A stretch of 64,000 bases of DNA, taken from positions 1 to 64,000 of the forward strand of contig ADNK01002524.1 in the NCBI GenBank assembly GCA_000320545.1. Reading direction: 5' to 3'. Positions 1 through 64,000 of this stretch are shown in pieces (positions within the stretch are counted from its first letter, which is position 1; every line of letters begins with the position of its first letter). The translations under genes and the position numbers were made by a program. Under the pieces are notes generated by a model that saw only the letters and a list, made by a program, of their open reading frames with translations, was not told the origin of the DNA and did no database searches. This stretch comes from Bigelowiella natans CCMP2755. Lineage: Eukaryota; Protista; Cercozoa.

Positions 1-146
1 ATCTACCTACCTAACCCTAACCCTAACCCTAACCCTAACCCTAACCCTAACCCTAACCCTAACCCTAACCCTAACCCTAACCCTAACCCTAACCCTAACC
101 CTAACCCTAACCCTAACCCTAACCCTAACCCTAACCCTAACCCTAA
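1..146. repeat. Telomeric (CCCTAA)n array, left chromosome end
   Basis: Uninterrupted CCCTAA hexamers from about position 9 to 146 at the very start of the window; reads TTAGGG on the minus strand. Confidence 0.97.
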
Positions 147-1589
147 GTGACAATGGTGATGACGATGATTCACAACAGACATGGCAATGCCATGCACACC
201 ATGCATGTGCAACATTGCGTTGTCTGCAATGAGCATTCCTTCACAGTGACACCATGCACACTGCACGTGCATGACATTGCGTTGTCTGGAACGTTCAGGT
301 TGTGAAGAGCAAGAGCAAAGGGTTCACTGGCACCATGCAGCACAAGACGAGGAGAAGGGCCTTGCAGATGGCTCTGACCACTGCGAAGAGGAAGAGGGAT
401 CGAGCTGAGCGCATGAAGATGGACAGTCTCAAGCACGAAACGGAAGCTAGCAGATTTCTTCTCCTTCTTCGTGATGGTCTCACGCACAGGCTGTTGGTGG
501 ATTCTGAAGGTGAAAACGTGTGTGACGATGGTCTTGAAGATCTCAGTGCCAAGCAGGCGTTGCGTGTGCAATTGCAAGCAACCGCAATTTGTCATCATCA
601 CGTTCACATGGGCAACGAATTGGAATCAGGACGAAGACCCGCGCAAGCGGACGCTTGCGCTGCTGCGGGAGAACGGTGCGTTCCGAAGGCAGTTGAACGC
701 ATCGCAACGTGAGTGATGCACGTCACTCATGCATCGTGTGGAAGTGTGTGTGTGTGTGTGCTTCATTGCCATGCTCACCACACACTTCGCACTGCTGGAC
801 TGGTGTGCATGCACCAGCAATTGTCACGTCGATGCAATGATCACTGGTGTGCATGAACCAGTTGTTCGTGTGATGTGGCTGGCGTGCGATGCGGTGATGG
901 TGTGCGTTGTTCGTTTCTCATTGCGTGTGTGTGCTGTGCGTCACACATTGCTCAGGTTGCAGCCAGCACAGTTGTGGATTGGCTGAGAGATCACGTGAAC
1001 AAGCACGATGGGGCCGGTTTCAGTTTCGATCATCGCGGGCTGTGGAAACGCAGCTGGTTGCTGAACGAAGAGGACGTGCTGCTCAAGTTCAAAACCTTTT
1101 GCAAGACGAACATGGCAAAGTTGTCTGTCAGTCTAGCCACTGTGTTTGTGAACGAAACGTTGCTTGCCGACGTCACCACACAGCAGCTGAGAAGAGCAAA
1201 GCTGCAGTTTCCCGTCAGCCGAGCAACAGTTCACTCTTGGATGAGGCGCTGCGCCATCATTCACAAGCATCGACACAAAGCTGACTGCTGCACAGACGTG
1301 CACGAGCGACCGGACGTTGTGATTTGCAGAGCACAACACGTGCGAAACGTGATGAAGTGTGAATTGCGACAACACACGTGGTTGCAAGTGACGCAGAGCG
1401 AGAGCGAAGAGCATCGCAAAAAGCATCCTGAAATGTCTGAAGGCCACAAATGCATTGATGGAGATGGTGTCAACATGGTCGAGCACCACGTCGACGATTG
1501 CGAAGATTTCACACGTCCACGATCGAAGATCCAACACGGTGGATGCCTCTCTGTCAGGATGCCTGAGAGGGCAGCACCTCTGGACCACT

Positions 1590-1866
1590 TGTGAAACTGT
1601 GCCCAGCGACCAGTTGAGTCGCGGTGGAGGGTGCGTTGGGTTGGCACTAGCAGAGGGCGCAAAGGTTGCGCGGGAAAGGGTTTCGCTGTTTCGGCCATTG
1701 CGCAGTTGTGGACTGCGCGGCGCACTTTCATTGCGTGTTCTGTGGAGCGTTCTGAGAATGCTCCGACCCAAGTTGGCACTCATCACTTTTCAACAGGACA
1801 AACAAGCTTGCTGCTGGCTCATTGCTGCAGGCTGCTGCGCACCTGTCGGGTCTTGACAGGAACAGA
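1590..1866 (+). repeat. 5' LTR of Copia element
   Basis: Starts TGTGAAAC; direct repeat of 6475-6751. Confidence 0.95.
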
Positions 1867-1877
1867 GGTCATGAGCC
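1867..1877 (+). promoter_or_regulatory. Primer-binding site, copia-type half-tRNA-iMet (GGTCATGAGCC, probably from GGTTATGAGCC)
   Basis: Immediately follows the 5' LTR. Resembles the GGTTATG(G/A)GCC PBS of Drosophila copia-like elements, with TA changed to CA. Confidence 0.6.
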
Positions 1878-4800
1878 TCACTGGCGGAAAAGGGATGTTC
1901 GCAGTCGCCAAGAACCTCAAGTTGAGGGCGGACGACTTCGAAGGCCACATTGAAGAGATCGACGACTACTTTGCCATCATGGACTTGATGGACATGTTTG
2001 CGTTGCCTGGTTTGATCGGGAAGAAAGAGAAAATTCTGGTGACCGTGAAGGAGGAAGACAAAGCAAAAAAAGAAAAAGGAATTGTCAAGGTGGACGCCAA
2101 AGTGGATGTAGGAACAGCCAAAGAGGCGAAGTTCGATGATGAAGTTTGTCTGCACCAAGTCTTTGCTGTTTTTGGAGGCACTTTGGAGGAGGAATGCATG
2201 TCACCTTCTCAGGCTTTGCAAACGCCCGACTGGTCATTTCGGGAGTTTGCAAAGACTCTTCCAAAGGACTCCAGGAAGAAAAGGAGAAAAGGATTTGCTG
2301 CACTCAGTCTCACTCTGGAAGACTGCAAACACCCAAAACAAAACACTGATGGAGATCCCGCTGAACTTTGGTGCAACACACTCCTGGAGTTCGAGGGACC
2401 GAGCTTCATGAGACATGTCGCTGTTCTGAAGAGCACAGTCAGTCTCACTTTGGACAATTGTGGTGGGGATTTTGCCAAGTGCGTCGGGACATTGACGAAG
2501 CACTTTGGCAAATTGGAAAGTTTGGGATCGAAGCATTCGGATCAAGAGCGAGTTGGCTTTTCACTTCTTGGATTGCCTGAGGCGGAATTTGACTCAGTTG
2601 CTGCAGTCATCGAAAACCTCAGTGCAATGAAGTTTCAGGATGTTGTCACAAGAACATCAGCTCATTTGAGAAGGAAGCAAGGTGATGAGGGAAACATGCT
2701 TGGGAACATCGGGAACAACAGTGAGAGCAACCAGCCCACTGGTTGGAACAACAGCAATGGGGGACGCTCGGCCTTCCGTGGAGTTTGCTTCTGGTGTGGC
2801 AAACAGGGCCACTCTGAGCGGTTCTGCAAATCTCGCATCGCAGGAAAACCTGAAACGCACACTGGGGGTCGAAAATCTGAGGAAAAATTGGGGAGCATTG
2901 AGCAGGAAGGAAGGGGTTTGGACTTGGGTTCGATCACTCCATTCTTCAACACATGCAACTCAATTTTTCTGCCGAAGGGGTGCTCAATGTTGGATGGGGG
3001 GTGCGGTGGGCACATCGTGAATGGCCCAGATTGGTTCGTGTCTCATGCACCTGGTGCGAACGAACCTCGCATCGTTTTGGCCGATCACAAGACTTCTTTT
3101 CGACCCCGTGGATCTGGCACTGTTTCAGTGCAATCATCGACTGGAAAAATCATGCATCTGAGCAACGTGGCGCACGTTCCGGAGCTGAAAGGGTGTCACA
3201 TCGCTCAACGACGTCTGCGCGTAGATGATGTGAAATGTCAGATCAGGCATGAGAACAAGGGGGAGGCAATCGACTTCCACATCGACAACGAAATTGTCGG
3301 ATCGACGGAGATTGGTCAGGAATGTGATTTGCATTGTTTCAAGGGTGCTCCTGCCAGGAAGGGAACTGCGCCAAACGCGCTGCATGGACACAAGTTTGGG
3401 GACACTGGTGTGCGCAAATGGCATTTGTCTTCATGTCATGCGCCTGCTGAAACCATTCGTCGATTGCAAAAGTGTTCCAAGGGCCTCAAGGTGAATGGCA
3501 AGGCAACTGCTTCGAAGACGGGCGACAAGGGTTCGGGTGCGGGCGACCAGGGTTTGGGCACTGATTCGAACAAATCAGACATCATGGACACTGAGGAAGT
3601 GTGCGAGCGCTGCGAGACTAGTTTTCAACGTGAGAAGACATTTCACCGCAAACCTGACCACTCAGCGAAGAAGTTCCTACCGGGTCAGGTGGCCAGGGGT
3701 GACCTCAAAGTGAAACCATCACGGTCTCGCAAGGGATTCATTCACCATCTTCTGTTGGTGGATGAGGGTTCGAGAGTTCTACACGGTCGTCCTCTGCGCA
3801 CTGAAAACGTTTTTCGTGAGTGTGTGGAATGTGTTCGATGGATCGAGCGCATGTCTGGGCGACAACTCAAGTGCTTCTGCGCTGATGGGGGTGGTGAATT
3901 TGTTGATTCGAAAATTTCTTCGTGGAATGAGAAGAAGGGCATCGAAGAGAAGTTCTCTGCTGCCGAGTCGCAATCCACCAATGGGCAGACTGAAAACCGT
4001 GTTGGTTGGGTCACAAGGGCTGTGCTCAAGGTTTTGAATGCAGCGGAATTGCCTCACACCTGGTGGCCGGAAGCTCTGGAACACGTGTTGCATGCTCACA
4101 ATCGCATGCCACACAAGTTCCACAACTGGCGTGCTCCCATCGAAGCTCTCACTGGACATCCTCCTGATGCATCTCATTTGAAACCTTTTGGCTGCATCGG
4201 ATGGGTGCGAATCAAAGACAGTGAGCTCAGAAAAGGAACATTCATGGATCGGGCTGCACGTTGCCGCATGCTTGGACATGACACTGCTCATGGTGTGCAC
4301 AAGGTGCTCACAGACGCAGGGAAGATTGTGCGTTCTGAGCATGTCAGACTGTTGGATGCTGAGTTCAAGTTCCCTGACAAGGATCCCAGTGTGCTCACTC
4401 GCGCTGAGTCACCAGATCTTGTTTTCGATGCTGAGGGCTCTGTCAGCGCTGAGGAGTGTGCAGATGTGCCTTCACTCGAGCCCCTCGCCGCCGACTTCCC
4501 GGACTCAGATTCTGATTCGGGTTCAGTGTCTGGTGCCGACAACGACGACGATGCTGTCCAGGACTGTCGCAAGCATGATGCGTGTGGGGAGGATGGCTTC
4601 GTCCCAGGTTCGGCGACTGATCCACAGACCACTTCCAGCGACGACTCGAAGCAGGGGGAGAGGCCGCGACGTGAGCGGAAGGCACGCTTCCAATTCGTCC
4701 CTGGAACCGGAAAAGGCGAGCATGATGGACTTCAGCACATCCATTCGTCTGCACTCAAGAAGATCTCGGATTCAGAGGATCATTCTGGCAAAATCTCGAC

Positions 4801-6367
4801 TCCACATGCTCTTGGATCTGTGGAACCCTGTGAACCCAAGTCCTGCGAAGAAGCCATTCAGACTCCGGGTTGGAACAAGAGTGTGGATGAGGAGCTAGCT
4901 GCTTCAGAACGCAATGGCACTTGGGAAGTGGTTGGAATCGAGAAAGCAGGACGCAATGAGCTCGTCACTCACATCTGGGTGCACAAGGAGAAGACAGACA
5001 AGACTGGCAAAGTGAACAGGTCAAAGAGCAGGCTTTGTGCTCGGGGATTCACACAGACTGGTGCAACCTTCAGTGACAAGTTTGCTCCTGCAGTTCGAAT
5101 GGAAACCATGCGTGCAGTCATCGCCTGTGCTGTCAAGCATGGACTCAAAATCTGTCAGGCCGATGTGAACAACGCTTTCCTGCATGGAGTCCTCCAGGAA
5201 CCGGTGTGCATGGAGACACCCAAGCACATGAGAGACAAGTGCTCACATCGCAAGTGTGCACTTGAGCTCAAGAAGGGCATCTGTGGGCTCAAGGTTGGTG
5301 CCAAGGCATGGAACGAGGAGTTCAATCGTCACGTGTTGGATTTGGGATGCAAGCAACTGGAATCCGATCCCTGTGTGCACATCAAACGCGAACATGGCAA
5401 GATTTGCATCGCGTGTCTGCATGTTGACGACCTCATCTGTGCTTCCGACTCCGAAGATCTCAAGAATGAGTTGTTTGAGACAACACGTGAGCTCCATGGA
5501 CTCAAGGACACGTCACGACTTGATCACGTGTTGGGAATCGAGGTGACCACTGACTCAGGGGGAGTTCATTTGAATCAGCGAGCGCACATCGAAAAGAAGC
5601 TGAGGGAGTTTGGATTTCACGAATGCCGTGCAAGCAAGGTGCCAATGCTCGACTCTGGGAACATGACCCTAGATCCTGATGGAGAACTCTGCGACGAGAA
5701 GCTCTGTCGTGCTGAGATTGGTTCACTGGCCTGGACAGCCACTTGCACTCGACCTGACACCAGCTTTGCTCTCTCCAAACTCTCCAGATGTCTCAACTCT
5801 GCAAAGGTGTCCCACATGCAAGCTGCAGATCGTGTGTTCAAGCATCTTGCTGGCACCATGGGGCACAAACTGCGTCTCAAGTCTGACTCTGGTCCGTCGG
5901 AGCTTCGCGTGCACGTGGACGCTGATCACGCTGGTTGCAAGGATGCTCGACGTTCGACATCGGGATGCATCGTCGAACACAATGAGTCTGCCATCGTTTG
6001 GAAATCTGAAAGGCAATCTGGTGCTCCTGTCAAATCCACTGCTGAAGCGGAGCACATTGCAGCATCAGAATCTGTTTCCGACGCAAAATGGCCATCAACA
6101 CTCCTTCGTGAGCTTGGAGAAACTGTTTCTAGTCCCATTTTCGTCATGGAGGACAACAATGCATGCATCAAGATGGCTGAGAATCCAGTGGTGTCTCAAC
6201 GCTCCAAATCGATCGACATCAAGTTCCACATCATTCGCCACTTGGTCAAGGCAGGCGAGTTCAAAGTGGAGCGTGTTTCGACCGATGATCAGGTTGCAGA
6301 CGGGATGACCAAGTCTGTTGGGTCCGACAAGCTCGGGTTGGTGATTGCGAGGCATTTTGGAACGTGA
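1871..6367 (+). CDS. Copia gag-pol polyprotein (open frame but hypermutated, probably non-functional)
   Basis: CCHC knuckle CFWCGKQGHSERFC; protease MLDGGCGGH; integrase WH..CH..C..C, LVDE, ADGGGEF and NGQTENR; RT SRLCARGF, DVNNAFLHG and LHVDDL; RNase H DADHAG, EAEHIA, EDNNAC and QVADGMTK. Integrase precedes RT. Confidence 0.93.
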   Translation: MSLTGGKGMFAVAKNLKLRADDFEGHIEEIDDYFAIMDLMDMFALPGLIGKKEKILVTVKEEDKAKKEKGIVKVDAKVDVGTAKEAKFDDEVCLHQVFAVFGGTLEEECMSPSQALQTPDWSFREFAKTLPKDSRKKRRKGFAALSLTLEDCKHPKQNTDGDPAELWCNTLLEFEGPSFMRHVAVLKSTVSLTLDNCGGDFAKCVGTLTKHFGKLESLGSKHSDQERVGFSLLGLPEAEFDSVAAVIENLSAMKFQDVVTRTSAHLRRKQGDEGNMLGNIGNNSESNQPTGWNNSNGGRSAFRGVCFWCGKQGHSERFCKSRIAGKPETHTGGRKSEEKLGSIEQEGRGLDLGSITPFFNTCNSIFLPKGCSMLDGGCGGHIVNGPDWFVSHAPGANEPRIVLADHKTSFRPRGSGTVSVQSSTGKIMHLSNVAHVPELKGCHIAQRRLRVDDVKCQIRHENKGEAIDFHIDNEIVGSTEIGQECDLHCFKGAPARKGTAPNALHGHKFGDTGVRKWHLSSCHAPAETIRRLQKCSKGLKVNGKATASKTGDKGSGAGDQGLGTDSNKSDIMDTEEVCERCETSFQREKTFHRKPDHSAKKFLPGQVARGDLKVKPSRSRKGFIHHLLLVDEGSRVLHGRPLRTENVFRECVECVRWIERMSGRQLKCFCADGGGEFVDSKISSWNEKKGIEEKFSAAESQSTNGQTENRVGWVTRAVLKVLNAAELPHTWWPEALEHVLHAHNRMPHKFHNWRAPIEALTGHPPDASHLKPFGCIGWVRIKDSELRKGTFMDRAARCRMLGHDTAHGVHKVLTDAGKIVRSEHVRLLDAEFKFPDKDPSVLTRAESPDLVFDAEGSVSAEECADVPSLEPLAADFPDSDSDSGSVSGADNDDDAVQDCRKHDACGEDGFVPGSATDPQTTSSDDSKQGERPRRERKARFQFVPGTGKGEHDGLQHIHSSALKKISDSEDHSGKISTPHALGSVEPCEPKSCEEAIQTPGWNKSVDEELAASERNGTWEVVGIEKAGRNELVTHIWVHKEKTDKTGKVNRSKSRLCARGFTQTGATFSDKFAPAVRMETMRAVIACAVKHGLKICQADVNNAFLHGVLQEPVCMETPKHMRDKCSHRKCALELKKGICGLKVGAKAWNEEFNRHVLDLGCKQLESDPCVHIKREHGKICIACLHVDDLICASDSEDLKNELFETTRELHGLKDTSRLDHVLGIEVTTDSGGVHLNQRAHIEKKLREFGFHECRASKVPMLDSGNMTLDPDGELCDEKLCRAEIGSLAWTATCTRPDTSFALSKLSRCLNSAKVSHMQAADRVFKHLAGTMGHKLRLKSDSGPSELRVHVDADHAGCKDARRSTSGCIVEHNESAIVWKSERQSGAPVKSTAEAEHIAASESVSDAKWPSTLLRELGETVSSPIFVMEDNNACIKMAENPVVSQRSKSIDIKFHIIRHLVKAGEFKVERVSTDDQVADGMTKSVGSDKLGLVIARHFGT

Positions 6368-6465
6368 ATTGAGTGACTGGAGGATGCAGGCTGCCGTGGG
6401 GTGGGGAACCTCCAACATTCAAGTTGTCTAGTCATGCGACGTTGCAACGTCAAGGTTTGCACGTC

Positions 6466-6474
6466 GAGGGGGAG
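6466..6474 (+). promoter_or_regulatory. Polypurine tract
   Basis: GAGGGGGAG immediately precedes the 3' LTR. Confidence 0.8.
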
Positions 6475-6751
6475 TGTGAAACTGTGCCCAGCGACCAGTT
6501 GAGTCGCGGTGGAGGGTGCGTTGGGTTGGCACTAGCAGAGGGCGCAAAGGTTGCGCGGGAAAGGGTTTCGCTGTTTCGGCCATTGCGCAGTTGTGGACTG
6601 CGCGGCGCACTTTCATTGCACGTTCTGTGGAGCGTTCTGAGAATGCTCCGACCCAAGTTGGCACTCATCACTTTTCAACAGGACAAACAAGCTTGCTGCT
6701 GGCTCATTGCTGCAGGCTGCTGCGCACCTGTCGGGTCTTGACAGGAACAGA
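6475..6751 (+). repeat. 3' LTR of Copia element
   Basis: Direct repeat of 1590-1866, followed by the CCACT TSD. Confidence 0.95.
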
Positions 6752-7789
6752 CCACTGGGGCCAAGATGAATCTGTGCACAAGGTTTGCAGTGAGAAGAGT
6801 TGTCACTGGATGGTGAATGGCGTGGTTGGGTCAAGAAAAAAACACGATGGCCCAGGGTTGATGGTTGGCGCGTTTCAAAATGAAAAAAGAGGTTTTGGGT
6901 TGCCTTTGTCTGCAGAAGATCTGAAGGCAGCAAACGATGTGCGCGCTGAAAAGAAACCTGATGCTCCCACTTTGAAGTGCACCCCAGGTCTGACACTTTT
7001 GAAACGTGGCAAAAATGAAGATGGCCATTGGAACTGCGACGTGTTCAAGTCTCAAGTGATTGATTTTTTGGACGCATTTGAACACCTTCATCCGGAGTGG
7101 AAATTGCTGTTGGAGATTGATTGGAGCACAGGCCACGGGTGTCATGAAAAAGATGCATTGTCAGCGAAGAATGTGAACGTGAATTGTGGTGGAAAACAAA
7201 GCACACCTAGAGACACAACTTTGACTCAGGGATGTTTGGGCGCTGGTGCAATTTGCAGTGCAGGGGAGGTCCAGAGTTTCGTTTTCGGCAAAAACGACAA
7301 CCCCCCATTCTGTGACATCTTTGCGCCTGAAGATGATGTTCACATGTGTGATGAGAATGGAGCCATCATGCAGCATCAAGATGGAAAGAAAAAGGGTCAA
7401 CCTGTGTTGGTGAAGGAAGGCCATGTCGGCAAACCTGAGGGTGTCAAGCAAGTGCTACATGAAAGAGGACTGTGGCAAGATGGAATGACTGCAGAAGGAA
7501 AGTCTAGCAAGTGGGAAGGCGCAGATGAAAAAAAGAGTGCTGGGCTCACCTCATCCAAGTGTCCTGATTTTGAAGCGGAAAAACCTGAGTCAGCGAAGAC
7601 ATCACAGACACGCGGTCACATTCTCGTCATGTCGCCTAAAGGTGAATCGAACCCATGCGTGCACACACACACACACACACACACTCTCTCTCTCTCTCTC
7701 TCTCTCTCTCACGCACACATGCACATGGATGTGGACACAGAAATGGAAATGCACACGTGCATGCATGCATGCACGTGTGTGCATGTGTG

Positions 7790-7828
<39 letters not shown>

Positions 7829-8203
7829 ATGTCACAACGCAGGTCATCCTCAGCTTGCCGGGGTTGGGATTGAGTGCAGCTGGGGGAAATCAAAGTGCGA
7901 ACGGCGCCGCACACCTGTTGAGCAGCGCACATCCAAGAATTTTGTGGCAGACCTACATGAATTATTGACGTCAGATGAAATGTTGAGCCTCCTGCGAGTG
8001 CGAAAGTTTGGAAGAAGAACAAGAGATCATCGTCGAGCACACTGGAACCTGGATGAGGCCAATCCTTTGCAACCGCAAGAGAAAAAGGACATCGAAAGAA
8101 TGAGGAAACTACAAAAGTCTCACCGTTGCATTCTGAATCAAGAGCATAAGTTCCTACAAAATGCACAACATGCGCGAATGTGACACCTGTAGTCGTGCAC
8201 CAC

Positions 8204-8244
<41 letters not shown>

Positions 8245-9245
8245 ACGCGATGTGTGCAGTGGGGTCGTACGAACGACCAGCATCGAAGAGAGATTTGAAA
8301 CATGAATGCAATGCGATTTTTACCTAAATGAAGACAAAATAACGTGGTTCCTTTTGGCCAATGTTCCTAAACATTGTTCATTTAGGCTTGTCGTTTATCC
8401 TAAACTTACTACATGAAAGAATATTTGACAGAAACCTCTACATCTTTCTTAACACATACCCACTGTACTTTGAGTATGAAAGCTCCACGTATTTACCTAG
8501 AAAAAAATGTGCTCTTTGCGCTGGTTCAACTCCGATGTAAAACAGAGCCATACTTACGGAGTTAAAGTGTTATCAATTTTTATCCGTTTCTTGGGCTAAC
8601 CTCCCCTGTATGAGAAACCCGGACATTTAAAGACCAAAAGCCGGACAAAAGCCCCCGCCTTTTCCTCAAAGCTGTAGTGTCAAATGTGTAAATTATGTAT
8701 ATATCCGAAGGTTATAGGATTTCACCTTAATTTTGTGTCCAGGTTTTGTGAACAAGGAGCGACATCAGAGGTTGCTTGCTCAAGAAACATGGACGATCCG
8801 AAATTTTATTTTGCATTCCGAAATTTTATTGTGCCACATTTTGCCCGGATTTCGTCGAAATGTGGCACAAAATCTTAGTGGTTCCCACCCTAGTGTTTTT
8901 TGTTGCATAGAGTGGTTGAATGATGCAAGGATGTTTTGGCGCACATTCCCCATGCTGAATTTGTCGACCCATAAGTTATCCTGGCACTGACCGGTGTTCT
9001 TGGATATTGTCCGGTTCCAGCGCACCGTGTTGCCGTGTTGTGCACGGCAGTTTCTCTCAGGAACAGAGAACAGCATGATCATCATTACTTCCTAAATTAT
9101 CAAAAAACTAGAAAAATGTGCATATACGTGTATGTCGCCAATGATTTGTTGATGCAAATTTGCCATGTTTTAATTTAATTTGTGCGATGGCGAGCTTACG
9201 GAATTAAGCGGAGTAGTTTCAAAAACAAGCACCCCGACGCGCAAG

Positions 9246-9316
9246 GTGATGATGATGATGATGATGATGATTATGATGATGGTGGTGATGGTGGTGGTGA
9301 TGATCAGATGATGATA

Positions 9317-9348
<32 letters not shown>

Positions 9349-9654
9349 ATGACGATGATGGTGGTGGTAATGATCAGATGATGATGGCAGAGGCTAATTC
9401 GCCTCTGATGGTTGTGATGATGGTGGTGATGATGATGATGGTGGTGATGGTGATCATGGTGGTGGTGGTGATGATGATCAGATGATGAGGTTGATGATGA
9501 GGGCAGAGGCTAATTAGCCTCTGATGGTGGTGATAGTGGTGGCGGTGATGATGATGATGATGATGGTGATAGTTATCATGGTGGTGGTGGTGGTGGTGAT
9601 GGTGATGATGATGATAATGATGATGATGGTGATCATGATGGCGATGGTGCATAG
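9246..9654 (+). repeat. (GAT/GGT)n trinucleotide tract, probably inside a 5'-UTR intron of the ARL gene
   Basis: About 400 bp of GAT/GGT repeats, bounded by GT at 9246 and AG at 9653-9654, just before the ATG at 9656. Confidence 0.7.
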
Positions 9655-9655
9655 G

Positions 9656-9868
9656 ATGTCCCTTCTAGATAAACTGAAAAAGTTAAAGAAAGGTGATAAA
9701 GAGTACAAATGTATATGTCTCGGACTCGATGGCTCTGGCAAGACTACTTTTCTCAAACAGTAATATCTCTTGTGTTATTTTTTTGGAAAGAGAGAGAAAA
9801 GTGCATGCATTTACATATCAGCTTACATATATAGAATACATGGAATACATAGAATATGTATCACATTT

Positions 9869-9910
<42 letters not shown>

Positions 9911-11568
9911 TGAGTGTGTCTGAGAGTAATATATATTTTATTTATGCATGTGTGTATGTGTATGAATGTATATATATGTGCGTGTGTATGTGTTAGTGAG
10001 TGTGTGTATTTCCATGAGGAATATGCTTCTTATGTGCCCATGTATCACGTTTGATTCATATACATGTTTGTGTACGTTTATTGTTATGGGTGCGACTGTG
10101 AGTTTAAGCGTAAATGAGTATGTGGATAAACACACCCGTGCGCATGAATTTAAATGAATCATTGTCTGATGGAGCATATCATCAGTGTTGTGCTTCGATG
10201 AATTTCCCTCTTGCATCTTCTGCGATATTGCAATTTTGACATGAGATTTCATCCAAATTTAAGTTTATTTGCTTGAGTTTGACCACATATTTCTGGATTC
10301 CGACGATTGCAATTCTGAAATTGGTTTAGTGCGAAAGAGCTAAAGTTTTCCAACACGACGCCAACTAAGAAGTTCGAAATTTCAAAAATTTACTATGAAG
10401 ATGTCCAGTTGAATGCCTGGGACTTAGGAGGTGAGCATTTCAGCTCTTCAAGCTTATCAATATAACAGGAAACTGCTTATTGCTTGTCATCATAATCCTC
10501 TCGAGCCAGTGACATCAGTGTGATGTGAAATGATGATGAAATTAAGGGCGATAATGATGCATTCCATCAACTCTTAGGAGAGAAAACGATTCGCCCATTC
10601 TGGCAGCACTACTATGCTTCGCTGGATATTGTGGTAATTCAAAGGAAAAACCATCCTCCTTATTTTTTTGGCGCATTTCCCCCTCGATTTTCGCGGAGAC
10701 ATTCTACATAAACATGCTTGCATTCACAGGTATGGTTGGTTTTTTCGTTCTCTACTGTTTTTTCCCCCTCTGGTGAATTGTAACACTTTCCCGCGACTGT
10801 TTTCATGTTATTTCAGCTATGGTTCATCGATTGCTCGGACAAAAGTAGATTTCAGGAAAGTCTACAGTCGTTGACCAAAGTCCTGGAGGATCCTAAGGTG
10901 TGATTCTTTTTCTCTTTTACCAATGCCCTCGTGCGTATTGTCGTGATCTTGAATTCGTACCTCTTTTCATCTTTGCTTCGCATGTGCATGTGATTATCTC
11001 CGGGCATGTTCACATGTGTGCACCATTCAAACAGAAGTGATGTGATCAAAGCCGTCTGTGGCCTAAAATATATGCACGATTCTGTTTGAAATATCTAAGA
11101 TGTTATTGCTCCATGGTTAAGTGCATTGCCATTCTGACACAGTGTTCTTTTTTGTGGTCCACAAAAGATTCCTATGTTACCTCTTCTGATCGTGTGCAAC
11201 AAACAAGACCTCGCCAATGCAATGCCTGCCAGCGACGTAAGTTTCACCATTTCTTGATTTAAGGAACAAAAAAATCAAAATTTAGAATCTGAGAAGCCTT
11301 GTTGCATTAGATTGAGAAACAAATCCCAGGGTCGAGCCGGTTCAAATTCGTTGTAAGTTCCATCAGTAATTTTGAATGTAATGGCTCACATTATTCATCA
11401 ATGCAATGCACTACCCCTCCGACAATTCTTTGGTATCTGATGATTTCGTGCATGTGTGCGCGCGTGTGTGTGTGCTCTATTTTGTCCTAGTCTTTATCCG
11501 CCAAAAGCGACCCAAAGCCGTTGCTGAATGAGATTGTTAAGGTCCTCAAGGCAGAAAGTAAGAAATGA
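9656..11568 (+). CDS. ARF/ARL-family small GTPase (ARL3-like), 7 exons
   Basis: GT-AG spliced exons give MSLLDKLKKLKKGDKEYKCICLGLDGSGKTT, TTPT, NAWDLGGEKTIRPFWQHYY, FIDCSDKSRF, VCNKQDL and SAK..ESKK*. Confidence 0.88.
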
Positions 11569-12099
11569 GGAACGCCTTCTCATCATGTTGATTCAATTTC
11601 AAGCGCGGAGAAAGAAATGAAGTTCGGATGGGATTGACGACGTTGGTCGATGCCAGGGGACGGAACAAAGGGAAGAAAAGCCAGTACTTGGAGCCAGAAC
11701 TTACACATGCCTGATGAACATAATCAGCTGCATCATGGGCAGATCAGCAGGATCGTTTTATTTGTTTGGAAGATCGATCGAAATCACTAAATTCTCACCA
11801 CTCGTTTTACTAGTTCATTCAATCCACCAATTGTGTCTGCACATGCATGTTGTGATGAGCACGCTGATGCATGCGAAGCGTGCATGATGCAATGGCACTG
11901 TGTTGTGTGCAGCGTGTGTGTGGATGTACGATGGACGCTGAAGCTCCTCGCTCGCGCCGCGCGCAAAACGATGATTGCACAAAAGAAAGACGACTCCAAT
12001 TGTTGTCTCTCTCAGTCATGCCATGACGCCATCACGCGCGCGCGTCATCGATCATCATGTTGGCATCATGCAATGATGAGTGTTTCAGCAATGAATTGA

Positions 12100-13400
12100 A
12101 TCTTTCGCCTGGAGATTCTCATGTGCGATTCACACGCTACATGGGACTTCGAACCAGTCGCAATGAATCCCTGAGAAGCATTTTCCACGGTCCGATGCTC
12201 GCCGTGGTCTGATTTGGACTTCGTCTTGACTTCAGCGCAACAGCTGCAGATGGGTGCATTCTTGGTGCACACATGGTCTCCTGGCAGTCCATGGTGGTGA
12301 CCTTAGATGGCGGGGGTTCGGGAGTTGTTGGGCGAACAATTCTGCGTGCGAAGCCGCCGTCAATCCCCAATCAATGCCGCAGGTGCTCCCCCTGTCCTTG
12401 CCATCATCCTTCTCAGATCTTTGCTTCTTGTTCCTGTTGTTGGCGTTCTTGTGACAGTGGCAGCGTGTGTGTGACTCGCTGCCACATGGTCTGCATGGAG
12501 CTTTGCATTGTTGCTCGCCTCCCGCATGATTCTTCTTGCAATTGAGGCACTTGAATGAGCGTTCAGTGGCATGAGGATCATCAGAGCAGCTGGATCCATG
12601 CATGTGCTTCTTGTGATGACCTTTGTGCTTCTTTTCGTAGCTGCTGTGGCCCACGTTGGCTCCTGCAGGATTGGTCAGAGCACTGCAGTCGTCTCGGTTC
12701 TCAACCAGTTCTTGAACGAACCTCCTGCAGAGATGGGATCTTCTTCACAGAAGCGTCGAAGATCTGCTGCTTCAAAGACGCGCACTTCGCTAGTTCGGGT
12801 CCAATCCCTTCACGTGGAGCAGCATTGAGAGGATGGGATTGAGTTGTTGTTTCTGACTTTCGAAGTGGTGGATCAACTCATTGAACGCACAGGTGCAGTC
12901 CTTGCTGTTGCCGGTCTGTCGCAGAGAAAGCAAGCTTTCGAATTGCACCATCAAGTTGGCTTTCCCCCCTGCAAAGAACTTCTTGTGGAGGGTCTCGCAG
13001 GCCGCGACACCGTCGTTCTTTCGCACTCCTGCATTGTTGAGTGTCCGCTAGTCCGGTGGACCGAGTCGGAGATGTGCCCGAGAATGACATCCCAAATCAC
13101 TTCACTGGAGTTGTCGAAGAGAGCTTGAGTGTGCTGCTTTGCATGCATCTCATCTTGCTTCGCTTCGTTCTTGGAGCTGTCCTTCTGTGACCGCTGCATC
13201 GTTTTGGAGGCCACAGGGATTTCCAACAGTTTCGTGGTCGGCGACATGATGAGGGGTGGAGTGTCACCATGTCCGCCGCATCTGGTCATGGATCGCAGTG
13301 AAAACCAGCAAGTGGTCCAGAACGGTTCATCATCAGTCTGCAGTTGGGTCCTTTCTGTTTGATTTTGGACTCCAACCTCGCGCACCACACATTGTGAGAG
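12100..13400 (-). mobile_element. Degenerate LTR-retrotransposon gag remnant, hypermutated
   Basis: Frameshifted minus-strand pieces with gag-like helical segments (ETLHKKFFAGGKANLMVQFESLLSLRQ..KGLDPN) and tandem Zn knuckles (CLNCKKNH..C, CRPCGSESH..C). Confidence 0.6.
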
Positions 13401-14626
13401 GCCACAGCCTCCTTGGATCCATCAAAGATTCGCCGTGCTCGACCGTCGTCAAGATTGGAGCTCACAACCCGTGAGAACGCAAGTCAAATGCGCAAATTGG
13501 AGATCGATCAAAACCCTGTTGAACGAATCAGATTTTGGCTCAGATGCATGCTGCACATGGCTGCAATCGCTGCAATGAACTCCCCACTGACCTCTGTCGA
13601 GGGCCTGATGCTTGCTAGCTTGGGGTGATCGATCTGCGAATCTCGGGATCTGAGTCCGCAGATCTGCAGCAGTTTGGGGGAAATCCCCCCAACTCCCTCG
13701 CTGGTTGCGACAAGAGTCCTTGTCGCATTGATGCGAATGGCGTGAGCCCATTTCGCACATTCAAGACTCAACTCAACTGACTCCAGACTTCGTTCAACTT
13801 CGCACTTGCTTCTGTCGAAGTCATGCTCATGCATCCATGCATGGCAATGGTGTCAATCTCGTTGCAGTTGCATTGCGCAGCGCTAGCAACACAACCGAGC
13901 CAATGCAAGCTTCAACAAACATCAAGTCCACAAAACCAATGCCCTGTTGAATGCACGATGTGAGCTGGTCATGCATGAGCAAACTGCCAAAGGAGAAAGC
14001 TCACCGCTTGCTAGCTTGCTTGCGGGTCGTTCAGAGTGTGCCAAACTAGCCACTTGCGCGCCAATGCACATCATGCGCTGGACACACAGCATCCCCATCA
14101 GCAGCATGCTGCGCATCACAGTTGCCCAAAAATTCGGGAAAAATTTCAGCCATTTTTCCCCAAAACGTCACACCACGCAGGCCGACTCCTTGTCGCAAGT
14201 GAAACACCGAGGGTGCTCCTGGAAAACATCCACAGTTTGCCAACCGAGATGGATGTTTTCCCGCTGCACGTGCCCCCTCCCATGACCACGTTTCTGGGCA
14301 TGCAACGTGAGTTGCATGCCCCCATGTGACCAGCCAAGCTGCAGTGGGTGCAGCCTGAACCCATGTGAGCATGCCTGCATGAAAATGTGAGACATGACAA
14401 AGCACAACGTGCACCATCATTTGCACTCATGCATGCGCATGCGCACCTACGTGCACTTGGTGGTCGCAGACTGACCACACTCGTGTCACACGATGTCACG
14501 TGTGCACGAAGTGCGTGTTGGATGGTGTTGCATGTCTGCGCACCACTTTCCATGCAAAGTGAAAGCACTTGCTGCTGATTGGCGTGCGCGTGCAGAGAAC
14601 GCATCGTGTGCATGCATGATGATTCA

Positions 14627-15037
14627 CAAGTCCGTCAAACCCGGCAACGACGGGGTTGTGAACAGTGCAGCGCTTTGCGACGCGCTTTGAAGCAGCAGGC
14701 AGTTGCAGTTGGTCAAAGAAAAGTCATCAGAACTTGTCCGATGGCCAAACCTGAAAAAATGACCGAAGCGTTGACCAAAATGTCCATTTTCAAGGCCTCA
14801 AAAGGTGAAAATTCACACTGTCACACACCCGTTGTGCAGCGGATGCACGCTGCGCGTTTGTTCTCTGCCACACTTTGAATGCTTTTGCGTGTGCGTTTGA
14901 CCAAGTGTGATGTGCACGAAAATTTTCAAAGAAATGCGAGCAAATCCAATGTCCATTGCATCACATGACGCGCTTGGTCGCGCGCAAAAGCTTCCAAATG
15001 CACATTCTGGCGATTCGTTGCAGGTTTGACGGACTTG
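14627..15037. mobile_element. MITE copy A (Tc1/mariner-type)
   Basis: 15-bp TIRs CAAGTCCGTCAAACC...GGTTTGACGGACTTG, flanked by CA and TG (probable mutated TA TSD). Homologous to 49037-49448. Confidence 0.85.
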
Positions 15038-16844
15038 TGTTGGGTTCATGTTTTCACGGTCGAGAAAAGAACCCTGACCCCAAATTGGCATGGATCCTGG
15101 TCTGTGGTTTGGTGTTCGTTGGCAGACGTGCACAGCTCACGATCAGTTTTTTCGCTGATCTGGTCACAATGGGGGAAAGCGGCTGCAGGAAGCAGCACAG
15201 TGTTGATGTTCGTGTCAGTTCCCACGTCAAGAAGGGGGTGCGTTGGATCACTTTCACTTCAGCGCATTCTCGTGGGAACGCGGATGGTGTGCGAGCAACA
15301 CTGCATTGCTTGCCGCACAACGTTGCGTGCACGTGAGCAAAATTGCACGCAAGAGAAGACGTTTCACAGTCAGGCAAGACTTTTCCGTTCAGTTGCGCGA
15401 AGACACGGCTGGGTGGTGCAATGGGAGCGAATTTGCACGTGCGACGTCAGGTGATTTGAGTCTTTTGAGGTGAATTGGCAGTCGACCCGTTGAGGGGCGA
15501 AGCCCCTCCCAACTGACCAACCTGAGCATTGTTCGTGTGACAAGTTCCAGAGTTCCAGAGTTGTTTGTTCAGCATTGCGAATCACTGTGAATCCCACGCA
15601 ATGGTCATTGTGAACACACTCGAGCATGTTTTGACCGTTGAAAGTGTTCAGTTTTTGCTGCATCGGCTGAAGTGATGTTGAAACGACACCTCAGAATCCA
15701 GATCACAGCACCTGGCTCGTGCGCAGACCACTGACTGCAACCACCACAAAAAACAGTCCAGGTGCAGTGGTGTGGATTCTGAGATGTCACTTTGGCATCA
15801 CTTCAGCCGATCCAGCGATGTGGCAAAAACTCCAGGTGGAACTGAACACTTTCAACTGGTCAAAACACACCTCAGTGCGTTCACAATGATCGCTGCCAAG
15901 CGCTCGCGCGAAAAAAACACGAGACATGGCTCACACTTGCGTTTTGCGACAACGTGCGGTTCAGGCTGCTTGTCGCCACCAGGTTCATCTTTGGGTGTTG
16001 AAACTTTGGCTGTCCATCGACTGGGACGTGATCAACACGATGTGCGAACTGAGTGTGTGCAACGTTTCAGTTTGTCTGACTTGCATTGCACCGAAGTTTC
16101 CAGAAAATTCTGAAAACCCCCCATTTCAAACCATCAAAAATCGCACAAGTGTGGACTTTGGTGGAGTTTTGGACCACGTCGTGTCATCGAACCGATTGCA
16201 ATCTTGTGGCATGGTGGCCAGGTGTGCGCACGATGCAAGCAAAAAGTGCAGCAAATTGCGGCGGCGTCCATCTCAACCATGAAAATTCCCGGGTTTCGCC
16301 TGGTTGTGTGAAAATTTGCCCACGGACGACCTGCTGCTGGACTGAATTGCCAGAATGAAACGATGAAAATCCAAGCTAGCTAGGCACATCACGTGTCTTT
16401 TGTGAAAACAATCATTGTCAAAAGTGACACAGTGGCAAAAATCCACAGCAGAGCATGGCGCCATCGTGTCGCATTGCAGTCACAGAACGCCGTCCACAAT
16501 CACTAGAATCAAACTTTGTGAAAGATTTTTCGAAATTCTTCATCAGCACATTCCATTGGAATTCCAGCTGCCATGATTTCTTTCCTTCGGTACAAGTCCA
16601 TGATGATCTTGTGGTCATGGGCATGCTCCTTTAGCAAATCCTTTTTCTTTGAAAGTTTCTTACCTACAAAGAGAACAATTCTTCAGTTGCTAGAACACCG
16701 CACACAATGAAGGTTGCTACCCTTGTTGCCACGGAGCATCCATCGCATTTCCAACGCCGCATCCACTTCATCCTTTGTCAGTGAGGTCACATCAAGCCCT
16801 TTCTTGGCAAGTTTTGTGGAGTCCTTTTCCGGCTTCTCCCATCG

Positions 16845-18467
16845 TCATACAACTTTTTCCAATGATTTGTTCGGCACGAGATACACATAAACCAATTTGA
16901 CGTCGCCTGGAATTTCCATAATTCCTAATCTTCTAATCATATCAGCGAAATGTTTGATGTTCCCTTGATACTTTACTAATGTCTTTACGTTACCAAGGTC
17001 CCCCATGGTTTTAAAAGTCGGCTCGGAGACTGTCACGTCAAACACATACAACGTCATGTCGTCTAAGATTGCAAAGTCCACACAAGGAAAGTTTGGATCC
17101 CGATAGTTGGTGGCCATGACATTGCGTTCGATAGGCCACCAATCTCGCCTAGCAATCTCCATTTCTCCTGGGAAAGACATGCTGATGTTGTGTTTCAGTT
17201 TCCCATCCTCAATAGACCCTGCGCGCACCCTTGCTCCTACTTGTAGAATTGACCCGCACAGTTCTTCAAACTTTGCCCCCGCAAAACATCGATTTCCGTT
17301 CTGAATATATTTGCAAACTTCGTTCTTCAGCAGAAGAATCTGATTCCGCTTTTGCTCTAGGTTCAGTTTACCAAAAGTGTACGGTCGCCACTTCGTCACA
17401 TATTCTGAGAAATCAGGAGATTTTGCCTTCAGGTCCACCAAGGCGTGGCTGTACTCGTCAAGACTCTCATTGAAATTCTTATCTGACTGTAAGTGTTTTG
17501 CCATTGCGTCCACAATATCCGTTTCCCGTCTCTTCATGTCCATGTCGCTACCCAGCACAAATCTCGGCGCACCGCCAACTTTCTCATATCTTTCCTTGAT
17601 TACCTTTGAAGCAATTTTGCTCTTTTTCAACAAGGTGTTCATCCCGATAAGCTCCTCAAGCGTACAAGCTGACAAATAATACACTAGTGAGACCTTCAGA
17701 TACTTAGCAATAGCCCGTTTTCGTGGAGACTGGAATATTATTAAAAATGTGTTGATCATCTTGTCTCTCAGTCCCATACAGTATCCGGTGTCTTCAATGT
17801 TGTTGCTATCGGCAAGAACCAGAGGAAGTTTACTGAGTTCTAAATACACAGCGTCATCGAGCTTGGCGAACACTCGGCACTTGCTCACATCTTTGGACAG
17901 GATCACAGCATGAGTTGTCCCAATTATCAATCCCACGTCCTCTCCTTGTTTCAGAACAACAAAAATAATATGCTGAATTTTTACCGTTTTGCCGATGCCG
18001 GGATTTCCTGTGAGTAGAACACTGTGTTTGATGCCATCAGCTCTGATTTCTGGGGTGAAATCTTTTTCTTCTGGAAGGTTGCTGAATGGGAAGTTACCAA
18101 CCCCCTTGGCACGATGTTTGTGGAAGTATCTGGCACTCTGAAGGATCTTATTGTGGACGACTCTCGTCTCCGCTCGTACCCACAACGTTTCGCCAACCAG
18201 TTCGCCCTGTCTGACCAGATCGAACTTACAACTTTTCATCACAAGCATTGCCTCGACTTTGCCCAGGTACTTCACTGGGGATGAGACCATTTCTTCTTTC
18301 TCTTTAGCATCCATTGTTTCGCCGAGATGCTCTCGAAAGAGTTTGGGTGTTTGCATCAGAAACTCTTTTAACGCTGGCCTAAGGCTCTTCTGAAGAGCTT
18401 CTTCACTCAGACGCACTTGTAATTGGATACATGATCGAAATGATGAGTCATACCGTGCGATAGTCAT
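16845..18467 (-). CDS. Crinkler/RHS-like protein: P-loop NTPase plus PD-(D/E)xK REase-like C-terminus
   Basis: 540-aa intronless ORF with Walker A GNPGIGKT, ERYEKVGGAPRFV, GAKFEE, PNFPCVDF and FDVTVS, as seen in CRN/RHS NTPase-REase effectors. Tyrosine and TpA content are normal. Confidence 0.72.
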   Translation of the reverse strand: MTIARYDSSFRSCIQLQVRLSEEALQKSLRPALKEFLMQTPKLFREHLGETMDAKEKEEMVSSPVKYLGKVEAMLVMKSCKFDLVRQGELVGETLWVRAETRVVHNKILQSARYFHKHRAKGVGNFPFSNLPEEKDFTPEIRADGIKHSVLLTGNPGIGKTVKIQHIIFVVLKQGEDVGLIIGTTHAVILSKDVSKCRVFAKLDDAVYLELSKLPLVLADSNNIEDTGYCMGLRDKMINTFLIIFQSPRKRAIAKYLKVSLVYYLSACTLEELIGMNTLLKKSKIASKVIKERYEKVGGAPRFVLGSDMDMKRRETDIVDAMAKHLQSDKNFNESLDEYSHALVDLKAKSPDFSEYVTKWRPYTFGKLNLEQKRNQILLLKNEVCKYIQNGNRCFAGAKFEELCGSILQVGARVRAGSIEDGKLKHNISMSFPGEMEIARRDWWPIERNVMATNYRDPNFPCVDFAILDDMTLYVFDVTVSEPTFKTMGDLGNVKTLVKYQGNIKHFADMIRRLGIMEIPGDVKLVYVYLVPNKSLEKVV

Positions 18468-19460
18468 TTATGTACAAAACAGAAATCACCTTTTGTTTCG
18501 TTTATTCGTTCGTAATCCAATATGCTTTTGCGCTTCTCCCCTGAATCAAATCACACCAAAATTAGAACATTAGATTATTTGCACAGGATATAGGTATGTC
18601 ATGGTCCCAAAGATGTATACAGATCCACAAACAAATGAATATTCTTGGATGTTTACGTGGAATATCTGCGGGCATTGTTCCACGTCGATGACAAAACATA
18701 CAAGAGAGAGCACGCGTGAGATGTCTGTTGAGCTAATTGGTATTTACCATGTTGTCCTTCGTGAGAAGGTGCTGATTATCACAAAATAAATTATCGTCAG
18801 ATTATACAGTACAATATATATGTTAATCATCATATAATTGTGGTTACAAATCATACAGTTATGGTCACATCTTACAGTTTTCATATCATACAATTATGGG
18901 CACATCATGTCACAGCAGCTTTCATATCATATAATTATGGTCGCGAAAATGTAGTCAAGGTCACAATCCATTAAAACTCTTGCAATACACACCAAAATTA
19001 AGAAAATAAAATGAAGAGATGAATAATCATATCGCATGTGTTGCACAAATAGCGTGAGACGATTGCTGAGCTAACATACACACTCACTTATATACGCATC
19101 CATAAAAATGAATTCTCTTGGATGTTTACGTGTAACATCTGTAGGCATTGTTCCACGTCGATGGATGACAAAACATACAAGAGAGAACACGCATGAGAGG
19201 TCTATTGAGCTAGCATGTACACTACCGCTTTGCTTCGTAAGAAGCGCCTCTTTCGCATTGAAGATGTCGATGCCCACTAGCCCATCGGCAAACTCTTTAA
19301 GCTGCGCTTCGGTCCTCGCAGCAAAATATTCTCCCGGGCAAGCAACTTTCTCGATTTTAAATTCGAACTCCCCCTTTTTTTTGTAAGAATCCTAACCACG
19401 CTTTCACTTCATCCTTTGACCAATGTTTAAGGTCCCTTCCTTCGTCGAAGCCCTACCATC

Positions 19461-19601
19461 AATCATAATTTGTTTGAAAATGTTGAGAGGATAAGAAATG
19501 GTAGTTCAATCATAATTTGTTTGAAAATGTTGAGAGGATAAGAAATGGTAGTTCAATCATAATTTGTTTGAAAATGTTGAGAGGATAAGAAATGGTAGTT
19601 C
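19461..19601. repeat. 47-bp tandem repeat, 3 copies
   Basis: AATCATAATTTGTTTGAAAATGTTGAGAGGATAAGAAATGGTAGTTC at 19461, 19508 and 19555. Confidence 0.9.
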
Positions 19602-20887
19602 AAACAAACACAGAAACAGAGAGAATTCTCATGAAACGCAGTAGTAGTGTAGATCTTTTTCTAAGAACAAAATTGCCCTACTCACTTTTCCAGTCGTTTC
19701 CTCATAATTCAAAAACAAGATGTATATCGATGATGATATCAAAGACTAGTACGGATCAACTTTATATATTTTTATACATTTCCATATATATATATATATA
19801 TATTATATTCAAAACAAGATTCAAAACAGTTGACCGGAATCGAGCCAGCTGTGTTGTTTGATTCAGTTTTTTCACCTTGCTCCGCATCATCCACCTCCTA
19901 TTAACACCATTTTCAAGGGGAGGAAAAAGTTAAGTACACTGCAACCCTCCCTTCATTTTTTTATTCGCCAGCAAACCGTAGCAATGCATGATGTACACAT
20001 TACTTCCTTACTCAGCCTTAAAAATCTTACAGAATATCTTGTACCATTGATCCTTCGCCACTATCAACTGCTGGTTTACGCTCATTCTAATCCAGAAATA
20101 AAAATGGATTACATCAATGAATTAGTATCATAATAGCAGCATCCTTGTAACTCTGGCACATTTTGTCAGTAGCACCATCGTATCAACTACAGCAACACCA
20201 TAGCTTTTCAGAACATGATGCGTTATCTCTTCATTGTACATCGTCCTTATCTTGCGTAGCTGCCTCTCTTGCATGCTCGTCCATTTCCTGTGATCCAGAG
20301 GTGAAATACGGATTTCATCCATCTCAAAGTGGCTCTCCAAATGATTAATACTCATTAGCATCATTAGCATAAGAACAGAAACGAAGGAACAGTCGAATGT
20401 TTTCATTTTCTCGTCATCTCCTCATTGTGGAAGCCGATGAGGGCCTGTGCTTCACCAGTCTAGACCCCACCACTAACACCTCTCACCAATGACCTGTGTG
20501 GCTTCGTGCAATCTTGATCTCTTTGTTCTCCCTGTGTATTCCTCCTTTGTGTGCTTCGATCTTTTCATCTTGAGCAGCACGAAAGCAAGGGAAGCAAAGC
20601 ATGCAACAAGAATGAATGTGGGTGATGAGTTTTGAGTGCACCAACCCGCACAAGAAGAATCGCAGGATGTTTTTGTTCTGCGACAACAGAATCAACGACA
20701 TTGTTGTTGTTGTTGTTGTTGTCATTGTTGTTGTTGTCAGGAGTTGATTATGATGGGCCAACAAGTCATCATCACCACCAACCACCTGCCACTACGACGG
20801 AGGAGGAGGAGGAGGAGGAGGAGCATAATCATTAGCGAATAGTAGTAGCGTGAGTGTCACGACAGAGATTGCGCTGCTGCCTGCAAG

Positions 20888-20932
<45 letters not shown>

Positions 20933-20952
20933 AGGAGCTTCATTACCGGAGA

Positions 20953-28010
<7,058 letters not shown>

Positions 28011-29299
28011 TAAAACTCACACCTAAATAGCAATCAAATGGTGGCCATCACTTCAACCTCACTTTTTAGACAAGATGTGACATCCACGATGTTCTTGTTC
28101 GTTTGAATTGCATTACAAAAGATCTGCACTGGTCAAATGCAGGGTCAGCAGAACTCATCGAGAGTAACTTTGCGCCGCGCATCATCAAACGCCAACACAT
28201 TAACAGCTAAAAACGCTTGGTGGATTTGGTCCTAATCTAGCAATGTGTACATCAGCAGCATGCAGGTGATTGGGCGTTCACCATGTGGCAGCGAGTGCGC
28301 ATCTTCACGTGCTAGCGCAGATGGCATGCAGCATGGCTTTGCCTACGCTAGTACGTACTAGCTAGCGTAGTGCTGCGATTCAATGTTAGGACACGCCATG
28401 CTTGCTAGCCTAATTGCACTAGCCGCTGCACACGCTGTAGCACGGCAGCACGCATGCGCAGCTCGGGAATGACAGCATGCAATCACGCGTGCATGCTGCA
28501 GGTCTCTAGGCCTTCTTGAGCCATTGCAGTACGCCATCGTAGTCGCGCATCTCGATCTCTAGCTTTGCGGACAATGCAGATCAACCCATTGTCAAAGCAA
28601 CTGTGCATGCCAATGGCTGCTCATTTCCCTTCGCTTACAATGCACTAGCGAAAAAACAGATCAAGCACTAATTGGTCCATGGTGATGATGCACGCAACAA
28701 AGTGTTTGCTAGTTTGGTCACAATGATCGACAGCACATGCATGCATGCGGCGATGCAGCAAGTTGCACGCAAGCGCGTGAAGACAAAAGCTGAGCAGCGC
28801 AGCAAATGCATCATCGAACGTGACGACAAATGTTAGCGCTGGCAACAAATGACAAAGACACGTGCACACCGAATGCAACAGTTGCCGCAACACACAACTG
28901 TGTGTGTTCCATTTGAATGAATGGTTTGTTGCTGCAACGAATGGTTTTCACTGCATTGCTTGTGCCACTCGTTCGCGAACGGTTTCGAACATGCATTCAT
29001 TTGGTGTTTTTCATCGAACACGTTTGCTAACAGCAAACACCACCGCTTGTAGATCATGCCCCACATGCATTTTCCCTGCTGTCCGCAGTGGTAAAAACTG
29101 CCAAAATGCGCAACATGAAAATTTACACACTGACGACCTACTGCTGAACTAAACATTGCTAGAGCGACATGATGAAAATCCTAGGCACATCACATGTCTT
29201 TTGTGAAAACAATCTTTGTTGAAAATGACACAGCAAAAAGCAAAAATCCACAGCAGAGCATCGCGCCATTGCCTGCATCGCGCCATGGCCTGTGTCGCA

Positions 29300-30300
29300 C
29301 AAAATTTCGCCGCTATTAGCCGGTCGTGAATTTGCTTTTCCTTTTCTGTGCGTCCTCAATTATTTCTGTCATGTTGATGCCAACAACCCAGAACTCTGCT
29401 AGCTTGAGAGCCTCTTCTTCAAAGTCCATTGCAAACGAAATGCTGAAGGATTCTGCTATCGACTGGGGGACAAGGAAAAACACCGGAGCTTTCTCCGTTT
29501 TTGATGTACCGAATGAAATCAGCGCCGTCCGAGAAAGTTTTCAAAGTGAATGAGCAGGGAACTCCTGAATCTTTTCTTTCCAATCACACAAACCATTCTC
29601 ATTCTTTTTTTCAGCGTCAGCCAGCTGCTTAGGGAGACGTCTGGCTGAAAGCTTGCAATCCTTGCAAATTTTAGCAAAGAACTATTTCTCGCCATCTAAT
29701 CTGATGAAATTTTTGAAATACTTCTCTGCATGCACTTGGAAGATCTTGCTTTCAATTAATCCATTCGCTTTGTGGAACTATGACGCATTTCTCACTGCAA
29801 AGAAGTGTTTCATAAGTAGTGGAAGATTGGACCGAAAATGTTCTGCTTGAAACTTTCGAATCCCCGGAGTGCATGTGTTCCTTAGTCGTTGTTCCTGCTC
29901 AAGCACCATCCTTGCAACCTTTGAAAAGTTCGTATCTGTCCTCTCTGATGAAATCCCGCAGCTGTCCGCCAGTTCTCTGAAATCTCTCTAAAAATGCACT
30001 CTCTTTCTCTTTTAGCTCGGTCGCTATTTTTGGAAAAACACGTGTGACGATCTTTGAAGCAAGCAGTGTCTCATGCGAATGATTCATCGCCATGACATTC
30101 GGATCCAACGGCCAAAAATGCAGCATTCGTGGTTGCGAATCTCGATCTCTGCGGAGCGCGTCGACCCGTTGCCAAAGCAACTGCACACGTGCTAATGGCT
30201 TTCTCATTTCCCTTTGCTCGTTCAATCAGAGGCGAGAGCAATTTCATGCATGCCATGGCGCACTTCACTTTTTTGCATGCGCGCCACATTTTTTAAAGAG
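29300..30300 (-). pseudogene. Decayed, partly hypermutated paralog of the CRN-like gene
   Basis: WPLDPNVMAMN and ERFQRTGGQLR resemble WPIERNVMATN and ERYEKVGGAPR; VFFLVPQS resembles VYLVPNK. Its 3' flank (29110-29270) matches 16300-16475. Confidence 0.55.
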
Positions 30301-30799
30301 ATCAGGTAGAAGCACAACGAGGGCTAGTGCAATGATGATTTAAGCGATGCATGGATTGTGCATTTCAAATTTTCAATGAAACTGACATGTTGATACAGCT
30401 TTCTTTTCATGGAATGTACAAAAGCGTAACAACTAGAACTTCATACATCGACATACATCGATGTTGTGTTTGTGATTTTCATGCAATGCTTAATTGTTCT
30501 TTGGTGTTGTTCATTCTTAATTTTTCATTGCCCCTCGTCTAGGAAGTATGGTCTCGGAAAGTTGCGAAAGCTGTTTTTCACTCGCCACCATTTCATGAGC
30601 TGCAGTTTGAATGATCTTCATTAGTTTGGGGGAACGCAAAAACTTGTAGTCACTATGGCGACACCTAATCAAGCATGCGTTCCATAATGAAATTGGAAAT
30701 GCAAATAAATTAAAGTAGATGAAAAAGTATTACGTGACGCAATTCTTAATATCCACAACACATCGAAATCCAAATAAATGATACCTCAAAGTTTGATTA

Positions 30800-33700
30800 A
30801 TAGTCTGGAAGAGATCATCACATCTCTTAATGTTGAGCATGCATGTAGTGACATTTTTTACCTGTAGATGGCAAATTAAGGACGATAGGCACACACAATC
30901 TATATTTTGCTAAATCACCGATGTGTTTTTCCCCTTCTCTACAAAAGCCACATGTTGATATCCGATCGTCTTAGCGTTAGTGATAAAATCAATACAAGTT
31001 CAAATATTTTGAGTTTTTTTGTTAGCTACCAATTGGGGATTTGCATTTTCTAGTGCAAATATATCTCTTGTCATCACTCCTGATAAAGGCAGCTTGTCAA
31101 GGATCCCACTTAGGATTCAAAAGTAGTAATACCAAAATATGGAATGACCGCAACTCCTTTGGCTACTGCATCTTTCAGTGACTGACGGTATTTTCGAAAA
31201 TTTTGAACAGGTGATATGAATTCCTATACAAAATACACATGAAAAACATACAATTTAATCTAGATTTTGCGTCGATATTCTCACTATAAAGTATGTTATC
31301 TTCTCACAATGTACCTTCATCTGTTGTAGATTTGAAATGGTACTCTGAGACATCGCATTGAACAAAAATTCTACGCCAAAATAGGATACATGTTTGTTTA
31401 AGTTTGTATGATTTAATGATATTTCAGTATTCTATACAAAAAATATAGCTTCTACCAAGCCTTGAAACAGGATGTCTTGTGATTCCATATACGATCTCAA
31501 AGGTTGAACCTACGAACAATCAAACGAAAGTCTATTTTACTAAGAATCCTAAGAAAAGAAGTATGTGATAATCATTCACAACCATAATTGCGCATTAAGA
31601 AACATTGATACGCTATTCCTATTTATATAATTTAAGGATTAGATTACAAACGTGAATTGAAAAGAATTGACAACCAATCCATAATCTGAGCATCAACATC
31701 ATCTTAGGCGTTCCTGTTTGAGATAAAATTTCCGTACTAACCTTAAATATAATGAAAACAAAAGAAGGATTCTAAACCTAAGTGTAACTTATACGATTAC
31801 GTTATCAGTACCCAATCTGATATTTGTGATGAAATCGCAGTTTGGGCTCCGTTTGATTCAGTTGTTCCTAGTATAATTTGGTAGATCAGATCAGTTATAA
31901 GGTGTCTATCGAATATGATTCTACTGGTATATCTACCTGAAATAAATTCTCTTGCTTTTGCATTAGATAAACGATGGATGGATAAAAGTGTTAATTGCTC
32001 CGCTATTTTCCTGTGAGTAAAATTTCATATGACTATGTATAGGTTTTAGGAAAAGTAATTTTTACTTCGGGTACCTCTCGCTAATATCGAGAGTAGAGTG
32101 AAAGCAATGTGCAATAGAAATATATCTACTCAGAATGGGTGGGTTAAAAAGAAAATTTATTTGAGGCAGAATAAATTTATTGTTACAATCAACAAAGCAC
32201 ATAAAATATTGAATGAATGTAGCAAGATAAAATAGAAACTCTGACTTAGCTCTGTTTTTCTTGTTCCATTTGCATTTCTTGAACAGCTTTTGGTATGAAG
32301 ATGAATCTTGTCTAAAATCATAATCAAATTATATAACATATTAAGAATTTTTGAATATGATCATGAGAGATGATAACGGTACCGAGAAAAAAAGTAACTA
32401 AAAAATTAGAGACAAATTCTTGTAGTTGTGTAACGATTTAGATTAGTATGCAACAACATCTTTGTATCTGCAAGTAATTTAGCCTTATCAATTGACGACA
32501 GCACAACCTAATTTTTACAATTATTATTGGATATGGTTGGATATAATGATAGAGTCTGTTGATCCACAAGGAAAACCCAGATTTTCAAAAAAAAAGTCTA
32601 CTTAATGATGATGTCGTCCAGATTCATGTTTGACATATGTTTTAGGTTTATACCCGGGCGACCATTTCGAGTGACTTTCGAATCTCTGTAACACACACGT
32701 AGCAGACAAAAAGCAACAAAAATATTTTGGTTTTTTAATCGTGCACTCTAACCAGAACCTTATTTACAAAAAATATTTCAACATTATAGATATTTCATAT
32801 AATTCAAAACTTAAAATTACTTCATAATTAGTATTTTTAAATATTATGTGTAACTTGAAAATACTAAGTAAAGAAAACCTTTCGATATGACCCAGGATTC
32901 AGGTGGAAATTTCTTCAGAGTATTCTGAAGAGCCTTACAAATATTTTTCTCTTGTATTCCCAAATAAATGAAGTCGTCTGGATACGATTTTGCCCATTTT
33001 TTGAATACTTTATTGTATGTTTTTGTGTTAATTGTTATATAACCCATCGATATCATATAACGTTTTTATGTCACCATTCAAAATCTTAATCTTATGCTTC
33101 AGAAATTCAGCTCTTGATGTAATATCCGGAGGATTTCTGTTGGAAGCAACCTTTCTTTCTAAACTGAATCGGAATTTGGATATACTTTTTGGAAGATTTG
33201 AAATACAAATGTCAATGAGGTTCTTAAAATCGCGGATTTTAATAAATCTAACTTCTTTTATTCGTAAGTATGAAGCAAAAATTAGAAGCATCTACTTCTT
33301 GAAAGATTTTGATACCCTTGGATATATTTGAATATTATTTCTTCGTGAGTTTTGGAATCGATTGGCACTATAAATTTATGGGGATAGAGATACTTGTTAA
33401 TATTATTTAACAAAAGAAATGTAAACGTAGCAATATGAACACCTTCATCTCCAATATCAAACCCGGAGACTCCGAGGAGGGAGCTTGGGCTTTTATGATG
33501 TTAAGAGAATATTAATATAAACGTATTTTTATTGAATAATGATGGTCTATGATTTTTTTTTTCAAGGTTTAAAATATTCCAATTTTGAAACTGATTTCAG
33601 TGCATGTGAAAAGCAAATTGTAAAAAAGATTTCATGACCTAAATGTTCTTGGCGGAGTATATGAAGACTCGAAAGAGGAAGTTGTACCTAATTTATAGGA

Positions 33701-35100
33701 TTCTTTGTTCTTAAAAACATTAAAATACTATTGGTAAATGACATATCCGTGTGTGGTATTTGAATTTTAATATTTGCACGGACATCTTTTAGATTTCACT
33801 AAAAACAATTTCTCTTCCTAAGGCAGACATTTTGATAACGTAACTACCAAATATATGATTTTTCCCACATGTGGAGGGATGTTTCTCTTCCTAAGCCCAT
33901 TCAGATTCAAATTTAAATAGCGAACGTGATGTTGAACTTTGTATAAAATTGAAACCATATTATAATGAAACGACTGGGTTTTTCTACTATGTTACAAAGT
34001 ACTAAGTACACACTCGACTCAGCATTCGTTTCTTCAGATGTGGAGTCGTTGGCGGAAAACCATTAGCAGCAAATTCAGGACCTTTGGACCCTTCTTGACT
34101 GCTGTCTTCATCTTCGAGATTTTTATCTCCAATTGCAACGTTCTTTTGGGTATCAGTATTTGAGTTTGAAATCACAATTTTTTTTGTATTTAACAATGTT
34201 GATGCATCTTCTGGATTTGGATAACTTTCATGATCGAATAATGAAGCTGGTGGCCTGGTCAAAAGCTGGATCAACAGTTCTAAGACATAATGAGGACTTC
34301 CAACATACACCTACCACAGATGATAGATAATTAGAATAGATGGAATGCAGTTAATATCGTACCATTGTCAACAGTAACGTATTAGTGAGCCTGACCACAG
34401 CATAATTTGTTATATTAACTAATCGAGATAAAATTCTGAGTTTATGTCTGGCTAAAATGCTAAAATCGCACAACAGCTAATCAGCTAATGGAATATCAGT
34501 GTCTTTTACCTGTGCCATCGGTCTCCCGATATATCCTAAATCACATTCTTGAAGTATTAGCAAACTTAAAAAAATATAAACATTCTTACCGGATGAGATA
34601 TTTTAGACACAAGTGATTTTATAGATTGATATGCACCCTAAAGTAATGGTTAACTTTTCATATTTCAACCCTAATGGTGTAGCTAAAAGAGAATAACTAG
34701 CCTTTCTCAGCTGGTCCAACAGACCTTCAGTAATCCTGGTCCTTTTCATAGGCTTTGTTACAGCTTTGAACTGTCTTTCAAATCTAGTAGCCTAATGATG
34801 ATTCAAATGTAATGGATTTTACATTTTACTTGGGCATGAGGCATGAGTGACTAGGCAATGTGCTAAACCATTTCACAGCTGGTGGTGATGTTAACCCCCT
34901 TTTCGAGACTGTTTTTCTTGCAGTGCTAATTTAGAAGCACCAACATTAAAATTGGTTCTGAATATTAGTAATTGTAATACATTCAATTTTTGAATTTGTC
35001 GGAGCTGTTCTTCATTGAGAGGATGTTTCAGAGTTGAGGCTGCCTTCTTGCGATACTTCAAAGTATGCACGAGCCTCTGCTTTGATCTCTGCGGAAGAAA
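30800..35100 (-). CDS. Hypothetical multi-exon protein with short AT-rich introns (boundaries approximate)
   Basis: Successive minus-strand ORF pieces (34002-34310, 33028-33291, 32844-33056) separated by short GT..AG introns. No family recognised. Confidence 0.4.
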
Positions 35101-36971
35101 TGTGTAGCATATGTGCTCATGGGTGACGAAGTGACGATGATCATGATTACTTACCGAGCTAGCATAAAAAGCGCGTAATGATTCCAGATTGATTGATCTT
35201 GAAAGTTGTGCACTGTGTAGACGGAAGAGCATGCAATGAACACTCAACAACAGAAAAAATGAAGAGCATGGCAACATGATGTTGCAAATGCAAGAATTTT
35301 CAATGAACGATTGCAAATCTCTGGATACTCCCCACTCCCCACAAAAACACGATAAAAACAAATGGTCATGGACTCTACCTGTCCGATCGACCATCCCGCG
35401 CATGACCCTGTTTGAATTCCCTCTGTTCACCATCAATGCGCTCGCTTCGTTGGATCATCTCTGTTCGGTTGCTTGTCTTTTTTGCGACTCGAGTCTCCGG
35501 AAATCTCCAGATGATTTTTCCAGCTTAGTGCTGCTGCCGGTGATCCTTTCGGCTGCGGGATTGGAATGCTTTTCTCATTTCTCGTTTCTCGTTTTCATTT
35601 GCTCATTCATTCATGGAAACTGAATTGCTGTCTCTTTCACACTTTGTTTCGCTTTGGAGGTGATCTTCCAGGCATGCAGCAGGATGGATGGAGTTGCTTT
35701 TTCTTTGCGTCAACTGCCGCACTCTGTCCGACGACCCTTTTTCCTTTTTTGGAACCCGAAACAGAGCCAAGCTGGCACAACGTTGGGTGGCTGAACGCAC
35801 GGAGCATGAACATTGCGTGTGAGAGCAGGAGACCTCACTGTCCTGTTCGCAGCCGTTCCAGCGTTCCTCGCGGTCACCTCCAGGACTGGAGGATTGAGGG
35901 ATCGAACTCTTTGCCTCTCTGGCTCTGCTTGCACGCAGAGGGCACACACACGCAGACGCTTGAGAACAACTGCAATCGTGCTCTGTCTGCTTGGTTTTCA
36001 TGTGATTCGACACGTTTGCGAAGGGCGCGTCCACTTGTTGCAGCAGCCCAGGCCAGCAGGCATGGCGATGCGCACGCACAAGCAAGCATCTAGCATGGCG
36101 TTGTTTCCAGAGCGGACAAAACAATTGAGTTTGAACTTTTGGAAAACTCGAGCTGGCCAGCTAGCGAGCATGCTGACTCACACTTGTGCACCACCACAAG
36201 ACGAGCATGCCAACAAGTGAGTGCGCGTGCACGCTGCCATCTAGCCATCGGAAGCATCTCCTTCTTCACCTCCCGCATCAAGAAACCAATTTCACATTCC
36301 AGCATTCATGACAGTTGAGCACAATTCTGGATTTGCACAAATTGGTGAAGTGGTGTTGCCAGCGTCGAGCAATGCCACTACATCAACCGCAGCCACAACT
36401 AGACAAGGCTAGGCAGCTTGAGAATTTTCATGGCGAACAAATTTGCACGATTTTCCTCCAACCTCTTTTCTGTTGCTAGATTGTTGTGAAACGCATGTGC
36501 CATTGCGAGTGCCTTGCACACATCTAGGCATGCTCATCAGAGCGAAGTGAAATTACAAACGTGCAAGGAATCATGAGACACAACTTCAGACTTGCTACGA
36601 AGCTAATTCAAAAAGATGCAAATTCACGCAAGCCAAATGACAGGAGGCAGTTCATTTTCACAACAACTGTGAATGGACTGGAGACTCATCATGTGTTTTT
36701 CTTTTCTTCATTCCCAGCTTTGAGCAACTGAAAAGCAATTTTTAACACTTCTTTGCCCATTGGTTTAAGACTTCCCGGATCTCTGGAAAAATCTGCTGAT
36801 TTTTTGTAAAACTTCAGTGCTGCAGGATTTTCAGAACTTTTTAAAAGCCAAGAATCGATGTATGGATCCAATTCAATGCACCTGTAGAACAACATGATGT
36901 TGGAAGTGACATCTTTGGTTGCAAATTAGAGTTCTAGATTCTAGATGGACACAACATGGTGGACAAGGGTG

Positions 36972-38771
36972 TTACCCAAAACCAATGTCGCTCATTTTCA
37001 AGCCAGTTTTTTTCTTTTTTGCATGCTTCACTTGGACAAATAGCCATGTTGAGGCCTCGTTCTTGTTTTTTTCACCAACAATTATGTACATGGGTGAGTG
37101 GATGGCTCCAGAAGTAGAACGACATGATTTTCCCAAGATCATTCCATCAGCATTTGCAACTGAAGCTACAATGTGCGTGTCATCATTTTGCATATGCTTG
37201 GAATCGATGTGGACAAGTGCCAATTTGAGAATCTTCAGACCTTCGACATCAGGTTTTTCGGAGGAGACTGCCCACCACGACAACGAAGAGATGGCTAGGA
37301 GTGACTCTTTTGCGTCTGTGAGCTGTTCTTTCGTCTCTTCAAGAATTTTCATAACTTCCTCTCTTTTGGTAATCAAACTCTTTTTTACTGTCGAAAACTC
37401 TTTCTCCTTGTCGTTGAATTCTTTTTCGAGCATGCTTAGCTTTTCCTTCAGAGAATCTTCCGTATCTTTGAGATCCTTTAGGTCCTCTTTCTTTTTCTGC
37501 AAAGCACTCTCTGTTTGCATCAGTCGCTGCTTGACCATTAGGAGACTATTTTGCTCAGTTTGCACCTGCTTTTCGAGATAATCATTCACAGATTTCATCT
37601 CTTCAAGTTCCTTTTCTTTCTCCTCTAGAATCATGGGATCTATCATAGTTGTAAGTCGTTCTTGAAGTTTTTGTAAATCTGCAATGGCTGCTTCCTTTTC
37701 CCATGTCATGGCCTTGAGTTTTTCATCGAGATCCTGTGCAGTGGTATCGGTCTTTCTTCCTCCATTTTTGGAAGGAGTTGGTGGCTTCATTTTGGTCTGG
37801 CTCTGTCTTCTATTTGTAGGTGTATCTCTTGGCTTTCCCGTGTAACTGTGGACATTTTGTATCGCAATGTGAGATGCAAGATAGCTCAAAAGAACGGAGA
37901 AAGCATTTAATTCTAAAATGTTGCTCAATTTGCTTGCATTTACTCAGTTTGGATTACCTTGATCCAGAAAAATGTGACAACAGTCGAGATGGCGTCTTTT
38001 TGAAAAGTTTTACATTTGGTTTTGGACTGCTTTGGAAATCTGAAGATTTTGATTTAGAATCGCGACGCCCTCCAGGAGCGTTAAGGCGAGTTGGCGTGTT
38101 GAGCACCTGATTAATTGAGTATATGCTTATTAACTATCTTGTTCGTAATTTCTAATTACTAATTTCTAATTACTAATTACCTTCTTCTTCATCATTTTAG
38201 CTCTTCTTCCTTCTGCGTTGTATGGCTCCCCATTGTATCGAGCATCAAAAAAACTCTTGAACCATTGAAGAAACTCAAAATTATCCTGGTATTTCCCTTT
38301 TATCAACTTGTCCATAGGAACGGGTTTTTTTACTTGATTTTTTGTAAAGACGTCCTGCATCACCTAAAGTTGGGAAGAATGTCAACAACATTGACACCCA
38401 CTTTCAATCATATTTTCATCACCTTAAAATTCTTCAAATACTCGTAATCAAACCTGTGAATAACAAAAGACAGTGTCACACTACTTTGGTTCCAACCTTA
38501 TACAACCTGCACTATGTGACGTCATACTTTGCATGAAAATCGACTTTGGAGATTTTCACTTGACCCGGAAATATTGCATCTACTAGCTGAACAATGTTAA
38601 TTAGTCTTTGGTGAAGTCACAAATCAAAGTGAATTATTTTTAACTGTTAACCTGGCAATATGCCCACCCTGTATGCAATTCTTCAACTTTTTTCAATTCT
38701 AACTCCAGAAACTCGTTAACCCATCCCAAAAGCTGCCGTTTTCCCACGAAATAGGCTTCCGAATTCTGCAT
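36972..38771 (-). CDS. EB1/MAPRE-like microtubule end-binding protein (CH domain plus long coiled coil)
   Basis: MQNSEAYFVGKRQLLGWVN..ELHTGWAYCQ, LVDAIFPG..KVDFHAK, EYLKNFK, VMQDVF..PMDKLIKGKYQDNFEFLQWFK, then a coiled-coil exon. The 3' end is uncertain. Confidence 0.85.
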
Positions 38772-39272
38772 GTATCATGGTCATCATGATGCAATTTCAA
38801 GATTTTTCTCTGTAGTTGAAATTTTGAACCACGATTACCGATCCAGGCACCTCGGACATTGTGTTTTTAGCTTGGAGATTTCCACAGCCAAGGTAAGAGG
38901 AGCCAATAGATATTTGGAAGAGAAGGTCTCGATAGCTGACTTCAACAATTTGTGCTTACATTGTACGTACGTCATTAACACGACGCGACGAGGATGAGTT
39001 AAGCGCAAAGTTCATTGGATTTTCCCTTATATTCGTACCTGGAACAAAAGTTATCGGCGTGTAGCAATGTGCGTCAGAAAATATTCCCTTCAAAATATCT
39101 CCTAATCGCACTCCGGTCATGCATGGAAACTAGAAAAACGGTTAAATATGTCAACAGAAACACTGAGGGAAACGTTCTAGGGATTTTTGAGTGCGACAGG
39201 CATCTGATTGATCTCAAATTTACTACTAGATCTATTGAAAATTGTGATGAACGAGTTTGAAGTAAGAACACA

Positions 39273-40636
39273 TGATGCTACACGCAACGTTTTTCAAAGT
39301 GCAATGCTACACTTCAAAGGCAATCATGGATCCCACCGAAAAAGACAGAGAGTTCCAATTACTGTGCCCTTCACGATTTCAGTCTTGGACATACCCAAAA
39401 TTGGGTGTAAACCTCTTGGACCATGTACGAGCAATTTGAACTATCATTTTAATTGCTAGGATTTAAATTTAGTGCGTAAAGGAAGGACTTCAAAATTACA
39501 CAGGATATCAATCCGTTACTACTGAACGGCATGTATGAACATCTTCTTTATCTATAAACTCTGAACTCATTAAGATTTACTCTTTTCGAAATCTGCATTA
39601 GGACCAATCTCCAAAATCGAAACCAAATGGAGTAAGAAAGCGAACCTATTTGGAGGCCCAAAATGATCCGAAGATGCGCCGTCTTTTCCAGAAACTAAGA
39701 CCAAAAACGTATCAGCAAAGATATTCAACGAAGAACATATTTTGATGTTTTGATCTTTCGTCAATATTCTCCAGAGATTCTAACATGAAGAGTAAATACA
39801 GATGGCTTTCGAATCATGTAATTAAAGTTCGTTAACTAATTTGCTCCTTTTATTTGGTTACTGAAACATCAATCGTTTCAGATCATTGACTTCTACAATA
39901 CTACCTTCCTTCTTTATGGTTGCGTAGAAGGGTTCGACACTATTTGTTTTTTAGTCACAGACATGTTCACTGCAAATGCATAAAGAAACCAACTGGATTT
40001 TAAACTTATTTCTATTTCAGCAACATTTGCTCAAAAAATACATGTCCAATTATGTGCGCTGGTAGTTATGTGTATCTTTGGGCGGATGGAGAAAAGGTAT
40101 CAAATAGTTAATTTATTTTTGTCATCCAGTTTTTAATATTTCTTGCCAGATTATAGACCCAGAAAGATTATCCGCTCCAGATTATGCCAAGAAATTATTT
40201 GCATGGATTGAATCAAAGGTCAACGACGAAACTATTTTTCCAATTGAGGTATTTACGTTTGCCACTGAACTCTGTTTTCTGTGATGGATATGTACACATA
40301 ATTTTTGTACATGTGTACATGCGCATGTATGCATGTACATAGAAGATCAAATCAGTGAATCTACCGTTATAAACATGGAATGGATAAAATTTTGAGGACA
40401 TGCTATTTTCAAATTGTTAGATTGGTGCTGTGTTCCCCAAAGATTTTCTCCACATCGCAAAAACTATTTTGAAGAAGTTACTCAGAATATATGGACATCT
40501 TCTTCGTAGCCATTTCGAAGCAGTATGCACGATAAATCTTGATAAATGTCTTGTGAGTTCTTTTGGAAGATTAGTTTTTTTCGTTCTTCAACACAAGGTC
40601 CATATTTGAGAAATTAATACATTCGTGTCATGTGAG

Positions 40637-40671
<35 letters not shown>

Positions 40672-41249
40672 ATCAATTGTCTTCTCTTCTCTTACATTTG
40701 CTTTCAATTACAATATTTTATTTGAAAAATGAGAGTAGTTTCTGCACATAGTTGGTAAAAACGAAGGATCTTCTCCCTTTGAGAGATCTGTTAGAGAGCT
40801 GGATGAGGAGAACGACACCTTCCATAAAAAGGTTGGGGAACATCAAAATGTTCGGGAGTAAATACAATTTGTTAGGCGAAACAAAATTAAATGGCCAAAA
40901 TTCTACTTTTTCGGAGACTAAAGATTGCAACAAACAGAAAAAGTTGACGCAAATCAAACCATCCACACCATCAAAAGGAATAGATAGCATGACTACTCCT
41001 ATCCTAAGTGAAATTGCAACAAGACTTTCAACCTCTGCCCGTGGAACTTCTTCGATCACATGTCGTGACAGTGATGATATCCAAATAAGACGTGCTGCAA
41101 CCCCAATTGATGAGAACAAGAAAAGAGACACCAAGCAAGTAAACACGTCTTTAGGTAAGAGAGCTACTGTGTTCATTCGTCGTCGCGGGCGTGCAACTTC
41201 TGATTCCTCTGGTCATTCAGTTGCAACGGCAGACATCAACCACATTTGA
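39273..41249 (+). CDS. MOB1/phocein-family kinase activator with C-terminal extension
   Basis: Exons give IIDFYN..LLYG, CSKNTCPIMCAGSYVYLWADG, LSAPDYAKKLFAWIE, FPKDFLHIAKTILKKLLRIYGHL..SHF and LVKTKDLLPLRDLL. The start is approximate. Confidence 0.82.
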
Positions 41250-41777
41250 TTTGACAACACGAATGTGGCCTCATTCATAGCTCTATTCCGAATTGACATG
41301 TGTAGACGACATGAATGTCGCAATTGCATGCTCAAATGTCTTGTGCACTGAATAGCGTGCGCGGCAAGCTAGAGGGAGTTCGATTCGCTGCGTGGCGCGC
41401 TAGTGTGCTAGTGTGTGCTAGTCTGGCGTTGCAGACTGTCCCAAGCTCAGATTCAGAATGCCATGGATCACTAGCTACACATGCTAGTATGGCCACACTC
41501 CAGACACTCGCGTGCGTAGTATCGTCGGACGACCATAAATTGTTCGTGCATGATGTGAACTAGTGTGCACTACTGACTACTGTGCACCACTAGATCTGGA
41601 GACCATCGCAATAGTTTGCCTCACATGGTCAAGTTTCAATGCGATGAGGACACTACAAGGTTCTATAGACACCGGTATAAAAACTTCATGTACAGAACTA
41701 CTAAGATGTTAGATACTGAATTGGTTTAATTGAACACACTTGATCCTGTCTTGGTAATGATAGCTGTTCACAATACA

Positions 41778-42410
41778 CTACATGGTTGGATTTCGTAGTA
41801 CAGCAGCTTCTGTAGCAACTTGCTGGATTCTTAATGATACTTTCCTTTGCCATGCTTCTGGAAAATAATCAAATGTCTTTGAATTGGTTTGAGATCTATT
41901 CGCAGTAGTTGGTTTAATATGTTTTTGAAGTCAATTTTACCTGCGAGTTTGGTAGCTTCTTTAAGCTCTTTTCCTGCCTTACGATTTTCCTCCTCTAATT
42001 CTTTTATTTGATTAAGTTGTTTCTCCTCCGAATCGAATTGTGTTGGAAGGGATCCCAATAGAAGATCCGCTAAGATTAGTGGAAGAGAAATAAGAAGAAA
42101 GGATTAAGAATGGTTGTCAGGGTGGAGTTTCGATACAAAGTCGCACCTTCTTTCATTAATCGGAATATCCTCTCTGCACGATCCTTAACAAAATCTTTCT
42201 GCTCTTTCGGTATCTGGTATGGATTATCTTGAGACGGCTGATGTCCCTTGCTTTCATGGAGGTCATGAATCGTAGTTTCAAATGTCCTGGCTGCCTCTCT
42301 GAATTTGTTATGGTATCTGAGTTTTATCTATAGAAACTACTTATGAAGTGGTGTTATGACCGGAAGTAAGCTTGGATTTGAGTTATTGCATCAAATGTCT
42401 CCGTCTCCAT
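41778..42410 (-). CDS. MED21: Mediator subunit 21 (Srb7)
   Basis: Small 4-exon gene: METETFDAITQIQ ... ADLLLGSLPTQFDSEEKQLNQIKELEEENRKAGKELKEA ... *. Confidence 0.72.
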
Positions 42411-42990
42411 GGTGTCCCCTTGCTCTCTACATGCGAACCATCATCATGGAGGGACGAAGATGGTAAATAGATATGAAAGTCTTTCCCATATTTTATTTGG
42501 TGCGCAAAACAACAACAACAATAATAACAACAATAATACATTCTGGAAAAGAAGGAACGAAGGTTAAACTTCACCTCTCACTACATGTAGATTTAGATTT
42601 ATCTCTTCGGTTTTTTATTCCTCCGTCGGAGTAAATTCGGAGATTTCGGTGGATTTCAATTATTAATACCGGCAGTTCAGAATTTCGCTCAAAATATTAT
42701 CTAATTTGTAGGAAAGACATCTGTTTAGCCCGATAGAAATTCGAAACGACGGTGGGTGCATTGGCGACATTCGGTTTGCTTCTATGCCTAGATTACAGTG
42801 CACAGCAGCAAAATCCGGAAATGGTAGTGTTTGCGCCCGTTATTAGCTCCATCATAGTGGGTAAGTATCGATCGATGGACAATATAGGAAAAACGCATGG
42901 GGTTTATTAGCAACGACAATTGCTACTAGTACCCTATCTTTACTAATATCCCTGCATTAGAGGTTGAGAATATTATAGCCCAATTGTGTT

Positions 42991-44178
42991 ATGGATCCTC
43001 ACCTCTCCAAGGCCAAACACAATTCTCCAATCAACCATTCATATAGCACCTTCACGAAGCCTTTACCAATCGACTGCTTACCCAAAACAATTACTACCTT
43101 GACCCGTTGGACCGCCTATAACTGGCTTGTAGCCGCTGTTGGTGTTTTATCATTTACCATCGTCTTTACCGCATTATTGGTGTCTTCTCAAACAACATTC
43201 GAAGCAGCTTCTTCGAACCCAATGTCCCAACCTGTTCTTAAAGGGATCTTTAGAAGACTCAACAAAATTTTGCCTTCATCTTCGTCTCTAGGAAAGGTTC
43301 TGATATCATCAAACTCCTTAACACAGCTCATTAACTAATCTTCGCTTCTTTTTAGGTCTTTCCAAGACGAAGTTCGAGCATGCTTCAACCAAATGTGATC
43401 ATGGACAAGAAAAATAATGGTATACAATAAACAACCACAGCACTTTATAAAATTTACGATCTCGCACAAACGACAAATACATATTTGTGGCAGCTAGCCC
43501 CATTATTCATCCGTTCTTTGCATTGTATTATTTTCATTGGCATTAGCAGCGTCCTAAAACTTTGATATTATTTAGTCCAACAAGATCGTATGGTCATGGA
43601 ATATCCTCGATTTCGCTCTCTCATTGGTGGTACCCCTCTTGTTGATGTCACCAATCTCGCCAATCCAAAGGTAAAAAGGCAGGAAAAAGGATGGTTATTG
43701 GTCGACGACTTTGCAGCTGCAATGGGAGGAGGGGAGTGAATAGGAGATGGGGTAGCATATTGCTGATATGATTATTATGGTGTATGTCTGTCTCTCCCTC
43801 TCTCCTCTATGTGTTTATTTTTTAGGTGGAGGGTACACGGATTTTGGCTAAGTGTGAATTTATGAATCCTGGATATTCGATAAAGGTGGTTTGGCGACGA
43901 TAGTAAAATATTGTATTAGTAGAAGTTGCTACTGGTGGTGGTGGTGGCGGAGGAGGAGGAGAAAAAATAAGCAAGCAAGAGAGGGAAAATAGAAGGATTT
44001 CAACGAGGAGGAGGGAAAATAAAATATGATCTACTACAGGATGAATCCAAGCTGCTGTTGGGAATATTGATAGCACGCCCAAGCTCATATTTATATTATT
44101 ATGTGTTCTAATGAATCATAGGACCGCATTGTATGCCATATTTTGGAGCAAGCAGAGAAAAAGGGCTTGCTAACTCCA

Positions 44179-44216
<38 letters not shown>

Positions 44217-44428
44217 AAGGATTGGGTGATGAGCAGTGAGGAGGAAGTAGTGGTAGTCAGTCAAACAGTCACGATGTTATTGGGTATTAATAATAACAAA
44301 TGATAATAATGAAGTCATGATGCATGCATGCTACTCATTATGTGTTTAAGGAAGGAGAACTTACATTAAATTTGCAGCAATGATGATGATGTGTTGGAGG
44401 GAACAGGAACTTTCATTTAAATTAAGCA

Positions 44429-44460
<32 letters not shown>

Positions 44461-44707
44461 ATGTCCCATAATCAAGCGATGTAATTATCATCATGTGGTA
44501 CTACTACTACTATATCGTTGTTGTTCGTTCAGGTATGACAATTGTTGCGGCATCATCTGGGAACACAGGAGCATCAACAGCCATGATTGCTTCTATGAAA
44601 GGATACAAGGTGATGTGACGAGGAGGAGGAGGAGGAGGAGGACTAAGCAGATAGATAGATAGATAGATAGATAGTAGTAGTTTAGACGAGGAGGAGGAGT
44701 GCTATAG

Positions 44708-44750
<43 letters not shown>

Positions 44751-46395
44751 CAGTCGCAGCAGTAACTGTGGTAATAATGTGGTACCCGAAAATGAAAGTT
44801 CATTCTTGCCAATAATACCATTTTTCACTACTGAATAATGCAAAACACTTATTTGATTGTTTCTGCAACTATACACACTATATACTACAACATATTCGAG
44901 AGTAACAGATAACTGACGACTTAGTATCATCATTATTTTGGTTCAATGTCGTTGTTTTTTATTATGATTAATTGTGACAACCACCCTTTTTAATCTCATC
45001 ATTATAATCATTATTCTGTACTTTGTACTACTACTACTACTCCAACACTTTGTACTCAGTCTATCATCATTACCTCTCCCAAGTGTTCAATTGAAAAACA
45101 AGATGCTATTCGTGCTTACGGGGCAGAACTTATTGTAACTGCATCTGGTTTAAAGCCTGATGATCCAGAGCATTATATGAATATGGAACATACATTATGC
45201 GAAAGAAACCCAGACACATACTTCGGTATTATAAATATAAATTGAAAATGTGCATATATGCATATATGCATTTTTTTTTTTCGGGGGGGGGGGGGGTTCT
45301 GTTTTTGGGTTGAAAAAGTGGACATTATAAAATGATTAGGATAACTAAGCACTATGTTATGTGTTGTTTGGTGATTGATGTGTTGCAGCAGCACCCATCA
45401 TCGCTGCTTCCTTGCAAGTACCTATCATCTCATTGTGTTGTTGTTGTTCTTTTATTGTATACGTATAATCACTACTACTACTACTACAATAGGGATCAAC
45501 CAGTACGATAATCAGCTTAATCCCCTCGCACATTACCAGACACTAGGGCCTGAGATTTGGGTACTAATAATACTACTACTATTACTACTAAGGAGTATTA
45601 TCAAAACCTAGAAGAAGAAAATGGAAGAATAGTAGCTAATAATCATGAGATACGATGAAGAAGCAGCAGATTGTAAAGAACATTTCTATTTGTTACTGCT
45701 GATATTTTGAATGAATCACTCTCTTCTCGTAATTGTTGTGATGCATGCATGACGATAACATGATGATTAAGTACAATTCAAAATACTACTACTTTACTAC
45801 TCATGAACACAAGACTCAAACCGATGGAACTATCACTCACTTTGTTGCTGCTGGGTCTACTGGAGGTAGTATGTATGCATACATGTCAGTAACAAAGAAG
45901 AAGGACGACAGACAACAACAAAAAGGATGATTATCATACCAAAACATAAAATCAAAAGGACGACAGACAACAACAAAAAGGATGATTATCATACCAAAAC
46001 ATAAAATCAATTAGAATATAAAATAGGACAATCCACATAACAACAGGAGAAAACATTGTTGTTGAAAACATATCAATGGTTTGCTGTTGGCGTGGTGCGT
46101 GTGGTCTCACTTTCCACCACTTCTCCATCACACCACGTAGTATACGATGATAATGATGATGGTGATAACTTTTTCCACATTGCTGGACAATAATAGTAAG
46201 AGAGAAAACATAAACATATTAGGATCTTCCAATATAAAATACAAATTTGTATAATTATGAAATATTTTCTTGCTGTTCTCTACTAGGTACTCTCAGTGGA
46301 ACAGCTCGTTATTTAAAGGAGAGAAGTGGGGGAGACGTTAAGGTACGACGTACTGCTGTGATGATATTTTGATATCAATATAAATATACATATGT

Positions 46396-46442
<47 letters not shown>

Positions 46443-46449
46443 TATATAA

Positions 46450-46480
<31 letters not shown>

Positions 46481-46858
46481 CATCGTAATAAATACAATAC
46501 AGCAGAGAATAAATAGGAGAGGGGGTGAGGGGGAGGGAGGGACGAAGGAAGATCTATTATTAGGTGATAGTTGTTGTATTCTCGATTTAATAAATGAAGA
46601 AATCCATCGAAGCCTCTTTATGCTACTATTGCTACCCCTTTCTGCTGCTGGTGCTGTCTTTACGTACGTTGGTTACATCGTTTAGGTGATTATGGCGGAC
46701 CCCATTGGAAGTGTATTCTATGATTACTTTAAAACAGGTACTGTAGTACCACTACTACTATTAATAATGATAATATGTTATTGTCGTGTAACTTAATTAT
46801 TATTGCGACACAGATAACATCTGAGAGTGCTTCTTTTTGTTGTTGTGTGTTTATATTC

Positions 46859-46947
<89 letters not shown>

Positions 46948-47283
46948 ACAGGAGTGCTAAAAAAACCTGGATCTTTTGAGGTAGAAGGTGTTGGAAAGGA
47001 AAATATACCAGGTGCCATGGATTTTGGTATGATAGACGACGCAATTCGTGTATCAGATTGTGAAGCATTCAAGATGTGTCATGCAATGGCGAAAGAGGAA
47101 GGTATCCTGGCAGGAGGTAGTGGTGGGTTGAACGTGTTTGCTGCTTCCAAACTAGCGGAGGAACTTGATGAACCAGCGACAATCGTTACAGTACTACCTG
47201 ATAGCGGGATCAAATATCTTTCCAAAATATACAACGAAGAGTGGCTCAAGGGAATTGATATTGACCTTCAAGAAGAACAATGA
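42991..47283 (+). CDS. Cystathionine beta-synthase/cysteine synthase family PLP enzyme with N-terminal bipartite-like leader
   Basis: IGGTPLV, AKCEFMNPGYSIKDR (PLP lysine), ASSGNTG, NQYDN..NPLAHYQTLGPEIW, GSTGGTLSG, VEGVG, EEGILAGGSGG and LPDSGIKYLSKIYNEEWL. Confidence 0.9.
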
Positions 47284-47423
47284 TCGATTCACGGACAACA
47301 CTTGATGATGATATATATGATATTTTCATCTATAGTCATGGTGACGATGACAAACAAAGGTCCGTCATTTGATTATTATTATTTTCTATCATGCAAACCA
47401 AGGATGATAAACAGATTGACGGT

Positions 47424-47465
<42 letters not shown>

Positions 47466-49036
47466 TATCTTTTTAGAAGATGACTATGACGATGATGACG
47501 GATTCCTCATCTCCCTGATGCAATAAATAAATTCTGCAACAACAAAAAGCACTAAATGAAAATCCCTTACAGTCTTTAGTATAAACGTAGAGGGATTTCA
47601 CACTGCTGTTTCTGCTGCTGAACACATATCTACCTTTGCATTATGCTATATTCTGCTTTAAAAGAGTGATGATGGTTTTCTGTATAAATCTTTGGATTAA
47701 ACATATGTCGTCCTCTAAATCTCACTTCTTATTTTGTAACGACATGAATACATACACATAAGTATGATTTCAATTTTTGTTATTTCAGTAGTAGATAAAT
47801 GCACTCCTTTCCAATGAGAGTAATAACATGTTGAGCAGCCAATGCTTCAGCAAGAGAGTAGGGGATTGACGCAAAATAATACGTGTTTTCATCCCTCTTT
47901 TAGAGCAGATGCTCTTCTGTCTACGGCATCATGTTTCCGGGCAGTCATCATATCTAATAATGTTTCACGAGCAGTAATTGCATCACAACTGTCACATTTG
48001 AATTTTTTCAGTATTGTTATTTCATACAACTACACACATGGTGATGGTGGTCGTCGGTACATGACGATTCATTTAATCATGACCATAGCTTGATGCACAA
48101 GTGTGCACTGCAATGCATGCATGTGCGTTGGGCAACATGATTGTGCCAATGATCTAGCAATGATTGCGGTGCTACGATGACAAGCTAGCAAGGCGCTTGC
48201 ATTCAGGTCAAAAGCTGCGCGAAACTAGGGCTCTGAAAATTATCTGCTTGCTTGCCAGTTGTGTTGATCGCGCGATCGCCAAATCACTCGATCATCGTGA
48301 TGCGAACGTGCAACGCAAGCTAGCAATGATGTGCTAGCATGACTGCATCAAATGTGCAACGAATGGCATGAGCTTTTGATCAAGAGTCATTGAGTACATG
48401 TTTGCGCGTTCGATTCATGTGCGCCCAGCTAGCCAGGTGCATGCTTTTTGCGTGCGTGTGCTGAAACTTCGCATGTCCACAAAGCTAGTACGTGTGCACA
48501 CACCCTCATGAGCTTGCAAAACTTGTGGCACGCAAATGCAAATGCGCTAGCGTGTTCAAAAGTGGCAAGAATTTTTCAATTTTCGCCCGCTGGCAGGCGT
48601 TGAAAAATGAGGTTTTCAAGCTGAAATTCGAAAAAGAAATCAAATTTGAACCTCAAACAGGCTCCAGTGTGCTTCCAATGTCCAATTCCAGAATTGCAAC
48701 GATTGAGCGCGCTAGGCCGCACGCGCAAAGCACAGTTTGTTCAAAACCCACTCGTCACCGGGATTGACACAGTTGTGAGCTGGTCAGCATGTCCAGATCT
48801 GTGACTGGCGGGAGATGGCTTGTCAGGCTGGCATGGACAGCATCACCTGTCTAGCTGTCTGGCTGTGTGTCGTGGACAAACGTGATGCAATCTGGCACGT
48901 CAGCGAACCTGCTGCGCAGTGACAATGCCGCCATGCACACGATGTCATGACTCCACCTGCACGTCTGTCGATGTCGATCGTGTCGTGTGTGTGATGATGT
49001 GCAAGTGACGATGATGGAATCATTGTGCTTGTGACA

Positions 49037-49448
49037 CAGCTCCGTCAAACCCGGTGACGACGAGGTTGTGAACAGTGCAGCGCTTTGCGACGCGCTTTGA
49101 ATCAGCAGGCAGTTGCAGTTGGTCAAAGAAAAGTCATCAGAACTTGTCCGATGGCCAAACCTCAAAAAATGACCGAAGTGTTGACCCAAGTGTCCATTTT
49201 CAAGGCCTCAGTGAGCGCGCAAAGTGTGAAAATTCACACCCGTTGTGCAGAGGATGCACGCTGCGCGTTTGTTCTCTGCCACGTTTTGAATGCTTTTGCG
49301 CGTGTGTTTGACCAAGTGTGACATGCACGAAAAAATTCAAAGAAATGCGAGCAAGTCCAATGTCCATTGCATCACACAACGCGCTTGGTCGCGCGCAAAA
49401 GCTTCCAAGTGCACGTTCTGGCGATTCGTTGCAGGTTTGACGGAGCTG
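49037..49448. mobile_element. MITE copy B (Tc1/mariner-type)
   Basis: TIRs CAGCTCCGTCAAACC...GGTTTGACGGAGCTG, flanked by CA and TG. Homologous to 14627-15037. Confidence 0.85.
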
Positions 49449-49449
49449 T

Positions 49450-52200
49450 GGACGATTGCCTGCGCCAGTGCGATGCACGTGCCGGTTGTTGGCGTGCAAA
49501 CGTGCCGCGCCTTCGGTTTGCACATTCATCGCTTGCGTGGGAGTTGGCGTGCTGTCATTGTCGTTGTGGATTGTCTGAACTTGCTCAGCCTGCACTGGTG
49601 CATGGCAGCAGGCGCTGTGCGATGATGCGACGCGGCGTTGAAACCACTTGTGTGCAGGACGGCCGCAGCCAGGCTGTTTGCAATTGTCCCTCTGCGCCGC
49701 GCTTGCGCCCGCAACACGTCGCGCAACATCGGACAATTGACGGAAAACATCAACCTTTGATGAACACCATTGAACATCAAACAATCAGCATCAGTGTCAA
49801 TCCCCATTGACACTGAGGATGCAGGATCATCCACAAAATCACCAGCGCCGTCGCCGGTGTGATTCCTGCCCAGTCTCAAGAATTGCGAATGCCAGAACTC
49901 CGTCTGAAACATCACCCGATTGGGCAACACCCCTCTCGACGCTGTCTTGCCTCTCCCCACCTCGCACCGACACCTCCCCAGGGTCGTTGCTTGCTCTTCG
50001 TCCTCTTCGCATCTCTCCCTCCACTTCCTTTCGGCCTGCCGCCGTTTGGTTCAATCACGGAGGAGTGATTGCCGTTTGCCAACTGCAATCCCCTCCGTTC
50101 ACTTCCCTCTCTGTCGGTCTCCTAGACTCAATTCGATGCGGAGGCAATCCCCTCCGCTCGCTTCCCTCTGTGTCGATCAAACGGAGGCAATCCCCTCCGT
50201 TCAATCCCCTCTCTGTTGACCACTTGTTGATGACAATGATGCACTTGCTGCTCCTGTCGCAGCCCCCTTTGGCAACCAACTTGTTGCCCCCGTGCCATCA
50301 CGACAACCCCTTGTCGTGATGACGACCATTGCGACAACCGCTTGTCGCAATGTGATGACAACAATGATGATGACTGCACAATGATGATGATGACCGCAAC
50401 GACAACCGCTCGTCGCAAGCCGGTTGCGTCCCAAGCGCCCCCTGCCAACGGGCCGCTGAACAGGCGCCAATGTGGGCGCCAACGTGACGACAATGGCGAC
50501 AACAGGCGCCCATGAGCGCCACGCCATGTCCGCATGTCCGCCGTGACCAGGCGCGACATGCATGCATGCATGCATCAGGATGATGTGCAACTGCACTGTT
50601 GTCCTTGAACTCGTCGTCAAGGCAAGCTGCGTGCTTCGGAGTGCTGGAGTGGCTAGGTGGGTGACGCTGATCGGTCAGCACGCCGCGATCGTGGATTTTG
50701 GGTGCTGCGCAGGTGCACAGGGGCACACGGCAGTCGCAGGGTTGAAGTTGAGACGCACACGCACTGTTGCACGCAACCGATTCGTTCTGCATCCCGTGCA
50801 GCTGTCAATTGTTGCAGCAATGTGCGCCTTCGCATGCAAACGATTCGTTCTGCATCGAGTGCAGCTGTTGGTTGTGCCGCAGCATTGGGCGTGGTGCAAC
50901 ATGGTCTCGTGTTGAGAACTGAAGTCGCACGAGTCGTTGAGTTGCATTGTTGCTTGGTTCTTGAGTTGCGCTTGCTAGCTTGTCACTTGAACGTTTGAGT
51001 TCTGATGTCACTTGGTCGTTTGCGTTCTGGGAGTGTTTGGTCACTTGTGCGGTTGAGTTCTGATCTCCAGATCTCAGTGCATCACTTGGACTTTTGAGTT
51101 CTGATGTCACTCGGACTTTTGAGTTCTGCTGAGGTGTGTCTGAGTTGCTGCAATTGCGACTTGAGTGAAAAGCTGTCAGGTTTTCACTTTTGTCGTGTCG
51201 CAATGTCAGCTTTTCACCTTTGTCGTGTCGTCACGTGCGAAGCTTTCTGAGAAATTTCTGCACGGCAAGCTTTTCACTGCTGCCACATCGTCCCACGTGG
51301 AGCGTCGTGCTCGCACGTCCGACACGCGCGCTCGCACGTGCAGCTTCACTGGCACGCCCTGTGTGTCTTGTCGCACTTGAGCAGAAAGCTGCATCGTGGC
51401 GCCATGCATCGCAGCGCCACACAAGCACTCCGATCCAGTGCCAGCCGTCCCACAGCGTCGCGGATTGGAAGCAAGGAAGTGAAACTGGAAAGGCTTGGTT
51501 GTGTTTGGGATCGAATTGCTGTGCAAGCTAGCTAGCTAGAGATCCGTCAGTTGACCGTTGCACTTGTTTTCCATGCTCATGCGCTGATGGACACAGGACA
51601 TGCTCTCACGCGTCACTTGCATGTGAACTTCTGCATGATGATCGATTTCACTCAGCAGCATGCAGGGCATGCGCACATTGCAGCACGCGCGCATGCAAGC
51701 GCCCACGCACTCTGCAGACTGACCGAACGTGGGGGTGCATGCGCACAGCACGCACGCACGGCAAACGAGCATGTGCATGCATTTTGTTGTTTGTCGAAAA
51801 ATGATGCGACCCCAATGACGAAATTGGACCTAGCTAGCTAGCTAGCTAGCAGCTAGCTAGAGGTGGAAAAAAATGTGATTGGTTCATTTGTGAAAGAGCG
51901 CAACCAGCCCTTTCGATTGCGCCCAACCTCAGCTCCTCCCAACGTCCGGTTGCCGAGAAAACTCATTTTTTGTGAAAATACGCGCGTTTGCCCCAGTTGT
52001 GACGGTCAGTGCTGCGCGTGCATGAAATCAAAACCTGTTCTGGCATTGCAAGGCAGCGGCGCTGTGAGTCCGCACAACGTGTTGTGTGTGTGTGTGTGTG
52101 TGTGTGTGTCATCTGATGAATCTGTGGTAGAAGTAAATCTTGTTAAAATGCAAATGAAATGCAAACAATGACGGTTCCGGCTGAATCGTTCATCACACTG
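49450..52200. other. Unclassified TpA-depleted, repeat-like sequence
   Basis: GC-shifted and nearly TpA-free, with internal short direct repeats (e.g. TTTTCAC(T/C)TTTGTCGTGTCG x2, GAGTTCTGATGTCACT) and (CTAG)n runs. No recognisable protein. Confidence 0.45.
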
Positions 52201-52584
52201 CTCTGCTACGCCACACTACCAGCACCAATTTTCACCACAATTGCCTGCATCATTCTTGGGATCAAGTAGAAAACACCGTCACATGTGCCTGCACCATTCT
52301 TGGGATCAAGTAGAAAATATCGTCACATGTTCTACTACACCCACACTCTACTACCACCGACTATGCCATCGCTGCCGCCTTAAATGCTAAGTCGGTTGCT
52401 CCTTCCAGCGTTAGAATTGCCCCTGTTGTCTCGCACTGCTGCATAGCCTGCTCCAGAGAATTTTCTTGACACCGAAAACTTGCGAGCCCAGTCGCCAGAA
52501 GGTGCCCCACCAATACCTGTTCCCAAAACGAATCATAATAATTAGCATCTTTATCGTCTTGAACAATTACAAATTCCGCATGTT

Positions 52585-53072
52585 TCATCGAAGGATATTA
52601 CTCTTCTTGAGGGTTTGAGAGAATTTTCTCGATTGTTGGGCATCCATGCGCACTTTTGGCTTTCTTTTGACCAAATTTAGGTAAGCTTCTCGATCTACAA
52701 TCTGATTATTTTGTTTGTAGTAGATAGATGGCCATCGCCAAATCAACGATTATTCACAATATAATACAATGTTGCACATTTTGCACCGCCACATTAAAAC
52801 ATTAACACCACCTTGTACTTATCCAATGCCCAGTATGTAAGCATTTTGAGGCAATCTTGGACGCAGAACCAAATGAGTACATATATCCACACCATTACTG
52901 CGGTGTATGCAGTAATCTTTTCCATACCTGCAACGATGATAAAGATGATGATAATTATGAATGATAGTGATAGTGATGCAGTGGGTGTGATGTTAGCATG
53001 TAAGGTTTCCTTGATAAATAATAATTTTGATGTGCTAACATCATCAAGAGATGATGCAAAAATAAATCTACG

Positions 53073-53109
<37 letters not shown>

Positions 53110-55916
53110 CCAGCACACGATCATTCACATTCATTCACGCGCATGCATGTATACTGGGTGACCTCCAAAGGAAGCAGTTGTGGAGAGGAATGTCATTGCC
53201 AATGTAGCTAGGGCACCAGCACATAACAACGCAGTAGCAGGACGGCGAGTGAAAAACCTGAGGTGGGTGAGGTGTATGAGGTGTATGAAATGAAATGAGA
53301 CAAAGGATGATGATGCATGGGTTGGTGGTGTACGGGATATTCGTTCAATCCATTATTGTTCCCATTTTTGAATTGCACCAGGTTTCTCATACAAACGTCA
53401 TGTGCCCGCTATCATCATCATCCTCATCACGCTCTTGACAGATTTTTGCATGAAATATGATCGATGATAGTATTGTATGAAGTAGTACCAGTCTCTTGTA
53501 CGAGCTGCAAAAACAGTGATGAAATCCGAGAGGCAGAGGTTGAGGAAGAGTAAGGATTGAACGTTGCCATACGATGCGTGACATCCTTCAAAGAATACAC
53601 ATTGCATTCCATCTCCCCCATGACCAGCAGCGAAGCCAATGAGAAGAAGCAGCACTGACTCAAGCATAGCAGTGAATCCTAACACTGAGCTAATGATGAA
53701 CACTTCCTTAAGTTGCCAATCTTGTGGCGTATGTGCTGCTGTCACATTGTCTCTCGAGATGGTCAGCACGCATGCATCGTTGACGAGGGTAATCAATACA
53801 ACAGCCAACACTGGTAAACGGAAGTTCTTTTCCGACGTGTTTTCGAAATGATTTGCGGGACGGAAGAAGATAGCAACAAAGAAGAAAAAAATCAACTGAA
53901 TTGTGCCTGCAATACGGTAGATACAGTAGTTTCTCACTCGCTGGAAGATTTTCCTACTCATAATCATAGCTGTGATAATGACAGAAAGACCAGGTTCAGT
54001 AAGGACGATATCAGCTGCATTGCGTGCCGCATCGGTAGATCCCTCCACAGCAATTCCAATTTCAGCTTTCTTCAATGCAGGGGCGTCGTTGACACCATCA
54101 CCAGTCATACCTACAATCTGCCCACATTCTTGCAAAATTTCAACAATTTTATACTTGTCCTCAGGAAGAACCTCCGCGAAGCCATCCGCTGCAAGAATCA
54201 TATCCTCTCTGTTATTTTGGCCTTCAGTTGGATATGCTTCCTCCGTTTCAGGCGCATCTCTCATAGCATTAACACTATGAATCGTCGTTCCCATACCAAG
54301 TCGTCTTGCAGTCTCAATAGCAATAGCCGTATGATCTCCAGTAATCATCTTTACTTGCACCCCCATGTTCTGCGCTTTAACAATGGTAGCTTTAGTGTCG
54401 GTTCTTGGAGGGTCAAAGAGGGAAAGAACTCCTGCAAACTCGAAAGCTCCTTTATCGTTATTAATTGTTGTTGCAACACCCAATGCACGGTAGCCTCTAT
54501 CAGCAAGGTTATTAACGGTATTAAGTGCTTTTTGCTCAACACGGTGCCTATCATCGCACAACTCCAGAATCTGAGGCGTAGCACCCTTTGTCACCTTGAA
54601 TTTGCCTAATAATTTGTGAGGATAATGCTGACGATTAGATGATAATCATCTTTGCATCGACGAAGGAAGAAAGAGAAATGGAAACTATAGTTACGCAAAA
54701 ACATGGATAGAATAATTGAACAGTGCATAATGCAATATGTTTTGCTGTGCTGATATTCATTACCAACTCTAACAGTTGTATTGCTAATTGATTCATAGTC
54801 GTATTACTGGTGTGGCCCCTATCTCCTCCTCCTCCTCCTCATTATTATTATTACCTTCTTTATGGTGAGCGATGGACGCTTCAGTACGCTTGATTGAAGG
54901 ATCGAAGGGAAGGAAATCAACTTGTTTGTATTCCAACATCTGTGCCTTTGATACGTGTTCCAATGCCTTGTTCATGATGCACGTATCAATTGCATCCTGG
55001 TAAACAAATTGAAATAATTGAATAAATAAATTACTTCTTCCATGTAGATCATTGCTATTTCTCTTGAATGACTAGCTATAAATATGGATAATGGGACAAG
55101 ATGATGATATGATGACGGACATCAGAAGGCAAACAAACATTCACAACGCACTCACACGACGCGTGGTATTTTAGCGTAGTTGCGGTATGTTAAGTTGACA
55201 CACACAAATATCACACACTTGTTTACCTGTCCTTCATCAAGGCGCTTGGCAGCTAAAGACGACAAAAAAACCTAAACGGATATGATATTAGTGGATATAA
55301 AGACGACAAAAAAACCTAAACAGATATGATATTAGTGGAGGATAAGGAAGGATATTTTGTACAATACAATATGATTGACTGTATTACCATCCGCTTAGCA
55401 TCCATTTTTTTATCAAAGATGATAGGATCATCAAGCTGCAACTGGTTCAGAGTCAATGTTCCTGTATTATTATTTCTTTTTTATTATTTTCTATATGAAA
55501 CACCCACCACATTATTATTGACCAATTGATTATTGGAACAAGTGAGGAAGACAAGTTTAACAATAAAAGGAGGCATAATTTCCTTCTGAAGTATCATGAT
55601 CATGAGTGCTTCATTACCTGTCTTATCTGAGCAGAGGGTGTGCATTCCAGCAAGTTCCTCGATAGCAGAAAGACGACGTACAATGGCTTTCTCTTTTGCT
55701 AGTAAGTTGGCACCAACAGCCATAGTAACTGTTGCGACAACCTAAAAGATTAACAAATTAATATTTGAGCGATAAAGTAGATAATCACGCACCATTTGAA
55801 CTCAACACGAAACCGTCCGTATTTTCGCTTAAAATATAATAACCACTGCAATAACTACAACACACCAGAATCATACTGTTTCCTTACTGTTTGGGTATCA
55901 CCACCACCACCACCAT

Positions 55917-55953
<37 letters not shown>

Positions 55954-56373
55954 GGATATTATATCTGAAAAATAGCACCTGCATAGCGATAGGAATAGAT
56001 GCGATTAGCAATACCACAGCCGTTCCTATTCGATCAGTAGTTAGTTATCTATCGATGGATCAACATGCTCACGAAGAAATTGCAATTTTGAATATTCTTT
56101 TTCTTTTGTTGTTGTAAATGTTGTGTTATTGCTCTGCTACTACTACTACTACTACTACTATTATTACTACTACTACTACTCACTCACCAACAGAGGTAAG
56201 AACTTCCCCGGAAGATGTTCCATTATCAGCGAGCAACACGCCAAGAATGACGAAGACAAGAACGATGGCAAGACCCATCAAAAACATCATCACCTGGATT
56301 CAGAATAAACAACATCACCAGAGAAAACAATTGAATCAGGAAAAAATTAAATAGCTACGACTGCCAAATGACG

Positions 56374-56408
<35 letters not shown>

Positions 56409-56606
56409 AGCATATTGAAATATTGAAAAATCTTCCGTATTCCCATGATATTATCAAGAAATAAACGCATTTCCGTATTATATATAAATGAACATATTGT
56501 GAATGTGATAGTTAGTTGTTGTTTATTATTATTATTATTATTACGCTAAAGAGGACGCGTTGAAAACGACCAACTTGCTCCACTTCCGCGATCTAAGAGG
56601 GTTTAA

Positions 56607-56642
<36 letters not shown>

Positions 56643-57431
56643 CATTATTCCAACAGTGCTCATGATACTACCATGCCAGCAGCTCTCCCAAAGAACGTAT
56701 TTGAACCTGTTTTTGATACGATTGCCTCCATTTCACCTAGGAGCAGAACCCATATTATAACAATATCAGAGTGCTGCAAAGTACATAAATAGTATATGCT
56801 TGTTGTTCTCTTCATCCTCCTTTACGATATCAATGTTACTACCTCTCTTGACTGTTGCGCCCATCTTAGCGATGTCTCCCTTCCGAAGAGTTACAGGCAA
56901 AGATTCACCTTAACAATAATAACAACAATATTAATAATAATAATAAGATGACCAAAATACAATAAAGCAATGGGAGGGAAAAGGGTAAATTATTACTACT
57001 ACTACTTATACTTCCTCGATAAATTGTAGTAAGGCATGAATGTGCGGATAAAGCTACTACTACCTGTAAGAGCAGCTTGATCAACCTGCAAAGTTTTGTC
57101 CCCTATACACACATACATAGAAATATCACCACTATGTTCAATCACATCAACATCGTTAGTAGTTATGGCTGGTGAGAATATTAGCGACGATTCAATTTTT
57201 CAAAGTAAATCTTTTATGTTAGTTATCATACGACGGTCACTGGCAATACTAAAACTAGCATTACCACAATAATAATCATAATAACAATGATACTACTAAT
57301 TATGTTGACCACGGAGACTGCAGTCTGCAGGAATTGTCCCTCCAATTTGAAGCACTACAAGATCTCCAGGCACCAACTCACGAGCATTCACAATTCTTTC
57401 GATGAGACCATCACAACATAGCACCGAACAG

Positions 57432-57469
<38 letters not shown>

Positions 57470-58932
57470 ACAAATCAAAAAACGAGTTGATTTCAATTTG
57501 AAAGAAGCAAAATAATTTTACGATTGATGAGTAATTAGAGTGACCGGACTAGACACAAGTACTTACTGGAATTTTCCGTCTCTCTTGACATTTGCTTTTG
57601 GCTTAAGTGAGTTCTTGAGAGCAGCAATCGCATTACCAGCGTTATGTTCCTATTATCGTGATGGATATTTAGCGGACAACATCGAGGAGGGAGAACATCG
57701 AAAAACTCAAAACCAAGTGATTGAGATGGAAAAAATACAGAAATTTCATGATTGAAAAGAAGATAGGCAGTTAAAAAATAATAGAATGTGAAAATATTAA
57801 GAATAATTTGATATTTACACACACCACACCTCGAAAAAGGCAACGGTTCCATTGATGAATTGCAGACCCAAGAGCACACCAAAATCAGGCCAATGAGAGC
57901 TCCGACCTATATGCACACATGTAAACATATAATTATTATCATTATTATAAAAGCTGTTAAGCTACTTCTTCCCCGTCACAAGCAGGAAAACCTCCTCCTC
58001 CTCCTCCTTATTTACAGCGAACAAAGCAGAGATAACACGATGGTAATAATACCCACCCGATAAGCACTGAATAAGCTCCACAATGGCAGCCAACCAAATC
58101 ATACAAGGCATAGGCCCCCAGAAGAAAGAGAGAAACTTAAGGATGACGCTTTCTTCTTTCTCAGGAAGCTGAAGACACGTCAACTCTCAGTGGAAGTGAT
58201 ACTAACGTGAACAACACGTTTAGTAGCACAACAGTGAGTGTTCCATCCATTTTAACCCATTTACAGAATATGTAACGTATGTTAAAATCACAGCAATTTT
58301 TGCTATATCACCTCGTTGTAGCCAAATTTAGTGAGGCGGTTCATTGCTTCTTCCGCAGTAAGACTATATCACCATTAGACAGAGAAATCTTTGTCAAACA
58401 GTGACGACATCGATGACAGTTTTTCGAGGCATACGCCTTAGTGGCGATTCATATGCATTATGAGATGCAAAACGATTTTTGTCATCATCTTATTTTAAGT
58501 ATAGTCTAGGAACAACCCGTCTTCCCCCGTATTCATGAGCTCTGCATACTAACAAACAGGTATATTAATCGTCAGCAATTCGAATTAAGTGCAGAACTAA
58601 AATATGCTGCTACCATCTTCTCTTCGGCTTCGTCACTCATTATTGCATTGCCTACACATGTCAATAAAACCCGGTTGAGTTATGAGCTGTATAGCACTTG
58701 TTCCAATTTTTATCAACGAAAAGAATTTGTCATAAAAAATCAAAATATATTTGTTCCACTCATTTGTACCTAATTCAGGATCCTTCCCCGTATCTGCTCC
58801 TCCTTGATATCCACCGCCACCATTCCCTTTGGTTTCTGGCTTGTAATCAACCTTGTCGATATCGGTAGTAACGGTGGAGTACCCTTCTCCTTTCCCAGCC
58901 GTTAGCCGTGCTTTCTCTGCCTTCTTTGGCAT
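52585..58932 (-). CDS. Plasma-membrane P3A-type H+-ATPase, multi-exon
   Basis: [47 protein letters not shown] (phosphorylation Asp), FLPFDP, KGA, DPPR, MITGD and [15 protein letters not shown]. Confidence 0.93.
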
Positions 58933-61015
58933 CGTGAAATGACGGCACTTCTAAAATTTGGTGGTTTTGGAAAATTTATGTATGCACGTTATCCCCACAG
59001 AAATCACCATTCGAAGCATGGAACTACACTCATTATTAGATCTAGGCGCCATGCATACACTAACACACCTGCTGTTTGAAGTCTTCCCAGAATAAATATC
59101 TTTGTATTTTTGCCGTAGATCTTCGTTTGTATTCCAAATGTATGGGCATTTCGTCATTAAGACAACATCTGTATGAGTAAATCTGATCTAATTTACATCC
59201 TCTTATAAACCCTAAACCTTGTGTAACGCTTGGCGCAAAAAACTATTTTCATGGAAGAATACCAGTAGGAACTTTTGGCAAAAGTATACTACGACAATTT
59301 TGTCGACAAGCGTACATGTAGCAATGCAGCTCAAGCCGACATTCATTTTTTTTATCTACGAATAGATCTAGATCTACAGGTAGATCTAATGTTAAAAAAT
59401 AAAAAAATATCACAAAAAGAAATATAACCGCCTTGGTTCAAACTTAACACTGTCAATACCGGTCATTAACAAACATTGTATGACCTTTTTGTCGTACATG
59501 GACAATGGACTACGCTTGGATGGTCCTCCTACATACTTGAAGGTTTTGACTACACAAGCCACATACGTCGTACGCCTTTTTCTTTTGCCCTAGTTTCAAA
59601 AATTCCAAAAGAGCATGGCATTTGCTGGAATGAAATTTAGCTTGAAAACTCGGCGAAGTTTCAACAATTCCCCCATCATCGCAAGCTTTCGTCTTCTGCT
59701 CACATCTGTACCATTTTTTATGAAAGTATTCGCAAGTTGTTATGGTGTAGAAAATGATTCACAGCAAATTTATAAAGCAGAAGAGTGGTGAGAATAAATC
59801 GATTTCACTAAAAAATGTGTAAATGTTACGATGTTTCTAGAAGATGTTTCTACAAGATCTATGGAAACAAAACTTGTGCGACAATAAGTAGATCGCTGCA
59901 GCAACAAGAAGCGGTACGGTAGGAGTACTCCTCCTCTGTTCGTACGAGTATCATTATTATTGTTATTATTATTATGGTTACATTCCCATGCGATTTCCAT
60001 AGGATTTAGGATTTTTTCCCCCAAAAACATTGGAAATATTCCGGTCAATGCACATGTTGAGTTAAGCCCTTTGGAAATTCAACACTTTTCAGAGCAGCTA
60101 TCATCTTAATATCCTTAGCGAAGAAGTCTTAATTAAAGATGCGACAATGAAATTAATGCTTTAATCAATATAAATATCATGCAGGTCTCGTTTCAGGTTT
60201 AGAGTCGGAGATTCCCTATTCTGAGAACTTATCTGGAAAGTCAACTAAGAGCTGAGCTCTGTACCGACTGACGAATAAGTGAGGAGCAGCTAGGTGAAAC
60301 TTATTGGGGAGGTAGAGAGGTTAAACTGAGTTTAGATAAAGTTCTGTGCAATTTGTCGTCGAACATGTGGAGAGAGCGGCTCCCAGATTCGATGATAGAA
60401 AATGAATTCTGCAAACTAGCCGGCAAAAAAAATTGAAAACCTTGGCTTTCCGATGGCAACAGATTTCTTTTTTGCGTACATCTAAAAAATTACAACGAAT
60501 AGTATCGGTGTGTTAGCCCATATGATGATTCTGGCCGAATTATTATCCAATGCAAATGTTAGAAGCAATAGCTAATATGAGCGAGTGGATTAGTTCGCCA
60601 ATAAGGAATAATAATAAGAATTAGTTCGCCAATAAGGAATATATGCCAAGTGTCGATTCGAGCGCCGAAGTCATGCCAGCCACCAAAGATCATGATTTTC
60701 GGTCAATGGGAATGACCAGGAAATCACGCTGGCAGATACAGGCTACTATAGTAGTCAGGCATTTACGAAACCTGAAGAACCTTACTTAGCGTGAGATAAC
60801 TTTCACATTTCTAGCTACTCACACTTTCCATCCTCACGTCACTAATCCCAATCCCCCTTCTATACTGGTTCTGTGTTTTATCTTTCTTTTATAATAGAAT
60901 ATTGCAAGTGCAAAGTAACAAAAACTCCCTCCCTCGACGTACAATTCGTCGATACGTCTTGGACACTTAAAATTGATAACAACGACGATAATACACAAGG
61001 AGCAAACAATCAAGT

Positions 61016-61057
<42 letters not shown>

Positions 61058-61323
61058 ACAGTAGTAGTAGTAGTAACAGTAGTAGTAGAAGAAGAAGAAG
61101 GAGGGAGGAGGAGAAGAAGAAGAAAGAAATAGTAGTCTACGAGTCCTTTGAACAAAGTCAATAGTGTCATCATCAGTACTACGATTAATTGAAAGAAGTC
61201 GAAGGAATTAAGTAGCGGGGTTGGTTGACTGACTCACTGACGGCAAGAACAAAGAATAATATTACACAACTTATTACTTCTTTGCAGAATCAACAGACTT
61301 ATAGTATACCAATACAATAAGTT

Positions 61324-62223
61324 ATGCTGATGACGGAGAGGGAAACAACGGCGAGAAGGATAAACTTTCCTGTTAAAGCAGCAACCATCGTATTTGTTAT
61401 ATCTACTGTCGCTGCAAGTGCAGCATTCTTGTATTATGCTGATGGTGGAGACCAACGCATTCTTGCGTCTCCAAGAACTACAATAGCAGCAGCATCACCA
61501 CCGGTACAGAGTAGTAGTAGTAGTAGTAGTAGGAGGAGGAGTGGTACACCACAGAGACGTCGTTATCTGATGAAGGTTGGAAGAAAGGGGCATCATTACC
61601 AGGTATCTGTTTATCTATCTACGGCAGTGGTTGCTAAGTTACACAACTACGATTAAGAAATCATGTTAATAGTGGTAGTAGTTTCCGCTGCTGCTGCCAA
61701 GATGATTGATTGATGACATAGGAGCGATGAGTTTGGTGCAGCTGCTGCTTCCACGAGTTTGCATACACTCTTCTCGTGTTTCCCTTTAATTTCATATGAT
61801 ACTGATATCGATTATTGAATTCGCATATATCGTCTTCATCCGTTTTGTAAGGAGGAGTCGTCGGCCTTTTCTGTTTCATTGAATCATCTGAAGCAACAAC
61901 AGAGAAAAGGCAAGATTTCAGAAGTTCTTCGGGCTAATGTTGAGGTAAATAATCAATCTTTGATGAGTACTCAAACAGAGGAATGGACGTTATGATAAAT
62001 GGCAGCCCAATCTATCGACTCCACGTCTTCTTCTTCATCATAGACAATATTTTATTAAATTGATATGATATTGTTTTTCTTCATCTTCTTCTCGTTCGAA
62101 ATAGGTTCCATCTTCAGATATTATTGAAGCCGTTTCATCTTCTGCTTTACATCTCAAGGATCTTCATGATAGTTTATTATCATCGACAGGAGAAGGAGTA
62201 GTAGTTCATCATCAGGTATATAT

Positions 62224-62286
<63 letters not shown>

Positions 62287-62990
62287 AGCATGAGCAGCAA
62301 AGAACGTGAAGAGGAACCATATATTCAGAATACAGCAGAACTAAATAGCACCATATAATAGCGTCACTACTGCGTATTATTACTGTACTGTATGATGATT
62401 TCCTTACTTCTCCTTCTGTTGTATACTATGTGTTTAATGAAACAATCAGCTCCACGACGAAGCTACCACTACTACTACAGCAGCAGCAGCAGCGCAGCAA
62501 ATGTTTGATTTAGCTTCCGAGCCTGTTGTCCTTCCATGTCATCGAATGCGATGTAAGAAGAAACAACACAGCTACAATAACTCATTTTGACAGCACCAGC
62601 ATCAGGAGCACCATCCCATAATTGAATTCATCATTAATGTGGTGGTGGTGGTGATGATGATTATGATGATGATGATGATGATGATTAACGTCGTGGTCGT
62701 AATCATCCTTTTCGACACCACCAAACCCCACCACCACCTAACCCTCTTCACTTCTTCTTCTTCTTCTTCTCCTTCCTCTCTTCAGGCACAACAGCACAAC
62801 CTGCTACCCCAGGATTAAAAAAAGCGGTTAGTTTGTTTGTTTTCTAACGATGTCTTCTAACTACACCACTACTGCTACTACACTTATGTTATGGATGCAT
62901 AGTAAGTAGTAGTAGTAGTAGTAGTAGTAGTTTTGTAGAATTTTGATACTTTTTTTCCATAATGTTTTTCCTTCCTTCCTGCCCCCCCCC

Positions 62991-63033
<43 letters not shown>

Positions 63034-63397
63034 TCATACTAGGGTGTTGCATTGCTCTCAGCACTGTTCTTATACCTTACGTCAACACCGGGAGTGCTGG
63101 CTGGAGTCTTAGACATGTATGATGTCAAATCAAGAAGAAGAAGAAGAAGAAGAAGAAGAAGAAGAGAAAGAAGATCATTTCTAGTAGTATTGACATCATT
63201 ATCTTACATACATCTCTTTGAAATAAATAAATGTATGTTGTTGTGATTGAATGATAACAGTGATAGTCATCACCACCGTCCTAATAATAGGTATCTAATC
63301 GCCCCAATCCAAAGACTCATCGAGCCAAACTTCAAGTACGTGTTACTTTCTGTGTGTGTGTGTGTGAGTATGTGTAGTGGATGATGGTAATAATAAC

Positions 63398-63433
<36 letters not shown>

Positions 63434-63877
63434 TAAGAGATGATGACCAGTGTTGATAATATCATCGGTGTAGTGATGAAAGGGAGAGAGGGGGGGGGAG
63501 GGAGGGGGCGGGGATAGAAGAAGAATAAGAGAGGATATAATATGATAGAATATGCTGGTGTCAAAATTCATCATACAATCAATCTACATTTGTTTCTGCT
63601 ATTTCACTATTGATTTATCATCATCATCATCGTCATCGTCATCGTCATCTATCATAGTAGCAGAAGTAGTAGCCAGCAGCACTTCATCCTCACTCTGTCC
63701 TTAATGCTACTACGACGGAGTTAAGTGGTTATTTTCATTCATCGCATTATCGTGCATGGTGTTTCAGATATAATCTTGACGATTTAGCTATTGGAAAGAT
63801 GATAGCTGAGGGCGGATTTGGAGAAGTATATAGAGCTACGCTCATTGGCAAAAAGCAGACACGAGATGTATGTTAGG

Positions 63878-63922
<45 letters not shown>

Positions 63923-63937
63923 ATTTATGTATGTCTG

Positions 63938-63974
<37 letters not shown>

Positions 63975-64000
63975 CGCTATACAACAAATTTCTTAAGTAA
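61324..64000 (+). CDS. STN7: STN7/Stt7-type thylakoid state-transition kinase, 5' part (runs off the window)
   Basis: Signal-peptide plus transit-peptide-like leader; LPCHRMRC (lumenal CxxxxC); TM helix GVALLSALFLYLTSTPGVLAGVLDMY; kinase start YNLDDLAIGKMIAEGGFGEVYRA. This matches the STN7/Stt7 layout. Confidence 0.8.

What the first reader, a model, noticed from the sequence alone, without database searches (positions are those of the whole stretch)
147..8100. Candidate RIP-like genome defence: two-strand A-to-G hypermutation of TpA in repeats ('inverse RIP')
Seen: across about 7.8 kb of transposon DNA I count by eye only about 18 TpA dinucleotides, where base composition predicts several hundred. 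Neighbouring host genes have normal TpA and intact (TA)n tracts. The 1578-aa Copia ORF contains one tyrosine. Positions conserved as Tyr in Copia proteins read His (TAY->CAY: YVDD->HVDD, YVDADYAG->HVDADHAG, EAEY->EAEH, WVY->WVH) or Cys (TAY->TGY: LYGLK->ICGLK, STSGY->STSGC, EPKSY->EPKSC). Adenine has therefore become G on both strands. Established: fungal RIP does the opposite (C->T, mainly CpA->TpA, RID-dependent). Inference: a repeat- or heterochromatin-targeted DNA adenine deamination or modification pathway saturates TpA sites, for example a TadA/ADAT-like DNA deaminase or deamination of a modified adenine. It affects a retroelement, a DNA transposon, its intron and MITEs, on both strands, so it acts on genomic DNA rather than on a retroviral RNA intermediate. 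I know of no described eukaryotic system with this spectrum.
Basis: partly seen in the sequence, partly recalled or inferred. Interest (0 to 1): 0.97.

Follow-up and report, generated by a model that had tools for sequence, protein, structure and literature searches.

The report
TA-erasing hypermutation of algal transposons
At this chromosome end of the marine alga Bigelowiella natans, jumping genes have lost about 96% of their TA steps, rewritten to TG or CA on both strands; this matches a hypermutation already reported for this species in a 2026 preprint and is likely a genome defence, and the added detail here is that CTAG sites are largely spared.

Summary
Bases 147-8100 hold 20 TpA against 455 expected. 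The Copia ORF keeps none of 49 tyrosines aligned to its closest full-length relative; 17 read His and 10 read Cys. It is not new. A host ATPase exon matches Bigelowiella natans at 356 of 358 residues. A bioRxiv preprint (10.64898/2026.01.13.699255) reports the same TpA->TpG/CpA spectrum in that species, arising de novo in mutation-accumulation lines, with transposon domains enriched among low-TpA genes and an ADAT2 candidate. Added here and absent from the preprint's main text: near-saturation in eight sharp blocks; CTAG spared (31 of 57 surviving sites, about 69% survival against 0-7% elsewhere); and LTRs identical at 275 of 277 bases with no TG/CA discordance, which suggests the element was copied after its TAs were erased. 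The enzyme is unidentified. I could not check reads or the whole genome.

The parts
1..146 (.). telomeric (CCCTAA)n tract, TpA intact, directly beside the depleted block
   Evidence: sequence; 25 TA in 2-144
148..8101 (.). TpA-depleted block 1 (the finding): 20 TA against 456 expected, 11 of the 20 in CTAG
857..1589 (+). 5' part of an ORF interrupted by the Copia insertion, probably a DDE-type transposase; 0 Tyr in 244 aa
   Evidence: no Pfam hit; identity inferred from the downstream part
1585..1589 (+). target-site duplication CCACT, left copy
1590..1866 (+). 5' LTR, 277 bp, one TA (in CTAG)
1871..6367 (+). Ty1/copia gag-pol ORF, 1498 aa, 1 Tyr, no stop or frameshift
   Evidence: Pfam RVT_2 E 6.9e-37, SH3_retrovirus, Pol_BBD, weak Retrotran_gag_2
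6466..6474 (+). purine tract before the 3' LTR
   Evidence: sequence
6475..6751 (+). 3' LTR, 275 of 277 identical to the 5' LTR; the only difference is GT/AC at 1735-1736
6752..6756 (+). target-site duplication CCACT, right copy
6757..7641 (+). middle exon of the probable DDE-type transposase, 0 Tyr in 294 aa
   Evidence: Atlas lead DDE_3 on 18% of members at 0.92
7642..7842 (+). predicted GT-AG intron, 201 bp, with CA/TG-rich microsatellite and no TA
   Evidence: splicing inferred
7843..8183 (+). last exon of the probable transposase, running past the block edge
   Evidence: weak Atlas lead
11814..16660 (.). TpA-depleted block 2 (16 TA against 286), with a Cys/His-knuckle-like ORF at 12232-12744 (-) and a copy of the 417-bp element at 14625-15039
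   Evidence: no Pfam hit
20481..20748 (.). small TpA-depleted block (1 against 21)
28713..30293 (.). two small depleted blocks (28713-29025, 29820-30293) inside a partly depleted repeat-like region
35380..36373 (.). TpA-depleted block (4 against 56)
48553..52125 (.). TpA-depleted block holding the 417-bp element with 17-nt perfect inverted ends (49035-49450) and surviving (CTAG)n runs at 51528-51539 and 51830-51860
53401..54555 (-). host P-type H+-ATPase exon, TpA normal; places the window in Bigelowiella natans
   Evidence: 99% to jgi Bigna1 142195; 356 of 358 identical

Best explanation
Transposon DNA in this Bigelowiella natans window has had almost every TpA rewritten to TpG or CpA on both strands, likely by the host's targeted hypermutation already reported for this species, and likely through a DNA adenine deaminase. 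Shown here: loss of TpA, gain of CA/TG, Tyr->His/Cys and Leu/Val/Ile->Ser/Pro/Ala/Thr damage, confinement to blocks with graded edges, and sparing of CTAG. Shown in the preprint: the same change arises de novo in living lines about 1000 times faster than background. Inferred: a regional mark, probably chromatin or small-RNA guided, recruits a TadA/ADAT-fold enzyme that turns A after T into inosine; replication fixes G; either strand can be hit, and once one is, the site is no longer TpA. Inferred: the CTAG palindrome is a poor substrate or is protected, and this Copia copy was made from an already erased parent, probably with enzymes from an intact helper.
For: 20 of 455 expected TA. 0 of 49 aligned Tyr kept, 27 read His or Cys, none Arg, as one hit per site predicts. 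Second-position T->C changes against close relatives: 16 of 22 in codons ending in A, against 91 of 342 in the ORF, p 4e-6; first-position A->G after T 28 of 51 against 226 of 556, p 0.036. The two 417-bp copies hold no TA and differ by TG/CA at 3 sites, the mark of separate resolution of one TA; a partly mutated copy at 29116-29269 still has TA where its relative at 16309-16464 has TG or CA. rho(TA) rises 0.46, 0.59, 0.64, 0.69, 0.84, 0.86 with distance from the big blocks. Species match. Preprint: 230 of 231 hypermutable-region changes were A->G or T->C, all on TpA; a subset of changes was Sanger-checked; 324 low-TpA CDS enriched for DDE endonuclease and reverse transcriptase.
Against: No enzyme was examined here (no genome held); the preprint's ADAT2 candidate is untested and ADAT2 is a universal tRNA enzyme. 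Sequence cannot tell A-side from T-side chemistry. No TA-bearing copy of this Copia family was found, so ancestral states rest on relatives at about 53% identity. The blocks are 52% GC while converting host TA in silico gives only 46%, so starting composition differed or other changes occurred. Only block 1 has a firm transposon identity; 59 ORFs, most from the other blocks, gave no Pfam hit.
Confidence: 0.7

Rival explanations
1. The same targeted hypermutation, but by T-side chemistry or error-prone synthesis: a modified thymine (5-hydroxymethyluracil-like) or a translesion polymerase puts G opposite T at TpA.
For: T->C and A->G are one event read from two strands; nothing separates them. 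From my own knowledge, polymerase eta favours A->G at WA and modified thymines mark repeats in dinoflagellates and kinetoplastids (recalled, no call).
Against: ApA is not depleted in the blocks (rho 1.19 against 1.01) and the preprint found changes only on TpA, stricter than the recalled WA spectrum of polymerase eta.
Confidence: 0.2
2. Element-intrinsic change: an active lineage evolved to be TpA- and Tyr-free, or its RNA was edited by an ADAR-like enzyme and reverse-transcribed.
For: The ORF is unbroken and the LTRs are 275 of 277 identical with a perfect target-site duplication, so the element was copied when already TA-free.
Against: TA->TG/CA cannot create an in-frame stop, so an open frame is no sign of selection. 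Damage reaches the RT motif (YVDD->HVDD) and non-Tyr codons. Both strand outcomes occur, whereas editing one RNA strand gives only one. An intron and a non-coding element are hit as well.
Confidence: 0.06
3. Base-calling or assembly artefact of modified DNA.
For: I could not lay reads on this stretch, so it is not excluded directly.
Against: The preprint sees the same spectrum with Illumina and Sanger and in CDS of the 2012 reference. Related copies in the window resolve the same site differently, TG against CA. Telomere and host (TA)n tracts are intact.
Confidence: 0.02
4. For the CTAG detail only: CTAG is not spared but re-made from CCAG/CTGG by deamination of methylcytosine.
For: The next most common survivors (CTAA/TTAG, CTAC/GTAG; 19 of 57) also contain CTA/TAG, which CAG->TAG would create.
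Against: CCAG is not depleted (Markov o/e 1.03 in blocks against 1.01 outside); CpG is not lower in blocks (0.83 against 0.74); ATAG/CTAT has only 1 survivor; the same CTAG stands in both LTRs and in both copies of the 16309/29116 pair.
Confidence: 0.15

Closest known systems
TpA-specific AT->GC hypermutation in Bigelowiella natans (Mettrop et al., bioRxiv 10.64898/2026.01.13.699255)
   Same: [quoted passage not shown]
   Different: The preprint measures it in two integrated viral regions that still hold much TpA (rho 0.45 for the NCLDV region) and calls transposons a potential target. Here it is near saturation in a complete LTR element. CTAG, LTR, Copia and tyrosine do not occur in its main text; its supplements were not seen.
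Fungal repeat-induced point mutation (RIP)
   Same: Dense, dinucleotide-specific transitions on both strands of mobile DNA, with leakage into flanks (RIP features recalled; the preprint draws the same comparison).
   Different: Opposite polarity (RIP is C->T and makes TpA and stop codons; this removes TpA and stops). RIP needs duplicated DNA; the preprint's main target is single-copy.
ADAR / ADAT(TadA) adenosine deaminases and APOBEC3 retroelement editing
   Same: A->G read-out with a 5' U/T preference (stated for ADAR in the preprint); hypermutation as a defence.
   Different: ADAR edits RNA and APOBEC3 edits one cDNA strand at C. Here both DNA strands and non-retro elements are changed. ADAR's recalled favourite triplet UAG is not favoured here: TAG-containing sites survive best.

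Membership tests
B. natans TpA hypermutation (Mettrop et al.) | occurs in Bigelowiella natans nuclear DNA | tested here: met
   ATPase exon 356 of 358 identical to Bigna1 142195; next best 82% Lotharella; one gene tested
B. natans TpA hypermutation (Mettrop et al.) | TpA->TpG and TpA->CpA on both strands | tested here: met
B. natans TpA hypermutation (Mettrop et al.) | confined to foreign or mobile DNA in clusters, host genes spared | tested here: met
   block 1 is a Copia inside a probable transposase; host ORFs keep TA and Tyr; other blocks only partly identified
B. natans TpA hypermutation (Mettrop et al.) | ongoing, about 1000-fold raised rate, active in only some lines | not testable with these tools
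   needs mutation-accumulation data; almost no target sites remain here
Fungal RIP | C->T transitions that raise TpA | tested here: not met
   rho(TA) 0.05, rho(CA/TG) 1.59
Fungal RIP | triggered by duplicated sequence | tested here: inconclusive
   some blocks hold repeats within the window; genome copy numbers unknown; preprint target single-copy
Fungal RIP | RID/DIM-2 dependent, premeiotic | not testable with these tools
   no genome, no genetics; feature recalled
ADAR-type RNA hyper-editing fixed by reverse transcription | one-strand A->G limited to retro-transcribed RNA | tested here: not met
   17 His and 10 Cys outcomes; intron and non-coding element affected
Ty1/copia LTR retrotransposon | gag, protease, integrase, RT order in one ORF | tested here: met
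   Pfam positions 225-365, 465-537, 853-925, 1108-1352; collinear with P0173
Ty1/copia LTR retrotransposon | two LTRs, 5-bp target-site duplication, purine tract | tested here: met
   LTR ends read TG...GA rather than the usual TG...CA
DDE (Tc1/IS630-like) transposase | profile match to a DDE family | tested here: inconclusive
   no Pfam hit; Atlas DDE_3 leads at 0.92 and 0.90 on 18% of members; no terminal inverted repeats among the 5 longest of 59 pairs shown

The most novel reading that the evidence does not exclude
The B. natans mutator is a double-stranded-DNA adenine editor that reads four bases and skips the CTAG palindrome because that site carries a protective mark or bound protein. 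Fully erased, tyrosine-free elements still spread, so the defence disarms transposon proteins without stopping their DNA from moving. If the untested diatom leads hold, this is a widespread eukaryotic counterpart of RIP with its own enzyme.
Probability: 0.2. Interest if true: 0.75.

Novelty: already known. Interest (0 to 1): 0.4.

Why it matters
The process is in a preprint only and its enzyme is unknown. This window adds direct evidence that transposons are targets and that the process can run to near completion. The CTAG exception is a fingerprint that any candidate enzyme must reproduce in vitro, which makes the open question (which protein, which base) easier to test. It also warns annotators: erased TA removes stop codons and tyrosines, so such repeats give long spurious ORFs and escape profile searches.

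Tried and rejected
Whole-genome analysis was not possible: no genome is held. Reads were not examined. Search for TA-bearing or TA-free family copies: metagenome scan gave 2 distant loci at 32% with rho(TA) 0.74 and 0.71 (the scan covered 25 of 64 parts); viral contigs none; 0 of 214 related proteins were Tyr-poor, so no second lineage and no independent copy was found. Which flank protects CTAG: composition simulation slightly favoured a 3' G block (correlation 0.833 against 0.821 and 0.764), but Tyr sites preceded by C gave 3 Cys and 2 His (26 sites, p 0.34) and 3 Leu->Pro CCA changes exist, so a one-sided block is not supported. In-register CG in the intron microsatellite as double hits: rejected, as no Tyr->Arg occurs and such CG also occurs in a host tract near 9980. 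Transposase homologue search: none at E<=1e-8. Pfam on 59 further ORFs (58 of the 69 listed, plus the last transposase exon): no hits. Literature: ChlorV virus methylation motifs do not include CTAG (passages); PMC12695648 does not mention Bigelowiella (word search); PMC12730881 has no TpA or methylation text (passages); PMC7884421 uses ordinary RIP indices (passages); no paper held all of Bigelowiella, cytosine methylation, transposon, methyltransferase.
Full report
Observation. Bases 147-8100 hold 20 TpA where composition predicts 455; 200 shuffles never fell below 412. The block starts right after a (CCCTAA)n telomere whose TAs are intact. A two-state HMM finds 8 such blocks in the window, about 18.4 kb in all, with 57 TA sites; rho(TA) is 0.05 and rho(CA/TG) 1.59 inside, 0.79 and 1.23 outside. 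All 10 (TA)5+ tracts lie outside the blocks.

Anatomy. The block is a nested pair. A complete Ty1/copia element (LTRs 1590-1866 and 6475-6751, target-site duplication CCACT, purine tract, 1498-aa ORF with gag, protease, SH3 and RT Pfam matches) sits inside an ORF that continues 6757-8183 across a predicted intron at 7642-7842. That outer ORF is probably a DDE-type transposase, on an Atlas lead only; Pfam and the homologue search found nothing. A 417-bp element with 17-nt perfect inverted ends at 49035-49450 has a 90% copy at 14625-15039; neither holds a TA.

Direction of change. The closest full-length relative, P0173, has 49 Tyr aligned to the ORF; none is kept, 17 read His and 10 Cys, none Arg. 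In the RT region, 0 of 16 Tyr shared by the two closest relatives are kept. All 214 relatives examined have at least 2.0% Tyr. Damage is not limited to Tyr: of 22 second-position T->C differences against close relatives, 16 are in codons ending in A, against 91 of 342 in the ORF (p 4e-6); first-position A->G after T is 28 of 51 against 226 of 556 (p 0.036). The two 417-bp copies differ by TG against CA at 3 sites, and a less mutated repeat at 29116-29269 keeps TA where its relative has TG or CA. So TpA became TpG or CpA, one hit per site, on either strand.

Organism and prior art. The host H+-ATPase exon at 53401-54555 is 356 of 358 identical to Bigelowiella natans Bigna1 142195. The first literature search returned bioRxiv 10.64898/2026.01.13.699255. 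I read parts 1-4 of 5 of its text (abstract to methods) and ran a word search; I did not see its supplements, which list the mutated sites. In 15 mutation-accumulation lines, 231 of 302 nuclear changes fell in two integrated viral regions; 230 of these were A->G or T->C, all on TpA. It also reports 324 low-TpA CDS enriched for DDE endonuclease and reverse transcriptase, 124 low-TpA clusters, and an untested ADAT2 candidate, and compares the process with RIP. The finding is therefore already known in kind and species. Searches found no other paper on it.

What the window adds. First, a context rule. Of 57 surviving TA sites 31 are CTAG, against 111 of 3385 outside (p 2e-29; p 1e-21 against block composition). 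Estimated survival is 0.69 for CTAG, 0.07 and 0.06 for CTAA/TTAG and CTAC/GTAG, 0.04 for GTAC and 0-0.02 for the rest; expected values come from host DNA, so they are approximate. (CTAG)n runs persist within or between blocks. I could not show that one flank alone protects: outcomes at CTA sites go both ways. Re-creation from CCAG is disfavoured. Second, edges are graded: rho(TA) climbs from 0.46 within 250 bp to 0.86 beyond 4 kb, and CTAG makes up 12 of 59 TAs in the nearest bin against 2-3% far away; this fits regional targeting with spread, though decayed element ends could give the same. Third, the LTRs match at 275 of 277 bases with no TG/CA discordance. If 9-12 TA sites had been resolved separately after insertion the chance is 0.002 or less (assuming even odds and that many sites). 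The LTR was thus probably TA-free when copied. As the coding region carries unselected damage, including HVDD for YVDD, copying of an erased parent by a helper's enzymes is the simplest reading; gene conversion between LTRs is an alternative. The words CTAG, LTR, Copia and tyrosine do not occur in the preprint's main text.

Mechanism. Shown: spectrum, both strands, block confinement, CTAG sparing. Shown by the preprint: de novo, fast, line-dependent. Inferred: a targeting mark recruits an adenine deaminase acting on DNA; inosine templates C; the site leaves the target class after one hit. I put the targeted host process at about 0.9 and deaminase chemistry at about 0.7; T-side chemistry or an error-prone polymerase is the main rival (0.2). 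An open reading frame is no sign of activity, since these changes cannot make a stop.

Limits. No genome was available and no reads were examined, so the artefact question is answered only indirectly. No second copy of the family was found. Species rests on one gene. Four earlier notes of this scan report the same signature in other genomes, three of them called diatom or diatom-like; I did not test them and use them only as leads.

Verdict. Real, correctly described, and a clear example of a process published as a preprint for this species. Novelty: already known. Interest 0.4, for the CTAG fingerprint and the sign of movement after erasure.

Noticed in passing
window 1735-1736 and 6620-6621: The only LTR difference is GT against AC at adjacent bases, explained equally by CpG decay of CGCG or by A->G and T->C in CATG; it is not a TA site.
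   Followed up: partly
window 1867-1877: The sequence after the 5' LTR (GGTCATGAGCC) resembles a recalled copia-type primer-binding site with a TA->CA change; LTR ends read TG...GA.
   Followed up: no
window 14625-15039 and 49035-49450: Besides 3 TG/CA differences the two copies differ by several A/G changes in AAT or CAT context; AAT/ATT is also the least frequent non-TA triplet in blocks relative to host (0.48). Could be a weak second target or ordinary back mutation.
   Followed up: partly
window 28130-28712 and 48050-48552: Flanks with many TAs left, of which 11 of 27 and 8 of 15 are CTAG: CTAG-rich element ends or partly processed DNA.
   Followed up: partly
window 16845-18467 (-): Intronless 540-aa P-loop ORF (weak nSTAND3 match) right beside block 2 that keeps its TpA and 18 Tyr.
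   Followed up: no
window 12232-12744 (-): Cys/His-knuckle-like ORF in block 2, perhaps the gag of another retroelement; no Pfam hit.
   Followed up: partly
window 9651-11550 (+): Intron-rich small GTPase (ARF-like, by eye) between blocks 1 and 2 with normal TpA.
   Followed up: no
window 36972-37943 (-): 323-aa coiled-coil ORF with intermediate depletion (rho TA 0.39, 4 Tyr) next to a depleted block.
   Followed up: no
window 15598-15896: Nested long inverted repeats (59 nt and 39 nt arms) inside block 2.
   Followed up: no

Follow-up and report, generated by a model that had tools for sequence, protein, structure and literature searches.

A TpA-specific hypermutation that turns TpA into TpG or CpA has, very probably, erased all TA dinucleotides from two copies of a MITE family in Bigelowiella natans, after their insertion and within silent, kilobase-scale tracts. 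The two copies, A and B, lie in the window, i.e. the whole 64,000-nucleotide stretch of contig ADNK01002524.1 (B. natans CCMP2755) that was analysed. They are a new example rather than a new system, the process being already known for B. natans: Mettrop et al. 2026 described TpA hypermutation in viral DNA integrated into its genome, and mutation-accumulation lines gained 230 de novo changes (A→G/T→C), all at TpA, with Sanger confirmation for a subset of the mutations in these lines (bioRxiv 10.64898/2026.01.13.699255).

Copies A and B and the tracts around them

Copy A, a 415-bp member of the A-type subfamily, extends from 14625 to 15039, as defined by its TIR matches (14625-14641 on the plus strand and 15023-15039 on the minus strand; TIR pattern search) and by the family alignment. 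Copy B, a 416-bp member of the B-type subfamily with the end CACAGCTCC, extends from 49035 to 49450 (apart from the TIR matches, features are given without strand). Neither copy contains a single TA, compared to about 26 expected from base composition (26.5 in copy A). A remnant of one end of a further copy of this MITE (48738-48777) is situated 257 bp upstream of copy B, its 40-nt arm being 80% complementary to 49035-49074.

Over 405 aligned positions, copies A and B show 28 differences. The first-pass annotation had singled out three CA/TG double mismatches between them, and these were confirmed in the pairwise as well as in the 74-copy alignment: CA at 14645-14646 in copy A versus TG at 49055-49056 in copy B (site 1), TG at 14911-14912 versus CA at 49322-49323 (site 2) and TG at 14966-14967 versus CA at 49377-49378 (site 3). 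When the 28 changes were placed randomly, keeping the observed number of transitions, 0.17 such double mismatches arose on average (P(≥3) = 0.00055).

Both copies are embedded in more extensive TA-erased DNA. The tract with copy A covers about 4.4 kb (11930-16376) and retains 11 TA, of which seven belong to CTAG; around this copy, at 14448-16377, lies the longest stretch without TA in the window. In the tract with copy B (about 3.7 kb, 48250-51970), all remaining TA except two (48395 and 48489) are part of CTAG. Observed/expected TA ratios are 0.00-0.07 in the tracts around the two copies and 0.00-0.09 in three parts of the window (1-8 kb, 12-16.3 kb and 49-51 kb), where CA/TG ratios amount to 1.3-2.0 (mostly 1.4-1.8). 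Open reading frames in both tracts are short only (110-194 aa), and RNA reads are almost absent from the unique parts of the copy A tract. The left flank of copy A at 14325-14480 is a repeat with at least 29 copies, while the remainder of both flanks is unique.

The MITE family comprises about 150 genomic copies of 400-415 bp with 17-bp terminal inverted repeats that start with CAC and end with GTG; the TIR pattern matched the genome 152 times in forward and 155 times in reverse orientation, a reversed control pattern 0 times. Both elements had initially been delimited two bases further inward (14627-15037 and 49037-49448), and the flanking CA...TG had been taken for a mutated Tc1/mariner TA duplication. 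We found instead that CA...TG lies inside the element, as the invariant outermost bases of its own inverted repeat (CACAAGTCC...), and that all 60 copies with canonical ends have it, even those whose TA are all retained and which lie in TA-rich DNA. Directly outside CACA...TGTG, 40 of these 60 copies show a perfect 2-bp duplication (about four 2-base matches are expected by chance) and another 10 a 3-bp duplication, of varied sequence (TT, GA, GG, AT, TC, AG and others). Copy A is bounded by TT (14623-14624 and 15040-15041), copy B by GA (49033-49034 and 49451-49452). The Tc1/mariner assignment fails because the actual TSDs, 2-3 bp long, vary in sequence and CA...TG belongs to the element. Stowaway-type (Tc1/mariner) MITEs are similar in size and copy number, but their defining TA duplication is absent from the present family. 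CACTA/CMC elements (EnSpm, Mirage, Chapaev) and their MITEs, on the other hand, share the 5'-CAC...GTG-3' termini, the 17-bp inverted repeat and 2-3-bp TSDs without sequence preference. Judged from termini and TSDs, the MITE appears to be a non-autonomous, CACTA/CMC-like DNA transposon and a putative member of this superfamily. No paralogous empty site was found for copy A, and TSD statistics were used instead. Read-contig joints (14620→15039, 13491→15039 and others) were considered as excision alleles and rejected, as their short side covers only 20 letters and the joined sequence differs from the expected empty site.

Ancestral dinucleotides and mutation spectrum

Alignment of 74 of the approximately 150 genomic copies, comprising both subfamilies, supports TA as the ancestral dinucleotide at sites 1 and 2. 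Site 1 (column 55) reads TA in 28, TG in 25, CA in 21 and CG in 0 of the 74 copies (TA16/TG14/CA5 in the B-type), and site 2 (column 469) reads CA in 39, TG in 28, TA in six and CG in 0 (CA21/TG11/TA2 in the B-type), TA being retained at both sites within both subfamilies. Three further founder-TA sites of copy A are now TG at 14710-14711 (column 133; A-type TA17/TG16/CA6), CA at 14837-14838 (column 333; A-type CA23/TA11/TG5) and TG at 15019-15020 (column 658; TG36/TA27/CA10). Save for single TC/CT cells, columns 55, 133, 333, 469 and 658 contain TA, CA and TG only, never CG, and copies L010, L015 and L016, located in TA-normal DNA, have TA at all five. Every founder-TA column exhibits both TG and CA outcomes.

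At site 3 (column 571), A-type copies read TG, or CG in three of them; neither CA nor TA occurs among them, and TG is also what the least-mutated copies L010, L015 and L016 have. The TG of copy A is therefore inherited from the A-type founder and is no private change. The CA/TG split at this column is confined to the subfamily of copy B (TG21/CA12/CG2/TA0), and TA does not occur at site 3 among the 74 aligned copies. We infer that the B-type founder probably had TA here; a CG founder is unlikely, because true CpG columns remain CG in 67-71 of 74 copies. Hence the original proposal of an ancestral TA changed on opposite strands in the two copies, by independent, post-insertion mutation, stands for sites 1 and 2 and has to be abandoned for site 3 of copy A, as for the TA duplication.

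The changes are almost exclusively transitions (553 versus 8 transversions at founder-TA bases), and in 307 of the 404 cells of a conservative founder-TA set in the 74 copies, TA has become CA or TG. Per base, transitions reach 0.42 at TpA and 0.036 at ApT, compared with 0.007 at the other A/T, 0.014 at CpG and 0.012 at the remaining G/C. With TA loss, ApT transitions climb from 1.7% to 5.8% (Spearman 0.46, p = 4e-5), while transition divergence at G/C is 1.2% in erased and intact copies alike; erased copies are not older than intact ones.

These data show that each founder TA was changed in place, after insertion and one site at a time; TpA-specific A:T→G:C hypermutation has very probably removed every TA in both tracts, some CTAG excepted. 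The TG or CA outcome is set by the strand whose base changed, and CG does not form directly because a single change already abolishes the TpA target. ApT represents a weaker context of the same process. Chemically, an adenine 3' of T may be deaminated in DNA to hypoxanthine, which is read as G, by a deaminase that, as proposed in the preprint, might be guided to silenced transposon or viral chromatin. The genome contains one A_deamin locus (C2414:14438-15741), a candidate only, and an ADAT2-like candidate deaminase, Bn78255, has been put forward for B. natans (bioRxiv 10.64898/2026.01.13.699255).

We consider it improbable, but worth weighing, that the thymine of TpA is modified instead, without adenine deamination, by JBP/TET-type oxidation to 5-hydroxymethyl- or 5-formyl-uracil, which mispairs with G and yields T→C. 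5-Formyluracil causes A:T→G:C transitions, and a T→C change read from the opposite strand is A→G, so that the data fit both; as TpA and ApT are both self-complementary, adenine deamination and thymine modification are indistinguishable by sequence. Adenine deamination is favored by the two candidate deaminases and by the 5'-U/T preference, which is typical of adenosine deaminases (bioRxiv 10.64898/2026.01.13.699255). In addition, the genome lacks a Tet_JBP (PF12851) match, a weak negative given that the controls likewise gave no signal.

The strand changed at one site has no bearing on the strand changed at another. Same-strand pairs number 106 versus 110 expected in A-type and 164 versus 173 expected in B-type copies, and fully erased A-type copies display 13 distinct patterns in 19 copies. 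Five of these share one pattern, which was considered as a sign of descent from an erased master and dismissed: the site frequencies make it the most probable pattern, expected in about 2.6 of 19 copies, and the excess is not significant. On the family tree, CA/TG states at columns 55, 333, 469 and 571 scatter about as much as shuffled labels. Moreover, the two halves of some TSDs are now discordant, namely TA/CA (L017), TAA/CAA (L050), CAT/TGT (L036) and CA/TG (L073). As the tree, built on about 400 bp, separates A-type from B-type and is weakly resolved inside the subfamilies, independence is supported mainly by the TSD pairs and by the non-linkage of sites.

That copies A and B simply derive from source copies already mutated in different ways, with nothing happening after insertion, is unlikely as a full account, but inheritance does hold for part of the data. 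Apart from the subfamily state at site 3 of copy A, observed/expected TA is only 0.21 even in the least-mutated copies, columns 133 and 333 were already fixed in the B-type founder, for TG and CA, respectively, and column 634 tracks the tree (7 changes versus 28 with shuffled labels). Furthermore, erased copies can still transpose, because the terminal repeats contain no TA. Against inheritance as the sole cause, sites 1 and 2 keep TA in both subfamilies with states scattered on the tree, sites within a copy are unlinked, TSD pairs and unique flanks are mutated as well, and copies A and B reside within erased tracts of 4.4 and 3.7 kb.

Decay of 5-methylcytosine, by which the polymorphic columns would have been CG and become TG or CA, has very little to recommend it, even though CA/TG polymorphism is the classic footprint of CpG decay and CG does appear in a few cells of columns 219, 571 and 634. 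The outcome that the first-pass annotation would have taken as a refutation, CG in unmutated copies, did not appear: less-mutated copies have TA and never CG at sites 1 and 2, which refutes CpG decay; TA persists there in 28 and six copies. True CpG columns are conserved (see above), and CpG is not more mutable than other G/C in the family (transitions 1.4% versus 1.2%). The rare CG cells are all found at ATG or CAT, fitting the secondary A→G change of the mutator at ApT.

In line with the first-pass annotation, which had argued against a purely deterministic base-calling error, the TA-free DNA does not stem from miscalled bases. Contigs from three independent Illumina runs (2025) match 12028-13578 and 15014/15101-16148 with 0 differences; one, from run X1 (14421-14653), spans the 5' junction of copy A, again with 0 differences and with CA at 14645. 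Fourteen DNA runs (2025, 11 samples) contain 86-92% of sampled words. A modified base in the self-complementary TA, miscalled on one strand and settled as CA or TG by the mix of read strands, would accommodate sharp tract borders, but this explanation is practically eliminated by the identity of these contigs to the TA-free DNA, by the presence of TA at some loci and CA/TG at others within the same family, and by the de novo changes in the Illumina data of the preprint, which also verified a subset of its mutations by Sanger sequencing (bioRxiv 10.64898/2026.01.13.699255). Contigs of runs X1, X2 and X9 revealed no new TA changes at the copy A locus, a tract nearly devoid of TA, in contigs that lose rare variants.

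Erasure across loci and flanks

Erasure differs sharply between loci. Of the 74 aligned copies, 21 are nearly intact. Observed/expected TA in the flanks of erased copies climbs from 0.23 within 0-100 bp to 0.75 at 1.4 kb; in the flanks of intact copies it is flat at about 0.9. The median extent of erasure beyond the element is 425 bp for fully erased, 110 bp for partly erased and 0 bp for intact copies, and in nine of 33 erased copies the erased tract stops less than 400 bp out on both sides. Erasure thus peaks on the element and weakens across a few hundred base pairs of flank, some copies being struck and others of equal age spared. A passive model, with the MITE merely sitting in tracts that are targeted on other grounds, becomes less probable.

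Tentatively, and with the odds somewhat against it, the MITE copies may themselves be the nucleation points of a guided, locus-switched TpA editor that acts outward, the family passing through cycles of erasure and bursts. An epigenetic or small-RNA switch would mark individual copies locus by locus, and from a marked copy the editor would spread 0.1-1 kb into unique DNA, perhaps reaching neighbouring genes. Copies of equal age that evade marking would remain intact; since erased copies would keep their mobility through the TA-free terminal repeats, the family would alternate between erasure and fresh bursts. This idea has no counterpart in the preprint (bioRxiv 10.64898/2026.01.13.699255).

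Relation to known processes

The MITE tracts resemble the process of Mettrop et al. in several respects: only A:T→G:C changes at TpA occur, producing TpG or CpA depending on the strand; the NCLDV region found hypermutable in the preprint shares its transcriptional silence with the tracts around copies A and B; the process is active in some lineages or loci and inactive in others; and its targets are biased to transposon-type domains. It was measured in two viral inserts, with older activity deduced from dinucleotide statistics and transposons named only as potential targets. The preprint contains no transposon family alignments establishing polarity, no MITE family and no strand non-linkage between sites, nor does it report an ApT secondary context, sparing of CTAG or a decay of erasure with distance, all three of which are seen here. 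With ApT (0.036), the published TpA rule gains a weaker second context.

Fungal RIP is likewise dinucleotide-specific and transition-only, riddles transposon copies and leaks into adjoining DNA. However, RIP makes TpA from CpA, while the process here consumes an ancestral TA, and RIP needs duplicated sequence and a sexual cycle. Here, 21 of 74 copies are nearly untouched despite about 150 homologues, and a single-copy viral insert is targeted and vegetative lines mutate (bioRxiv 10.64898/2026.01.13.699255). We therefore rejected RIP on the grounds of its opposite polarity and the nearly intact homologous copies. Editing by ADAR/ADAT and APOBEC enzymes shares the 5' U/T beside the edited A and the mutation directed against invading sequences, but acts on RNA or single-stranded cDNA and leaves strand-coordinated clusters, whereas in the MITE family the chromosomal DNA of a cut-and-paste element and its unique flanks are changed on both strands in an uncoordinated manner.

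Very few processes of targeted A:T→G:C DNA hypermutation are known from eukaryotes; the TpA eraser is one of them and has so far been described in one preprint. With about 150 copies, the MITE family constitutes an independent natural experiment on it, providing the polarity (TA to CA/TG), extending the targets from viral inserts to cut-and-paste transposons and revealing an all-or-little outcome per locus at equal copy age. These patterns constrain any proposed enzyme and targeting pathway, and the partly erased copies offer ready loci at which the process can be watched in culture.

CA/TG mismatches and their ancestral state

Copies A and B of the MITE are 91% identical in pairwise alignment. 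Of 405 positions aligned over the element itself, 28 differ, 19 of them by a transition. As the first-pass annotation had reported, they show three CA/TG double mismatches, at 14645/49055 (site 1), 14911/49322 (site 2) and 14966/49377 (site 3; copy A/copy B), compared to a mean of 0.17 when changes were placed at random with their number and kind kept (P[≥3] = 0.0006). No TA remains in either copy (~26 expected from base composition), and nearly all of their private changes are TpA- or ApT-type, with four (copy A) and seven (copy B) private ApT transitions and a single G/C transition in each.

The annotation argued against a purely deterministic base-calling error, and the TA-free DNA is no such artefact. 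In fourteen DNA runs of 2025 (11 samples), 86-92% of the words sampled from 11500-17400 are present. Contigs from three independent runs show no differences over 12028-13578 and 15014/15101-16148, and one contig covers 14421-14653, including the 5′ junction of copy A and the CA at 14645; contigs within the MITE are collapsed across all copies, and the contig check in copy A is limited to site 1. Contig joints from 14620, 13491 and 13505 to 15039-15040, present in three runs at single-copy depth with a short side of only 20 letters, did not match the expected empty site in the three DNA runs.

A search of 91.4 Mb of genome yielded at least 148 candidate MITE copies, and a 17-base end pattern gave 152 forward and 155 reverse matches genome-wide, versus none for a reversed control pattern. 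We aligned 74 copies with their flanks, comprising an A-type subfamily (39 copies including copy A, end CACAAGTCC) and a B-type subfamily (35 copies including copy B, end CACAGCTCC); the end-pattern search also recovered a third end variant, CACAACTCC. At site 1 (alignment column 55), 28 of the 74 copies read TA, 25 TG, 21 CA and none CG; at site 2 (column 469) the counts are CA 39, TG 28, TA 6 and CG 0, and both subfamilies keep TA at both sites. Columns 133, 333 and 658 (copy A 14710, 14837 and 15019) behave in the same way. TA stands at all five columns in copies L010, L015 and L016, whose flanks have TA observed/expected ratios of 0.74-1.2. The proposed ancestral TA is thus borne out at sites 1 and 2, where the least-mutated copies carry TA and none carries CG.

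Site 3 (column 571; TG 57, CA 12, CG 5, TA 0) does not follow the proposal that an ancestral TA was hit oppositely in the two copies. As every A-type copy, including intact ones, reads TG or (in three copies) CG, the TG of copy A goes back to the A-type founder. A split is seen in the B-type only (TG 21, CA 12, CG 2). A CG founder is unlikely there, because true CpG columns keep CG in 67-71 of 74 copies; a TA founder, wholly consumed, is the better inference. The rare CG cells all lie where TG or CA stands in an ApT context (ATG or CAT), which fits ApT as a second, weaker target of this mutator.

Element ends and target-site duplications

The CA...TG around the copies had been taken for mutated TA duplications of a Tc1/mariner-type element. 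However, the outermost CA and TG occur in all canonical-end copies, even those that keep every TA in TA-rich DNA, and are therefore the outermost inverted-repeat bases of the element itself. Just outside them, a perfect 2-bp direct repeat is found in 40 of 60 canonical-end copies and a 3-bp repeat in another 10 of 60, while chance would give two-base flank matches in ~4 of 60. These target-site duplications vary in sequence (TT, GA, GG, AT, TC, AG, TA and others); copy A (14625-15039) is flanked by TT and copy B (49035-49450) by GA. With CAC...GTG ends and 2-3-bp duplications of varied sequence, the Tc1/mariner assignment fails. In ends and duplication length, and in these features only, the MITE resembles CACTA/CMC elements.

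The same contig carries a third copy of the MITE beyond the window (G000:C1213:131080-131483); this one is B-type and has retained TA at site 1. A relic 3′ end of the same MITE is found at 48738-48777, 257 bp upstream of copy B.

Mutation spectrum, independence and timing

Relative to the subfamily founders of the 74-copy alignment, transitions per base amount to 0.42 at TpA, 0.036 at ApT, 0.007 at other A/T, 0.014 at CpG and 0.012 at other G/C. CpG is thus not hypermutable, and 5mC CpG decay was therefore discarded. In a conservative set of founder-TA cells, 307 of 404 are now CA or TG and 4 of 404 are CG. ApT transitions climb with TA loss, from 1.7% in little-hit to 5.8% in fully erased copies (Spearman 0.46, p = 4e-5), and this secondary target would account for the few CG cells in columns that once held TA. 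The target rule is TpA strongly, ApT weakly, with CTAG spared. Across the 74 loci, A to G changes at ApT affect 4.7% of opportunities in AAT, 3.5% in CAT and 0.8% in GAT. Since G/C transitions stand at 1.2% in little-hit and fully erased copies alike, erased copies are no older than intact ones; some loci were struck and others spared.

Each site took one hit, and both strands were struck without linkage. On a tree built with TA columns left out, which is weak within subfamilies, state changes were close to those with shuffled labels at column 55 (33 vs. 35), column 333 (20 vs. 21), column 469 (26 vs. 28) and column 571 (16 vs. 16), while column 634 tracks the subfamily split (7 vs. 28). Same-strand pairs of mutated sites within a copy numbered 106 (110 expected) in the A-type and 164 (173 expected) in the B-type, and 19 fully erased A-type copies show 13 distinct patterns. 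In the symmetric ATAT context of site 2, A-type copies carry TG 17 times and CA 18 times, while asymmetric contexts are biased (e.g. column 333, CA 23 vs. TG 5); at the five sites, the choice between CA and TG is random, weighted by adjacent bases. The two members of a target-site duplication are identical at insertion, and four pairs are now unequal (TA/CA, TAA/CAA, CAT/TGT and CA/TG). Together with the tree and strand results, these pairs uphold, for sites 1 and 2, the earlier claim of independent, post-insertion, stochastic two-strand mutation.

Part of the TA loss nevertheless predates insertion. Intact copies have a TA observed/expected ratio of only 0.21 and an excess of CA+TG (L010, L015 and L016 hold 6 TA each vs. 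28-29 expected), and TG (column 133) and CA (column 333) were already fixed in the B-type founder. The family had therefore undergone erasure once before and still continued to transpose. The terminal repeats lack TA.

Erased tracts and the mutator

Copies A and B lie in tracts almost devoid of TA (observed/expected 0.00-0.09), at 11930-16376 and 48250-51970, respectively; a third tract spans ~1-8 kb of the window. Surviving TA is mostly CTAG, commonest as GCTAGC; short (GCTA)n runs occur at 51529-51537 and 51831-51858, and the remainder is chiefly CTAC/GTAG (TAG on one strand) or GTAC (no TAG). The near-TA-less DNA at 1631-6367 (+) holds an unbroken 1578-aa ORF with gag, RVT_2 and other copia-type domains, the length of which says little on function because a TAA or TAG stop can hardly occur in such DNA. 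In the copy A tract, nested inverted repeats at 15598-15896 (59-nt arms 83%, 39-nt arms 77% complementary) form a ~300 bp hairpin-like unit that may be another small non-autonomous element, and 14325-14480, in the left flank of copy A, belongs to a dispersed repeat present in at least 29 copies in the genome (75-92% identical); several repeats are thus nested together in this tract. In one RNA run (X21), unique parts of the copy A tract are nearly free of reads, those mapped to 14455-15045 could stem from any MITE copy, and DNA just beyond both borders (11500-11893 and 16425-16818) is expressed.

The mutator acts in chromosomal DNA at specific loci, and erasure decays with distance from the MITE. 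Flanks of fully erased copies rise in TA observed/expected from 0.23 at 0-100 bp to 0.75 at 1.4 kb (median reach 425 bp, quartiles 135-915), those of partly erased copies from 0.38 to 0.80 (median 110 bp), and those of intact copies are flat at ~0.9 (median 0 bp). The tract is confined to <400 bp on both sides in 9 of 33 erased copies. With 53 of 74 copies hit, erasure is far more frequent in the element than in the genome at large. These observations fit targeting centred on the MITE with short-range spill-over; the data also leave room for a passive reading, in which an adjacent feature is the true target and the MITE merely nearby.

The process is already published, and our results add detail rather than a new system. 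Illumina sequencing (JGI) of B. natans mutation-accumulation lines, with Sanger verification of a subset of the mutations, found 231 mutations in two viral inserts, of which 230 were A->G or T->C, all 230 at TpA, at ~6e-7 per site per generation and restricted to some lines (bioRxiv 10.64898/2026.01.13.699255). Since one hypermutable insert was single-copy, the process does not depend on homology. The same preprint reported 124 TpA-depleted genomic clusters and enrichment of transposon-type domains in TpA-poor CDS, named transposons only as potential targets, and proposed an ADAT2-like enzyme. The genome analysed here has the same TpA signature; a family-based polarity test, the MITE, the ApT and CTAG rules, a strand-linkage test and a distance profile are not part of that study. 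Apart from the preprint, no account of the process came up in a literature search, nor did any description of MITEs in B. natans.

In the chemistry we favor, the adenine 3′ of T would be deaminated to hypoxanthine and then copied as G. Oxidation of thymine, which then mispairs with G, would leave the same sequence outcome, because TpA and ApT are both self-complementary; a Tet_JBP match is absent from the genome, a weak negative for oxidation. For deamination, the ADAR/ADAT1-type domain A_deamin (PF02137), at a locus that may or may not be among the five adenosine deaminases examined in the preprint, has its sole genomic match at G000:C2414:14438-15741, in three exon-like pieces.
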